From Lingula anatina (Eukaryota > Animalia > Brachiopoda), in assembly GCA_051362555.1 (NCBI GenBank), contig CM120641.1, positions 27,162,401 through 27,226,400 of the forward strand: a stretch of 64,000 nucleotides of DNA. The letters are read 5' to 3'. A model generated the notes under the pieces. It worked only from the letters and a program-made list of their open reading frames with translations, was not told the DNA's origin and ran no database searches. The number at the start of each line of letters is the position of its first letter. The first letter of the stretch is position 1. Of the stretch, positions 1 to 64,000 are shown piece by piece. The position numbers and the translations under genes are program-made.

Positions 1-606
1 ACCCTGCATGATGCGGGTTTACTTCTTTTGGTAAATTTATGTCACTATGTCGTAGTACAGTGCTGTATCTGATCATGGTGTTATGAGGGTAATTTATACT
101 TTTGGGTCGGGCTTGATACCCGTCCCTTTTCGAACCTAAAACGTTGAAGTTCTTATTTAAAGGAAACAATGTCTGTATAAAAATTATAAAGTGATTGCTT
201 TAAAATTATCATATATTAATTTCCAAATTGAGAAATGTTTTACACGGTAAATATATGTGGGGATATCTACAACTTGACACCTCGTTGTGAAATTGAAGTT
301 GTTCTCTTCAACACCTTGAACCCGGGCAGTGTGGTCCGATCTACCGGTGAATTCTGGATCATTCGGTGCCAAGTCTGGTATTTGGGTAGGCCTGTGAGTG
401 TCACCGAGAACCAGAGTTAATTTTAATTGAATGTGAATATGAAAAGTCACTTCAAGTACACTGAGTTTTGCGTAACCTTTTCAGTTTTGTTTGTATATTA
501 TTCTGAATATGGTCAAGACTTTGAAAATCTTGTAAATAGCCCATGATTTTTATGTCGCTCCTGATACCCATGCTTTGCAAATGTAACTTTTCATCCACAT
601 TTACCC

Positions 607-853
607 CAGGGGCGGATACAGGATTATTCGAAGGGGGGGGGGGGGGCAAAGTCGACCTCCCCTCCCCCCGTTGGCGTGGGGTTCCCAATTTTTTGTATTT
701 TAAGGGCGAACGGTACTGTATATGTATGGTTAAATACTATAAATCAGCTAGTCAAAATTCTAATTCCAAGGGAATATTAGTGTGATTTTTTATCAGAAAC
801 CGAAGGGGGGGGGGCGTCATGACCTATCTGACTCCCCTCTAAATCCGCCACTG
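607..853. mobile_element. Non-autonomous DNA transposon (MITE) with CAG(G/T)GGCGGAT termini
   Basis: Starts CAGGGGCGGAT and ends ATCCGCCACTG. The interior is homologous to the inverted copy at 33759-34030 and to partial copies near 11130-11320 and 32730-32890. Confidence 0.75.
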
Positions 854-1325
854 TTAACAAAATTGATTGAAGTACTATTATCTTCCTTTCAGCTCGCTTA
901 AGATTTACTGCATCCCTCCCTTACTGAGGAGAAGAGGAAACACAAATTGAAGAGAGTTGTACAAAGTCCAAATTTCTATTTCATGGATGCAAAATGCCCA
1001 GGTACTATAACAATTCCCACTTGCACTCTGTGCACAACTACTGTGTGCTTTTCACACTGACATCAGGGCTCTGCCAATTTGTGTTTTTGGGTTGGGGTCT
1101 TTATCAATAATGCCACTTGTGAAATCATGTTTCATGGTAACAGTTGTTTCCTTTAAGGTTGTTAGTGTTTTCTATACAACAATCCACATGCAGCTTCCAT
1201 AAATTTGTTTCTATTCTTAATAAATTCTAATGAAATTAATGGTGGCTGTTATATATCTCCTGTGTGATATTTATTCAAGATGTAATTGTTCTTCCAGGCT
1301 GTTATAAAATCACCACAGTTTTTAG

Positions 1326-1424
<99 letters not shown>

Positions 1425-1796
1425 TAGGCAAACACAACTTTATATCTTGCTAGGCTTCTGGGCTTTAGTTAAAAAAGTCTTATAAAGTCTTATTAATACT
1501 TTGTTCCTTTAATGAATTACCGAATCTGCCTGGGTTCACTGTACTCAGTTTGCTTTAATCAGCTCAGTACACCTGTTTAGTCCTTGGGAGTGTCTGTAAT
1601 CGTAACCATAGAAAAAACTTAATAATATTGTGTGCATATGGCCATTAGAGTTCCTGGTCTTCCTCAAATTGATATAGAAAAAAAATGGACTGCCACAGCT
1701 TGTGTCACAAAGCAATACTTTATAATGAATGTTTAGCAGTTCAATCCCAAATATGTGAACATTTGGAGAAATTGCACTTGTCATACAACAAAATGA

Positions 1797-2044
1797 AACT
1801 GGAAAAGCACTCCGAGAGCGCAGACCTCCGCCAAGGCAGTGATTTTTGATTATTATTGATTATTGATTGATTATTGATCCGGATCACCACCAAAAACTAA
1901 TCATCTCTTCCTTGGCCCACTTCTGACAGTTCCTGAAAATTTCATCAAAATCGGTCCATATCTTTTTGAGTTATGTTGATGACAGACAAACGAACAAATA
2001 AACAGACAAACAGGGATGAAAACATAACCTCCTTGGCGGAGGTA
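1797..2044 (-). mobile_element. Non-autonomous Helentron-associated (HINE/DINE-1-like) element
   Basis: Subterminal inverted repeat ACCTCCGCCAAGG (1824-1836) / CCTTGGCGGAGGT (2031-2043), a short stem-loop GCACTCCGAGAGCGC near one end, and an ACAG/ACAA tetranucleotide tract. This is the typical HINE layout. Confidence 0.65.
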
Positions 2045-3062
2045 AAGATTAAACTGTCTGACAGCTAAAAGGGGACATTCACCTAAAAATACCTGGCAGG
2101 CAGTTACTGAAGTGCTAGATAATAATAATTTATTAAGATTCCAACCCAGTGGGTTGAAGTTGTACATAGAGTGTTAAGAAAATTATAATGAAAATAAAAT
2201 GAATATATGCTTGAATAAAACTGAGTTAAAAGACTGCTAATTGAACTTTAAAATTATTGTACTTAGGATAAAAGACAACATAATACTATTGGAAATTTAA
2301 AATTGCATATGGAATAAAAGAGCATCGGAATCTGTCGGTCTTAAATTTTGGCACTTTGTATCTATTGTTTGATCTTAAAAGACGATTGGATTGCTCAATT
2401 AAGATGTGATTCAGTTTGTCAAAGGATTCAGTTATTTTGTAAAAGAAAGTTTTACACCTGTGTCATTTTGAGGAAGATCTTTCTGACCCCATAATGGTTG
2501 TTATCAATAAGAATCATTTTGTTTTCATTTTTCTTGTACATAGCTTTTATTAGCCTGCAAGTGTATACCAAATATTATAATAGTAGATTGGAATCAATTT
2601 GACTTCTGTTTGTAAATTTAATTAATAAGAAATTGTTTGTCCCTTTCAGGGTGTTCATTTGACAGTCGACTGGTGACAGCTATTTGTACCGATGAAAAGG
2701 TCTCAAATTTGATTTTATTTTAAATCTGTAAGACCATTCTTTGAGGATTCCTTCAACAACAACTTCCCAATCTTATCATGCCTGTTGTAATTTGCATGAC
2801 AATAAGTCGACCAGCGCCACCTATCTTCTTGACTGATCACTTGACAGCTGACCACTGCGGGAGAAGGGCGTGGGACAGATGTGGTGAAGTTGCAGAACTG
2901 AACATTTCATTCAACCTTAAAACGTGAGGGCTTGAAAAGGCGGATAAAAAGTGAGAATCAGTTACGTCTGATGGGTATTATGTGATAATGCGGTATGTAC
3001 GGCGACTGTCAGAGAAATTTTCATGCTTTTTCCTTGTCTGAATTCGAGTTTAAAAAGTGTTT

Positions 3063-5058
3063 GTTGTAGGCTTGAATTAAAATGCGAAAGGCCGTGGAAT
3101 GGGTTGAAAAGCTTCTTTGTCGGTTATAATTAAGATGTTCTTTGCATTACTGACAACATTTCTGTTGTATTGACGAGTTAATATTAGCGGGCAATTACAG
3201 CCTTATAGTATTTTTGCGTGTTCTGAAATTTCAGTTTTTACTTGGGTAGTTAATTGAAAAGTTGCTCATCTCTATAATCTACACGTTTGCTGTCAATTGA
3301 TTTATAAATAATTTGACAAAAGTAATATTATATCACTTATTGGTGTCCGGAAACCGTCACTTTAGTACCACTCGCTGTATGCAAATTGGCCTCTTGAACG
3401 GTTTTGTTTGAAAATGCTTCTTTCGTATTTGTATTTGATGTATCCTTGTTGGCCGTCCCAGATATCTACATTAGAAACTGGCATGACGATTTATTACGAT
3501 TTATCTTCAGAAAAAAAAACTGTTTTTCATGTTGGGTAATGAAAGATATAAGTGAGAGAGCACTTTAAAAATGAGAGAAATCATGATGTTAGAAAATATA
3601 CACGTGATAGCCTATTTTCAGGCATTTAAAGTAACAAGATTGTCTTTTTTTCAAATAGTTGAAACAGGCTGTTGTATAATTTGTCAAATGAAGTTTCCTT
3701 TTCATGGAAAAACTGAATTATTGATCCAATTATTAGCCTTCTTAACTTTAAAGATTGGCTTAATTTGTACAGTCATTGCCCATATCTTGGGGGAATTACT
3801 CCAACCGTTAAATTCTCTACTTTAAGAACATTTTCCATTAGAGTAGGTCGTTTTAATCTTTGTCTTTGTTCTCAGTGTGCTACAATTAATGAACAACATT
3901 CATTTAAAATTTCTTGTGAAACATCAAAGAGTGTTTAGTATTGAGTACTACATGCACATAACCTTTTTAATTCGATATTTTACAATTTCCATTCCCGTTA
4001 ATTTAATCTTATCTAGCATTTTGTTCCATTGAAATATTGATTAATATCTATTTAATATCGTTGTAGGCTTGAATTAAAATGCGAAAGGCCGTGGAATGGG
4101 TTGAAAAGCTTCTTTGTCGGTTATAATTAAGATGTTCTTTGCATTACTGACAACATTTCTGTTGTATTGACGAGTTAATATTAGCGGGCAATTACAGCCT
4201 TATAGTATTTTTGCGTGTTCTGAAATTTCAGTTTTTACTTGGGTAGTTAATTGAAAAGTTGCTCATCTCTATAATCTACACGTTTGCTGTCAATTGATTT
4301 ATAAATAATTTGACAAAAGTAATATTATATCACTTATTGGTGTCCGGAAACCGTCACTTTAGTACCACTCGCTGTATGCAAATTGGCCTCTTGAACGGTT
4401 TTGTTTGAAAATGCTTCTTTCGTATTTGTATTTGATGTATCCTTGTTGACCGTCCCAGATATCTACATTAGAAACTGGCATGACGATTTATTACGATTTA
4501 TCTTCAGAAAAAAAACTGTTTTTCATGTTGGGTAATGAAAGATATAAGTGAGAGAGCACTTTAAAAATGAGAGAAATCATGATGTTAGAAAATATACACG
4601 TGATAGCCTATTTTCAGGCATTTAAAGTAACAAGATTGTCTTTTTTTCAAATAGTTGAAACAGGCTGTTGTATAATTTGTCAAATGAAGTTTCCTTTTCA
4701 TGGAAAAACTGAATTATTGATCCAATTATTAGCCTTCTTAACTTTAAAGATTGGCTTAATTTGTACAGTCATTGCCCATATCTTGGGGGAATTACTCCAA
4801 CCGTTAAATTCTCTACTTTAAGAACATTTTCCATTAGAGTAGGTCGTTTTAATCTTTGTCTTTGTTCTCAGTGTGCTACAATTAATGAACAACATTCATT
4901 TAAAATTTCTTGTGAAACATCAAAGAGTGTTTAGTATTGAGTACTACATGCACATAACCTTTTTAATTCGATATTTTACAATTTCCATTCCCTATAATTT
5001 AATCTTATCTAGCATTTTGTTCCATTGGAATATTGATTAATATCTATTTAATATCGTT
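3063..5058. repeat. Near-identical direct tandem duplication, unit ~997 bp
   Basis: 3063-4059 is repeated at 4060-5055. Only a handful of differences were seen (one A-run length, ggccgt/gaccgt, cccgtta/ccctata, ttgaaat/ttggaat). GTT microhomology at the junctions. It explains the identical 84-aa ORFs at 3571 and 4567. Confidence 0.95.
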
Positions 5059-5200
5059 ATTGAAACGAATGTTTTTGACATTTCAGAATTGACTTCCTTG
5101 ACGAGATCCTGTACTTAATTGCATCTGGAGGAATCTCCCCAAGTCTTCTGGGTGTGCTTCAGGACATGACTTCAGCAGATTTATGCACACGGACACACGC

Positions 5201-5202
<2 letters not shown>

Positions 5203-5237
<35 letters not shown>

Positions 5238-5250
5238 AACACACACACAC
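5203..5250. repeat. (CT)n/(CA)n microsatellite
   Basis: Directly visible dinucleotide runs. Confidence 0.9.
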
Positions 5251-6883
5251 TGCATTTACAATATGGTTAAAAGCGTACGTTTTGTTCCTGTGATTTTCAA
5301 ACATTTTAGGCCCATGTGTAAGATTTTAACATATAGAAATGCATTAGTAAGAGCCATTGGGTTTCGTTTTCAAATAATACCCAGAAAGCGATCTTTTAAA
5401 ATTATATAAAGAAAATGATCACATTTGTTTTTAAATCATATCTTGAAATGGATCATATTATAATGTAAATTATATTCAGAAATGGATCTTTATTGTTTTT
5501 AAAATTATGCCCAGAAATCGATCTTTTTGTTTTTAAAATTATATCCAGTTATTGATTGCTTTTGCTTTTAAAGTTTACCCAGAAATGGATCAATTGACTT
5601 TTTTTAAACCATTTTTAAGTTATGTTTTCTGGCAGGCAATGTTTAAAAAATAAATGCGCTTCTTTTGATAGTTTTCGATTTTATTTAAAAAACACAGAAG
5701 TAAAAATAATATTAAAACCCACAGAATTTTCAGAAGCTGTAATCTAGCATTTTGAAGTGTGTATTTGCTTTTAAAATTTTAAGCAATTTCTTTTCACACT
5801 TTATATTTTTTCCAAAATTTTCAAAAGTTGCTTTTTAAAATATTTGTAAATTGAAATTAACAAATATAGAAATTGAATTTAGCTGGAAATAAAAATACAT
5901 ATGCATGCTTGTCTCCATGTTGAGATCACGACTAGAAAGATGGCGATGGATTTGCCAAATTTCAAATGTTTAATTTTTGTTCATGTCACCCCTCTGTCCA
6001 TACTTTATACTGCCCTATATGTATACACTAGGTTTTAAGCTATTGGTTTCTGTAAGTAAAAAGTATGCATAGGAATGAAATTACAGCACAAAGATGTACT
6101 AAGTTCCTACGATTTTCACATGTCAAAAAATCCATTCTTTTTCTTTTATTTCTAACTTTTATTTTGCTACGCAAATCCTTCTCTTCCTCAATTTCTTTTA
6201 CACCAGCTGGCGTCTGGTGCACCAACAATGATTTGTTAATACAATATTGCACTGATATTTAATTATCACTGTACATGTGTTACTACGCTGAATTTCAGAC
6301 CGAAAACTATGATAAAAGAAAGTGAAATACTTTACAAAACTGTCCTTTATTCCACTGTATGTTTTGAATGTAAAATTTTAAACAATTTCCACATAATTTA
6401 AAGCAGAGCACATTTATTTAAATTTTATCATTTTAAATGTATTTTGTAGTAGTTTCAGTGTAATTTTACATTCTTTATTAAATGCAACTTATTTTGGGCA
6501 ATGCCAATTTATAGTTAGCGTGTGAAAACTTTATTTCTCATACAACTATACCAAGAAAAATGCTATTTTTGTAATATGTACTCAATTATGTTTCCTTATA
6601 CTACAAATTGACATAAGGTTGATTTTGACAGTCCTGCGTAAAACACGTTCATTACTGTATGTAAAAATTGCTGGATATCATTCACCATAATATTCTGTTG
6701 TTAAAGTTGCCATATATATATAAAAAAAATAATAATAAAAAAAAAGAACTCGTTCAAAATATCTACGTTCGTTTGTTTGGAATAAATGATTTTGTTCAGT
6801 TTGTTGTGGAACTTTTTCAATTTAAGGGGAGACGTAGAAATGGTTCATTAAGTGGTCACATGTTGGGGGGAGTTCATTCCATT

Positions 6884-7650
6884 TGAGGGGTGACAGGTGG
6901 GGTAAGTCCATTCAATTTAAGGGGTGAAAGGTGGGACGAGTTCATTTCAGTTTGAGGGGTTATAGGTGGGGCGAGTTCATTTCAAATTAAGGGGTAACAG
7001 GTGGGGAGAGTCTACTCTATTTTGAGGGGTGACAGGTGGGGCGAGTCCATTCCATTTAAGGGGTGACAGGTGGGGCGAGTCCATTCCAGATTCGAGGGGT
7101 GACAGGTGGGGCGAGTCCATTCCAAATTAAGGGGTGACAGGTGGGGCAAGTCCATTCCAGATTCGAGGGGTGACAGGTGGGGAGAGTCTACTCTATTTTG
7201 AGGGGTGACAGGTGGGGCGAGTCCATTCCATTTAAGGGGTGACAGGTGGGGCGAGTCCATTCCAGATTCGAGGGGTGACAGGTGGGGCGAGTCCATTCCA
7301 AATTAAGGGGTGACAGGTGGGTCAAGTCCATTCCAGATTCGAGGGGTGACAGGTGGGGAGAGTCCATTCCAAATTAAGGGGTGACAGGTGGGGCGAGTCC
7401 ATTCCATTTAAGGGGTGACAGGTGAGGCGAGTCCATTCCAGATTCGAGGGGTGACAGGTGGGGCGAGTCCATTCCAGATTCGAGGGGTGACAGGTAGGAC
7501 GAGTCCATTCCAGATTCGAGGGGTGACAGGTGGTGCGAGTTCATTCCATATTCTAGGGGTGACAGGTGGGAAGAGTCCATTCCAGAATCGAGGGTCCACA
7601 GGTGAGGCAAGTCCACTCTGTTTTGAGGGGTGACAGGTGCGGCAAGTTTA
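6884..7650. repeat. G-rich minisatellite, ~35-36 bp unit, ~22 copies
   Basis: Consensus GAGGGGTGACAGGTGGGGCGAGTCCATTCCAGATT(C) in head-to-tail copies with degenerate edges. Confidence 0.95.
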
Positions 7651-9051
7651 TTATATTTTAGAGGCATATGCAAACAAAATCGTCTCAAATATGCATTTTA
7701 TGGCAGAGAAATTTGTTACAATATTTTGAAAGAAAGAAATGGAAACAAGCATGCAAACAAAAAATAATGGAATCTGCAATAAAAGTGCAGGATAACACAC
7801 CAAAGGGAACATGATTAAAATGAAAAACGATAATGTCAGCAAAGTTTTGAATAGAAGGCTGCATTAATTTTGACAGGCAGAGAAAGTGAATAATTGTATC
7901 TTAAAATTGGTCACGATTTCAGAAAAGTGGTACATTATTTACTGCACATTTTCAACTGTGTGATATTTCATATTGATCAAAAATTGCATGAAGGAATCCG
8001 GCAATGTTTCAAATATAGGCCAGGATTTTTGCAGAGAATAGGAGTAGAAAAATGACCAATCTTTTACGGCGAGGATATTAGGCTTATCGGTTGCCATTTG
8101 CTTGGTGAAAGGTTTCGTCAACTTATTTTCAGTTTCTCATTTTTCTTTTAAAATTATTAATTGAAATATTTATATGAAGTAATTTGCGGTAGCAGAAACC
8201 AGTACCCGTCAAAAATGGTATGATACCACATTTAATTATATTAAAGAGGACAGAACAAATTTTTTTCTAAAGGGTACAAAATCTCTTGCTATAATTTAAA
8301 TATAGAATTCTTAAAAATGCTCAAAATGCAAGATTGTTAAAAATTTTAATTCAAATTATAAATGCCAGTTGATGAAAAATCTTATAAATACATATTGTCT
8401 TTGAGATTGAATTTTTAAAGTGCCTACAGATATTTAGATTTGAATGGTTTAAAATGTTTTAACTTGCTACACGGATGAGACGATGTTTGCAAACAGAAAT
8501 GTAGTACATTGAATTTGAAACTGTTATCACATCTATATAATCCTTCTCGCCCACCCCCCTTACCATTACTTCTGTCTTTATCAATGAAAAACAAAACATG
8601 AAATGTCAAAAGTATTTATTCAGCTTTCATATAATAGGTGTATAATAATTGGTCGTAGGGTTCCTGGGGTACACCGAAGCCTATGTTGCTTGAAGGGGCA
8701 TGGTGTGCTGTATCTCGGTGGGGTTAAGCATCTGAAAAGAGAAAATAATGTTTACAGTTTTTGAATAAATGGCAAGTGCATATACATGCTATTTTACAGA
8801 GGAAAGGGCACTTATAATTGTAATGTAAAGCGTGTAATGTAAAGCGTGAATGCTTTTTGGCTTGTCCGAAGTTAATACCGAAAAAACACAGGCTGAAAAC
8901 GAGGCGTTATGATGTGTGATAAGTTTTTTAATAATAAAATTATTTGAATTATCTTGATAATAAAAGAAGTATTAAATACATGACTTCCTTCAATTGCATA
9001 TATAGGGTTGTAAGCACAGTCGTTAAGATATTCCGTACTATCGAGCGTTAT

Positions 9052-9969
9052 CACTCATTCTCAATATATAGATCCATTAAACTTTTTTTTATTTTATAAA
9101 AAGTAAGCAAGCGGTAGAATTGTTTGTTCAAGTGGAACTTAACTTATTTATATATCTCAGTCTATCAACTTAAAAATAATAATTATAATTACTAAATTAT
9201 CTGTTCTTGATAAAAAAACAAACGGACTAAATTTTTAAACCTTCGTTACTGTCGTGCACTGCACCATCTCGGACTCTCGAATCGATCTAGTTAAGAAAAG
9301 CTGCAACTTGTTAGGAAGCTAGTATGATATCTAACGTCTCAGAAAATGTCTAGAAAGCTCATTTTAAATAGCTTAATAAATAGCTTGCGTCTACTTTTGC
9401 GGTATGCCAAGTTTTTAAAAATTGAGAAACCGCCGTCTTTTTGGCACAGGTCATCATTTTCGGTTGTTTTGTTTTTGTAAAATTTTAATCAATAATAAAA
9501 TCTTCAATTCAGTGACATCCATGATTAGCTAGACGTAATGGTGACAGGACACAGTTAAATGTTTCTCACTAAACACGACAACACTGAATTCTCTTAGAAA
9601 GTAATCAGGCATTGTGAAAAAATATACTCGAGGTTAAGCACAAATTTGATCAGTAAAGTAAACGTTAATTTCGTAATACCAATTTAGCTCAGTCTAATGT
9701 AAGTATTAATAACGTGCAAATATTATCCAAAAGGGTGGTTATTTTAAAAACTTTCGTTGCTAAAACAGTTGAACCTTTCGTTACTAAATACGAAAATTCC
9801 CCATACTTGCTAGGCATGAATTAAAAAATTTCCATAATTTACACAAAAAGCTAGATTTATCACTTTCTGTCACCAGAGATTTCGAAAAAATATAATTCGC
9901 AAACATACATGTAACTTCATTTTCCACCTTCTGTTTTCTTCAAATGGACCTATATATTGAGAATAAATG
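9052..9969. mobile_element. ~0.9 kb non-autonomous TIR element (CACT-start termini)
   Basis: Left CACTCATTCTCAATATATAGATCCATT is the inverse of right AATGGACCTATATATTGAGAAT. The same terminal motif bounds 29192-30094. Confidence 0.6.
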
Positions 9970-12900
9970 TGTAATATCTATAATTGCTTTGAATCACGTA
10001 TTTTAGGTGCAACCCTTTATTTTACAGCTGCGTATTGTTTGCGTATTGATAATTTTTGTTTTTCTTGGAGAAGTGCATGCGCATAATATCTTATACCCCC
10101 CTTTCTGCGACCATGAAATTTGGCATCGCTGTGGTCTTAATAAGGAGGCACAAGCATTGGTTTTGTATCAGAATGAATGCTCAATGATCGCCCAGTTGTC
10201 GGCACGTAAAGTATTATAATTTCTTAACTCTCAAATGGGGCCGTGCTGCTGGACGCAGAAAGGACGCCGTCCAGTGTAAAGGGGGGTTTATTAGCAAATT
10301 GACTTGGAACAACATATATTACATATGCTTTGGATGTAAGTTAATCAAGTTATCACACAGTGACAGCACAGTGACAAGCATTATCATCTAAATTTACCTG
10401 TGTTCTTTGCGGTTATGCTTACATTTACATAAAAAGCATTTTGAATCAAGTCACGAATACTCTCTTACATGACAATAAAAAGGAACCACAAGATTTCAAG
10501 CACCGTTTCTCCTGTACCTATAAAGTCCCAAACCGTTGTAAAACTTAATCAAAACCAACATTTTCTAATTCTATGACAGCATGCTACCCTGTAGTAACGA
10601 TGGGCATGGCAGTGGAAAAAGTTTGACTTATGTGAAAGATGTTTGTCGTAAATTTCTTTTTATTCATCTGTTCCTTTAGTTTTTTTCATGACAGAGATTA
10701 TCGAAAAAGTAGCGTTACTTACCAAACATGTATTTTGCTTCCATGTCTTATAAAAGCTCGACCTTGCGCCTGCATCACACATACTGTTGCGTCTCCGCTC
10801 TACTGTGTCCGCCTGTGGAGTGAGTATCCTGAAAGACAGCTCGCACTTCGGTGAGCAACACATTGTTATGCAAATTACAACAGGTACGGCTCATTTCAGA
10901 CGAGGGGTTGTAGCTGAACTGTTCACGAATGTTCAGGGTCAAAATATATGAAGATATGACTAATGTCCGCCTCTTGTTGTAATGCAGTGCTTTATACTAT
11001 CAAAATAACACGACCCTCTTCCATCAGGAAGTTTCATGTCTCCGTAATAGTTCACTTCCACAAAACTCAACACCAGGGTGGGTGTTGACAAATCTCTGTC
11101 CCGGGGGTGGGGGGGGGGTTGAAGGGGGATCCGCGGATGCAAAGCCGACCGTACCCCACCCATGCAAAATTTTGGCATTTTAGAGGGCGAACGGTGCCAT
11201 TTGGTACTGTTTCGAACTTCGATTCAGCTAGTCAAAATTATGATTTCAACAGTACAATTGGCGTGATTTTTTTCCAGAAATCGAAGGGGGGGGGGGGGGG
11301 GTCAGGACCCCCTTGACCCTGTAGGTGACCGCCTTTTCTATTTATCAATTACCATAATTTGACAGATGAAAATTTGATTAACAATCTACTAAAGTGGTAA
11401 TGCACAGGAAGCTTTTGTTTCCCGCATATTTTAAAATACATTAGATTACATTAGTAAAATAAAGCTTCTAACCCTTACACACCCCAAAGTAAAATGGCAT
11501 TGTGTAGGTCAGTGGCTAACCTTATATGGTCTACTGCATGAGCAGTTTTTGCCAGGTTTGACAAACCAAAACGGTCTATAAATCCATCTGGAGGAGAACA
11601 GAAAAGATCTTCTCTGCTGCATTAGGCAGCTAATTAGATTGTTTTACTGTGTGTGTATGTGTATGTGTGTGTGTGTGTGCACGCTTGTGCGTGCTTAATC
11701 TTCAGCACCACAGGAATGGCGATAATAATGCAATTCGATCTGGCATATATACAAATTAAGTAAAAGTCATTTACGAGAATAACACCAACAGTACATGTTA
11801 TCTACAAACTGTACGGGTACAGGTGTACCATGAAAATCCGACTCCCCTAAAATGTAACTGCCCCAGTCAAATTTTCACAATAAAAATGTGATCCCCACCC
11901 CCCATGAAATTTTGACACCCCTCATTCCACAAAACTTTATAAATCTTATTTCATTTGAGTAAATTATTTTTATTTTGTAGTATGCATAATGGAGGATACA
12001 TTGGCATTTTTTGTTAGTTTGCAGGTGAAGAATTTCATGAGAAATAAAAAAATTAAAATGTGTATTTTACCACCCAACGACTCCCCTATGAAAAAGCTAT
12101 TTATTTGATATTTGGTGATCAGTTCTACATATTTCCCTTTACTATACTTTATGAAGAATATATTGGAAATGTTTGAAAGTTTGATGGTAAAATATTGGGT
12201 GAAAAAATGAAAAAAAAACACGATAGAGCAGCTTAGACTGAACTGTGATCAAGCATGATGCTATTAAGCTGAGATGGCTTGTATCATTCACAATGGCGAG
12301 GTACCATTTATGAAAATTCACCAAACAAAGGCGAGACACCTTTGCTGGCCGATCCCCTTCTTCCCCCGTTTTTTTAAATTTTTTTCCTTCTGACTTGCAG
12401 CTGATGAAGGTCACTTTTTGACCGAAAAGCACTTTCTGCAACCAGTCCACCCTCCCCTTTCCCCCGACAGGCATTGCCACTACATTGCCATGTCTACCAC
12501 GATCAGAGGCGAGACGCCTCAATCGTATCAATCACGGAATGTCCTTTTAGGAGCACCCTATATATCATTGCAGACATAGATCCCTGTAAATCTCATACTA
12601 CATAGGCGAGACACCTACTTCTTTATCAAACACTATCTTTTCTCAAATTCATATCTAGGATTACTTTCAAATTACACGACAATTAAAGTCATAAAGAGAA
12701 CGGGGCGTCGTTTTGGATTGGTATGCCATTGATATTGGGCATGGAGATATCTCCTTATTTACAATTATACGAAAGGTTGGCGGCGGCCAGCGATTATCGC
12801 CCGGAAAATTTCAGTGACATTCTGTGCAAAGCAGCACATACCAGGTTTTTTTTGTAGCAAAAAAAGGGTCAACAAGGGCGTCGAGGTATTTTGTGGGCTG

Positions 12901-14803
12901 AAGGTCGGACAGGCAACCCGACAGTTTGGCTGCTTCGTACGAGTCAAAGTAGACAAAATGGCATCGACCGAAATGTCCTCTAATAGATTTTGGTAATATG
13001 CAGCATATCTATTCATGACTTTTTTTTACCTTTCTACGAAGTATTCACAATGCTTGAATATTTTGAGAGCATGGATAAAGACATATTGTTAGTTTGATAT
13101 GTGTTTCTGTGGTAAATTTGTGTTTCCAGCTGTGTACTGACAGCATTCCTTTACTTGAGCAGTATTATTATTATTTGTTTTTTGGACTGTTTTTTTTTTC
13201 GCCCTCTCGCACCGATTTCGGGGTCCCCAGAGGTTGTCATCCATAAAAATAAAAAAGTGTGGCCTAATAAAATAAAAGCGGATGGATATTCAGAAAATGT
13301 GACTAGGAAAGGTTTTCAAGCCACTGAAAGTTCAAAGTTCACACCTTGAAAATGCCATTATGTAAAAAAATAAAAAAATTCACAAATAATATATACCTCC
13401 AGAAAAATAAGCCAATGAGACTGATTTTCCAACTGAAGCTGTATTTTAGTCCTATGTCTCTTTTCTGTACGTTTGAGAATAGTAAGTGACACGCTTTTCC
13501 TTAAATGGTCACTATGGCGGCAGTGCCCAAATAGGGTTTTCTTCAATTTTGATGTAATATTACATAATGCTTAACAGCATAATCATCACCAATCTTAAAT
13601 TTTACTATTCGGTGTCTGTGTAAGACTTTGTCCAAAACAATTCCAAAGCGAATCGGTCAACAGCTATTGACGTGCTTACTGAGGCATCTTATTACTTCCA
13701 AGCAGTAAAATTAATCTTATAGATGAAAATAACAATTAACGACAACATTATCCCCGTAAGCGATCTGGGTAACACCGCAGTTAGACTATGCGTCGTGCAG
13801 AGAGAACAAAGCATTATATCTTCGACCTTTCATTTCTTATCGATTCAGTGACGGAAACAACACTAGTACTACAAGATGTAGAGTAAAATGACATAAAAGA
13901 AAGACACCTACACAATAATGCTGATAAAGACACAAATAAATGAATCAATATCTAGGATGAAAAAAAGTCAGGTATCATACTGAGCTAATTTTCATTCAGC
14001 CTTGACTTTTTTAAAAGTTAAAACTGTTTTCTTATTGCATTTTTATACATACATATCTGTAGTTCGTATTATGTGTAACTGCAATGACAACGAAGTTTAA
14101 TCAACAAACAGCAGTAGGCCATAGTTACCTGCAACAACAACAACAAAAAAAAAAAAAAAAAAAAAAAGATTTTTCAGTAATTCTGCTGTGAAAAGATATT
14201 AAATAGATTAGCACACGTGGGTCCATGGTATTACTTTATCAAGTAGTGCTAGGTTGTTCATGGCCGATGAAAAAGATTCGCTTAGATTTAAATAGAACAG
14301 GGTTAAAGATTTAAATATTTTGAATGGTACATCTCGGAGATACTGAAAACTCAAAGATGGCATTCAAGGCGTTACCTTGACAGTTTATTATTTTGTTTCT
14401 ACTAAAGCTTGAACAATTCCCTACGACAAATTCTCAGATTTGAAAACAACTGTTAACGTTTTACTACACGACTTAACTTTGTCTCATTTAGATTTTGTTT
14501 AGAGAGGTTGGTAAAAAGAAAAAAACTCAATCATTTTTGTGTCAACAGATGCTCAGTTTTACCGGGAATAATAACGTGTTCGTGCCGTTGTTTGCCACAT
14601 GGTGATATCCATGAAGTTTCAAATTCCAGGTAAGGCAGCAAAATGTTATCTACACTGCGTCTTATGCAATTTTTCCAAGTCATGGAAGAGTTCAAAATCA
14701 GAATCAATCCCAGCCTTCTAAATTACTATCTGGGCATAAAAGTGGACAAAAACGTGTGGAAAGAGGAGTTCACACAGTGCAGTGGCTGCGTTCGGTCACT
14801 GTA

Positions 14804-16046
14804 ATGAATTCCCAAAGCCGAAACAAGCCGGCGAGGCTTTTGCTGTTTCTTCTATTCCTTCGAGGAGCGTTAGGTGCGGAGAAGAAAAGCAATCCACAGG
14901 TAGGGTTCAACGCGTCGGTCAACCATACCGTCGCCGATGGTGCCCTCACGCTAAGCTCTGTTTTGGATCGCCGTGATTCAACTGAAGATCCGTTCCATAA
15001 TGGTGGCAACAGGAATTCAACGCCCCGTTTTCACCCTGCCTTAACAGAAGCCAGTTTCCCAACATCCTCTTCTGATTTAGAAAACAGCGATGGAGAAGAC
15101 TCGGTAACAGTTGTCATCCGAGGCGAAGCATCAGTTGGCGAGAAGAATTTACCTTGGAACGCAACAACAGTTCCTTTTTCGTTTGACACCAGAAGAGAGG
15201 AAGAAGGGGGCACGACACCATCTGATGAATTCACAACGGCCCATTGGGACAACTCGGTCTTTCCTCTGAACTTGCCCCAACAGTTCTGCGTAGCTGGGAA
15301 AGTTGTAGAGAGATGGTGCTACTGCGACGCCTTTTGCCTTTTGTTCCAAGACTGTTGTTTTACTGCATCTGAATGCAAGGAGCGTTCACCATCGTCGGCA
15401 GTACGCTTGAACCGGAGAAACATTGAGTGCCTCTTACAGTCTGCGAAGCTTATTAAAGGAATTCAGGCCCAACACTTCTGGATGGTGACTTCATGCCCAG
15501 ATGAATGGCTCCATGATACCGTTCGCACTAAATGTGAAGCTCCCCGAAATGGCAGTGAAGTTGACCTCCTCGTACCCGTGTCCGACTCAGTCACGAAACT
15601 GACATTTCGTAACAAACACTGTGCAGCATGCCACGGCATGTCGGGCGTCCAAGTGCAACCATGGGATTTCTACATAACATGTAGCTCAGGTACACCATAT
15701 GGCATTGATAAGTTCTTCAACATTGCCGATCCAAACGATGCTGTTGACCAAGCTAGATCATCTAAAGGCTGTACCTTGTTCTTTCAACCGCCGACTAGCA
15801 TCCCCGGCAGGCCTTGCATTCCTTCTCAACAAATGCCGATGATTTTAACATCGAACGGACGGATCAGTACTCGACAGTGTAGCAGAAACGCCGACCCAAA
15901 GGACAAAGAACTTTGTTCTTCAGGACCAATATCCATTACATATGTTCAGACTTGGGCATCTAGTTATTATGGAAGAAATATCTTTTGTTGGGTTTGTAGA
16001 TTACCTAAGGGTTATGTTCCTGCTGTGACCGAATGTTCTAACCAAG
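14804..16046 (+). CDS. Coding exon 1 of a secreted somatomedin-B-like cysteine-rich protein
   Basis: ATG at 14804 is followed by a signal peptide (RLLLFLLFLRGALG), a Ser/Thr-rich N-glycosylated stalk, an SMB-like motif CYCDAFCLLFQDCC and a cysteine-rich block (WMVTSCP...PVSD...TFRNKHCAACHG). Ends at a phase-1 donor CAAG|GTAAGT. Confidence 0.85.
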
Positions 16047-16204
16047 GTAAGTGCTAGTTTTTTTTGGTGTTTATTTATTTTTTTCGCATAAGCAAATTGA
16101 AAATTAAAGAATGAGATAACGAAAGAACTGAAGAGTAACTAAACAAGGTTAGTAGTATGTTTTAAAAGATGAAAATTGATAATGGTGGACAATTTTCCTA
16201 AAAG

Positions 16205-16205
<1 letters not shown>

Positions 16206-16246
<41 letters not shown>
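16206..16246. repeat. (TA)n microsatellite
   Basis: Directly visible. Confidence 0.9.
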
Positions 16247-16252
<6 letters not shown>

Positions 16253-16759
16253 AATGTATTTGGACACACTGTGTTTAAACTGTCCTGTTATAAACTTATA
16301 TTAATGTTGTGGGGGATGATGGTCATGTTATAAGGGCATTATTAGGGTCATTAAAATCATTAATCTTAAGTCTTTTCCTCATTACCACAAAAATTACACG
16401 CGCAGTTTGGCAATCAAATAATTTACAGCAGATTGTGGCAATGGCGGGTCAAGGAGGTGCAATGTACCACACAATCCTTCCCCTTAGCTTCGGGGGTGTT
16501 CTCCTACAAAAGCAAAAGACTAAATGTACAAAATGAGACAAAACATGGCAAATTTTCACTCTGCCTTCATAAAAAAACTCACATGCTGATATTTTCTTTT
16601 CTAAACCCTTGCAGTTGTGACTTTTTTTTTACTATTTTACATGAAATTCTATTTGCTCGGCAATTTTAAGCATTGTATCTTCATACCCCTTATACCTGCT
16701 TATCCTTATGCCACCTTATCAGAATCTTAGAACACCCAGGGTATCTTTCACCGTTTCAG

Positions 16760-16854
16760 AAACATCACGATCATTCGATCCACATGGTTATTCTGTCTTG
16801 TTGGACACGTCTGGGGTTCAGTACAGTAAGCCGTGTGAACAAAGCGAAAAACAA
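16760..16854 (+). CDS. Exon 2 of the SMB-like gene
   Basis: Acceptor TTTCAG and donor CAA|GTAAGT, phase 1 in and phase 0 out. Reads (E)TSRSFDPHGYSVLLDTSGVQYSKPCEQSEKQ. Confidence 0.7.
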
Positions 16855-17307
16855 GTAAGTCGTTTATGTTACAGTGTATATTAACAAATGCAGTATTAAT
16901 ATACAGCTTTGTAGAGATGTAATTTGAAATTTTATTATAATGAAAAATTAAAATAAGAAACAGAGACACATAACAGGCCCAAATAAAACACAATTTGGAA
17001 TTTGCAGTTTTTTTTTACTTTGAAATCATTGGACCATGTTTTCAGCATGTTAACAGGTCTGAGGCCTGAAATGTCCTTAATACAGCGCACACCTCCCGAT
17101 TGTGATGTGGCGACTTAGAAATACAAAAATTTCAAGGTCATCCCATCTTTGTTTTACTCTCTGACCAGCAGACACGGGGAAAACATTGTAGATACTGAAG
17201 GTCTGGAAATCTGTAGGTTATTCCAAATCTGTGCTGGTTCAAACGAAGTATCTTATTTTTAGTGTATGTTTACATGTGGTTTATCATTTTGTATTGAATT
17301 TTCGCAG

Positions 17308-17367
17308 ATATCTTGCCGTACAGAGGACCTGCATTATCAAAAGTCTTGCCTTCCTCTGGCTTTTCAG
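17308..17367 (+). CDS. Candidate exon 3 of the SMB-like gene
   Basis: Acceptor TTTTCGCAG, phase 0, reads ISCRTEDLHYQKSCLPLAFQ. The donor is uncertain (GC at 17368 or weak GT at 17371). Confidence 0.45.
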
Positions 17368-17613
17368 GCGGTCATGGCCTGTCCGACCGGCAGTTTCTCC
17401 ATTTCTGGACTAGTTTTATCGTTGAATCATCTCTTGTTCAATTTTGTACATGGCTATACTGGAGGCCCCTGTGATCACAGAGTTATCGTTTTTAATCTTT
17501 GAAGGTGGACGTCGTCCCTCTCCTCTTATTTATTTTAATTAAGTGACATTCTCGTTCCAGGTGCTTTGCAATGAAGAAGAAGGTCAATGTTCCACACCGA
17601 TACAGCACCTGTT

Positions 17614-17780
17614 CAACGCTTGTAAAGCCTCTCTTCTGGTCCTCAAATCAAGTTCGGTTCCTTGGTTCTAAACTGTTTACCATAGGCTCTGTTCTGGTCC
17701 TACACCTGTAAATGTCCATCATGACGTGTTCTAACGTGTTCCCCAAACGTGTCCTTGGCTGACTCTCTTTTGGGCCCCAA
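17614..17780. repeat. Left arm of a 167-bp long-range inverted repeat
   Basis: Reverse complement of 25186-25352 with about 5 mismatches. Confidence 0.92.
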
Positions 17781-18957
17781 TATTTGAGGTTTAAAACTTT
17801 GAGAGGCTACCAAAAAACGTACGTAAACTGAATGTTGGAAAGAAATGCATTTCAATTATTTAAATTGTATTATATTTGCTATAATATATTCTCAGATTTT
17901 TTAAAGAACACAAAAGTTTTGCTGCGTGACTACCTTTAGGATGCTTAATACTACTACAATATTTATGGCGTTCTCTGCTTCTTGTTTTCAAGACAGTTAC
18001 ATTCGTGGGTGATTGTGTGCATGTGGGGGGGTGGGGGGGGGTACTCACTCACTGTCATGATCGTGCGTTCTTTATTCCGTTTCAAGTAAGCATAAGCTCT
18101 TATTTTCATATGGACGCGTTTATTCCCGTGAATTTCCTAAATGTCCACTGGACTGTCAAGAACTATAGTGATTCAGAGCTTATATAGGCACAGTATAATG
18201 GATTTTTACTGCATACGTATTATAAATCTCTTAATACTGCAATTTATGTAAAGAGCTCCCTATGAAGGATAGTCTAGCTACTTTATTCATTTACGCATTT
18301 TGTTTCAGAATTTTTTTTTTCAATTTCAGGATTTAGGGTATATGTATGGTCACTATAAATATACCAAAATGTAGGCGTTTTGTGCAAGTAGTAGAAATGG
18401 ATTATATTATTTTCGAATCAGCGGATCTAAAATAAACGCGCAATATATTCGTAATTATAACCTGTTTGACTGCATTTAAACTAAGACGCAAGTGAAGATA
18501 ATGTGTGTTTGATTGACGGGGCTGGTTTAGAGATGAGCTGCATACCTTGTTGGTATTTATACCTAGGCTTTCACAAGCTATATATCCCATATCATTCGGA
18601 TAATGTTCAAGTGATGTTTTGCTACTGGATGACAACTTACCTGTAGCATCCCAATTGTATTGCTTTAGGAGCGTACAGTGAAGGGAATATCATGAAATCC
18701 CAGTGATCTGACCAAAGACATTGTGGCGATTTGAGGGACTTATGGTAGAGGACAGATCCAGTATAACTACGTAGTATAAGTATGCATACCAATGCAATTT
18801 ACTGTTACACAACGCCGTACTCCCTTGGGCAAAATAAAAGGCTAACATCCCCGTTTCAATTTACCATTTCAAGGGAAAGATTCAGAACAGCGCCAATACT
18901 AATTAGAGCTTTTAAGCAGATTGTTGGAAGATTGTGTTAATTCGTTACATCTAAGCT

Positions 18958-19420
18958 TTGTCAGGGATCTTTCTAGCCAAAATGAGGGTCAGTGACCACG
19001 AGTTAGAGATTGAAAGAGGCAGATATACCCACCCCAAAACAAAAATTGAGGACAGAAAGTGTCCTCACTGTAATGCAGTGGAAGATGAAGCTCACTTTTT
19101 TCTTGAGTGTACTACTTATAAACTAGACAGAGAAACATTATTTGCTGCCTTACCAGAGGTAAATGTGCAGGGTCTAGCAGACGATACACTATCCGCCCTA
19201 TTAAATGTGTCAAATGAGAGAGGTGTGTCCGCACTTGTAAAGTTTATACACAGTGCTATGAGAAAACGGAAGCTATCTAAATTGAGATAACACCTGTAAC
19301 TTTATTATTACTATGTACATGTATTTAAACTTAAGTATATTATAATTAGTAGTGTAGAGAGCCTATAAATGTACACTCATTTCATGTGCTCAATAAATTA
19401 TTATAAAAATTATTATTATT
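18958..19420 (+). mobile_element. 5'-truncated non-LTR retrotransposon 3' end
   Basis: RVSDHELEIERGRY...RKCPHCNAVEDEAHFFLEC is the CCHC-type C-terminus of a LINE ORF2. It is followed by AATAAA and a (TAT)n tail. Confidence 0.8.
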
Positions 19421-22400
19421 AATTTTTGGTTGGGGTTATGGTTTATGTTTAGTTTAGTTTAGTTTAGTTTATTTCACTGTAACATATGCATCCACTTTTG
19501 TGGATGAAAATAACAATATGAATACAATTTATGTGTCGATTATAATTGGAATGCCTTTGATAATTTTATAACCAAGACTTATGGAATAAAATAATTTGCT
19601 AAGTTTTATAATTATGTGTGAGGACGTGGGCGAAAACAGGAGTCACCCTATTGAACGTAGGTTGGGAACTGATGAATGAAATTAAGTAAAATTAGTTAGA
19701 TTTAATACAGATTAAGAATTTTAGACGCATTTCTGTTGCTGCCAAAGAACGCTTACGAATTATGCATTCTAAACTTGTGTGTTTGTGGGAAACTTTTAGT
19801 TCTAAGGTTATAGAGACGAGGCCTAAGAAGCATATACGCGTTAGTTCTCTTATGTAACTAAAATTTTCAAATAACGATTTTAAAATGAAAAAGCTGTTAA
19901 AATAAGCTTTTATTAATTAGCAACATGCTTTTTTAGAATATCACGTTCGGTTAAGAAGATACCGGTAGACATACGCCTCCACAGATCTGCTACCCCCCCT
20001 CCCTTTCTTAACCTGAAAAAGTGCTGTCCTTGAAAACAAGTCTGATTTTACGGACAAATTCTGAATGATCTTGGGTTATTTCTCCCACACAGAGCGTCAG
20101 CTGGTTATTTTGAAAAGGGTACAAAAATATTAATGAATGTGTGATGCAACAATAAATAATTGTGTAAATAATGTAGTCTAGTGAGCCTGCAAATGTATTC
20201 ATATCATTTAGTGCTCCATAAACTTATTGTTTTTATTGTAAAAAGCTATGGTGCAAATTGCTTTGACGTAAAAGTAAAACTAATCCGAATCTCGTTATCC
20301 AGTTTGGATTTAACCAAATCGACATACAAATAGATGCAGTAGCTCTGTCAATTGTAATTTCTTGCACATGGACTGGAAATGGACTGGACATATGTGGCAA
20401 AACTCCAACAGTTGTCTGCCCCCCCCCCAACCCCCCCCCCCCCCTCGCTCTGTCTGCTGGCTGGAGTTATGATGCACAGTAGGACCCAATTAAACACTGA
20501 CCAGACCATATACGATCTGATAGCGATTTGAATTATAACCAACGCAGCAAAAATTCTTCTGACGTGAGCCAGTCTTCAGAAAGAGTAACAGTGCAGGAAA
20601 CGATAGACGGAGAAAGAGAAAGCTATCTGTTATCATAACGAATTGCATTGTAATTCAGACCTGGGACCAGACCAGTTTTATGTCAAGAATGTATAAGGTG
20701 AACATGAATACGCAAGAATATAAGAATTGCTACTAAAACCCCCAGAGTCATCATACACCTGTGCTGTACATGATACATGTATGTAGTACTGTAGGAATAT
20801 AGAATAAACGATATGCCGCTACGTCTGTTTTCGTCTTATAAGATTTGATGATGTTTTCGTTTCTTCCAAATGTTGTCTTCAACTGAACATTATAATAAAT
20901 AAATCCCTTCACTTTCCACTTTAGTAATATATTTTTCTACTAGCACTGCTCATCTGAATTAATTTAAAGCACTTTTAATGTTATACAGTAGTAGGTTCTG
21001 GAAAAAAGCTTTTTACAGCGCCCCAACCCAATATATCGTTTTCCGCACTGTGGGTTCAACTACAGTAAGTTTTCGCGCGCTTTTTTTCCCGTTTATACTA
21101 TTTTTGTGTCAAACATAATAATACTAGTTGTCAACGCTGCGGAGTCAGTAAAATGAACATATGCGAGTATGAAACAAAACCATTAGTCAAGAGAAATTGA
21201 CTAACTTGCTAAATGATGAGTCCCTGGCCTGAATTTTGATCAAACTTACAAACTGACCCCTGGAAACCACAAAATTTTCTTTCATGCCCAAAATCTGTGA
21301 ATTTAAATACTCGATCCCCACCATTAAAAGTGCCACCGACCCTCACATTGACTGCCTTTCTTGTTATAGAGCACAATTCAAATAAATTTAAAAGAGACAA
21401 ACCTGGCTGTTATTACAGAATCGGGATTCTTTAACATAGATTTTTTGTCTCGACTCCAGGGACGTCTCAATTTTCTTTTCGCCCTATATATCTTATTCAG
21501 TTGAATGGTCTTTATCGCAGCATCTATATTTAAGTTCATTAAAAACCACAAATCAAACGAATTGTGTGTACGCGCCGTAATATACATGATCTTTGGATGA
21601 TTATTTTAAATAATCCGATGTTGATAATTTCGAATCCTATACATTATAGTAAATCTGCGTACATGGAAAGCATCAAAACAGACTAAAGGCATTTTCGAGT
21701 CGATCATTATACGGTTTTATTTGCATCTCATCTGTTTGTTGCCAGATTATGTATGAGAACCACGAAAACGGAGCACTCGCACCAGACACGGGCATTTAAT
21801 TTTGGTTGGTCCTTACGGGCTTGCATTCGACCGGAGGCAGAGTTGTGAATCAATCTACAGTATATTATTTTCAGTTTATATAAAAGTTACCGAAGTCCCG
21901 CATAACGCTATCTAAAAAATTGGTCACTTTATGACCCTTTAAAACACCGCTACAGATGTAGACAATCCAACCCAATTAAGTTCGATGTGAGAAAACTTTC
22001 AACAAAAAGTGATAATGTGAGCCACATATATTAAGATAAATATCGGAATAAAAATATGACACGTTCCATTAATTTTCACTGGCTTATGTTATTGTACCCT
22101 CTAATAGGGAAAGCCGTCAGCAGTTATTTAAAGTAATGTGAAACATTCATAAAAACATTATGCAAAACGTGAGCGTTTGGGATAAGTTATATGAAAAAAA
22201 TGAATATTTATTGAAGAATGTTCAGGGTGGGAGGGGGGCATAAGGGCATACATGTAGCAACTAAATTATGTTATGAAATAACGATTTGAAATTTTAAAAA
22301 AGTCAAGTTGAACCTTTCTACTGATATACTTTATCATGGTTTGGTTAAGAAGATATATACCCCCCCCCCCCCCCCCCACCTGCCCACACTTATTTCAACC

Positions 22401-23229
22401 TGTAAGATTGGAAATTCGGTAGTCTGGCTCGGGCAATAAAATCTCCACATCTGGTTTCTATCAAGCGCGTTCAGAGCTTCAGAGCTTAGGACAAACATAT
22501 TGCTCCTCGGGCCAGGAAATCTGGAGAGGGGGAGTAGAGGAGCATGTCTTCTCAATATGGAAATCTATATATTTTTGGTAATTTCCTTTGTAACATTTAC
22601 GAACACTGTAAAATACCCTTTCTCAAATTAATACAATGTTCACACATTTCTGTAAATATCCTGAATTGAAATACTAATTTTAAATGTCAGATTTATGACG
22701 AGGGAGAGAGAGGTCAAGACATTCTGTAAATGTCCCGAACTAGGGGAGAGTGTTATAAACTAAACACATCTTGGCAATAACCCGTAGCCAGTTAGACTGC
22801 TGAATGGTTTACTTATTATGATCAACATAATTGTTTATATTTTTACTAATATCAAACAATTTTACTGTTTGCAGGTATACCTGTTTGGAACCTGTACTCT
22901 GCGCCATATACAGGGTTACCACTTAATATGGAATATTATTTTTTGGCGAGTAAATTTCCTACAAAATATTTTATTTCTCTCTAACTGTTTTAAATCTAAA
23001 ACTGAGGTGTCACTCCATGTGTTGCCAGGTGTATTAGCTAATTACCACACAACTCTCGAAACAATTGATGCATGCAGTTACATGTTCTGTGGTCAGAAAT
23101 GTGAGGGGTGATCTTTTCGGCAATTTCTGCCCTTGTACAAAAACACATGGGTTTGGTCAATCTTTGGAGTGTGTTTAGAGAAGCAACAAAGGGATCGCTC
23201 TGAAACTTGACAGGTACCTTAGTGAAGGT

Positions 23230-24256
23230 ATGGTTCGACATCTACGCAACGCAGCTTACTATTGGATTCTTGCTCTCAGAGAAAATGGCCAGAAACAGAC
23301 AGCAATTGCCAGGTAATTCAACATTTAACAGGAACCGTTTGTAAAGTCCACCAAAGAAATGCTGCAACAGGGGCACCTACTCCAATACCTCGACCAGGGT
23401 GTCCCCGTATCACACTAAGAAGACAGGACCGCCATCTCCTTAGAGGACGCCGTGCTGGTCGTACAAAGACAACCAGTGTCCTCAGAAAGAGAGAGGCAGA
23501 ATGTTATTTAAACGCCAGTTTCAAGGTACCTCGTGAACAAGAGATTACTGCATGCCAGTTATTTTGCACTAAGGCCAGTAGGGAAACCACAGTTAACAAC
23601 AGGTCATATACAGCGACGTCTGCAATGGGCTGGGGACCACGTGCGTTTGTAGCCAAAACAATGGAATCGCGTCGTTTTCAGTGATGAGGCCAGATATGAA
23701 TTTTTTGGGGTTGATGGTCGAATCCGTGTTCACCGACGTGTACGAGGGACATAAAACGATGATTGTGTGCTGTCTAGGGTGCAAGCAGGGGATGGTAACG
23801 TCTCTGTTTAGGGAGCATTTCATGTCGGTGCCCAGAGCCAGTTGGTTTCTCTAGGAGGCAACCTCATCCAGGATTCCTACAGAGGCATTCTACAGCAAAC
23901 AATGCTTCGATAGGTAAGAGTCATCTTCAGGAACAAATTTGTGTACCAAGACGACTGCGCAACCCCACATCGAGCCCGCAGAATCACTGTTTTTCTTCAA
24001 AACCAATGGGTTCAACAACTGCCCTGGTCTGCAAACTCTCCAAATTTGAACCCAATTGAAAAACTTTGGGCAAAAGTAACTCACAGAATTAATAGCTATG
24101 GTCATCATCCGGTAAAAAGTGATGAATTGCGACAGGCAAATATCACTGCGTGGAATGATATCCCCATCCAAACTCTAAAAAAACGTGTCACAGGATATGC
24201 CATGTAGGATGAGGGCGCTGCAAGCGGCTGCTGGAGGTCATACCCGCAATTACTGA
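23230..24256 (+). mobile_element. Decayed Tc1/mariner transposase
   Basis: Frameshifted fragments carry Tc1 motifs: RPGCPRIT..RQDR.L.R (HTH linker), VVFSDEA (first D) and YQDDCATPHRAR...WSANSPNLNPIEKLW (second D and E). TIRs were not confidently located. Confidence 0.85.
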
Positions 24257-25185
24257 CTTTTCATGATTTACTGTAGTGAGTTCTTTGACTGTGTAACATA
24301 TCACTGTCCGGAGGCTATCATTTTCTTTAATACCTTAGCTTAAAGTTAATACTGACATCAAACTGTTGATATGGTTTTCTGGGGGTGTTCCTTTCTTTTG
24401 AATGGCATCTTATGTCAGATTTGATATTATTGACCAAAATATCTCACAACAGAAGACTGGATGTTTGTATCACTCAGTGACATACTTTTTTTGATGAATC
24501 CAGCCAAAAAAATTAAATCAGCACTCAAAAATAACAATGATAAAAAATATTCCATATTAAATAGCAACCCTGTAATAGCAATGGTGTAAAGTAGTGATAT
24601 TGTAAAATCCTGCAATAAAATTTTCTTCAACTATTAATTTTTATTAAATGGTTGAATACAACATTAGTAATAGAACAGCAATAGAATTCAGTATAATGAT
24701 AGTGAATTGTTGTAAAGACATGTAGGAAGCAGGGTGACCATATGTGCTCGGAATTTTGTCGGAGAGGGAAATTTCTCGAGTTTGTTCACTGGCCTGTGAA
24801 GCCATATTTTGTAGCCTGAGATGCCGTATCCGTTACTTCGTGACCTGACCTGTCAAAAGCACGTCTGGGCGCTCTTTTCATCTTTCAATTCTTCCACATT
24901 AATCAAGATACGGAGTATCAATTACAAGTGCCCGGGGAGGGGGGGGGGGAGAGGGAGCTTGAAGGGAATAAATAATTATAAGTAGTATCCTTGCGACACA
25001 AGGTTACTGTGCAATTTATATCTTTCCATTTATGCTGTGAAATAATAGCCAGGTAGTCCGTTGATCTCGCGAATCAACCAAATGACCGTTAGATGAGTTG
25101 CTTAACTGCAAGTAATTAATCCCCTCCCCTCCCCCGAACGTCATACTGGCAGGTTTCCAAATGAAGACTATACCGCAGAAAAAGT

Positions 25186-25352
25186 TTGGGGCCCAAAAGA
25201 GATTCAGCCAAGGACACGTTTGGGGAACATGTTAGAACACGTCATGATGGACATTTACAGGTGTAGGACCAGAACAGAGCCTATGGTAAACAGTTTAGAA
25301 CCAAGGGACCGAACTTGATTTGAGGACCAGAAGAGAGGCTTTACAAACGCTG
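25186..25352. repeat. Right arm of the 167-bp long-range inverted repeat
   Basis: Reverse complement of 17614-17780. Ends 14 nt before the predicted exon start at 25367. Confidence 0.92.
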
Positions 25353-25366
25353 CATTTTCCCTTCAG

Positions 25367-25858
25367 ATCGGGCTAATTTCGCGCGACAGGCTGAACGCAA
25401 CTGTGGCCGAAGGCATCTGCCGTGCTAAAGGTTTAGAAGAATTTGACAGCTTGCCTTTTGTGGGGGCTTGGCGCAAACATGGGCCGAAGATGTGCGCTGA
25501 GGTAAGTCCGAATGCAACAATCCCATCACTGTCAGCCGTCGTCGTATACAAAGTCGTCTTACTGAAAAAGATACGCGGTTATCGTGAAGGTGTCCAAATG
25601 TTTGCTTCATTCCAACGCGAGATGGCCGAGGAGTTGCAGACCAGAAACGCGAGTTTCACCTATAACGGCAACGAATACCGGGCCACCGTGTTGGATGCAG
25701 ACATGCCACAGTGTCCAATGAACACTGCCAACCGTAAGCCGCCAACAGCCATGCCCGCCGGCGCAAGTGGGCGTCTGCAGGGTTCCTCACTGGAGTTTAC
25801 AATCTTGTGGGGGGCCTTTGCTTGTCAGATTTTAATAATGGTAAATGCGAAGTGTTGA
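25367..25858 (+). CDS. Probable terminal exon of the SMB-like gene, ending in a GPI-signal-like hydrophobic tail
   Basis: Acceptor TTTTCCCTTCAG, phase 0, open 163 codons, GC-richer than the flanks. The C-terminus ...AGASGRLQGSSLEFTILWGAFACQILIMVNAKC* has small residues, a spacer and a hydrophobic end. Confidence 0.65.
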   Translation: MGLISRDRLNATVAEGICRAKGLEEFDSLPFVGAWRKHGPKMCAEVSPNATIPSLSAVVVYKVVLLKKIRGYREGVQMFASFQREMAEELQTRNASFTYNGNEYRATVLDADMPQCPMNTANRKPPTAMPAGASGRLQGSSLEFTILWGAFACQILIMVNAKC

Positions 25859-26035
25859 ATTTATATTTTGTCGGTTGGAATCAGTAAGAAGTGCGGGAGG
25901 ATAAAAATGATGACCCCCCCCCCCCCCCCAACAAAAAGGGAGATAAGACACATTTTCATTCCCTGTTTTATATATAGTAAAATGACCTGTTCAGAGTCTC
26001 GTCGGATTTTGTTAATCAATTAAACACTAATCTTC

Positions 26036-28721
26036 AATGGGGAATACCAGCCCGCTTGGCGCCAGGTGTCGCTAGTGTGAATTCAGTCCTTCCTAGGTCG
26101 CCATGTTGGATATTGTATACGTTGGACTGTGGTACTGGCCTTAAAAAACATGCCTCAGTATTGTTGTGTACCTGAATGTCAAAGTCGGCAAGTTGGGCAT
26201 AATTTTCTTGAGGATTCAGGGCTTCGTTTGAAGTGAAGGGTTGCCCATGTCAACACACCTTCCATGTTAAAGGGTCAGTTACAACTTGACCCAGGAACAG
26301 TAATTAGGCCCCTAAAGATAGACGAGTTGCCTCAAAAAGAATACACGTAAAAAGGTTAATTGATCTTGGCAAAACTTAAAAAGTTTTGGAAAGAGAGCTC
26401 CATAGCAAGAAAGTGCCCCTAGGAAGTATGATTTATCAAAGTGCGTTTTCTTATGTCCGTAATTTCAGAAGAGTTGTCAGTAAATATATATAAGTCCCGG
26501 TAGCCTACTACCAGCATAAGGTTGTGTTATTAAGTAATATCCTTTTTTATTGATGTATTGAGCATGACCGGTAATGTTAATTAAATAATTATTTTTTATT
26601 TAAAATCATTATTCAGTACCTCGTAAGAATCATAAAACTAGGTATAGTTAGATAATTTATTTGTTCATGTATAGATGCAATTTCTCAGCCAATGGGATAA
26701 TGCATGTTTGGAAATCTTTTTGTAACAGTTTAAGAAATAAAATTTAAAGAAAGAAAACATTTTATAAATGAACAGTTTTTGTTCTTTTTTTACAAAATAG
26801 CACTTCTGAATTGTTTTACTTGAGTAGAAACACCATATTATTTCATCGCTCTGAAAATTCATTAAAAAGCAGCAAAACCAAATATTTTATTTAAACAAAA
26901 TAATTATTCAGTCCATAGTAAAAACCATGAAACCATGTAATACTTAGATAATTTATTTGTGCTATAACTTTCCTATATAGCTGCAATTTCTCAGCCAATG
27001 GATTACTGTAGGTATGGAAAACTTTTTGTAACAGTTTAAGAAATAAAAAGCAAACATTTTACAAATTAACAGTTTTTTGTTCCTTTTTACAAAATAGTAC
27101 TTATGAATTATTTTACTTGAATAGAACCACCACATTATGTCATCACTTTGAAAATTCTTTAAAAAGCAGAAAAACCAAATTATTTGCTGTAAATACAACT
27201 AGCAATTTATTTCATCCCACTAAAATACTTTACAAAATAGCATCATGGGTTTTTTTTTTCATTACAGTTAAATATTATTAAAAACAGCATAAACACATAA
27301 GTACTTTTTGTAAAGAATATAGCACCACCAAATTATTTCATTTTAGTGAAAACATTTTTTAAAATTGCACTTCAAAATTATGATTGCAGCTAAAACCATC
27401 TCATACAGGGGTACTTTCTATAAACTGGTTGACACATACTTCCTATAGTGTTTTTCATTAAAAAAAGTTATCCTGGGCAAAATACATGTAGAAAAATATC
27501 CAGCGTCAGAATGAATCAACCCCACAAACAGATCTTTGAACGTAAACACAGCAAAATAGCAGAATGGGCGATTTGTAATGAACATCTGGCCTTCTAACTT
27601 AGTATAGTATTCGCGGGTTTTCTTTAGGCCCAGATTCGTGCACGAGATACACATTCCAAAAAGGGGAAATCGGGTCCGGGTCCAACTGTCATGTGTCTGC
27701 AATGGTTTTGGACACAACAATTATTCATACAGTTTGTTCATATACTTCTTCTCTGTAGCTGACATTATCTCTCCAAATCTGGAAGCAGTGATCCGCCATT
27801 GTCTCTCCTTGTGTCAGATTGCACTCTTTCCTTGTTGTAACTTGCTATGCTCAGTGTCCTTCGCTGTTTGTTCCTCAACCTGAAATAGTCATATCCCATT
27901 AAAGCATGGTAGATGGTTACAGCATTAAATAGTTAAGATACAATTTTATATTTCTATGATGTCACACATCACCTAGTTTGATAATTCTTTCTATTATTTG
28001 GGCCTGATTCTTAATATTAGACCTCTGTTTTCACTTACATCATTCCCTCTATCCATGCATTATTGTTTTCATGGCACTTGGCAATAGTTGTTGTCCATCA
28101 CAGCCGCCTGTAAGTCAGCTTTAGGGTAGGCATAACTGGTGGCTACATCAATCTTTGCCGCTGATGTGAAGTGACGGGTAAGATTCCTGAAGTAATCATT
28201 TTATCCTGCTCTTGAAGTTGGCTGTCCTGGGGTCCTGAAATCGACAGTTTCAGGCTTTGCCCCCAATATATGGGCCTTCTTTGGGTAACCTTATAAAGAA
28301 AAAAAATAAGTACATTTACTAAGTATAAAAAATCTTCGTCTTTCGTGCTACTAAAACAAAATATGAGCGTAGGCCTACTCGTACCTACAGTAGTCTACAT
28401 GTACATAACATGTCAGATTTGACACACACACCTCGACTAATGTTCGATTTTTTTCAAGGAAAATAGTTAGCATTCTTGTTTTTCAAGCACTAAATGAAAA
28501 GAAAACACATACCTTTCAGTCAATTCACATTTTCATCCAGATGTTATGGCACCACATTCAAGTAAATTGCGTTTGAGTTGATTCACTGTCAGCGACGCGT
28601 GCACACGCTCCATGTTAAACTCTGGTGTAAAGCCGTGAGCGAGATTCTGCGAGATTTAAGAAGGACTGCTTTCACCCCCACGCCATCTAGCGGCAGACCC
28701 TTAAAGCGGGTATTCCCCATT
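26036..28721. mobile_element. Internally deleted ISL2EU-like (PIF/Harbinger-related) DNA transposon
   Basis: Inverted termini AATGGGGAATACC / GGTATTCCCCATT. Degenerate THAP start on + at 26150 (MPQYCCVPECQSRQVGHNFLEDSGLRLK*). YqaJ/lambda-exonuclease-like motif on - at ~27730-27880 (QGKSAI*HKERQWRITASRFGEIM). Contains an internal ~300 bp duplication at ~26590-27180. Confidence 0.75.
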
Positions 28722-29191
28722 TAAATGCACAGTTAGAAGATGCATGCGGTGATTGGTCTAGAGCTAAGCGTATGTTTTACTTATCCTTGATTATAGCGAA
28801 TTGAAATCCTCTGTAATAATAGCTATTAAGAAAAACAGTTATAATCAGAGGAGAAGAGTAGGAACAACTATAACTTTGAAATAACAACTAAGCTGTTATT
28901 TGGATAAACTGGTACTTTGATTGCATAAGCACCTTGTGAAATTATTTAGTGGACGTTTGATCACTTGTTTACAAGGAGCATCTGAATAACAATGCGCTAC
29001 CCTAAATGACTAAAAGGACAGACATTAGGAAAAGCTATTTGTATGTATATACATTTCCTTAAAATCTGCTAGTAGTTTTAAACTGTATTTTGTTTTAGCC
29101 TAGTTAAGCCATCTAGTGAAGCCTACTAGTTAAACCATATAAACAGATTAAATATTAAGTACAAAATTACTATAACAGACTTTCTTTTAAA

Positions 29192-30094
29192 CACTGACTC
29201 TTCATATGTGGGTCCATTTGTAGAAAGCAGAAAAATGAAAAATGAAGTTAAAAATATATTCACAAATTCTACTTTGTCTGAAACTCTTGGGGGAAAGTGA
29301 TAAATTTAGCTTTTAGTGTAATCGTGCAAACATTTCCAATCCATGCCTTGCTAGTATGCACTGATTTCTTAATCACTGAAGAAAGGTTTGAGTAACGAGT
29401 TTTAAAATTGAAAACCCTTTTTCGATAATATTTGCACGGTTTCAATGCTAACAAAAATTAGACCGCGCTTGTCGAGATTTTGATTCATTATTGTCCTCAA
29501 CATCAAGTATATTTTCACGATGCCTGGTGACGAAGGATTTTGCAAATTACTTTCTAAGGGAGTTCATGCTCGTGTGAAACATTTGGCTTCGTGTGAAACA
29601 TTTGGCTGTTCCCTGCCACCATATCGTTAGGTTATCATGGATGTAACTGAAATGAAACTTGAAACCTGCTGCAAAAGACGTTATGGAAATTTTTTTCAAT
29701 TTTTTAAAACCGGGCGACACCACGAAAGTAGCCGCAATATATATAGGGCGTTATTTAAAATAAACATTACAAACATTTTCTGAGAAGTTAGACATCATAC
29801 TCGCTTCCTGACAAGTTGATAATTTTTTGGATAAGTAAAAATTAACGCGCTGGAGAATGTGAGATGGTTCTCCAAGTTCCAGTAACGAACCTTTAAAATT
29901 TGGTCCGTTTTTTTCTTTTTCCTTCCTTTTTTTTCTTTTTTTTTTTTTTTGTATAAGAATTAACAGATACATTTAGTTATTTTTTCAGTGAATAAGTAAA
30001 GTTCTGTTTAAAGATGGAGAGACAATTCTTTCGCTCGTTTACCTTCAATAAAATGATAAAGCTGTTAAATGGACCTATATATTGAGAATCAGTA
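29192..30094. mobile_element. ~0.9 kb non-autonomous TIR element related to 9052-9969
   Basis: Left CACTGACTCTTCATATGTGGGTCCATTT and right AAATGGACCTATATATTGAGAATCAGTA form imperfect TIRs. The right end shares an identical 23-mer with 9942-9964. Confidence 0.6.
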
Positions 30095-31020
30095 TAAAAC
30101 CAAGAAATTTTGTTGGAGAGCACAGAGTATTTGACTCGAGGAATAGTAAGGTGCAATAACTATTCACTTAATTTGGAACTTGAAAAGCGGGTTTATGAAT
30201 CATTTTCTGTGCGGTATTTGGATAGGATGGGTATTCCAAAATCAATGAAAGAGAGTAACGGTGTGGGGAGTATCGTTACTGTCGCATGCCGGTATTTATC
30301 ATAAAGTAACGATTTTAAGGAGAAGTAACGATGGAGGAAGTAAAGAGATGACCGTTAGAGTAAACTTCTGCAAGGGAATGGTTATGAACATCCTCACAAA
30401 TCCATAGAGCTGTGGTCGTGTGTAATTTTATTTTAAAATGTCGTGAGAGCTCCTGTCCTAAACTGAATTATTATACTTCAGGGAGACCATGAACCAAAGC
30501 TCTTCCCACCAGGAGACATGTTTTATGATTTATTAACGCAAGGAGAATAAAATTAGAGGTCCTAAAGAATGCCTTGCTTGCATACCAACTGTTTTGGTGC
30601 TGGAAATTCTAACAGTTTCCTAAATCGCCGATCCAAAACCGATCACAGAATTACGATCCATAAACCCGTACTAGATGTTTTTTTACCATATATATACATA
30701 AATGTACCAGTACAATTTTCTGCTCTATAAAATGCACTGTAGTTTAGGACTTATCAATAAAAGTGTTTTCGTGTGTTTGTTGTATAAATAGCACCATTAA
30801 AGAAATGGAAACTACCATGACGCATACGCTGCAGAGAATTGACTCCTATCAATTTTCAATTATTCTCTCTACGCAGTATAGGCCGGTTATTACGGTAGTA
30901 ATTATGGTTCACATTCAAAATTGTTCTGTTAACAATTGTTTTTCGTATACATTAAACACGTAAAGCCACGTTGTAGTATTTGAATTGGGGATGCTACGAT
31001 TACACAATCTATCAACAGTA

Positions 31021-31290
31021 TCTGAAGGACTTAGGTGTCATTTTTGATTACTATGGAACTATATATAGACGAGTCTATGAAATCTGTAAATCAGCTCCAT
31101 ATTCACTTAGGCGAATTAGAAAGATTCGCAATATACTGGAGAGAAAAACAACTGATGAATTAATGCATGCTTTCATTATCTCCAGACTTGGTTACTGTAA
31201 TAGTGGTCTCTACGGTTTATGTCAAAAATTGAACAAACTGAAACTAATCCAAAATTCAGCAACCAGGCTATTTACAAATATGAAAATAAA
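31021..31290 (+). mobile_element. L2/CR1-group LINE ORF2 C-terminal remnant
   Basis: LKDLGVIFD...ICKSAPYSLRRIRKIRNIL...HAFIISRLGYCNSGLYGL...LIQNSATRL is typical of the post-RT region of L2-clade LINEs. Confidence 0.8.
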
Positions 31291-31648
31291 TAGTGGCGAA
31301 CACATACTTAAGTCTCATATAAAATATATTTGCATTATTGTTATTATTATCATTGTTATTGATATAATTATTAATGTTGTTATTATTATTATGACATTTC
31401 ATATGTATACTATTGTTGTACCGTATCAATAACAAAAATGTCATGGTTAAGTAAACTATCACTTGTATCTTTATCAAAATCACTTCACTAGCTGCCTGTT
31501 AGACAGAGAGTTTTATGTAAAGTATGTGTAATCTATAATTATGAAACAAAAGAGAAGAACCACTATATACAGGTATTATGGTTAATTGTTAATTCTTGGA
31601 AAATTCTGCTTCAGAAAAAATATAACAAATTTTATGGTGGTCGCGCTT

Positions 31649-31680
<32 letters not shown>

Positions 31681-32020
31681 GACTAAAGCTTAACATTAGC
31701 TACCTACTTATACAAGAACCACTGATGACATGGAGCATTAAAAACATCTTTTGGAGACCAACAATTTAAAATCAGTTAATATAGTGATTGATAAAGCAAG
31801 TTTTGTTGTTCTAGATATTCTATCTTTTTGTTTTATTTCAATTATCATAAGTAACTCTTAGACTCATTATGTTATAATTTTAATGAGCAATTTGCAATTT
31901 TAATAGGTAACTATTTTTTCAGTTTTATCTTAATTCATTGTCACCTTAGTCTTTAATCTGGAGGGCGCATTGAGGTTTTAAATGAAATGCACCATATAAG
32001 AATTAATTATTATTATACTT

Positions 32021-32428
32021 ATTATTATTATTACTTTTTTCAATTTCAGTATTTATTTCTTCATACCTGTACCAATACAATCCTCGTATGATAAGTATAA
32101 GAGGCATATTGATTGAACTGTGAATTTAACACCTAGCGCCCCTATGAGGCACCTACACTAATATTTTACAGCTGCTATTTTAAGGCCGTTTACCGGTACC
32201 TACAAGGCCCCATGTATATTATTATATTTATTATTATTATTACTTTTTTCAATTTCAGTATTTTTTCTTCATACTTGTACCAATACAATCCTCGTATGAT
32301 TAAGAATATGAGGCATATTGACTGAACTGTGAATTTAACACCTAGCGCCCCTTTGAGACACCAATACTAGTATTTTACAGCTGCTATTTTAAGGCCGTTT
32401 ACTGGTACCTACAAGGCCTCATGTATAT
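32021..32428. repeat. Tandem duplication of a ~200-bp unit
   Basis: ATTATTACTTTTTTCAATTTCAG...CCTACAAGGCC(C/T)CATGTATATT occurs twice, head to tail, with scattered mismatches. Confidence 0.85.
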
Positions 32429-33758
32429 TTTACACTGTAGACCTATCTTACTTATTATGATGTCAGTTCAGTTTCTGTTATATCGGATTATTTTTCTCAA
32501 TGTAATTTCACCTTATTTGCCCATTGGTGTAATTTGTGTTGTATTTATACACATATGTATGTTAAAATATCTATTTTGTTTTTCCACAATAAATATTGTA
32601 AATCTCCGGCCCTCTTCTAGTTTTTTCGCTTTTTATCACCACGCTGACCGAGGAAGTTAGAAAAGTTGGAGAGTTTTTCTGTTGAGTATGGATTAGATGG
32701 GAGGGAAATTAGCTTCGAAGTGGTAAACAACAGTCGCGGATTTATGGGGGTGTCAGGGATATCCTGCCCCCCCCTCCCCCCCCCCCCCCCCCCCCCCCGT
32801 CGATTTCTGAAAAAAAAAATTAATCCAATGGCCCCCTCTTGAAATTAGAATTTTGGCTAGCTGAATCTTAGTTCTAAACCGCACCAGACACCACCGCATC
32901 TGTACATTAATTTCTTGGCAAACTGAGATTTTCCAAACTTTCACAAACCGGGTTTAGCTTGGTAAACAAAAAGTAAAATGCAATTTGGTCGCGCTATCAC
33001 CACTGTGACAAAACATGGACACGTAATTAATAAATCACTAATACGGATACAAATGAGTAATGGAATATGTTGCTTCTGATGGATGTAAGAAAATTATCTT
33101 TTAGATTTGTTCCAAGACACAGATGTACCTGTTATTGTCTTCGAATCATTGGATTAAAAAGAGGGTATATTTCAAAAGTAATTAGTAAATCACTGCTACC
33201 TGATTCTAATGCCTAATGGAACATGATGCTTCTGTTGGTAGTTAGAAGATTATCTTTCAGATTTATTTCAAGACACAGATGCAGCAGTAATTAACCTTGG
33301 ATTAAAGCGAGAGTAATGAGGGTAATGAGGGTATGCCATGACAAGTAATTACTAAATCCATGTTACCAGATACAAACGAATGATGAAGTATGACTGTGTA
33401 TTATTAATCTAATCCACTTGTCTAGATTTCATGTTCTGTGGTTTTCTAGACAACGCAATAACTGTGTCAAAACTTTGGAACAAAGATTCTCGCAATTTTT
33501 TTCTTCCAAAATCGCTTAATATTCAAAATTTATCACAACTCGGGACTAACTGATTACGATTGACAGTAACCGCTAACCCTTCCCAAATTTGAAAAGGGAC
33601 AAATTATACTCTCTGGCCATAAGGTGAACTAGCAGTCTGTTCCAAAAATGTTGAAAGCGAGCGTGATTTTGTATAGTATTTTAGTGAACATCAGAGGGCA
33701 CCACATGAGCTAGTAGGACTTCGAGTGGGGCACAAGTAGAATCAGCACCTCAACTTGA

Positions 33759-34030
33759 CAGTGGCGGATTTAGAGGGGGGTCGTCAGGGGGGTCTTGACC
33801 CCCTCTTCGGTTTCTTAAAAAAATCGCAGTAATATTCCTCTCTTGGAATTAGTATTTTGACAAGCTGATTTATAGTACTAAACCGTACTAACTGGCACCG
33901 TTCGCTCTCTGAAATACTAAAAAATTTTAGGGGCCCTTAAGCGAGCCTCGAACCCCACGCCATCGAAAGGGGGGTTCCACGGATGTTAAGCCGCCCCCCC
34001 CCCTTTCAAATAATCCTGGATCCGCCCCTG
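33759..34030. mobile_element. MITE with CAGTGGCGGAT...ATCCGCCCCTG termini
   Basis: TIRs are visible. Flanks ACTTGA / GCTTGA suggest a 6-bp target-site duplication. Same family as 607-853, in the opposite orientation. Confidence 0.8.
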
Positions 34031-36457
34031 GCTTGACACCTGTCATGTGATTTATCAGGTATGAACAATCATGTTTTGCACCAAGATGTAAACACAAATT
34101 CGCGTAAATATATTTGTTTTTAGCAGAATTTACAATCCGCCCTGAATAAATCAACAACATAGCATAAGATTCTTCATTTTAGATGTAAGATGAATAAGTG
34201 AACACGGTAACTACATAAAAATCAAAGAAAGCAACACCACATATGGACGAAAGAAAGGTATTCTTACCCTAACAAACGAGACCCGTTCTATTTCCACGTG
34301 TGCCTGGCGTCTTCGAACTCCGGTATGCTCAGCAGACTGTCAGCGTCCCTGGATTCTACTTGTAAATACGATGTGAGACCGCCAGCTGTACATACAAATG
34401 AATTTTTCTAAGTTTTTAACACCTTAATGACTGTTATGCCTCCTAAATTCGTCCTCCCCCCCCCCTTCCCGACCCTCCCGCCCCCCGCCCCTGTTGCATG
34501 CGCCTTTGACCGGCAAGGTTGAAGATAAGGGAGAGAGGGGGAAGGGGCACAACCCACCAACCTCATACACCTATGCATAACGGTGCATTTTGGTATTGTC
34601 CGGAATACCTGATGACCAAAGGTCGAGTCTTTTTATAGCCAAGTGAAGAATATTTGTCTCAAGAACCACGGGGCCAAATAATCGGACGCATGCACTCCCA
34701 TCTAATCTGATCAGTATTTGCTGTTGCATTGACCTATGGAATGCGTACTCGAAAGAGGGACACAGCCTTGAATACCCATATGGATTTTTGTTTAGAATAT
34801 CATTCTCTACGGATGGAACAAATCAGTTCATGATAAACCCATAGTGAGGTATTAGTTCACTTTATTAGCGATCTTGTCATAAAATTGGTGCAATGTGATT
34901 TTTATTCGGTTGGGCTTCTACTGTTTTATCTCGGGATAAACTTAGTTTAATATTTGGCCTAAATAAAAGGTAAAGGTTTCAGCTCAAACAGACCATACAA
35001 ACACACACATAACATGTTATACTTTATTTTCCTGTTTTTTTTTCTAAATAGTGTTACAGAAGAATATTGTCTCTACAAATTCATGGTACTATGAAAAATT
35101 CACGTGAAAAATTGTGCTACAACCTTTCTAGTATTTACATCTTGTTTACATGTCATAAGATACGAAAATAGCATCCATTCAAAGTAATAAATTGGTGGTT
35201 GGCCAACGACATATTCCATGTGTTTTACAAGTTTTTCATAGAACACATATTTAAAATCGATAGGAAAATAACTGTACATGCATCGTTTAATACCTGAAAT
35301 GTTTATCCAGTTGTTTCGTCTTTATCTATTTTTAATTTTCTATCATAAAGTTAATGGCTAGAGTTCATGCTCGTGAACGTGCGAAAAAGAGAGCTACAGC
35401 GTGCTTTAACAGACATATTTCTCTAATAAATGCACTTTAATTGTGCCTAATACGCTGTCTTAACAGCTTTTAACAACTACTGAGCTTTAACTAACGGAAA
35501 TCAAAAGAGCAGATCTAAAACTTGTAAAAATTCTTGGTACTGTATGCACCCCTGATTGAGTAAGAAAAACAAATACAATTACGTTAATTGGATATATACA
35601 AATATAAGTTAGTCTGCGATATATAGTCCTTTGAAACATTCATCGGCGTTTAATATTTAGTGGATGTACCCATAGATACGATTACAAATTGAAAATGAAT
35701 TTGAATTTGAAGAAAAAAATCAAAATTCACAAATATCTTTTGTCGCTAAAGAAGTAACAAGTTGACTTGAAGTACATGCAGCTCCCTATATTTTTTCTGG
35801 TGAACATTTTATGGTAATTAATCTGATATAAGAATTTATAAAACTGTCTACGTGAATTACACGGTTTGATAGAGTAGATAAAAAGTAAGGCAAATCGTGT
35901 CGAATGCCCAATGTATCAGTCCTTGCGCACAAAGGTTGCATATTTTCCCAAAATGAATAATATTTTTCATTTAGGCTACACGAATGAGATGTATCTATTG
36001 TTTGTTATCAAAATTTAAGTGCCCTCTCAGAAAAAAATACAGGGAGGGGCATTATTGCAGCCTCTTATTAATACATATCAAATATTGCTTGGAACAGTTG
36101 ACCTTTGCATGGCAACTGTTATTTTTCTCATCAAGGTCTTTAGTATCCTCCCTTCTACACAAACATTTACGCAAATTAGACATGAACAATTATAAAAAAA
36201 GAAATACATCGCTTGAGCGACAAACACATGGAAACTTCGCAAAATATGAAAAAAAAATTAAAAATCTGCCAGAATAGTGAAAACGCATGGATTTTTCCAT
36301 CTTATCCTCAAACATTTTCTTTTCGACCAAAAAAATATCTTTTGGAAGCATTAAAAGAGAATGCAGTTTCCAAAGTTCATATCCTGCATCCATTACAATC
36401 TTGAAAATCTGCAATATCAAATACTCTCCAGTCGAATAGAAGTACGAGGTTGGTCAA

Positions 36458-36748
36458 TCAATATCTTGTCCATCCCCACGTTCCTGGGTCACCACCTTTG
36501 GAGTAAGGATCTTCGTATCCGTAGGGTGGACGACCCGGGCCGTTGGCGTACGGATCCATGTAGTCATAAGCTCGATTGCGGCTCCTCATGCTGTATGTAT
36601 CCAATGGGATCTTTTCATCTTTCAACTTCTGCTTGATCAACCAACTGGCGATGAGGTACAAGATGGCCGAAATAGCGCCTATTGCCATGCCAACCCAGCC
36701 CAAGATGTAAGACCAGCCGTAGCTGCGGACTGTATTTGTAAACAAATC
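36458..36748 (-). CDS. Claudin/PMP22-family gene, exon 5 (terminal)
   Basis: Acceptor CCCTTTCAG, phase 0. DLFTNTVRSYGWSYILGWVG carries the family YGWS..LGW motif and TM4, followed by a Tyr/Pro-rich cytoplasmic tail to the stop. Confidence 0.9.
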   Translation of the reverse strand, partial: DLFTNTVRSYGWSYILGWVGMAIGAISAILYLIASWLIKQKLKDEKIPLDTYSMRSRNRAYDYMDPYANGPGRPPYGYEDPYSKGGDPGTWGWTRY

Positions 36749-37572
36749 CTGAAAGGGAAGGATGAGAGACAGCTGTGATATAAGACGTCATTTTTACCTC
36801 TTTTGAATCCCTTTCATGGGATTCCTATTACATAATGATGAGAATACCAATAACGAAATAAACTGTAAGACGTCATTTGTAACTCTTTTGTACCCTTTTA
36901 ATAGGATTCCCATTTTTCATTAGTTTATGATAAGAATGACCATAATGAAATGTTGTAGCCACACCATTTCCTTGGTAAAAATTGTTTTATTATAGTATTA
37001 AGACCTGCGAGAGCATGTCACCGACCAGTGCTAGATCTTTCAGATACAGGATGGTTGCATGCATGCACAAAGGTCGTTTGTCATTTTGTGAATTTTCATG
37101 TTACCATAAACTACATTAAAACTATTTTGGATATTTTGCAATGACATAAGCATCGAAATAAACACTGGTGAAAATGTAAAGGCAATTACGTCCAAGAAAA
37201 TTATAGTTCAGTTGTAAATCTTATTAAAATGACTTGAGTGTTATCAGCCAGATGTATCGCGTTTGTATTAACATATTCAGGTTTTTACGAGACGGGGCCA
37301 TAAACAAATTTGACACACAGTAGGAACCAAAACTAGACCGGGATATGAGACAGGCCACCGTTATCAGCCTTTTCGATTATCTTTACACTTTCTCAGTTAT
37401 GGAATGATACATAGTCTTAGATGCGGTCTACCCACATCTAGAAGTTCCTGTGTAATTATTTTGTATGCAACGTGACATAGATACCGTGGCGGTTTTCATG
37501 CATCGGTCCTTGTCCAAAATGTGATTTTTATCATTAAGGTCGTACATACATGCAACGAAAATTATATTTCCC

Positions 37573-37639
<67 letters not shown>
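37573..37639. repeat. (GT)n(GA)n compound microsatellite
   Basis: Directly visible. Confidence 0.9.
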
Positions 37640-37885
37640 TTTGAAACTACGAAAAAAATTGACTGAATCGCTCTTTCATACATAGAGGTATATCAAAATT
37701 AAATTATTGGTTAAACTCCAACAATTGTGCCTCTATATGAGCAAAAACAACGATGAATCATTAGATCCCAGTCAAAATAGAATATCTTATTGTTCAAGAA
37801 GTCCCGTTAATTGTCTACCGACACGAAAAACAAGGAGCAATGGAATACCATCATGCGTCTGATAAGTGTCACAAATCGTACTTAC

Positions 37886-37986
37886 CGAATGCCAATTCAG
37901 CGGGAAGGTGTTGTCTTCGCGGACCTTGTTCCTCTCGATGTATTCGGCACCATGGAAGAAAGCCATGCCAGCCGCGGTAAAGAAAG
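37886..37986 (-). CDS. Claudin/PMP22-family gene, exon 4
   Basis: Acceptor ATCGCAG and donor TCG|GTAAGT. Reads (A)FFTAAGMAFFHGAEYIERNKVREDNTFPLNWHS. Confidence 0.87.
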
Positions 37987-39013
37987 CTGCGATAAGAATG
38001 AAACACTTATATGTGTGCATGTTGTCAAATTTTTAAAGAGAATATAGTGGGTTGATATTTTTTAACAGACTGGATATTGATTTCATGTTTAATATTTGAA
38101 TCCCTCAGCTTTATTTAAAACTAGTGAAATATAAATTATTAAAGTTAGGTAAGTTGATTAAAAGCAAACAGACGGTTCGTCTCTAATGCAGAGTCCCAGA
38201 AAAGGAACTACATTCAAAATAGGTCACATCCTGTTTTTAATAGGAATTTCGTGATAACAAAACCAGTCATCTTTGAATATCTCTTGATGCTGAAAATTAA
38301 AATTTTGTAAACTGTTGGCATCAAATTTTTTTCCTGCAATTAACACGTGTCCCCCAACTAAAAAACACAGAAGAGGTCTTTGTAAATCATTCTCAAATAT
38401 CGTCAGTGTAATTCCATGACAGTGATAAATTAATAACATAATGGCGGCGAGAAAGGCTTAATTGAGTTTGGAAGATTAATTTCATAAAAGCTCTCGAATA
38501 AGTTACATTATCAAACGGATGCAGGAACAGTAATTTATCACGTATTGCTCAACATCGGAGAACGGAGCGCAGTTCCAGATTTAAAAACGCGCAAGATGAT
38601 GAGGTTAAGTTAGTATAAATAGCGTCTCCAGTTCATGCTATTTTTTTTCTTTTCTTTTCTTTTTTTCTTTTTTTGTTTTTTTTTTTTTTTGGGGGGGGGG
38701 GGGGTTCACATTGTATACGATTTAAAATTGGTATATTATGTAAACATCACACCTGACAACCCCACCAAACCACTTCAGTTCAACGTAAACGAAAAGTAAA
38801 TCAAAGAAAACAAAATATCAGGTAAAGAATTTTACCCATAAATTACCCCAAACCCATTAACTACGTCTTAGGAAATCTGGCAACTCATGGCAGTCTTAGT
38901 AGGGGCCATTAGGATCACAAAGGGTGCACCAGCTGCGAGAATGTAAGATGTAAGTGCAAGACACGAAAGAGAAAACAATGGCAATATATTTAGTGCCATG
39001 TCGCATATCGTAC

Positions 39014-39151
39014 CTCCGATGAACACGACAACTGCGGCATATCTGGACGTCGTTGCTTTAGCTTTCCAGCAGCCGAAGGCTCCAACCACGCAGCCAATCA
39101 GGAGGAAGAAGAGGGCCGTGATAAGGAAACCCACATGACATCTCATTAAAT
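39014..39151 (-). CDS. Claudin/PMP22-family gene, exon 3
   Basis: Acceptor TTTCAG and donor G|GTACGA. Reads (H)LMRCHVGFLITALFFLLIGCVVGAFGCWKAKATTSRYAAVVVFIG (TM2 and the start of TM3). Confidence 0.87.
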
Positions 39152-40096
39152 CTGAAACAAAGCATAGAGTACATATAATATAATACAGGTGACTGGTCTG
39201 ATTCTCCGCGAAAGGAGTTATCTGTTAAGATCACAATCTAAAATCGTGTTCTACATACCTATTGTTTTATATGGAAATAGCCACTGCACGTCCAGGCATG
39301 ACAGCAACGATACTTACAGGTGGCTATTTTGTCCTCGAAACAACCTCATCAAAATGATTCAGACAAAAATAAACGTGAGACAGAAATGTGCATATATTTA
39401 TTTCATGAGTCTTGTTTTTTTAAAAAATACTTTATTATTTAAAATAATTTAATCCATCTTTCGATGTTGCTGAACCAAACACTCACTGCATGAGACAACG
39501 AAACCAGGACGTTCTTTTCAAGTGACAAGGCAAATGCACAGACGGGTGACTAGCAAACATCGCTAAGCTCTAGTTTCCATATAAAGATTAAGCCCCACAT
39601 TCACAATGTTGACAAGACATATACTCCTCCCTTTTCCTATCTAGGGCCACAGGTACACCACACGTATGTCGTTATATTACCGATGCAGGTAACAATAGCG
39701 CTGTACACACAAACAAGAGGGTCACGTCCCGACAGTGAAAAAAGAGATCGTGTCAGCTTCGGTTATCTCATTGTTGGCAGTTGAAAATATGCGGAATTTT
39801 GTTTATATCAATGAAAAAGGCCACCTCAGGAAACGAAACACCTGTAGCTAAGAATATTAAACGATAGCGACCTTTGTTGTAATTGTTAAGACCTATGATT
39901 AATTTTGCTTCATGTCATAGCTATAGAAACTTTCTGGTGTTCCTGACTTTCACTTCTTGTGTCTTCTTTGAAGTACGGAAATTTAAGCATAAAAATAAAA
40001 AGTTCTGTTGGTAAATGACCAAGGATCCCAAGAGGTTAAGATGAACAAGGCTGACATGTTAAAAATATATAATACAAGACACATGTATATACTTAC

Positions 40097-40216
40097 GTAT
40101 CCTCAGTCTGTAGTCGCTGGATTTTAAGTTAAAATTATCAGGCTCTGGGATATCATAATTCAGATAGAGACAGTTGCGGTCTATTCTCTGACTGTTATAT
40201 GGCTCTGTCTCCAAAA
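40097..40216 (-). CDS. Claudin/PMP22-family gene, exon 2
   Basis: Acceptor TTTTACAG and donor C|GTAAGT, 120 nt, phase 1/1. Reads (F)LETEPYNSQRIDRNCLYLNYDIPEPDNFNLKSSDYRLRI, including the second loop Cys. Confidence 0.85.
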
Positions 40217-40881
40217 CTGTAAAAGAAAAATAATATAAGAATGAAATTACGCCTATTGCTTAAAAAGATTCGGGTAAATAATTTGATTATTCTTCAATGA
40301 TCCTTCACATCATACATGTAATATTCACACATTCATATTTTTGGTGATTTCTATATTGAATTTAAGACCTAAGATTGGGTTTTACTTCAGAACACCCCAC
40401 CCTTTACGATTGGGGGGGGGGGGGACTTGTTTTTAACAAACGAGGACACAAAAATATTGCATTTCATTAAACAATCCCCCCCCCCCCCCAGGATATACAG
40501 ATTATGGTCTACCATTCATATAGACAACGATACGAGGAAATTATGCACTCAGTCTGTGTAAGATACCGCCGAAGAAGATAATATCTCAAATTTCCATTTC
40601 TTTTCCTCCAAATCAACACACTTTGCAGGTAGACAAAAGACATTCTCACCTCGTGCGAGCACTCAGCGTGACTCCCAGGTCAAAGAAGCGTTATTAACCT
40701 CTCTCTTGCTCTCTTTAATTTCGTATTATCTTTAAAGATCATCAAGGGGACGGTTAATGAAATCGACAATCTTTTCCTGAGCACAATTTAATCACCATGC
40801 AACTCTTATGCCGAAGCACTGACTACACACACGTGTCATTTTTACGGATAAGTAATTTTATAACCGATATTATCAGATAAC

Positions 40882-40882
<1 letters not shown>

Positions 40883-40961
<79 letters not shown>
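40883..40961. repeat. (TA)n microsatellite
   Basis: Directly visible, ~39 units. Confidence 0.92.
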
Positions 40962-40963
<2 letters not shown>

Positions 40964-41246
40964 CTATGAAAATAAAACACACTCCATCGCAAATTTCGCT
41001 TCAAATTAAAGTTAATAAACCCTTTTCTTAACTTCTCAAACTATATATTCAAGAAAGGGCTAGACAGTTTTAGTGATGGTTCTGTTATAAGGCTTGTATA
41101 AGGATTCAAAATATATTGCTTTATTTTCATTTATTCTTTTTTCTCAAGTCTACGGGTGTCTACCAAAGGCATGCAATTCACCGTTAATTTGTATTCTTTG
41201 TTTTTATTTCGGTTATTAACGCCAAGTCATGCTGTACATAGGTCAA

Positions 41247-41282
<36 letters not shown>

Positions 41283-43719
41283 TATAAACATTCCAGACAA
41301 GTGGCAAAGATTGGTTGGATTCATTAATATATGTTTACATTCATGAGTTTGTAAGTACCAGTAAAAGAAACATTAAATAGAAATCACGTTTGCTTTCATC
41401 CAATTTGATTCTGGTCGAAAACGCGAAAATTATAAATTTAGAACGCGTTCAAAACAGTTATCAATAAAAACAACATTACAATATACAGAAACAACTCTAA
41501 ATGTAATTATGAGATGGGTGTGGCCGAAAGCAGGGGGAGGGGGTGATTCACCCGCATCATAAATGCGTGCTGACACAGTCGACATATTCTCCATTCCATC
41601 CATTGTGTTCCCTTGGTGAAAAATAATAGGATGTCCAACCCGAGTCAAAAGATAATCAGAGCGTTGCACAAGGGACGCGGATTACTGCAAAATGATACGG
41701 TTCTTAGACACCCAAAGTGGTCAGGAATCCATTCACTGCTGTTGGGGAACCCAAACCTGTCCGCTACTGTCATAACAGATCACTGGTAATAAAGAGACCC
41801 AAAATTGTTAAGTGGACACTCCTGGGTTACTCCCTAATACCCCGACATGTACACCTGACATTGTTAATACAAAGTACTCTGTACCGTTAAAGGGGTTTCT
41901 CAAGGTTATTGTTAGTCAAATGTTAAGGAATGTGCCTGTCATTTGATATGTCGCCTCGAGATGGGAGTTTGAGAGCCGCAAAACAATAGTTGCAAGCAGG
42001 TAATTTTTTTTTACAAAAAAAGTAAAATTTTATTTCATACCAATACTACAGCTACATCGTCAGTCAAAAAAACATTTCCATTACAAAACGTATTACAAAA
42101 ATAAGTTGTGATGTATTCTAAAGGCTTAAATAGAACCGTTTCCTACCTTCAACTAAATGTTTTAATACTAAAGGATATTTCTTTTCCAAAGCATTATGTA
42201 TGAAATTAATGCCGTCACGCAAAAATATTATAAAAGTGTAATTTACGTTTTGAAAATTTCTCATAAATTTCAAAGCTTTGAATTCCTTTGCTAGGTCAGG
42301 TTGTAAATAAACGGTCCTTCCTCACCTCAACCCCTATAATACAACTTGACAAACTATCCGTAACTAAAACTTTACATCAAAATGCAAATTCTCCATTCGC
42401 CGTCTTTAAAACGAAGAAGAAAATAATTACCAAAATAAAGTCTTATTTCGAACATTCAGAAACGGTTTACAAAAGATGGCTTACCCCCCCCCCCCCCCCT
42501 CCCACTAAATGTCACGGGGCTTATGCTGTACACGTTATCCATTATATTATGAGCCCCACAACCCATACATTATATTCCACAGTGTTTTATATATTCAAAA
42601 TCTCAGCCTGCTTGCAGTGGTAATTCGCCAAATCATCCCCGTTTCGTGACGAGGCCACTTTACTGCTAGGTAATAACAGAGGCCTGTGCTCCGTGCCTAG
42701 CTCATGCCTGCCTATCAGCATTACCATATGCTGAAGATAAACTCAGAAGCGACCTGTTGTGAGCTGGTTTTCAACAAATATACCATACACATATAGATAC
42801 AGTATATTCAACTGTATGTAAAATAGCATCTTGTCACACTGTTAGACTTCAACGTGCCAAATGTGAAAATCCCAATGTCGGTTAAAAAAAATCAATTATT
42901 GAAGTAGCGCGTAAGAGTTCAAATACTTGCGTAAGGTTTACTAACATACAACAGGTGCTTATCGTTGATCTTTCCATCCTTTAAACCTTCAATTAAGAAA
43001 CTACTGACGTGACGTGCTGGTCAATATCATATTTATTTAACTTATATAGGACACCTACGTGACTGGACAGCAGTGTATAAGTTCTAAATGACGCATGACT
43101 CACGAAATAACTTGGGTGTGTCCATAAACTTATAATGAAGGCGTTCATAGTTTGTTATTGATGTTTTTTAAACTGAGGACAGATCTGCATTAGGTTAGTT
43201 TTGTCAATAAAGATTAACAAAAATGTGGAAAGAAAATTTCTCCCTCTTCTTTACTATACATAAACATTACTTAATCAATGTATAATACAAGAGATTTTAA
43301 GTACAACGATTCATATTTTAATATCTATTTGCACACCTTATTTCGCAATAATGCAGACAGGGAGAGAGAATTCAGTTTTCACTAGGATATATAATTATTA
43401 CTTTTGTTAATTTCCGCGTATCCTCAATTGAACAAAAATAACGACAAGTTAATTTTATTTGCTTTTGATCGAGTAAACATCGATAACAATACATATAAGG
43501 ACTCCATACCTACATGTATATACATGACCACTATGTTGCTACTGTTGCGTATTTCTACGCATGGGCGCGGTCAAGCCGGAAGTTGTAGGGTGGGGAAAAG
43601 AAGTGTGCAAAAAGTAGTGTTACTTTTCAATGACAAAAATAACTTTTATCAAGCACAACCTGTTTTATGTATAACATGTATCCTAAATCTCTCGACTTGC
43701 TTCTACTTTGAACACTTAC

Positions 43720-43951
43720 ACGTTGTTTCGTTCCCTTCGTAGCAGGTCCTGAAGAGCCCCCTGTGCCGACTGTGATACCATGGCAGTCTGTTTTTCTCAC
43801 TGATAACTTGACTCGACGTAGATTGAGCTAAAGCAGATCTATCCACTGTATATTGCAACCAATTGTCCGTTGAAAACGATAAAGCCACAAAAAATAAAGA
43901 AACAACCGTGAAAAAGATGGCAAATGCTAAAAACGCTGTGGACGACGCCAT
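43720..43951 (-). CDS. Claudin/PMP22/EMP-superfamily tetraspan protein, exon 1
   Basis: MASS...FFVALSFSTDNW...HRGLFRTC gives TM1 plus the W...GL(W/F)..C signature. Donor T|GTAAGT, phase 1. The five exons splice to 882 nt = 293 aa plus stop. Confidence 0.9.
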
Positions 43952-46900
43952 GATCCCTCACACTATAACATTCCAGTCTCGTCCCCACTCACTTCACATA
44001 TTGTATTGATTCATTGTGTTAAAGTGCGCCCCAGTGCGCACAAATGAAAGGATAGATTTACCTGCCTAGTGCCCGGATGCACCTAGATAGGTCTCGACCG
44101 ACTGATAACTCATAGGCCCCCCAGGTAATTACTTTTCATACACGTACCGCACTGAGTGGTCCTGATATGAATCTCTTTATAACAATGGCGCTGTTCTTCT
44201 TAATGAATCAGTTGTAGAAGGCACACGTGGCCATTTTTCGTGCATCTGCCGAATGTGACTTGCTTATTATCTCTTTTCTTACGCAGTATTTTCGGTGCAA
44301 GTTGTACCTCTATTGGTCCTTACGCTAAACATTAGATAGAAAAGAGATGATGTAGTTAAAGTACCATGAAAAAATACACGTGTTGTAGTGTAAATACAAA
44401 AATTTCATTGGGAAAACTAGCTAATAATTAAACATTTGAGCTGGTTCACGAATAGCTTTGGACCTGGCCAGGTGAGAAAGGCGTTGTCCACAGACAAAGG
44501 CCTATGGGGCAAGGTGCCGCCTTAACTGGGGAACACTGGCTATTGTATTATAAATAGCTCGGTAGTATGAATCACAAATCTAGCAAGCTGAGAAGGCACA
44601 GCCACATTGTTCATTGACTGAGACCACGCCTACTTAACTACACACCGCCTGAATAAGGGGCGAGGGTTTAAAATTCCTCCTAAGTCATGTGAGTGTTCTC
44701 ACCTTTGCATGACTGTCACATCTTGCATATTGAAAACAACTCGAATTCGAGATTATAACGCGTGTTATAATTAAGGCACGCAATAACTACCATTTCTTTG
44801 TAAGAAAACTCCCTTAATAGACCCCTCTCTTTAAATTCGATATATTTCATCATGAAAGATACATACCTACGGTGTACTAGTAGAGATGTTACATGTATGT
44901 GACCGCGGCGATATACGCTTTATTTGGATTTAGGGATGTTTTTCAGTGAAATAAGAGTACTTTTTCTCGGTATGCAAGTTAAAAATATTCGCTGATATCA
45001 TCTCGCAGTAAATGCCTTGAACACCTCTCGAGATGTTCTGGCATATATCGCTCAGGTGACGGTGTATTATCTCACACATATCCATTTATTACTGCTACAA
45101 TGAACTAACAATACTGCTACCCTTTTTTAACATCTTAATTTACTGTGCGAATTTCGTGTTCTCTTAAGACAGAAATATATGTGACCCAGAAATACCTGAA
45201 AAATATTGTATATTTTTTTGCCAAGTGGCATTCCCTTATAAAATACCATATTACAAGTACGTATTGTAAGCTGTTTTTTATTTGAAAATCAATTAGTTAA
45301 CAAAAAATAAAAAGATTCCTCTGATTTGGGGTCGGTATGAGATTAAACAAAGTAGAATGAATTTAACAGCGTGCATTGTTGAAATTAGCTTGATAAAATC
45401 ACAGGCGCGCCCATAATAGAACTGGAGAGGTCGAAGAAATGGGTTTTTTAACAATGCTTTGCTCAGCAAGTCTGCAAAGTAAAGCATGGTATTTATGGAA
45501 TCAAATTATTGTTATGTCTTCTAGAAATTCCCATGTTGCTATGCATAATAATCATTTTATACATGTTAGCGACACGGCGATGGTTTTCATATTCTTGAAA
45601 TGGTCACAATAATACCAGTATGAACTTGAATGAAAGGAGCACGTAAAGATGTTTTTGCAACCAGATGTGTTTTCTCTTATCAGGGATCTTCTATACTTTA
45701 CCCTGCCGTTTGGTAGCCGCTCAGTCGAATTCGAATTACTCACAGTCAAAAAATTAAAACCACACGCGTAAAAATAGGAGAAAATATCGCTTATGTCCCT
45801 GCTGCACATGTATGTCTAACAATAGTGGGGCATGCATCAGGAATTTGTTATTTTTAGTGCATGCATTTTCTTTCTTTTGTCAACTTGTCCCTTTTAAGCG
45901 AATGAAAATTTAAAAAAACGCCAAGCTGTAAAGACTTTATTGTATAAACATGGCTGGTCTTTTTAACTTACAGTTGGCTTCAAGCGAAAAAATAAGACAA
46001 GATGAATTGAAATCATGTAATATGAAGACATCCGGTTCAAGGTCTTACAACCTTGAGGTAATTTTACACGCATACAGTGCGTTGTCTCTCCAAACTACAG
46101 CTATCAAAATGTGTCGGGAGGACTAGAGAGGAGCAACAATCGCAATTTGAATGCAGCTGGACGACTAAAAGCGAAACACACTCTAATAAAAACAGGAAAT
46201 TAAATAGGATGACAGAAATGATTTTTATGGAAGCGCACTTAACTACTTTAAATTTAGAATGCTGTGGTCTCAAAGTAGCAGATCAGAAGTGTCCCTTTTT
46301 TCTACGTGTGATTCAATCATTAAACTATGAAATAATGAAAATGAAAGGCAAAAAGGGGTTCGGCTTTTCGGACACGAGATGGAGCACCCAGGAGAAGAGG
46401 GTAGTGGTCAGGCTCTGGAAATAACTACTATTCCCTTAATAGTTCGTCCAGATAGCAGATTCCTTGCATTCTCATACCTATGGGGATTATGTCTTAGTTA
46501 TCCAAACATAAGTACGCATACAGGGGCGAAACCAAGATAATATAAGAAGGGTTTGGGGAACGAAAATCTCGGACCCAAGGACTAATTAGCCGGACGAAAA
46601 CTATTGTTTCTTCAAAGTAACATCTCTGAACAAGAAAATGTATTCAACTGATAGTATTAGTGGATGCTTATAAATAAACCCGACAGTAATGGACTGGTTT
46701 TGGAACAAAGCTTGCCGACGCATTGCACATGTTCTTTTTTCACCGCTAGATGGTGCCCCAAGTTTGATATGTACACACTGAAAATTAGTTGTTTTTTTCA
46801 AGATATCCTGGGCCTGGTCTCAAGCAGAGGCTGCTTTGCATTAGTGAATTGCAACTCCGGATCCGTTCTTTTTAAGTCAGTCAATCTGCAAATTCACGTA

Positions 46901-48657
46901 TGTTAATATTTGCTTATATTACTTATTGCACGTATATCTTACGATAAGAATACTGCTGACCTCATAATACTCTTGATAAATAAGTCATATTTATCGCTGC
47001 AAAGAAACTGAAGGTCTGTATAACAAAGGACCCTCCCTCCCTTACATTTCAGCAGGTTAGGTTAGCATCACTACTTTGGTTGAAATCTAAGAGGGAGCTT
47101 ACGTGTACAAATTAAGGGGAACCCGACCCTCCATTACGGGGTGGGGATGGGGGTGGGGTGGGGTGGGGCTCTCTGGGACGTGCCGCCGCCTCGGTCTTAA
47201 ACCTCTCCCCGATTTACACACTCGCATTGCAACGTCTCCACTGAATAGATTTATATAAGATTAACACTGTTGACATTTCCCAAGGTGATCAACTGTAGCT
47301 ATCATTCATAATCTCCAAAGATGGTAAATAGTGTGCACAAAACAAAGATCCGAGGTCAGATCAATTAAATTGAACTTAATTTGAACCAGGAGAGGCAATG
47401 TTGCACGTGACTCATAGTTGTAAACAGATTGAGACAATTCACTCATCTGATCATGGCAAGCGCAGCAGGAAAACATTCGCCCTTTTACAAACATGGATGT
47501 GTTTAATAATGTCGCAATTAATTTTAGCCCTAATGTAAAAAGGCAGTTTGTTAAATAAAAACTTTGGGGCATAAACAGCAAAAGCCCTGTCTCCATAAAA
47601 AAAATAAAATTGTTGATGTTTCAAAGTCTCAAAAGAAAGAATAGTTTTTCTGAGGGTTGCTCGTGGCTTGGTTTGAATAAGTTAAGTATATGAATATACA
47701 CGTACCAAAACCCTTGTCATCCCACCTGCACTTGGAGACGTCAACCATTACATTGGGTTCAGGTAGTAAGACAATCTTAATTAGACGGATTGCCCAGACG
47801 GGTCTTAAGGTTTGGAAGTGGGGGCTTCAAGTGTGAAGGGGATCAGTTGTGTGTGTGATTTTGTGATTGGTTAATCATTAACCATTTGTCTAAGTGCGAC
47901 AGCTAACATTTAAACACACGGTACCCCACGCTTTTGGTAGAATTTGAGCATACCGTCAACATTTTTTTCTCTAAAAGGCAGAAAAGGAGATTTATGTTCC
48001 CCGCTTTCTATCACTACCTGTAGGTTTGTTACATATTGACAGGGAAGCGTCCATATAATAGGATATAACGGATAAAGTCGTTCCGACCCCTTGACACCCC
48101 CCTCACGATTTTATATCAACAGCAATGATGATCATTAATATTTCACTAATGTTACATGCGTTAAGCCGTTTTGTAAAAAATGAGCCACAAGCTATAAAGA
48201 TTATTATTATTGTAAAATTAATGTGGTCCCGATGTCTCCTACGAATATATCTTTCCAAAATTAGCATTCGCCAGCTTAATCTATTCCCCAGTTCATAACC
48301 GTGCCTGGCAAGTGCGACTGAAGGCATATATGGCAAGAACCCTAATTCAGTGCAGGCGTTCTCCCAGCCCAATACCTACTATCTTCAATGCAAAAATGAC
48401 AGAATTAAAAGAAAGAGAGAATATCAAGCCAAAACACTTATTTCTTCTTGATTTTTAGACGACAATTATTAATCCAATCTTGCTATGTTGTGACACTTGT
48501 AGATAACAAACGTGCCCGGGTCAAAATATAAGTGTATTTACACCGGCCGTGTGTGTTTGCTGTGATAGCTTTGTTAAAAAGACATTAATTGTGTAAGGGT
48601 TTGACGTATTCTTGAAGGCGTCGGGGAAGAGAAGCATATCCCTGGTTTCCAGTCAAA

Positions 48658-50087
48658 ATGTCACTGTTTTATGCCTGTTTGCTGTACTTTGTGCTCCTTC
48701 ATGCTGAACCCACCTTGGCTCAGACAACTGTAACTGTAAAGCAAGGGGATATCAATGGGAAAATATCAATTCTTGGACCCAACGTGACCTCGTACCTTGG
48801 GATACCCTACGCTGAACCGCCTTCGGGTAATCTACGGTTCAAGAAACCAGTACCTAAAGCTGCGTGGAGTTCTCCACTGAATGCCACTGAGTATGGACCA
48901 ATATGCCTGCAAAGGAACGCCACGTTTCCTAGCTCTGAGGACTGTCTGACACTTAATGTTCATGTACCTCAGAATAATAACACCGGCCCTAAAGCGGTCA
49001 TGGTTTGGGTTCATGGCGGAGGGTTTGTCGTGGGCAGTGCCAGGGTACTGGATCCTGTAGTTCTAGCCCTTGAAGACGTTATTGTAGTCAGTATCAACTA
49101 TCGATTAGGTATATTCGGTTTTCTCGCTGTTGGGGATGTCGCAAAAGGTAATTACGGACTTTGGGACCAACATCTCGCTTTTCGATGGATAAAAGAAAAC
49201 ATTGCCGCCTTTGAAGGAGACCCTAACAGAATCACGATATTCGGAGAATCTGCAGGCAGTATGAGCGTGTCTTTCCATGCTATGTCTCCAATGAGTGACG
49301 AACTGTTCCATCGTGTCATAAGTCAAAGTGGGGTGGGTTCCCAAGATTTTGTCCTTCTGCAGAGTTCCAAAAACATCGCCTTACTGAGTGAAACTTCAAA
49401 ATGTAACAGCACCGATTCAGTGTCTCTGGTATCGTGCCTGAAAAATAAAAGCGAACAAGATCTTCTTGAGGCCTCTAATATTCTTGCTGAGACGTTATTT
49501 TGGATACCTAATATGGACAACGAGCTCATAACCGGATACGTAGAAAGTTCGATAAACTTTCTGCCAGACCAATACGGTAAACTCGACTTCTTGATGGGAA
49601 GCAACAGCCTTGATGGTAACTTTGACACCCAGGCACTCGCCAAGGCAGAGGACGGTTTCATTGAATCAGATTTCAGCAAAGCTGTGGACAACTTATTTCA
49701 CGCATTTGTTAGACTAGACAGAGAGGTGATAAAGGCTGCTCTGTTACAAGAGTATACAGCAGGTGTGTTGAATCCAGACAACAGAACAAGAGTGAAACAA
49801 TTAATAGAAATGGAAGGGGACCTTTTTTTCACGGTCCCAACCCATTTGAACGCCCTCAAACATGACACAGCCAATGGTACTGGTTCCACATTTGTATATT
49901 ACTTCTCCATAAACACGTGCTTCAAAGTTTTACCCACTGCATCTTGGCTGGATGGAGCTGGGCATGTCGACGAGTTAATCTACATTAGTGGTATGATTAG
50001 TAATGTGTGCAACGGTAGCGCCACGCCTGCTGACCTAGCCCTTCAGACTGCTATGATAACTTACTGGACCAACTTTGCTAAATCTGG
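48658..50087 (+). CDS. Type-B carboxylesterase/cholinesterase-family variable exon V1
   Basis: ATG plus signal peptide, YLGIPYAEPP, SEDCLTLNV, WVHGGGF, FGESAG, GSNSLDG, GAGHVDEL. Ends YWTNFAKSG at GG|GTAAGT; the ORF-track TAA lies inside the donor site. Confidence 0.93.
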
Positions 50088-51610
50088 GTAAGTCCTTGAT
50101 TCAAAATCGGTGTATTTGCTCAGTAGTTGCGCCCTATTAGTACGTAATTTAAGTGGCAGTGACACTGTGTGAACTGTAAACAGTGTAAAACCCTACTCCC
50201 AGATATATGGCCATTTTTCTGAAAACTGATTTTTCCCTTGCGTAGCTACGGTTATTCGTTACTCTTGGCAGTAGAGGCAGTAGAAGGTTGTGCGGGCGGG
50301 CTGCCGCGTTTTATGTCGTTTTTTTTTACTTATGTGTTTCATAGTGAGAGCTGAATTTTTATATATTACTTCAGCACACCAAATTAAAAAAAAAACCTCC
50401 ACTGGGTAAGAAAATAGGAAATCAAGGATTTAGAAATAAGAGAATAATAGGAATTTCAAAGCTTAAGAGAGCAAAATATTTTAATTAAAATAATTTAATA
50501 ACAAACATAGCTTCTCTACAAACCAAAACTACTTTTTACGCGCCGCTGTTTTTCTATTTCTATCTCTACTTCATGCAGTCTCCAGCGGCCCTCTCTCGTT
50601 TTCATTACACGCAGTTTTTTAAGTATCATAAGAGTATGTCAATCAACTCAGTTCCTCTACAAAACACTAACCGCTCCTTGTTCACGCATGACTGTCAATT
50701 ACTTATATTACATCTTTTTTTATTCCAATAGCAAGCTTAAAATTTAGATAGTAAGTTCAGGCCGCAGCTTACACCCAAGTATTTAGAAGCTATAGCACGT
50801 GTAAGCAGATATGGACAAAAATATCCGCAACCAAACGAAATGATATATTATTCATTGAAGTTTTAACTTTAAAAAGCTCATAAAAAAGGGGAGAGGCAAC
50901 AGCTCTGTATGACTGTTAAAAAATGATAAATGAAAAAGTGTAAGGACTTTTTAAATTGTTGGGATTACTTTTCATTGCGAAGACAGAGTGGAGTGACATA
51001 TCGTTTATCTATTTTCTGGTTAAATACTGTTTCAGTTTATTTAAGTAAAATTGATTTATCTAAATTGTTTATATCCAAAAATATTGGTAACATACACAAG
51101 TTTCACGTAGCATATTTATTTCACTGTCATATCTACCTAATCGGGAAAGTCAACGTTATGCTACAGTTTACACTATACCTGGTGATCTTGGCCCAAAGAA
51201 ATGTAACAAAGTTATCTGTGGTCAGCTGCAGGCGTAACTTTATACAGATTTCTAATTGACAGGTCAAAATGGATGCCTGAAATCATCTTAGTTAAAGAGG
51301 CTTATCTTACAAAGATAACATTGTTTTACATGTGCGTCACCTCATTAAAGGCACTTCTACGATGGTCACATTTACTCGCTGATTTATCTTATCGGGCACT
51401 ACAAGTAATAGTATTACTTAATTCAAACAAGGTGTACGGTCACTCTGTTAGCTGCACTTCTTAATGTCAAAGGCTGAATTGGCCCACAAGTGAATGTTAA
51501 ACAGATACATAAGGGTGTGTCTGGGCAGTGTCCATACAAAACGGCCATAGGGTTACATTGTATTTCATTTACCTGGAGGCGACGTCGAAATGATGTGCCT
51601 TCCTGTCGAA

Positions 51611-53034
51611 ATGAAATTGTTCAGTGCCTGTGCACTGTTCTTTGTGTTCCTTCATGCTGAACCCACCTTGGCTCAGACAACTATAACTGTACAGCAAGGA
51701 GATATCAATGGGAAAATATCAATTCTTGGATCGGACGTGATGTCGTACCTTGGGATACCCTACGCCGAGCCGCCTTTGGGTGATCTGCGTTTCAAGAAAC
51801 CAGTACCTAAAGCTGCGTGGAGTTCTCCACTGAATGCCACTGAGTATGGACCGATATGCCTGCAAATGAATGCCCGATTTCCCAGTTCCGAGGATTGTCT
51901 CACACTTAATGTCCATGTTCCACAGAATAACACCAATACCCCTAAAGCAGTCATGGTTTGGGTTCATGGCGGAGGATTCGTCGTAGGAAGTGCTAGGGAA
52001 TTGGATCCTGTAGGTCTAGCCATGGCAGACGTCATCACAGTTAGTATCAACTACCGTTTGGGCATGTTTGGCTTTCTTACTATTGCAGACGACGTAAAAG
52101 GTAATTTCGGACTTTGGGACCAACACCTCGCTTTCAGATGGATAAAAGATAACATTGCTGCCTTCGGAGGGGACCCCAACAGAATCACGATATTCGGAGA
52201 ATCTGCAGGTGGTATGAGCGTGTCTTTCCATGCTATGTCTCCAATGAGTGACGGACTGTTCCATCGTGTCATAAGCCAAAGCGGGATTGGCACTCAATAT
52301 TTTGTCCTTCGACCGAGTCCCACAATTATCACTTCTCTGAGCAAAACTTCAAATTGTAACACCACCGATTCGGCGGCTTTGCTATCTTGTCTCAAAGGTA
52401 AGAGTGCCCAAGATCTTCTTGCTGCCTCTAATACCCTTGGACAGTTGCTTATTTGGATGCCGAACATGGACAATGAGTTTGTAACTGGAAACGTTGAAAG
52501 CTCATCAAATCTTCTACCAGAACAATATGGAAATCTTGATTTTTTGATGGGAAGTAATAGTCGTGACGGTTCTATCGAAATAGCGGTGCCTTCCGAAGCT
52601 GAAAATGGTTATACAGAGTCAACTTTCCGCAAATATGTCGACCGTATGTTATTTGGGAGATTGGACAAAGATATTATTGAAACGGCGTTGATACAAGAGT
52701 ACACAGAAGGTGTGTATAACCAAGATAACAGAACACGTGTACAGCAATTAATAGAAATCGCATCGGACCTCTTTTTCACAGTCCCTACCCAGTTGAACGC
52801 CCTCAAACATGACAGAACCAACGGTACTGGTTCCACGTTCGCATATTTTCTCTCTATAAATACATGCCGCAAACTACTGCCCACGGTGTCTTGGCTGGAT
52901 GGAGCTGGACATGCCGACGATCTAATCTACATTAATGGTCTGGTCAGTGTTTTGTGCAACGGTAGCGCCACACCTGCTGATCTAGTCTTACAGACAACCA
53001 TGATTACCTATTGGACGAACTTTGCTAAATCTGG
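51611..53034 (+). CDS. Carboxylesterase variable exon V2
   Basis: ATG (MKLFSACALFF...) plus signal peptide, intact HGGG, GESAG, GSNSRDG and GAGHADDL. Phase-2 donor GG|GTAAGT. Confidence 0.93.
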
Positions 53035-53478
53035 GTAAGTGATTTATACTTGAATTAAATACGTGACATACTAATCATTAAACACGATGGTTGGAAATCT
53101 GGTTCTGTTAAGACGTGCTTATAGGTTGCGTTGATTTTCATGCAAAAACGCAGACTGCATTAGTTATATGTATATTTCTTGAATTCGCATTTTTCATATT
53201 CAGCAAGCTTTAAGAACTATTAGAATTATTAGAACATATACACCGGTGCACTTTGAGAGGTCCTAACTGTAATTATGACACGGGGGTTTTATTCGCTTTC
53301 ACAAACTGCCAGCGAGTTGCTTCAAGTTGGTAACTAGGTGAGAGTTCATTGGTAGGTTGGGTCGAGCTTGGATGATCTGCTTGGGTGACCCTCGCTCACC
53401 TACTGGGTGATATAGCTAATATGCTAAGTGCATTGGTACAAACTGCATCGCTGTGGACAGGGCCCCAGTTTCACCATG

Positions 53479-53660
53479 CAAGACCGTAGCCAGCAAATTC
53501 AAAAGGGGGTTCTTTTTCTGAAAAAGTGGACCTTTTACAATGAAACTTATGTTTACCTAGATAAAATTTTATCCAAAATGGACCTTTTCCTGACAAAAGG
53601 GGCGGTTCTTTCGAACCTCCCGACCCCCCCCCCCCCCCCCCCCCCCCGGCTACGGGCCTG
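53479..53660. mobile_element. MITE inserted in the V2-V3 spacer only
   Basis: Termini CAAGACCGTAGCC / GGCTACGGGCCTG with flanks CCATG/CAATG. Absent at the homologous site (~57250) in the V3-V4 spacer. Confidence 0.7.
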
Positions 53661-53983
53661 CAATGTCTCTGTTTTTCATTTTTGTCAAAACAAAAGGCAT
53701 GCTAGGCAGTATATAGATTAATGGGAACTTCCAATTAATAATTAGTATACATGTAGAACACGTTTTAATTCATTATTGTTGGTTATAAATAAAAAGCGCA
53801 ATGGCAGAATTGACAAAAAGGGTAAATTTTACGACTGTTTTCAAGCATGAAACTTCATGCTGATTCAAAACAAAAAATCATTATTTTTAAAAACCAAACA
53901 TCAAATTGAATAAACAAGCCCTTTCCGTACATACGGTAGGTATTCGACTGCCACGCTGTCCGTCTGCAGATATGGTATTTAAA

Positions 53984-54238
53984 TAGGGGAGACAGGGGTT
54001 AGTTGGACCCCGGGGTAAGTACCCCCCCCCCCCCCCCCCCATCAATTTATGACAAAGTAACTATGGGGCAAAGGAATTGATCACAGCTTTTTTTGTGAAG
54101 TGACCGTATCCAACAGTGCTAAGAAAGCGTCGGCAGTGAGTCCAAATGAAATAATTTAGCATCTTGAAGTAACTTTATTAAAGAGACTTAATGGGGGACC
54201 AACTTACCCCGGGGTACAACTAGCCCCGGACTCCCCTA
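53984..54238. mobile_element. TA-flanked MITE present in both duplicated spacers
   Basis: TA-GGGGAGACAGGGGTTAGTTG ... CAACTAGCCCCGGACTCCCC-TA inverted termini. Paralogous copy at 57876-58130. Confidence 0.7.
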
Positions 54239-54782
54239 CCGCAGTTTAAGGAGGTGGAAACCATGTGTGCACAATTTAATCCGATCTTAAATTCCGTCGA
54301 ATTGGCCAACGCGTCTAGGTGAATAAGGTTTGTTTACCCACTGTGTATACACCCTGTGTACACTGCCACACATTCATCAAACATTCGGTGTGATCATTTG
54401 TGCTGGTCAATTCTTTGCTGTGGTTATTAGTATGGTCAGTTGGAGAGGGACACGTTTATTTAGAACTTTCCGACCAAAACTCCACAGAATAACCTCTTTA
54501 ACCACAGTCAATTATATCTACGTACACCATACACAGTAGTAAAACGAAGCATTCAAATATACATTTATAACTGTTATATGATGAAACAGTGTGGTAACTG
54601 TAGTCAACTAACCCGGTGGTTTATATTGAAGTTGTCAAAGCACTTTTAACTACTTTTTAACGCAAAGTCCCTGACTAAAAAAAAAATAAAACTTTCAACT
54701 GAACCACCAGTTGGACCATAGTTCGTGCGGGTCTTACATGGTATGTCCCTTAGGTAAACTATCCACAAGACTAATGATATCA

Positions 54783-54950
54783 CAGGGGCGGATTTAGGCC
54801 GTCTTCTGGGTCTTCCGGAAGACGGTCAAATTTTAAAGTTTACATTGACGGGTATCTAATATTTTCTGTCGGAAGACGGTCAAAAATGGAGGATGGATTA
54901 ACAAAAATAATTTGGAAGACTGTCAGAAAATATCTCTGGATCCGCCCCTG
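54783..54950. mobile_element. MITE with CAGGGGCGGAT termini upstream of V3
   Basis: Perfect 11-bp TIR with flanks ATATCA/ATATCG. The empty site is at ~58675 upstream of V4. Confidence 0.82.
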
Positions 54951-55205
54951 ATATCGGACCCGCAGGGTCAAGTACAATACCGGGTATTTTGCTTTATTTA
55001 TTAACGTGATCAAACAATGGCCAGCTTTACCCGCGAAGAAGCTGGATTGTGTAATACTGACTTGTCATTCACTACGGTTCTCTCGTACCTTCATGTAAAC
55101 AGAGGTGTGTTGACACTGCACTCTACCAGGCACGACGGGTTTTCTATACATTTAGATAAAGAACAGCAGTGGAGTGCAGTCGCACAACCCTGGCTTTTGT
55201 ACAAA

Positions 55206-56629
55206 ATGATACCGTTCAGTGCATGTGTGTTGTTCTGTGTAATCCTCCATGCTGACACCTCCTTTGCTCAGAGAAGAGTCACTGTACAGCAAGGAGATAT
55301 CAATGGGAAAATATCAATTCTTGGATCGGACGTGATCTCCTATCTTGGGATACCCTACGCTGAACCTCCTTTGGGTGATCTACGATTCAAGAGACCAGTA
55401 CCTAAGGCTGCTTGGAGTTCTCCACTGAATGCCACTGAGTATGGACCGATATGCCTGCAAATGAATGCCCGATTTCCCAGTTCCGAGGATTGTCTCACAC
55501 TTAATGTTCATGTACCGCAGAATAATAACACCGCCCCTAAAGCAGTCATGGTTTGGGTTCCTGGCGGAGGGTTTGTCTCGGGCAGCGCCAGAGCAATGGA
55601 TCCTGTAGGTCTAGCCATGGCAGACGTCATCACAGTTAGTATCAACTACCGTTTGGGCATGTTTGGCTTTCTTACTATTGCGGACGATGTAAAAGGTAAT
55701 TTCGGACTTTGGGACCAACACCTCGCTTTCAGATGGATAAAAGACAACATTGCTGCCTTTGGAGGGGACCCCAATAGAATCACGATATTCGGAGGATCTG
55801 CAGGCAGTATGAGCGTGTCGTTCCACGCTATGTCTCCAATGAGTAACGGACTGTTCCATCGTGTCATAAGCCAAAGTGGGATTGGCACTCAATATTCTGT
55901 CCTTCGACCTAATCCCACAATTGTCACTTCTGTGAGCAAAACTTCAAATTGTAACACCACCGATTCGGCGGCTTTGCTATCTTGTCTTAAAGGTAAAAGT
56001 GCACAAGATCTTCTTGCTGCCTCTAATACCCTTGGACAGTTGCTTATTTGGAGGCCGTATGTGGATAACGAATTTATAACTGGAAACGTTGAAAGCTCAT
56101 CAAATCTTCTACCAGAACAATATGGAAACCTTGATTATTTGATGGGAAGTAATAGTCGTGATGGTACTGTCGGAATCTTTGTGCCTTCCGAAGCCGAAAA
56201 TGGTTATACAGAGTCAACTTTCCGCAAACATGTCGACCGTATGTTAACTGGGAGATTGGACAAAGATATCATTGAAACGGCGTTGATACAAGAGTACACT
56301 GCAGATGTCTTTAATCCAGATAACAGAACGCGCGTACAGCAAAAAATAGAAATCTCTACAGACCTCTTTTTCACAGTCCCTACCGAGTTGAACGCCATCA
56401 AACATGACAGAACCAATGGTACTGGTTCCACGTTCGTATATTTTCTCTCCATAAACACGTGCAACAAAATTCTGCCCACGGTGTCTTGGCTGGATGGAGC
56501 TGGACATGTCGACGAACTAATCTACATCAATGGTCTGGTCAGTGTTTTGTGCAACGGTAGCGCCACACCTGCTGACCTAGCCCTACAGACTGCCATGATT
56601 ACCTATTGGACCAACTTTGCTAAATCTGG
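55206..56629 (+). CDS. Carboxylesterase variable exon V3 (atypical PGGG / GGSAG motifs)
   Basis: ATG (MIPFSACVLFC...) plus signal peptide, open frame, Ser/Asp/His retained. Phase-2 donor GG|GTAAGT. Confidence 0.92.
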
Positions 56630-56668
56630 GTAAGTGATAAATACTTGTTCTAAATACATGGCATACGA

Positions 56669-56826
56669 CAGGGGCGGATTTTGGCCGTGTTCTGGGAGAC
56701 GACCAGATTTTCAAGTTTACATTGACGGGTATGTAATTTTTTCTGACGAAATACGGTCAAAATGGTGGATGGATCAACAAAATTAATTTGGAAGACTGTC
56801 AGAAAATATCTCTGGATCCAGCCCTG
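56669..56826. mobile_element. Same MITE family inserted 40 bp downstream of the V3 donor
   Basis: Highly similar to 54783-54950, with flanks TACGA/TACTA. The empty site is at ~53070 after V2. Confidence 0.8.
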
Positions 56827-57469
56827 TACTAATAATTAAACACTATAGGTTTGTAATCTGCTTCTATTAAGACGTGCTTATAGGTTGAGTTGATTGTCAT
56901 GCAAATGCAGACTGCATGAATAAGGCGGCGACCTACCGGTATTGGTAATATGTGCTTCATTAAATGGAACGCATTTTATTATTATTATTGTTATTATTAT
57001 TATTATCAATAATGATGTTCTGATATCTCTTACTGTCAACGAGTTCGCTTCATGAAGCTTACTAGGTGAGAGTTCATTGTTAGGTCGGGTCGAGATTGGA
57101 TTATCCGCTTGGGTGACTCTCTCTCACCTACTGGGTAATATAAGGTGAATCTCTCACCTATTAGTTAATATGGCCTATATGGAAAGTTGTCAGTCTCTCA
57201 AGGTGCAGCGGTTCAAACTGCATCGCCGTGAAAAAGGCCCCAGTTTCACCAAATCTCTGTTTTTCATTTTTGTCAAAATAAAAGGCATGCTAGGCAGTAT
57301 ATAGATTAATGGGAACTTTCAATTAATATTTAGTATACATGTAGAACATGTTTTATTTCATTATTGTTGGTTATAAATAAAAAGCGCAATGGCAGACTTG
57401 ACAAAAAGGTAAACTTCACGACTGTTTTCACGCATTAAACTTCATGCTGAATCAAAACTAAATATCATT

Positions 57470-57771
57470 GGCCGCATTCACATCGAGTTGAGCCATGGCT
57501 CCACAAAGCCACGACCTAATTATGGCGGAAGTACATGAAAGGAAAACCGCCTAATCTTTCAATAGTCTCTCCGCCTCTCACCCGCCTCCCCATGTGTTGT
57601 CCCAATGGAGCCGAGATTTACTGGCTGTACCCCCGCAGGGACGACGCATGGGGAGGCGAGCGAGAGGCGGATAGACTATTAAAAGATTAGGCGGTTTTCC
57701 TTTCATGTACGTCCGCCATATTTAGGTCGTGGCTTTGTAGAGCCATGGTTCAACTCGATGTGAATGCGGCC
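57470..57771. mobile_element. Fold-back (palindromic) MITE, PIF/Harbinger-like
   Basis: 134-bp inverted arms (57470-57603 / 57638-57771) around a 34-bp loop. Termini GGCCGCATTCACA, ATT 3-bp target duplication, empty site at ~53880. Confidence 0.85.
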
Positions 57772-58882
57772 ATTCTCTTTAAAAACCAAACATCAAATCG
57801 AATAAATAATCCCTTTCCGTACATACAGTAGGTATTCGACTGCCATGCTGTCCGTCTGCAGATATAGTATTTAAATAGGGGAGACCGGGGCTAGTTGGAC
57901 CCCGGGGTAAGTTGCCCCCCCCCCCCCCACCCCCGTCAATTTATGACAAAGTAACTATAGGGTAAAAGAATTGATCACATCATTTTGTAAAGTGACCGTA
58001 TCCAGTAGTGCTAAGAAAGCGTCGGCAGTGAGTCCAAATGAAATAATTTAGCATCTTAAAGTAACTTTATTAAAGAGACTTGACAGGGGACCAACTAACC
58101 CCGGGATACAACTAGCCCCGGTCTCCCTTACCGCAGTTTAAGGAGGTGGAAACATGTGTGCACAATTTAATCCGATTTTAAATTCCGTCGAATTGGCCAA
58201 CGCGTCTAGTTGAATAAGGTGTGTTTACCCACAACCGTTTGTATACACCCTGTGTACACTGCCACATATTCATCAAACATACGGTGTGATCATTTGTGCT
58301 GGTCCATTCTTTGCTGTGGTTATTAATATGGTCAGTTGGAGAGGGACACGTTTATTTAAAACTTTCCGACCAAAACTCCACAGAATAACCTTTTTAACCA
58401 CAATCAGTTATATCTACGTACACCATACACAACTTATTTTAACGAAACATTCAAATATACATTTATAACTGTTCTTTGATGAAACAGTGTGTTAACTGTA
58501 GTCAACTTACCCGGTGGTTTATATTGAAGTTGACAAAGCACTTTCAACTACTTTTAACACAAAGTTCCTGACTGAAAAAAAAATAAAACTTTCAACTGAA
58601 CCACCAGTTGGACCATAGTTTGTGCGGTTCTTACATGGTATGTCCCTTAGGTAAACTATCCACAAAACTAATGATATCGGATCCCCAAGGTCAAGTACAA
58701 TACCAGTTTTTTTGCTTTATTTATTGACGTGAATCAAACAATGGCCAGCTTTACCCGCGAAGAAGCTGGATTGTGCAATACTGACTTGTCATTCACTACG
58801 GTTCTCTCGTACCTTCATGTAAACAGAGAGGTGTGTTGACACTGCACTCTACCAGGCGCGACGTGTTTTCTTTTTATTTGGA

Positions 58883-58888
58883 TATAAA
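58883..58888 (+). promoter_or_regulatory. Candidate TATA box upstream of V4
   Basis: TATAAA ~50 nt upstream of the V4 ATG with no good AG acceptor in between. The homologous V3 site reads GATAAA. Confidence 0.3.
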
Positions 58889-58933
58889 GAACAGCAGTGG
58901 CGTGCAGTCGCACAACCCTGACTTTTGTACAAA

Positions 58934-60357
58934 ATGATACCGTTCAGTGCATGTGTGTTGTTCTGTGTAATCCTCCATGCTGACACCTCCTTTGCTCAGA
59001 GAAGAGTCACTGTACAGCAAGGAGATATCAATGGGAAAACATCAATTCTTGGATTGGACGTGATCTCCTATCTTGGGATACCCTACGCTGAACCTCCTCT
59101 GGGTGATCTACGATTCAAGAGACCAGTACCTAAAGCTGCTTGGAGTTCCCCACTGAATGCCACTGAGTATGGACCGATATGCCTGCAAATGAATGCCCGA
59201 TTTCCCAGTTCCGAAGATTGTCTGACACTTAATGTTCATGTACCGCAGAATAATAACACCGCCCCTAAAGCAGTCATGGTTTGGGTTCATGGCGGAGGGT
59301 TTGTCTTGGGAAGTGGCAGAGAAGTGGACCCTATAGGTCTAGCCCTGGCAGACGTCATCACAGTCAGTATCAACTACCGTTTGGGCATGTTTGGCTTTCT
59401 TACTATTGGGGACGATGTAAAAGGCAATTTTGGACTTTGGGACCAACACCTCGCTTTCAGATGGATAAAAGAAAACATTGATGCCTTCGGAGGGGACCCC
59501 AACAGAATCACGATATTCGGAGAATCTGCAGGCGGTATGAGCGTGTCTTTCCATGCTATGTCTCCAATGAGTAACGGACTGTTCCATCGTGTTATAAGCC
59601 AAAGCGGGGTCGGTAGTCAACAATTAACGTTACAAAAAAGTACGAAAAACGTCGTCTCATTGAGTGAAAATTCAAAATGTAATACAACCGATTCAGTGTC
59701 TTTGTTAGTTTGTCTTAAAGGTAAGAGTGGACAAGATCTTCTTGCTATCTCTAATATGCTTATAGAGTTGTTTATGTGGGTTCCGAATATGGACAACGAG
59801 CTTATTACTGGCAACGTGGAAAGTTCGGCAAATCTTTTACCAGATCAATATGGGAATCTTGACTATTTGATGGGAAGCAATAGTCTTGACGGGAACGCAC
59901 TGATCAGGGTACCGGCCGAGGCCGAGAATGGTTTTACAGAACAAGCTTTCCGTCAACGTGTCGACCAAATGTTAACTGGGAGATTGGACAAAGATATCGT
60001 TCAAACGGCGTTGATACAAGAGTACACTGCAGATGTCTTTTATCCAGATAACAAAACACGTGTAAAACAGTTCGTAGAAATGGGAGGTGATCTAACATTA
60101 ACAATTCCTACCCATATGAACGCCCTCAAACATGACGAAACCAATGGTACTGGATCCACGTTCGTATATTTTCTCTCCATAAACACTTGTCACAAACTAC
60201 TGCCCACGGTGTCTTGGCTGGATGGAGCTGGACATGCCGACGACCTAATCTACGTTAATGGTCTAGTTAGTGTTTTGTGCAACGGTAGCGCCACACCTGC
60301 TGATTTTGCCCTACAGAATGCTATGATAACTTATTGGACCAACTTTGCTAAATCTGG
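58934..60357 (+). CDS. Carboxylesterase variable exon V4
   Basis: ATG (MIPFSACVLFC...) plus signal peptide, HGGG, GESAG, GSNSLDG and GAGHADDL. Phase-2 donor GG|GTAAGT. Confidence 0.93.
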
Positions 60358-60647
60358 GTAAGTTACTCGGATAAGAATATAAGATTATTACTAGGGTACT
60401 AAAACAGCTGGCAAGGGACACCTTGTATGGCAAAAGTAACAAGGATATGTTAAAAGGTAAATTTCCTGCCTCCATTGATAGCTAATTACGTTTTTAAAAT
60501 GAATAAAAAAAATTCGAAACAATTGCAGTCAATCGTATAAAAACTACGGCGGGTTATCGCATTAATGCATTTTTTATACTAATCTATGGTTCGTTTACTC
60601 CGGTGATCTGTACGTCGTGATCACATTTTACTATCTGATATTTTCTG

Positions 60648-62769
60648 CAGGCTTGAAAGAATTCTTAATTTTGTCTCGTTTTGCTCGCTATGTTCTCATT
60701 TGGTGGCTGTGGCGGTGTGTGAGGGGGAGGGGGGTTGTGAGTCAGTAGCTACGAGCTAAGAGGAACGTGGCTGCTGTTAACTTTCCAATTTCCCCAGCTG
60801 ATCACTGTTCTTCTTTGAAATGGTGGACTAGTTACAAGACATATTGTATATTACATATTGTAGGAAGAATGTTGCGATATTTTATATCTTCTTACCAGTA
60901 TAACTCGCATGAGAGTTAGGAACAACTACTGGCATTAATGCATGATGAATCTGTTGTGACAGTACAAGATGATAACTATACATTTATAACACTGGCTGGG
61001 AACATAATAATATATGCTGATACAAATACGCGTGAAAATGACGAAAAATACTTTACATAACTTCTTTCACCATTATATTCCCGAATCAGAATGTGTCATA
61101 CAAATAAGCAGGGGACTTTGCATTATAACTGTTGAAAACTAATCAATTTTCTATTTTGCATACCGTGCGATAACATACCTTTAGCATCTACATTTGTTAT
61201 GATTTTGCAAATACTTTTACATTTGTTTATATAAATAAAGCACCCGCACTTTCTGTACAGATTTACATTTGCAGCACTTTTTTTGTTAAAATAACACTAT
61301 GTCATTCTTATAATTAGCTTCTGCTCTAAAAATGTAAGGTATAAAACAATAGACGCATTAACATATCCCCGTCCTAGGCTAAATATCATGATCTGTCATT
61401 TTTCTTAGCAACCAAATGTTGTTGTGTCTTATAATGATCTTATTTTATCAAACTTTATTTTATTTTATTTTATGAAATAGTTCCGATTAAGAAGTCAAAA
61501 ACAAACTACGGGTAAAAGAAGGTACCAGTACAATGAAGTAAATTAGCGCTTCTTCATTGTAAGGAGTTTATACCACCAAATATGTATGTGTAAACAGACC
61601 ACGCCCGACCCTTGTCACCTTCTGACCCCTGAATAATTATTAGCAGTCATTTTATAACGTTCAAAATCTTCGTGTGGGCTTACAGTGCCGAGTTCCCATT
61701 AATGACCCACACAGGTAACCTCCGTCCTAGATTTTCACCCTCTTTCGTCTTGCTACCTGTAACCCTAAACTATGTGAATGTTATGGTTGGCATAGTCTCT
61801 GTAACATTAGCCCTTGCTTTCTTATCACCGAGTATGATTTTTAAAAATAGATTGTACAGCAAGAAGGTTGGCAATGACGTGAACTTTTTATTGGAAGAAG
61901 GCCCGCCTCGTGCATACTATATAACAAAGGGCTGTTAACAATAGACTGTAAAAAGATCCACACAATGTGAGACAGGTGCGGTGAGACAACTGCACGTCTC
62001 CACGTGAGGCAAGTAAAATATATAGGACACAGGCTTGAAAGAATTCTTATTTCTTAATTTTGCCTCGTATTGCTCGTTATGTTCTCATTTGGTGGCTGTG
62101 GCGGTGAGGGGGGGGGGGGGGGGTAAGTGAGTCAGTAGCTACGAGAGAGGAACGTGCCTGCTGTAACTTTCCGATTTCCCCAGGTGATCACTATTCTTCT
62201 TTAAAATGGAGGACTAATTACAAGACATATTATATATTAAAAATTTTAGGAAAAAATGTTGCGATATTTAGATAATATCCAACAAAAACCTTTTATTTCT
62301 ACTTACCAGTATAACTTGCATGGGGAGTTAGGAACAACTACTGGCATTAATGCACTGACGAATCTGTTGTGATAGCACAAGAACTTGATTATAACTATAC
62401 ATTAATAATACTGGCTGGGAACATAATAATATATGCTGATACAAATACGCGTGAAAATGTTGATTGTATTTACGGTTAAAGTCCACCATTATATTCCCAA
62501 ACCAGAATGGATTTTTACAAATAAGCAAGGGATTTTGCCTTATAACTGTTGAAAAACTAATCCAATTTTCTATTATGCATACCGTGCAGTAATTGATAAC
62601 ATACCTTCAGCATCTACATGTACTTAATTTTTTATGATTTTGCAAATAGATGTTCTCTTTTACATTTGTGTATATAAATAAAGCACCGGCACTTTGTGTA
62701 CTGATTTAAATTTGCAGCACTTTTTCGTCATAATAATACTATGTTATTCTTTTCATTAGCTACTGCTCT
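60648..62769. repeat. Dispersed direct repeat of ~0.7 kb in the intron between V4 and the constant exon
   Basis: 60648-61327 aligns with 62030-62769 (CAGGCTTGAAAGAATTCTTA...TTAGCT(T/A)CTGCTCT) with indels. Confidence 0.85.
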
Positions 62770-63016
62770 CACTGTTCTTCTAAAATATATCTTAGCGTTT
62801 CGTCGGTGACAACCTCATATAACAAGAAGACTAAAATTGGCTGTATAAATATTCTGCTGTTGTAAAGTGTGACAAAATATTATATTCCTAAGGATGTTGT
62901 GGTGCATTTTCGTGTCTGATAAGATCTCTGTATGTACATTACCTTATATTTATGTTATATATGTTTATTTGACACTCTGAAAAAGTTACCCAGTTAATTT
63001 ATTTGACTTTTTCCAG

Positions 63017-64000
63017 GAACCCAAACCTGCCTGCCCCTGTTCTAACACAGTGGCCCAAGTACGACCATGTTCAGCGCGAATACCTCGACCTCAATGAGAA
63101 CATCACTGCCAAATCCAATCTCAAAGCACGTCGAGTTGCCTTCATGACCGACGTGCTTCAAAAGCTGGTGGAACTTCCATCGGAGGGAGTTTGTACAGAA
63201 ACGGGCGATGCCATGGATGACTTGGTTGTGAATACTTTTTACGGCAAAATCAGAGGGAAGCGTGAGGTCGTAAAAGAATGGTACTGGGAAATGTTTCTTG
63301 GCGTTCCCTATGCAGCTCCCCCCATAGGAGAACACCGATTTCTCCCACCAATACCTCCAAAAATGTGGAGCGGCATCCGAAATGCAACGGAATTAGGATA
63401 TTCCTGTCATGGAGGAGCGGTTTTTCCCTCACCCTCTCCTTTAACGTTCCACGAAGATTGTCTCACACTTAATATATATGTGCCTGCAGGAGTGCGAATG
63501 TGGAAAGACGAAAAACTTGCTGTAATGTTATTTATACACGGAGGTGCCTATGTGGTTGGATCAAGTTCAGAGTACGACGGAAGAGCACTTAGCTGGTACG
63601 GACGCGTCATTGTTGTCACCATAAATTATCGCCTCGGAATCTTCGGTTTCGCAAGCACTGGGGACCAGAATGCTCCCGGAAACGTTGGTCTGATGGATCA
63701 GAGTCTTGCAATGCGGTGGGTAAAACAAAACATAGCCTCCTTTGGTGGTGACCCCGAAAGAATAACTATATTTGGAGAATCGGCAGGTGCTGGAAGTGTC
63801 ATATACCAAATGCTTTCACCTATGAGTAAAGGGTTGTTCAAGCGAGCCATAGCAGAAAGCACATGGCTGGGAGCTTGGGACTTACATTTCATCGACCCAG
63901 CAAAAAAGAATAACATAGATTTGATACGCGAGTATGGCATTCATTTCAACTGCAGTTCTTCACCAGTAGACATGATAAGGTGCCTTCGTGATATCAATGC
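63017..64000 (+). CDS. Downstream (putative constant) exon: end of esterase domain 1 plus a second carboxylesterase domain, running off the window
   Basis: Acceptor TTTTTCCAG|G completes the GG|G Gly codon. Reads NPNLPAPVLTQWPKYDHVQREYLDL...KARRVAF, then a linker, then VVNTFYGKIRG...FLGVPYAAPP...EDCLTLNIYVP...FIHGGAY...INYRLGIFGF...FGGDPERITIFGESAGAGSV. No stop before 64000. Missed by the ORF track. Confidence 0.92.

Follow-up and report, generated by a model that had tools for sequence, protein, structure and literature searches.

A probable variable-first-exon locus encoding a multidomain carboxylesterase in the brachiopod Lingula anatina

A carboxylesterase gene of Lingula anatina, located in the 64,000-nucleotide stretch of DNA analysed here (the window), is probably organized as a variable-first-exon locus resembling those of UGT1 and the protocadherins, with at least two of its alternative first exons in use. 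The stronger version, in which all four are used, has in our judgment slightly less than an even chance. In the scheme we propose, the first coding exon of a single gene would have been copied in tandem to give four exons, V1 to V4 (Table 1); the exon at the V4 position is joined to the common exon at 63017, and V1-V3, each likely expressed from its own promoter, would be spliced past the downstream copies to the same exon. The locus would encode as many as four three-domain proteins, predicted to be anchored in the membrane and alike except in their outermost esterase domain. The whole Ser-Asp-His triad of that domain lies in the variable exon. The constant exon finishes the domain with the last two strands and a helix, and the chain goes on with a second domain, which has triad motifs, a third, which is apparently dead, then a Thr/Pro stalk and a helix predicted to cross the membrane.

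Table 1. Positions of the variable exons, the first constant exon, and the repeated non-coding DNA in the window.
Feature	Position	Strand	Description
V1	48658-50087	+	variable exon, 1430 nt, farthest diverged of the four; open frame, donor
V2	51611-53034	+	variable exon, 1424 nt; open frame, donor, intact triad
V3	55206-56629	+	variable exon, 1424 nt; H119P and E197G near the catalytic Ser
V4	58934-60357	+	variable exon, 1424 nt; proximal, joined to the constant exon in RNA
First constant exon	63017-64000 (past window end)	+	tail of domain 1, linker, first half of esterase domain 2
Spacers 5' of V3 and V4	53069-58678	+	tandem duplicate, 85-94% identical in pieces (self-blastn)
Two 0.7-kb non-coding copies	60648-62769	+	81% identical, within the V4-C intron; no tail exon

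The initial annotation described four tandem exons of about 1.43 kb, each with an ATG, a signal peptide, and a catalytic triad, and this description stands (1.42-1.43 kb) with the qualification that V3 keeps the triad but has altered flanking motifs. Each exon starts with ATG and a hydrophobic N terminus (signal peptides were judged by eye), has no internal stop, and has a length that leaves 2 when divided by 3. All four 3' ends read AAATCTGG/GTAAGT, a phase-2 donor, and the acceptor at 63017, TTTTTCCAG/G, completes the Gly codon, after which NPNLP...WPKY is encoded. Such a tandem array of alike, near-equal-length, same-phase 5' exons is characteristic of variable-first-exon clusters, and it is compact, the four cassettes lying within 12 kb and 2.7 kb from the constant exon. 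Downstream there is a single constant set with no private exons: tblastn of the tails of domains 1, 2, and 3 against the window found 63018 only (E = 5e-36, 3e-5, and 0.36, respectively), all remaining matches having E of at least 0.4; acceptor-like sites in the four spacers opened no further tail-like frame, which upholds the earlier view that the spacers contain no tail exon; and the RefSeq constant part is common to two isoforms at 1265 of 1265 residues. The identical stop codon and phase-2 donor, which had also been put forward for a shared locus, are as observed but are not independent evidence, because the same motif terminates 58 of 242 retrieved proteins, including 2 from Lingula. This points to an ancient intron, conserved in position, with a donor that is read as a stop codon; the copies would simply have inherited it.

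The exon at 63017 does encode the C-terminal part missing from the variable exons, in a phase that fits all four donors as had been proposed, but it also enters a second COesterase domain. After about 55 residues of tail it continues in frame into that domain (residues 68-325, E = 1e-95, Pfam), and the frame is still open at the window end. The exon agrees with RefSeq isoforms X1 and X2 at 320 of 327 residues, and these RefSeq proteins, from which the constant part beyond the window was taken, indicate a constant part of 1265 aa that adds a second and a third esterase domain and is predicted to end in a membrane anchor. Domain 2 carries triad motifs, and domain 3, as read by eye in P0001, is without the Ser and His motifs and looks catalytically dead and neuroligin-like; toward the C terminus lie the Thr/Pro stalk and the predicted transmembrane helix. 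The two extra domains and the anchor had been overlooked in the initial annotation, as had the V3 motif changes and the apparent exchange between cassettes described below.

The Pfam COesterase profile is matched by V1-V4 from position 2 or 3 to 471 of 515 with 390-402 bits, against a cut-off of 27, and the best PDB sequence match is bile-salt-activated lipase (E = 2e-64); V1, for instance, comprises a signal peptide and an esterase core of about 455 aa. The Ser/Asp/His triad, GESAG, and HGGG are intact in V1, V2, and V4. V3 keeps Ser, Asp, and His with the private changes HGGG to PGGG and GESAG to GGSAG, both also present in RefSeq isoform X2, and may be a weakened or binding-only version. 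A predicted model of V3 plus the tail (pLDDT 91, pTM 0.93; TM-score 0.89 to butyrylcholinesterase 6emi) places the tail in strands at 475-479 and 484-487 and a helix at 491-506, a block with pLDDT of 93-98. In this prediction, V3 and the tail together make up a whole esterase domain. The likeness to type-B carboxylesterases/cholinesterases (PF00135) includes the fold, GxSxG, an Asp aligned to lipase position 320, and the His motif, whereas the Lingula chain differs in having three deeply diverged domains, the third without Ser and His motifs, and a predicted transmembrane helix. The V copies diverge most at residues 226-400, a region that we infer to contain parts of the lid and of the pocket lining, so the array would likely allow one scaffold to serve several substrates or ligands.

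One alternative is that V1-V3 are expressed as independent genes of one exon each, with translation continuing into the donor (GGG TAA) and yielding secreted proteins of 475-477 aa without the tail. RefSeq models V1 (P0123) and another protein, P0124, in this way, AATAAA or ATTAAA hexamers lie behind each donor, and a few sense-strand reads of RNA run X6 map within the V4 intron at 60524-60735. We regard this alternative as very improbable, since the product would be short of about 45 Pfam profile positions, including two strands and the last helix, and since GTAAGT is perfect at all four donors despite the introns diverging directly after it. A search for literature on the activity of a tail-less cholinesterase returned nothing. 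Moreover, a limpet model that ends at the motif has a full-length cluster partner of 606 aa in a sister species, one such partner among the six truncated models checked by cluster, which means that a model that stops at the NFAKxG donor can be an annotation miss. The idea that truncated models of other species are orphan cassettes was found unsupported with 8 proteins by blastp, 7 of which end at the motif, and 6 by cluster look-up.

In RefSeq, V4+C and V3+C are present as isoforms X1 (V4 allele) and X2 (V3) of LOC106179609, on one constant part; V3 is identical to the N terminus of isoform X2 (P0121) at 474 of 474 residues, and V4 to that of isoform X1 at 467 of 474. The record differs from our reading in that it bears the name "uncharacterized", V1 is treated as a gene of its own (P0123, a stand-alone model of 477 aa, 468/476 identical), protein searches gave no match for V2, and the layout is undescribed. 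The allelic amino-acid difference of V1 from RefSeq, 8/476, is no higher than the 7/327 of the constant exon.

Among the junctions to 63017 that the initial annotation proposed to look for in RNA-seq, 60357>63017 (GT..AG) was seen with 21 reads in four of four runs (X7, 4; X8, 4; X9, 3; X6, 10), with no reads in the first 100-nt bin of the V4-C intron (60418-60523), and reads assignable to V1 or V2 numbered none. Seven Lingula RNA runs were aligned (X1, X2, X4, X6, X7, X8, and X9; X3 and X5 were left out), all of low depth and unrecorded tissue, with 6-30% of each run used. Because V1-V3 lay outside the stretch aligned in the junction analysis, all V-type reads were placed on V4, and the junctions thus represent a V-type donor placed on V4 (60357); the V identity of the X7-X9 reads is unassignable because they differ by about 5-6% from the window even in the constant exon. 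In an alignment of 18 kb, the joints listed (15 of 115) were all poly-C/G and uninformative on V>C joints. Runs X1, X2, X4, and X7 had zero depth over V1 at 49005-50206 (its 3' two-thirds) and V3 at 55616-56216 and a depth of at most 0.03 over V2 at 52611-53211, where the depth of V4 itself in these runs was only 0-2.5. A search for transcript-derived fragments joining V1 or V2 to the tail found none.

In run X6, V1 letters were found in 0/14 and 0/13 reads and the V2 letter at 60244 in 0/12. V3-type letters at 60191-60268 (V4 coordinates) occurred in 7-8 of 12-16 reads and were absent at 60116 (0/18) and 60137 (0/14), where an intact V3 transcript would give about 6 reads (P about 0.003, assuming uniform coverage). 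A mosaic haplotype with a V4 5' part and a V3 3' part fits better than an intact V3, and the V3 letters, which vanish at these two positions, were rejected as proof of V3 expression. The mosaic may be allelic to V4, occupying its position, and may also have misled the RefSeq X2 model. At 60307, the V3-type letter was present in 4 of 14 reads, and the cleanest read had 6 further differences, which, going by the counts, would be the exact load of a V3-type 3' end reaching the donor. As to use of more than one variable exon on the constant exon, the 21 reads show the V4-position junction, and V3 may be joined as well, going by RefSeq isoform X2 and this putative V3-type 3' end, which may be a mosaic allele; V1 and V2 have no such reads. 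Four X6 reads running from the donor into a foreign exon were considered as a private exon and rejected, because its motif is matched nowhere in the window and belongs to P0238, another Lingula esterase.

These RNA ends, which are just V4-type and mosaic V4/V3, would agree with a locus in which V4 alone is used and V1-V3 are silent orphan partial duplicates that persist mainly as gene-conversion donors into V4. Mosaics in three haplotypes, namely, the 5' end of V4 in the window (its first 25 codons equal those of V3 in DNA), the RefSeq V4 allele, which departs from that 5' end at 4 residues, and the X6 mosaic, also speak for it, and cassettes do appear to exchange segments. Such exchange, through unequal crossover or gene conversion, would make the alleles more varied. 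So do the active-site changes of V3 and its weakest constraint. We nevertheless hold this explanation to be unlikely, since V1 and V2 have long private branches under strong purifying selection, which is unexpected of a silent exon, two assemblies have V1 and V3 with intact frames, RefSeq isoform X2 exists, and silence of V1-V3 cannot be concluded from seven low-depth runs without recorded tissue. Pairwise dN/dS was 0.20-0.35 in all six V pairs (dS 0.24-0.70), and private pN/pS, 0.16-0.49 across V1-V4, was below neutral in all four, with V3 marginal (V1, 0.26, p = 1e-15; V2, 0.16, p = 1.5e-8; V3, 0.42, p = 0.033). In simulations of neutral substitution, a frame stayed stop-free in 0/2000 cases for V1, and with frequencies of 0.026, 0.23, and 0.027 for V2, V3, and V4, respectively. 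Judged by these measures, the variable exons are retained by purifying selection, weakest in V3. The larger claim of one locus with a variable/constant layout is supported by the V4-position junctions, the RefSeq pair, selection, and the lack of private tails in the window; for V1 and V2, splicing to the constant exon is a prediction.

The variable-first-exon reading must also be weighed against mutually exclusive internal exons behind one non-coding first exon and promoter, as in Dscam1, or joining in trans. An acceptor-like TTTCCAG lies 5 nt upstream of the V1 start codon, and the V upstream regions yielded no common promoter motif above chance (k-mers at or below chance). A simple pyrimidine rule, however, detected no acceptor-like site within 600 nt upstream of V2 or V4, nor at the homologous place of V3, so that the conserved acceptor per variable exon and common upstream exon of Dscam1-type arrays were not found. 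In addition, V3 and V4 were, on sequence grounds, copied together with over 1 kb of the DNA preceding them, because their upstream spacers form a tandem duplicate. We give Dscam1-like or trans joining as small a chance as the single-exon genes.

If used as proposed, the brachiopod esterase would be an independent origin of a variable-first-exon enzyme cluster, in a family that hydrolyzes xenobiotics and lipids. Literature searches, covering listings and the opening parts of abstracts, turned up neither an esterase described with this layout nor an account of the locus itself. The UGT1, GCNT2, and UGT2A organizations are termed vertebrate-specific in the main text of PMC1885805, from which the word "esterase" is absent. 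As described there, these share with the Lingula array tandem large first exons of near-equal length and the same frame, a signal sequence in each, common constant exons, and a role as enzymes of small-molecule metabolism. The Lingula locus differs in its brachiopod host, in a variable exon that covers about 91% of the catalytic domain with the full triad, in separate promoters that are so far proposed, and in a constant part that adds two esterase domains; exchange between its cassettes appears to occur, whereas little gene conversion was found in the vertebrate enzyme clusters (PMC1885805). The same text states gene conversion among protocadherin variable exons. Clustered protocadherins and chelicerate sDscam, the latter an invertebrate case of alternative promoters plus splicing with promoter use determined by 5' RACE, are alike in having tandem 5' cassettes, a variable outermost ectodomain, and a constant membrane-anchored body (PMC4835542). 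Those are, however, adhesion receptors, and a protocadherin cluster contains over a dozen cassettes; the Lingula array has four, of an enzyme fold.

The swapped unit, almost an entire catalytic domain, is unusual, and isoform sets of multi-domain esterases from amphioxus, starfish, skates, and Styela (23 proteins) included none with a swapped N-terminal domain. More tentatively, and with odds that we put at about one in three, all cassettes would be used via separate promoters and recombine in the population, forming a cell-surface repertoire in which the outermost esterase domain is swapped wholly, from active enzymes to a possibly binding-only V3, and the esterase/neuroligin-like stalk is constant, with the same at a second unit on the scaffold. 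In that case the cholinesterase fold would have been turned to detoxification in the manner of UGT1 or to a recognition code like that of the protocadherins, and unrecognized cassettes would account for some of the "truncated" esterase models in other invertebrates. Because the locus is small, distal-donor skipping of intact cassettes and the interplay of conversion and splicing are testable with ordinary long reads.

In a quick tree with long branches, used just for the clade of variable exons, the nine V rows form one clade (SH-aLRT 100), and multi-domain esterase models of other animals are mostly grouped by species and not orthologous domain for domain. The second unit lies on the same 547-kb scaffold, where P0124 (470 aa), itself terminating at the donor, shares 95% identity with domain 1 of P0122, a protein of 1736 aa with an adjacent accession; by sequence comparison, the P0124/P0122 unit appears to repeat the pattern of this locus.

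V1 to V4, the four variable-exon cassettes that each code for most of carboxylesterase domain 1, were found where the initial annotation had placed them, with open frames and a common phase-2 donor. All four terminate with AAATCTGG, directly followed by the donor GTAAGT, and the Gly codon split there is completed by the acceptor at 63017, after which NPNLP...WPKY is read. The Pfam COesterase match of each V exon reaches position 471 of 515, and the alignment of V4 ends at residue 473 of solved bile-salt lipase chains of 522–533 aa; therefore, about 50 residues are absent from the V exons. The proposal of a single tail exon in the window was borne out, as tblastn with three esterase tails matched 63018 alone, and none of the acceptor-like sites scanned in the spacers between cassettes led into a tail-like frame. 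The same exon, however, also codes for the start of a second esterase domain, which had been missed; it enters that domain without an intron and continues past the window end. V3 joined to the initial 55 residues of the constant part was modeled with AlphaFold2 from a 45-row alignment (pLDDT 91, pTM 0.93); two strands and the final helix of the model come from the tail, and the TM-score against whole cholinesterase, carboxylesterase, and neuroligin domains is 0.85–0.89. The join is thus predicted to complete the fold, which speaks to the fold and not to the occurrence of splicing. The shared end point is weaker evidence than was initially held, because the motif at the V donor is also the C-terminal end of 58 of 242 fetched proteins. 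Most likely, an old intron at this motif, with its donor reading as a stop, explains the proteins ending there, and copies of the first exon would inherit the end point from it. One limpet model ending at the motif has a full-length cluster partner, indicating that such models can be simple misses.

Cassette exons and other features of the window
Feature	Position	Strand	Remarks
V1	48658-50087		open frame, phase-2 donor
V2	51611-53034		open frame, phase-2 donor
V3	55206-56629		open frame, phase-2 donor
V4	58934-60357		open frame, phase-2 donor
Cys-rich exon, 417 codons	14804-16054	+	best Atlas match DUF8401 cluster 0.92, low recognition score, lead only
Possible later exon of Cys-rich gene	25319-25855	+	
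Claudin/PMP22-like gene exons	36461-39224	-	PF13903 E 2e-5, under curated cut-off
Decayed transposase	23226-24204	+	DDE_3 remnant, E 5e-5
GC-skewed tandem repeat array	7000-7700		similar short units when translated

The closest database proteins are RefSeq models of Lingula anatina itself. The N-terminus of LOC106179609 isoform X1 is an allele of V4 (467/474) and that of X2 is V3 (474/474), while after the junction both are identical across 1265 residues, a constant part that the window's 63017 exon matches at 320/327. Two isoforms are already in RefSeq, without comment, and neither such a layout for carboxylesterases nor an account of the locus was found in the open-access literature searched. 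By eye, the constant part comprises the domain 1 tail, then domain 2, in which motifs for Ser, Glu, and His are present, and domain 3, where Gly and Phe stand in place of Ser and His; a Thr/Pro stretch follows, and a hydrophobic helix lies close to the C-terminus. The product is predicted to be anchored in the membrane and to have three domains, of which the outermost esterase domain would be exchangeable. A quick tree built from 43 domain rows groups all nine V-type rows in a single clade (SH-aLRT 100) and sets them well apart from domains 2 and 3, which suggests that the three-domain protein is old and the cassette array younger. V1 appears in RefSeq as P0123, a separate 477-aa protein ending at the donor TAA, and a V2 protein was absent from the matches of the database protein searches. 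That the cassettes make stand-alone proteins lacking the tail seems very unlikely. Beyond the window, protein models from the same 547 kb RefSeq scaffold as LOC106179609 reveal a second unit, a three-domain paralog with a donor-terminated V-like neighbor: P0122 (1736 aa, 1175/1265 identity in the constant part) and P0124 (470 aa, accession adjacent to P0122), which ends at the donor and is 95% identical to the first domain of P0122.

Most likely, a first exon and its promoter would have been copied repeatedly within the gene. V3 and V4 were duplicated along with upstream DNA, no k-mers common to the regions upstream of V1, V2, and V3 exceeded chance, and no conserved acceptor was found ahead of the V ATGs; a promoter for each cassette is therefore a default assumption. 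A TATA-like TATAAAG lies ~50 nt before the V4 ATG, by eye. A transcript from any cassette would use its own strong donor and join the next suitable acceptor, which would be 63017 because downstream cassettes mostly lack acceptors. We consider it probable that at least two cassettes are used in this manner, and use of all four has a little less than an even chance. It is very unlikely that the exons are mutually exclusive behind one promoter or are joined to the constant part in trans. The locus probably belongs, as first proposed, among UGT1/protocadherin/sDscam-type clusters, whose defining features include several variable-to-constant junctions and a promoter for each variable exon; it would work like UGT1 and GCNT2 clusters (PMC1885805) and protocadherin or sDscam clusters (PMC4835542, PMC1885805).

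All six V pairs gave dN/dS of 0.20–0.35 (dS 0.24–0.70). For changes unique to one V exon, private pN/pS was 0.26 in V1 (p=1e-15), 0.16 in V2 (p=1.5e-8), 0.42 in V3 (p=0.033), and 0.49 in V4 (p=0.006). Chance stop-free survival, simulated with substitutions only, was 0/2000 for V1, 0.026 for V2, 0.23 for V3, and 0.027 for V4. A selection signal would persist in a recently silenced exon. V1 and V3 are intact in the RefSeq assembly too, and the allelic difference of V1 (8/476) is not above that of the constant exon (7/327). Divergence concentrates in residues 226–400, with some 25-codon windows down to 54–57% nucleotide identity; V3 and V4 are 96–100% identical across the first 125 codons. Private changes of V3 include H119P and E197G, which lie beside the glycines that form the oxyanion hole in this family and beside the catalytic Ser.

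Four RNA runs were mapped to 60100–63260, a region that leaves V1–V3 outside, so that all V-type reads land on V4. The one joint obtained was 60357 to 63017 (GT..AG), with 4 (X7), 4 (X8), 3 (X9), and 10 (X6) reads. Of the proposed junctions to 63017, a V-type join aligned to V4 is seen in four runs; letters of V1 and V2 are absent in X6 (0/14, 0/13, 0/12). X6 is near the window sequence (64/98 reads at least 99% alike; stranded, +). About half of its reads (7–8 of 12–16) carry V3 letters at 60191, 60237, 60244, 60254, 60256, 60265, and 60268, as do 4/14 at 60307; none does at 60116 (0/18) or 60137 (0/14). An intact V3 transcript, which would give ~6 V3 letters at the last two sites (P about 0.003 under even coverage), was rejected as the source. 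A haplotype that is V4 to ~60190 and V3 thereafter reproduces the observed floor of 9 further differences per read, along with most substitution tallies, so X6 shows a mosaic cassette at the V4 3' end (60100–60357). The mosaic may be a converted V4 allele or an extra cassette arising via unequal crossover, and such an allele could, by mis-mapping, lie behind RefSeq X2. X6 looks heterozygous at 60160 too (9/18) and, within the constant exon, at 63034 (8/13). The window's V4 opens with 25 codons identical to V3, a stretch in which the RefSeq allele has 4 residue differences; this start and the mosaic suggest ongoing conversion or unequal crossover. In an 18 kb mapping, the distinctive 3' parts of V1–V3 had no depth in four of four runs (X1, X2, X4, and X7), with V4 itself reaching only 0–2.5. 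That V4 alone is used and the other cassettes serve as silent conversion donors is unlikely, although less so than the other alternatives. Four X6 reads departing from the donor are another gene's.

In X7–X9 the V-to-63017 junction is conserved and the constant exon is ~5–6% diverged; over 63017–63260, ~11/200 constant-exon bases differ from the window despite the same species label. These reads have two residue changes in common with P0122, and their source would be a diverged lineage or that paralog. A few sense-strand X6 reads (depth 1–3) lie in the intron after V4 at 60524–60735, downstream of AATAAA at 60502; they may be pre-mRNA or repeat-derived, or mark an end within the intron.

Elsewhere in the window, the Cys-rich exon had no Pfam match, and somatomedin-B-named clusters rank below DUF8401 for it. 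In Branchiostoma floridae, isoforms X1–X9 of the two-domain esterase LOC118418956 (P0099, P0243–P0247, P0249–P0251) share their first 880 residues exactly, and their C-terminal 270 residues come in nine mix-and-match versions; this would reflect either duplicated 3' exons in an array of mirror-image layout or gene models mixed among duplicates.
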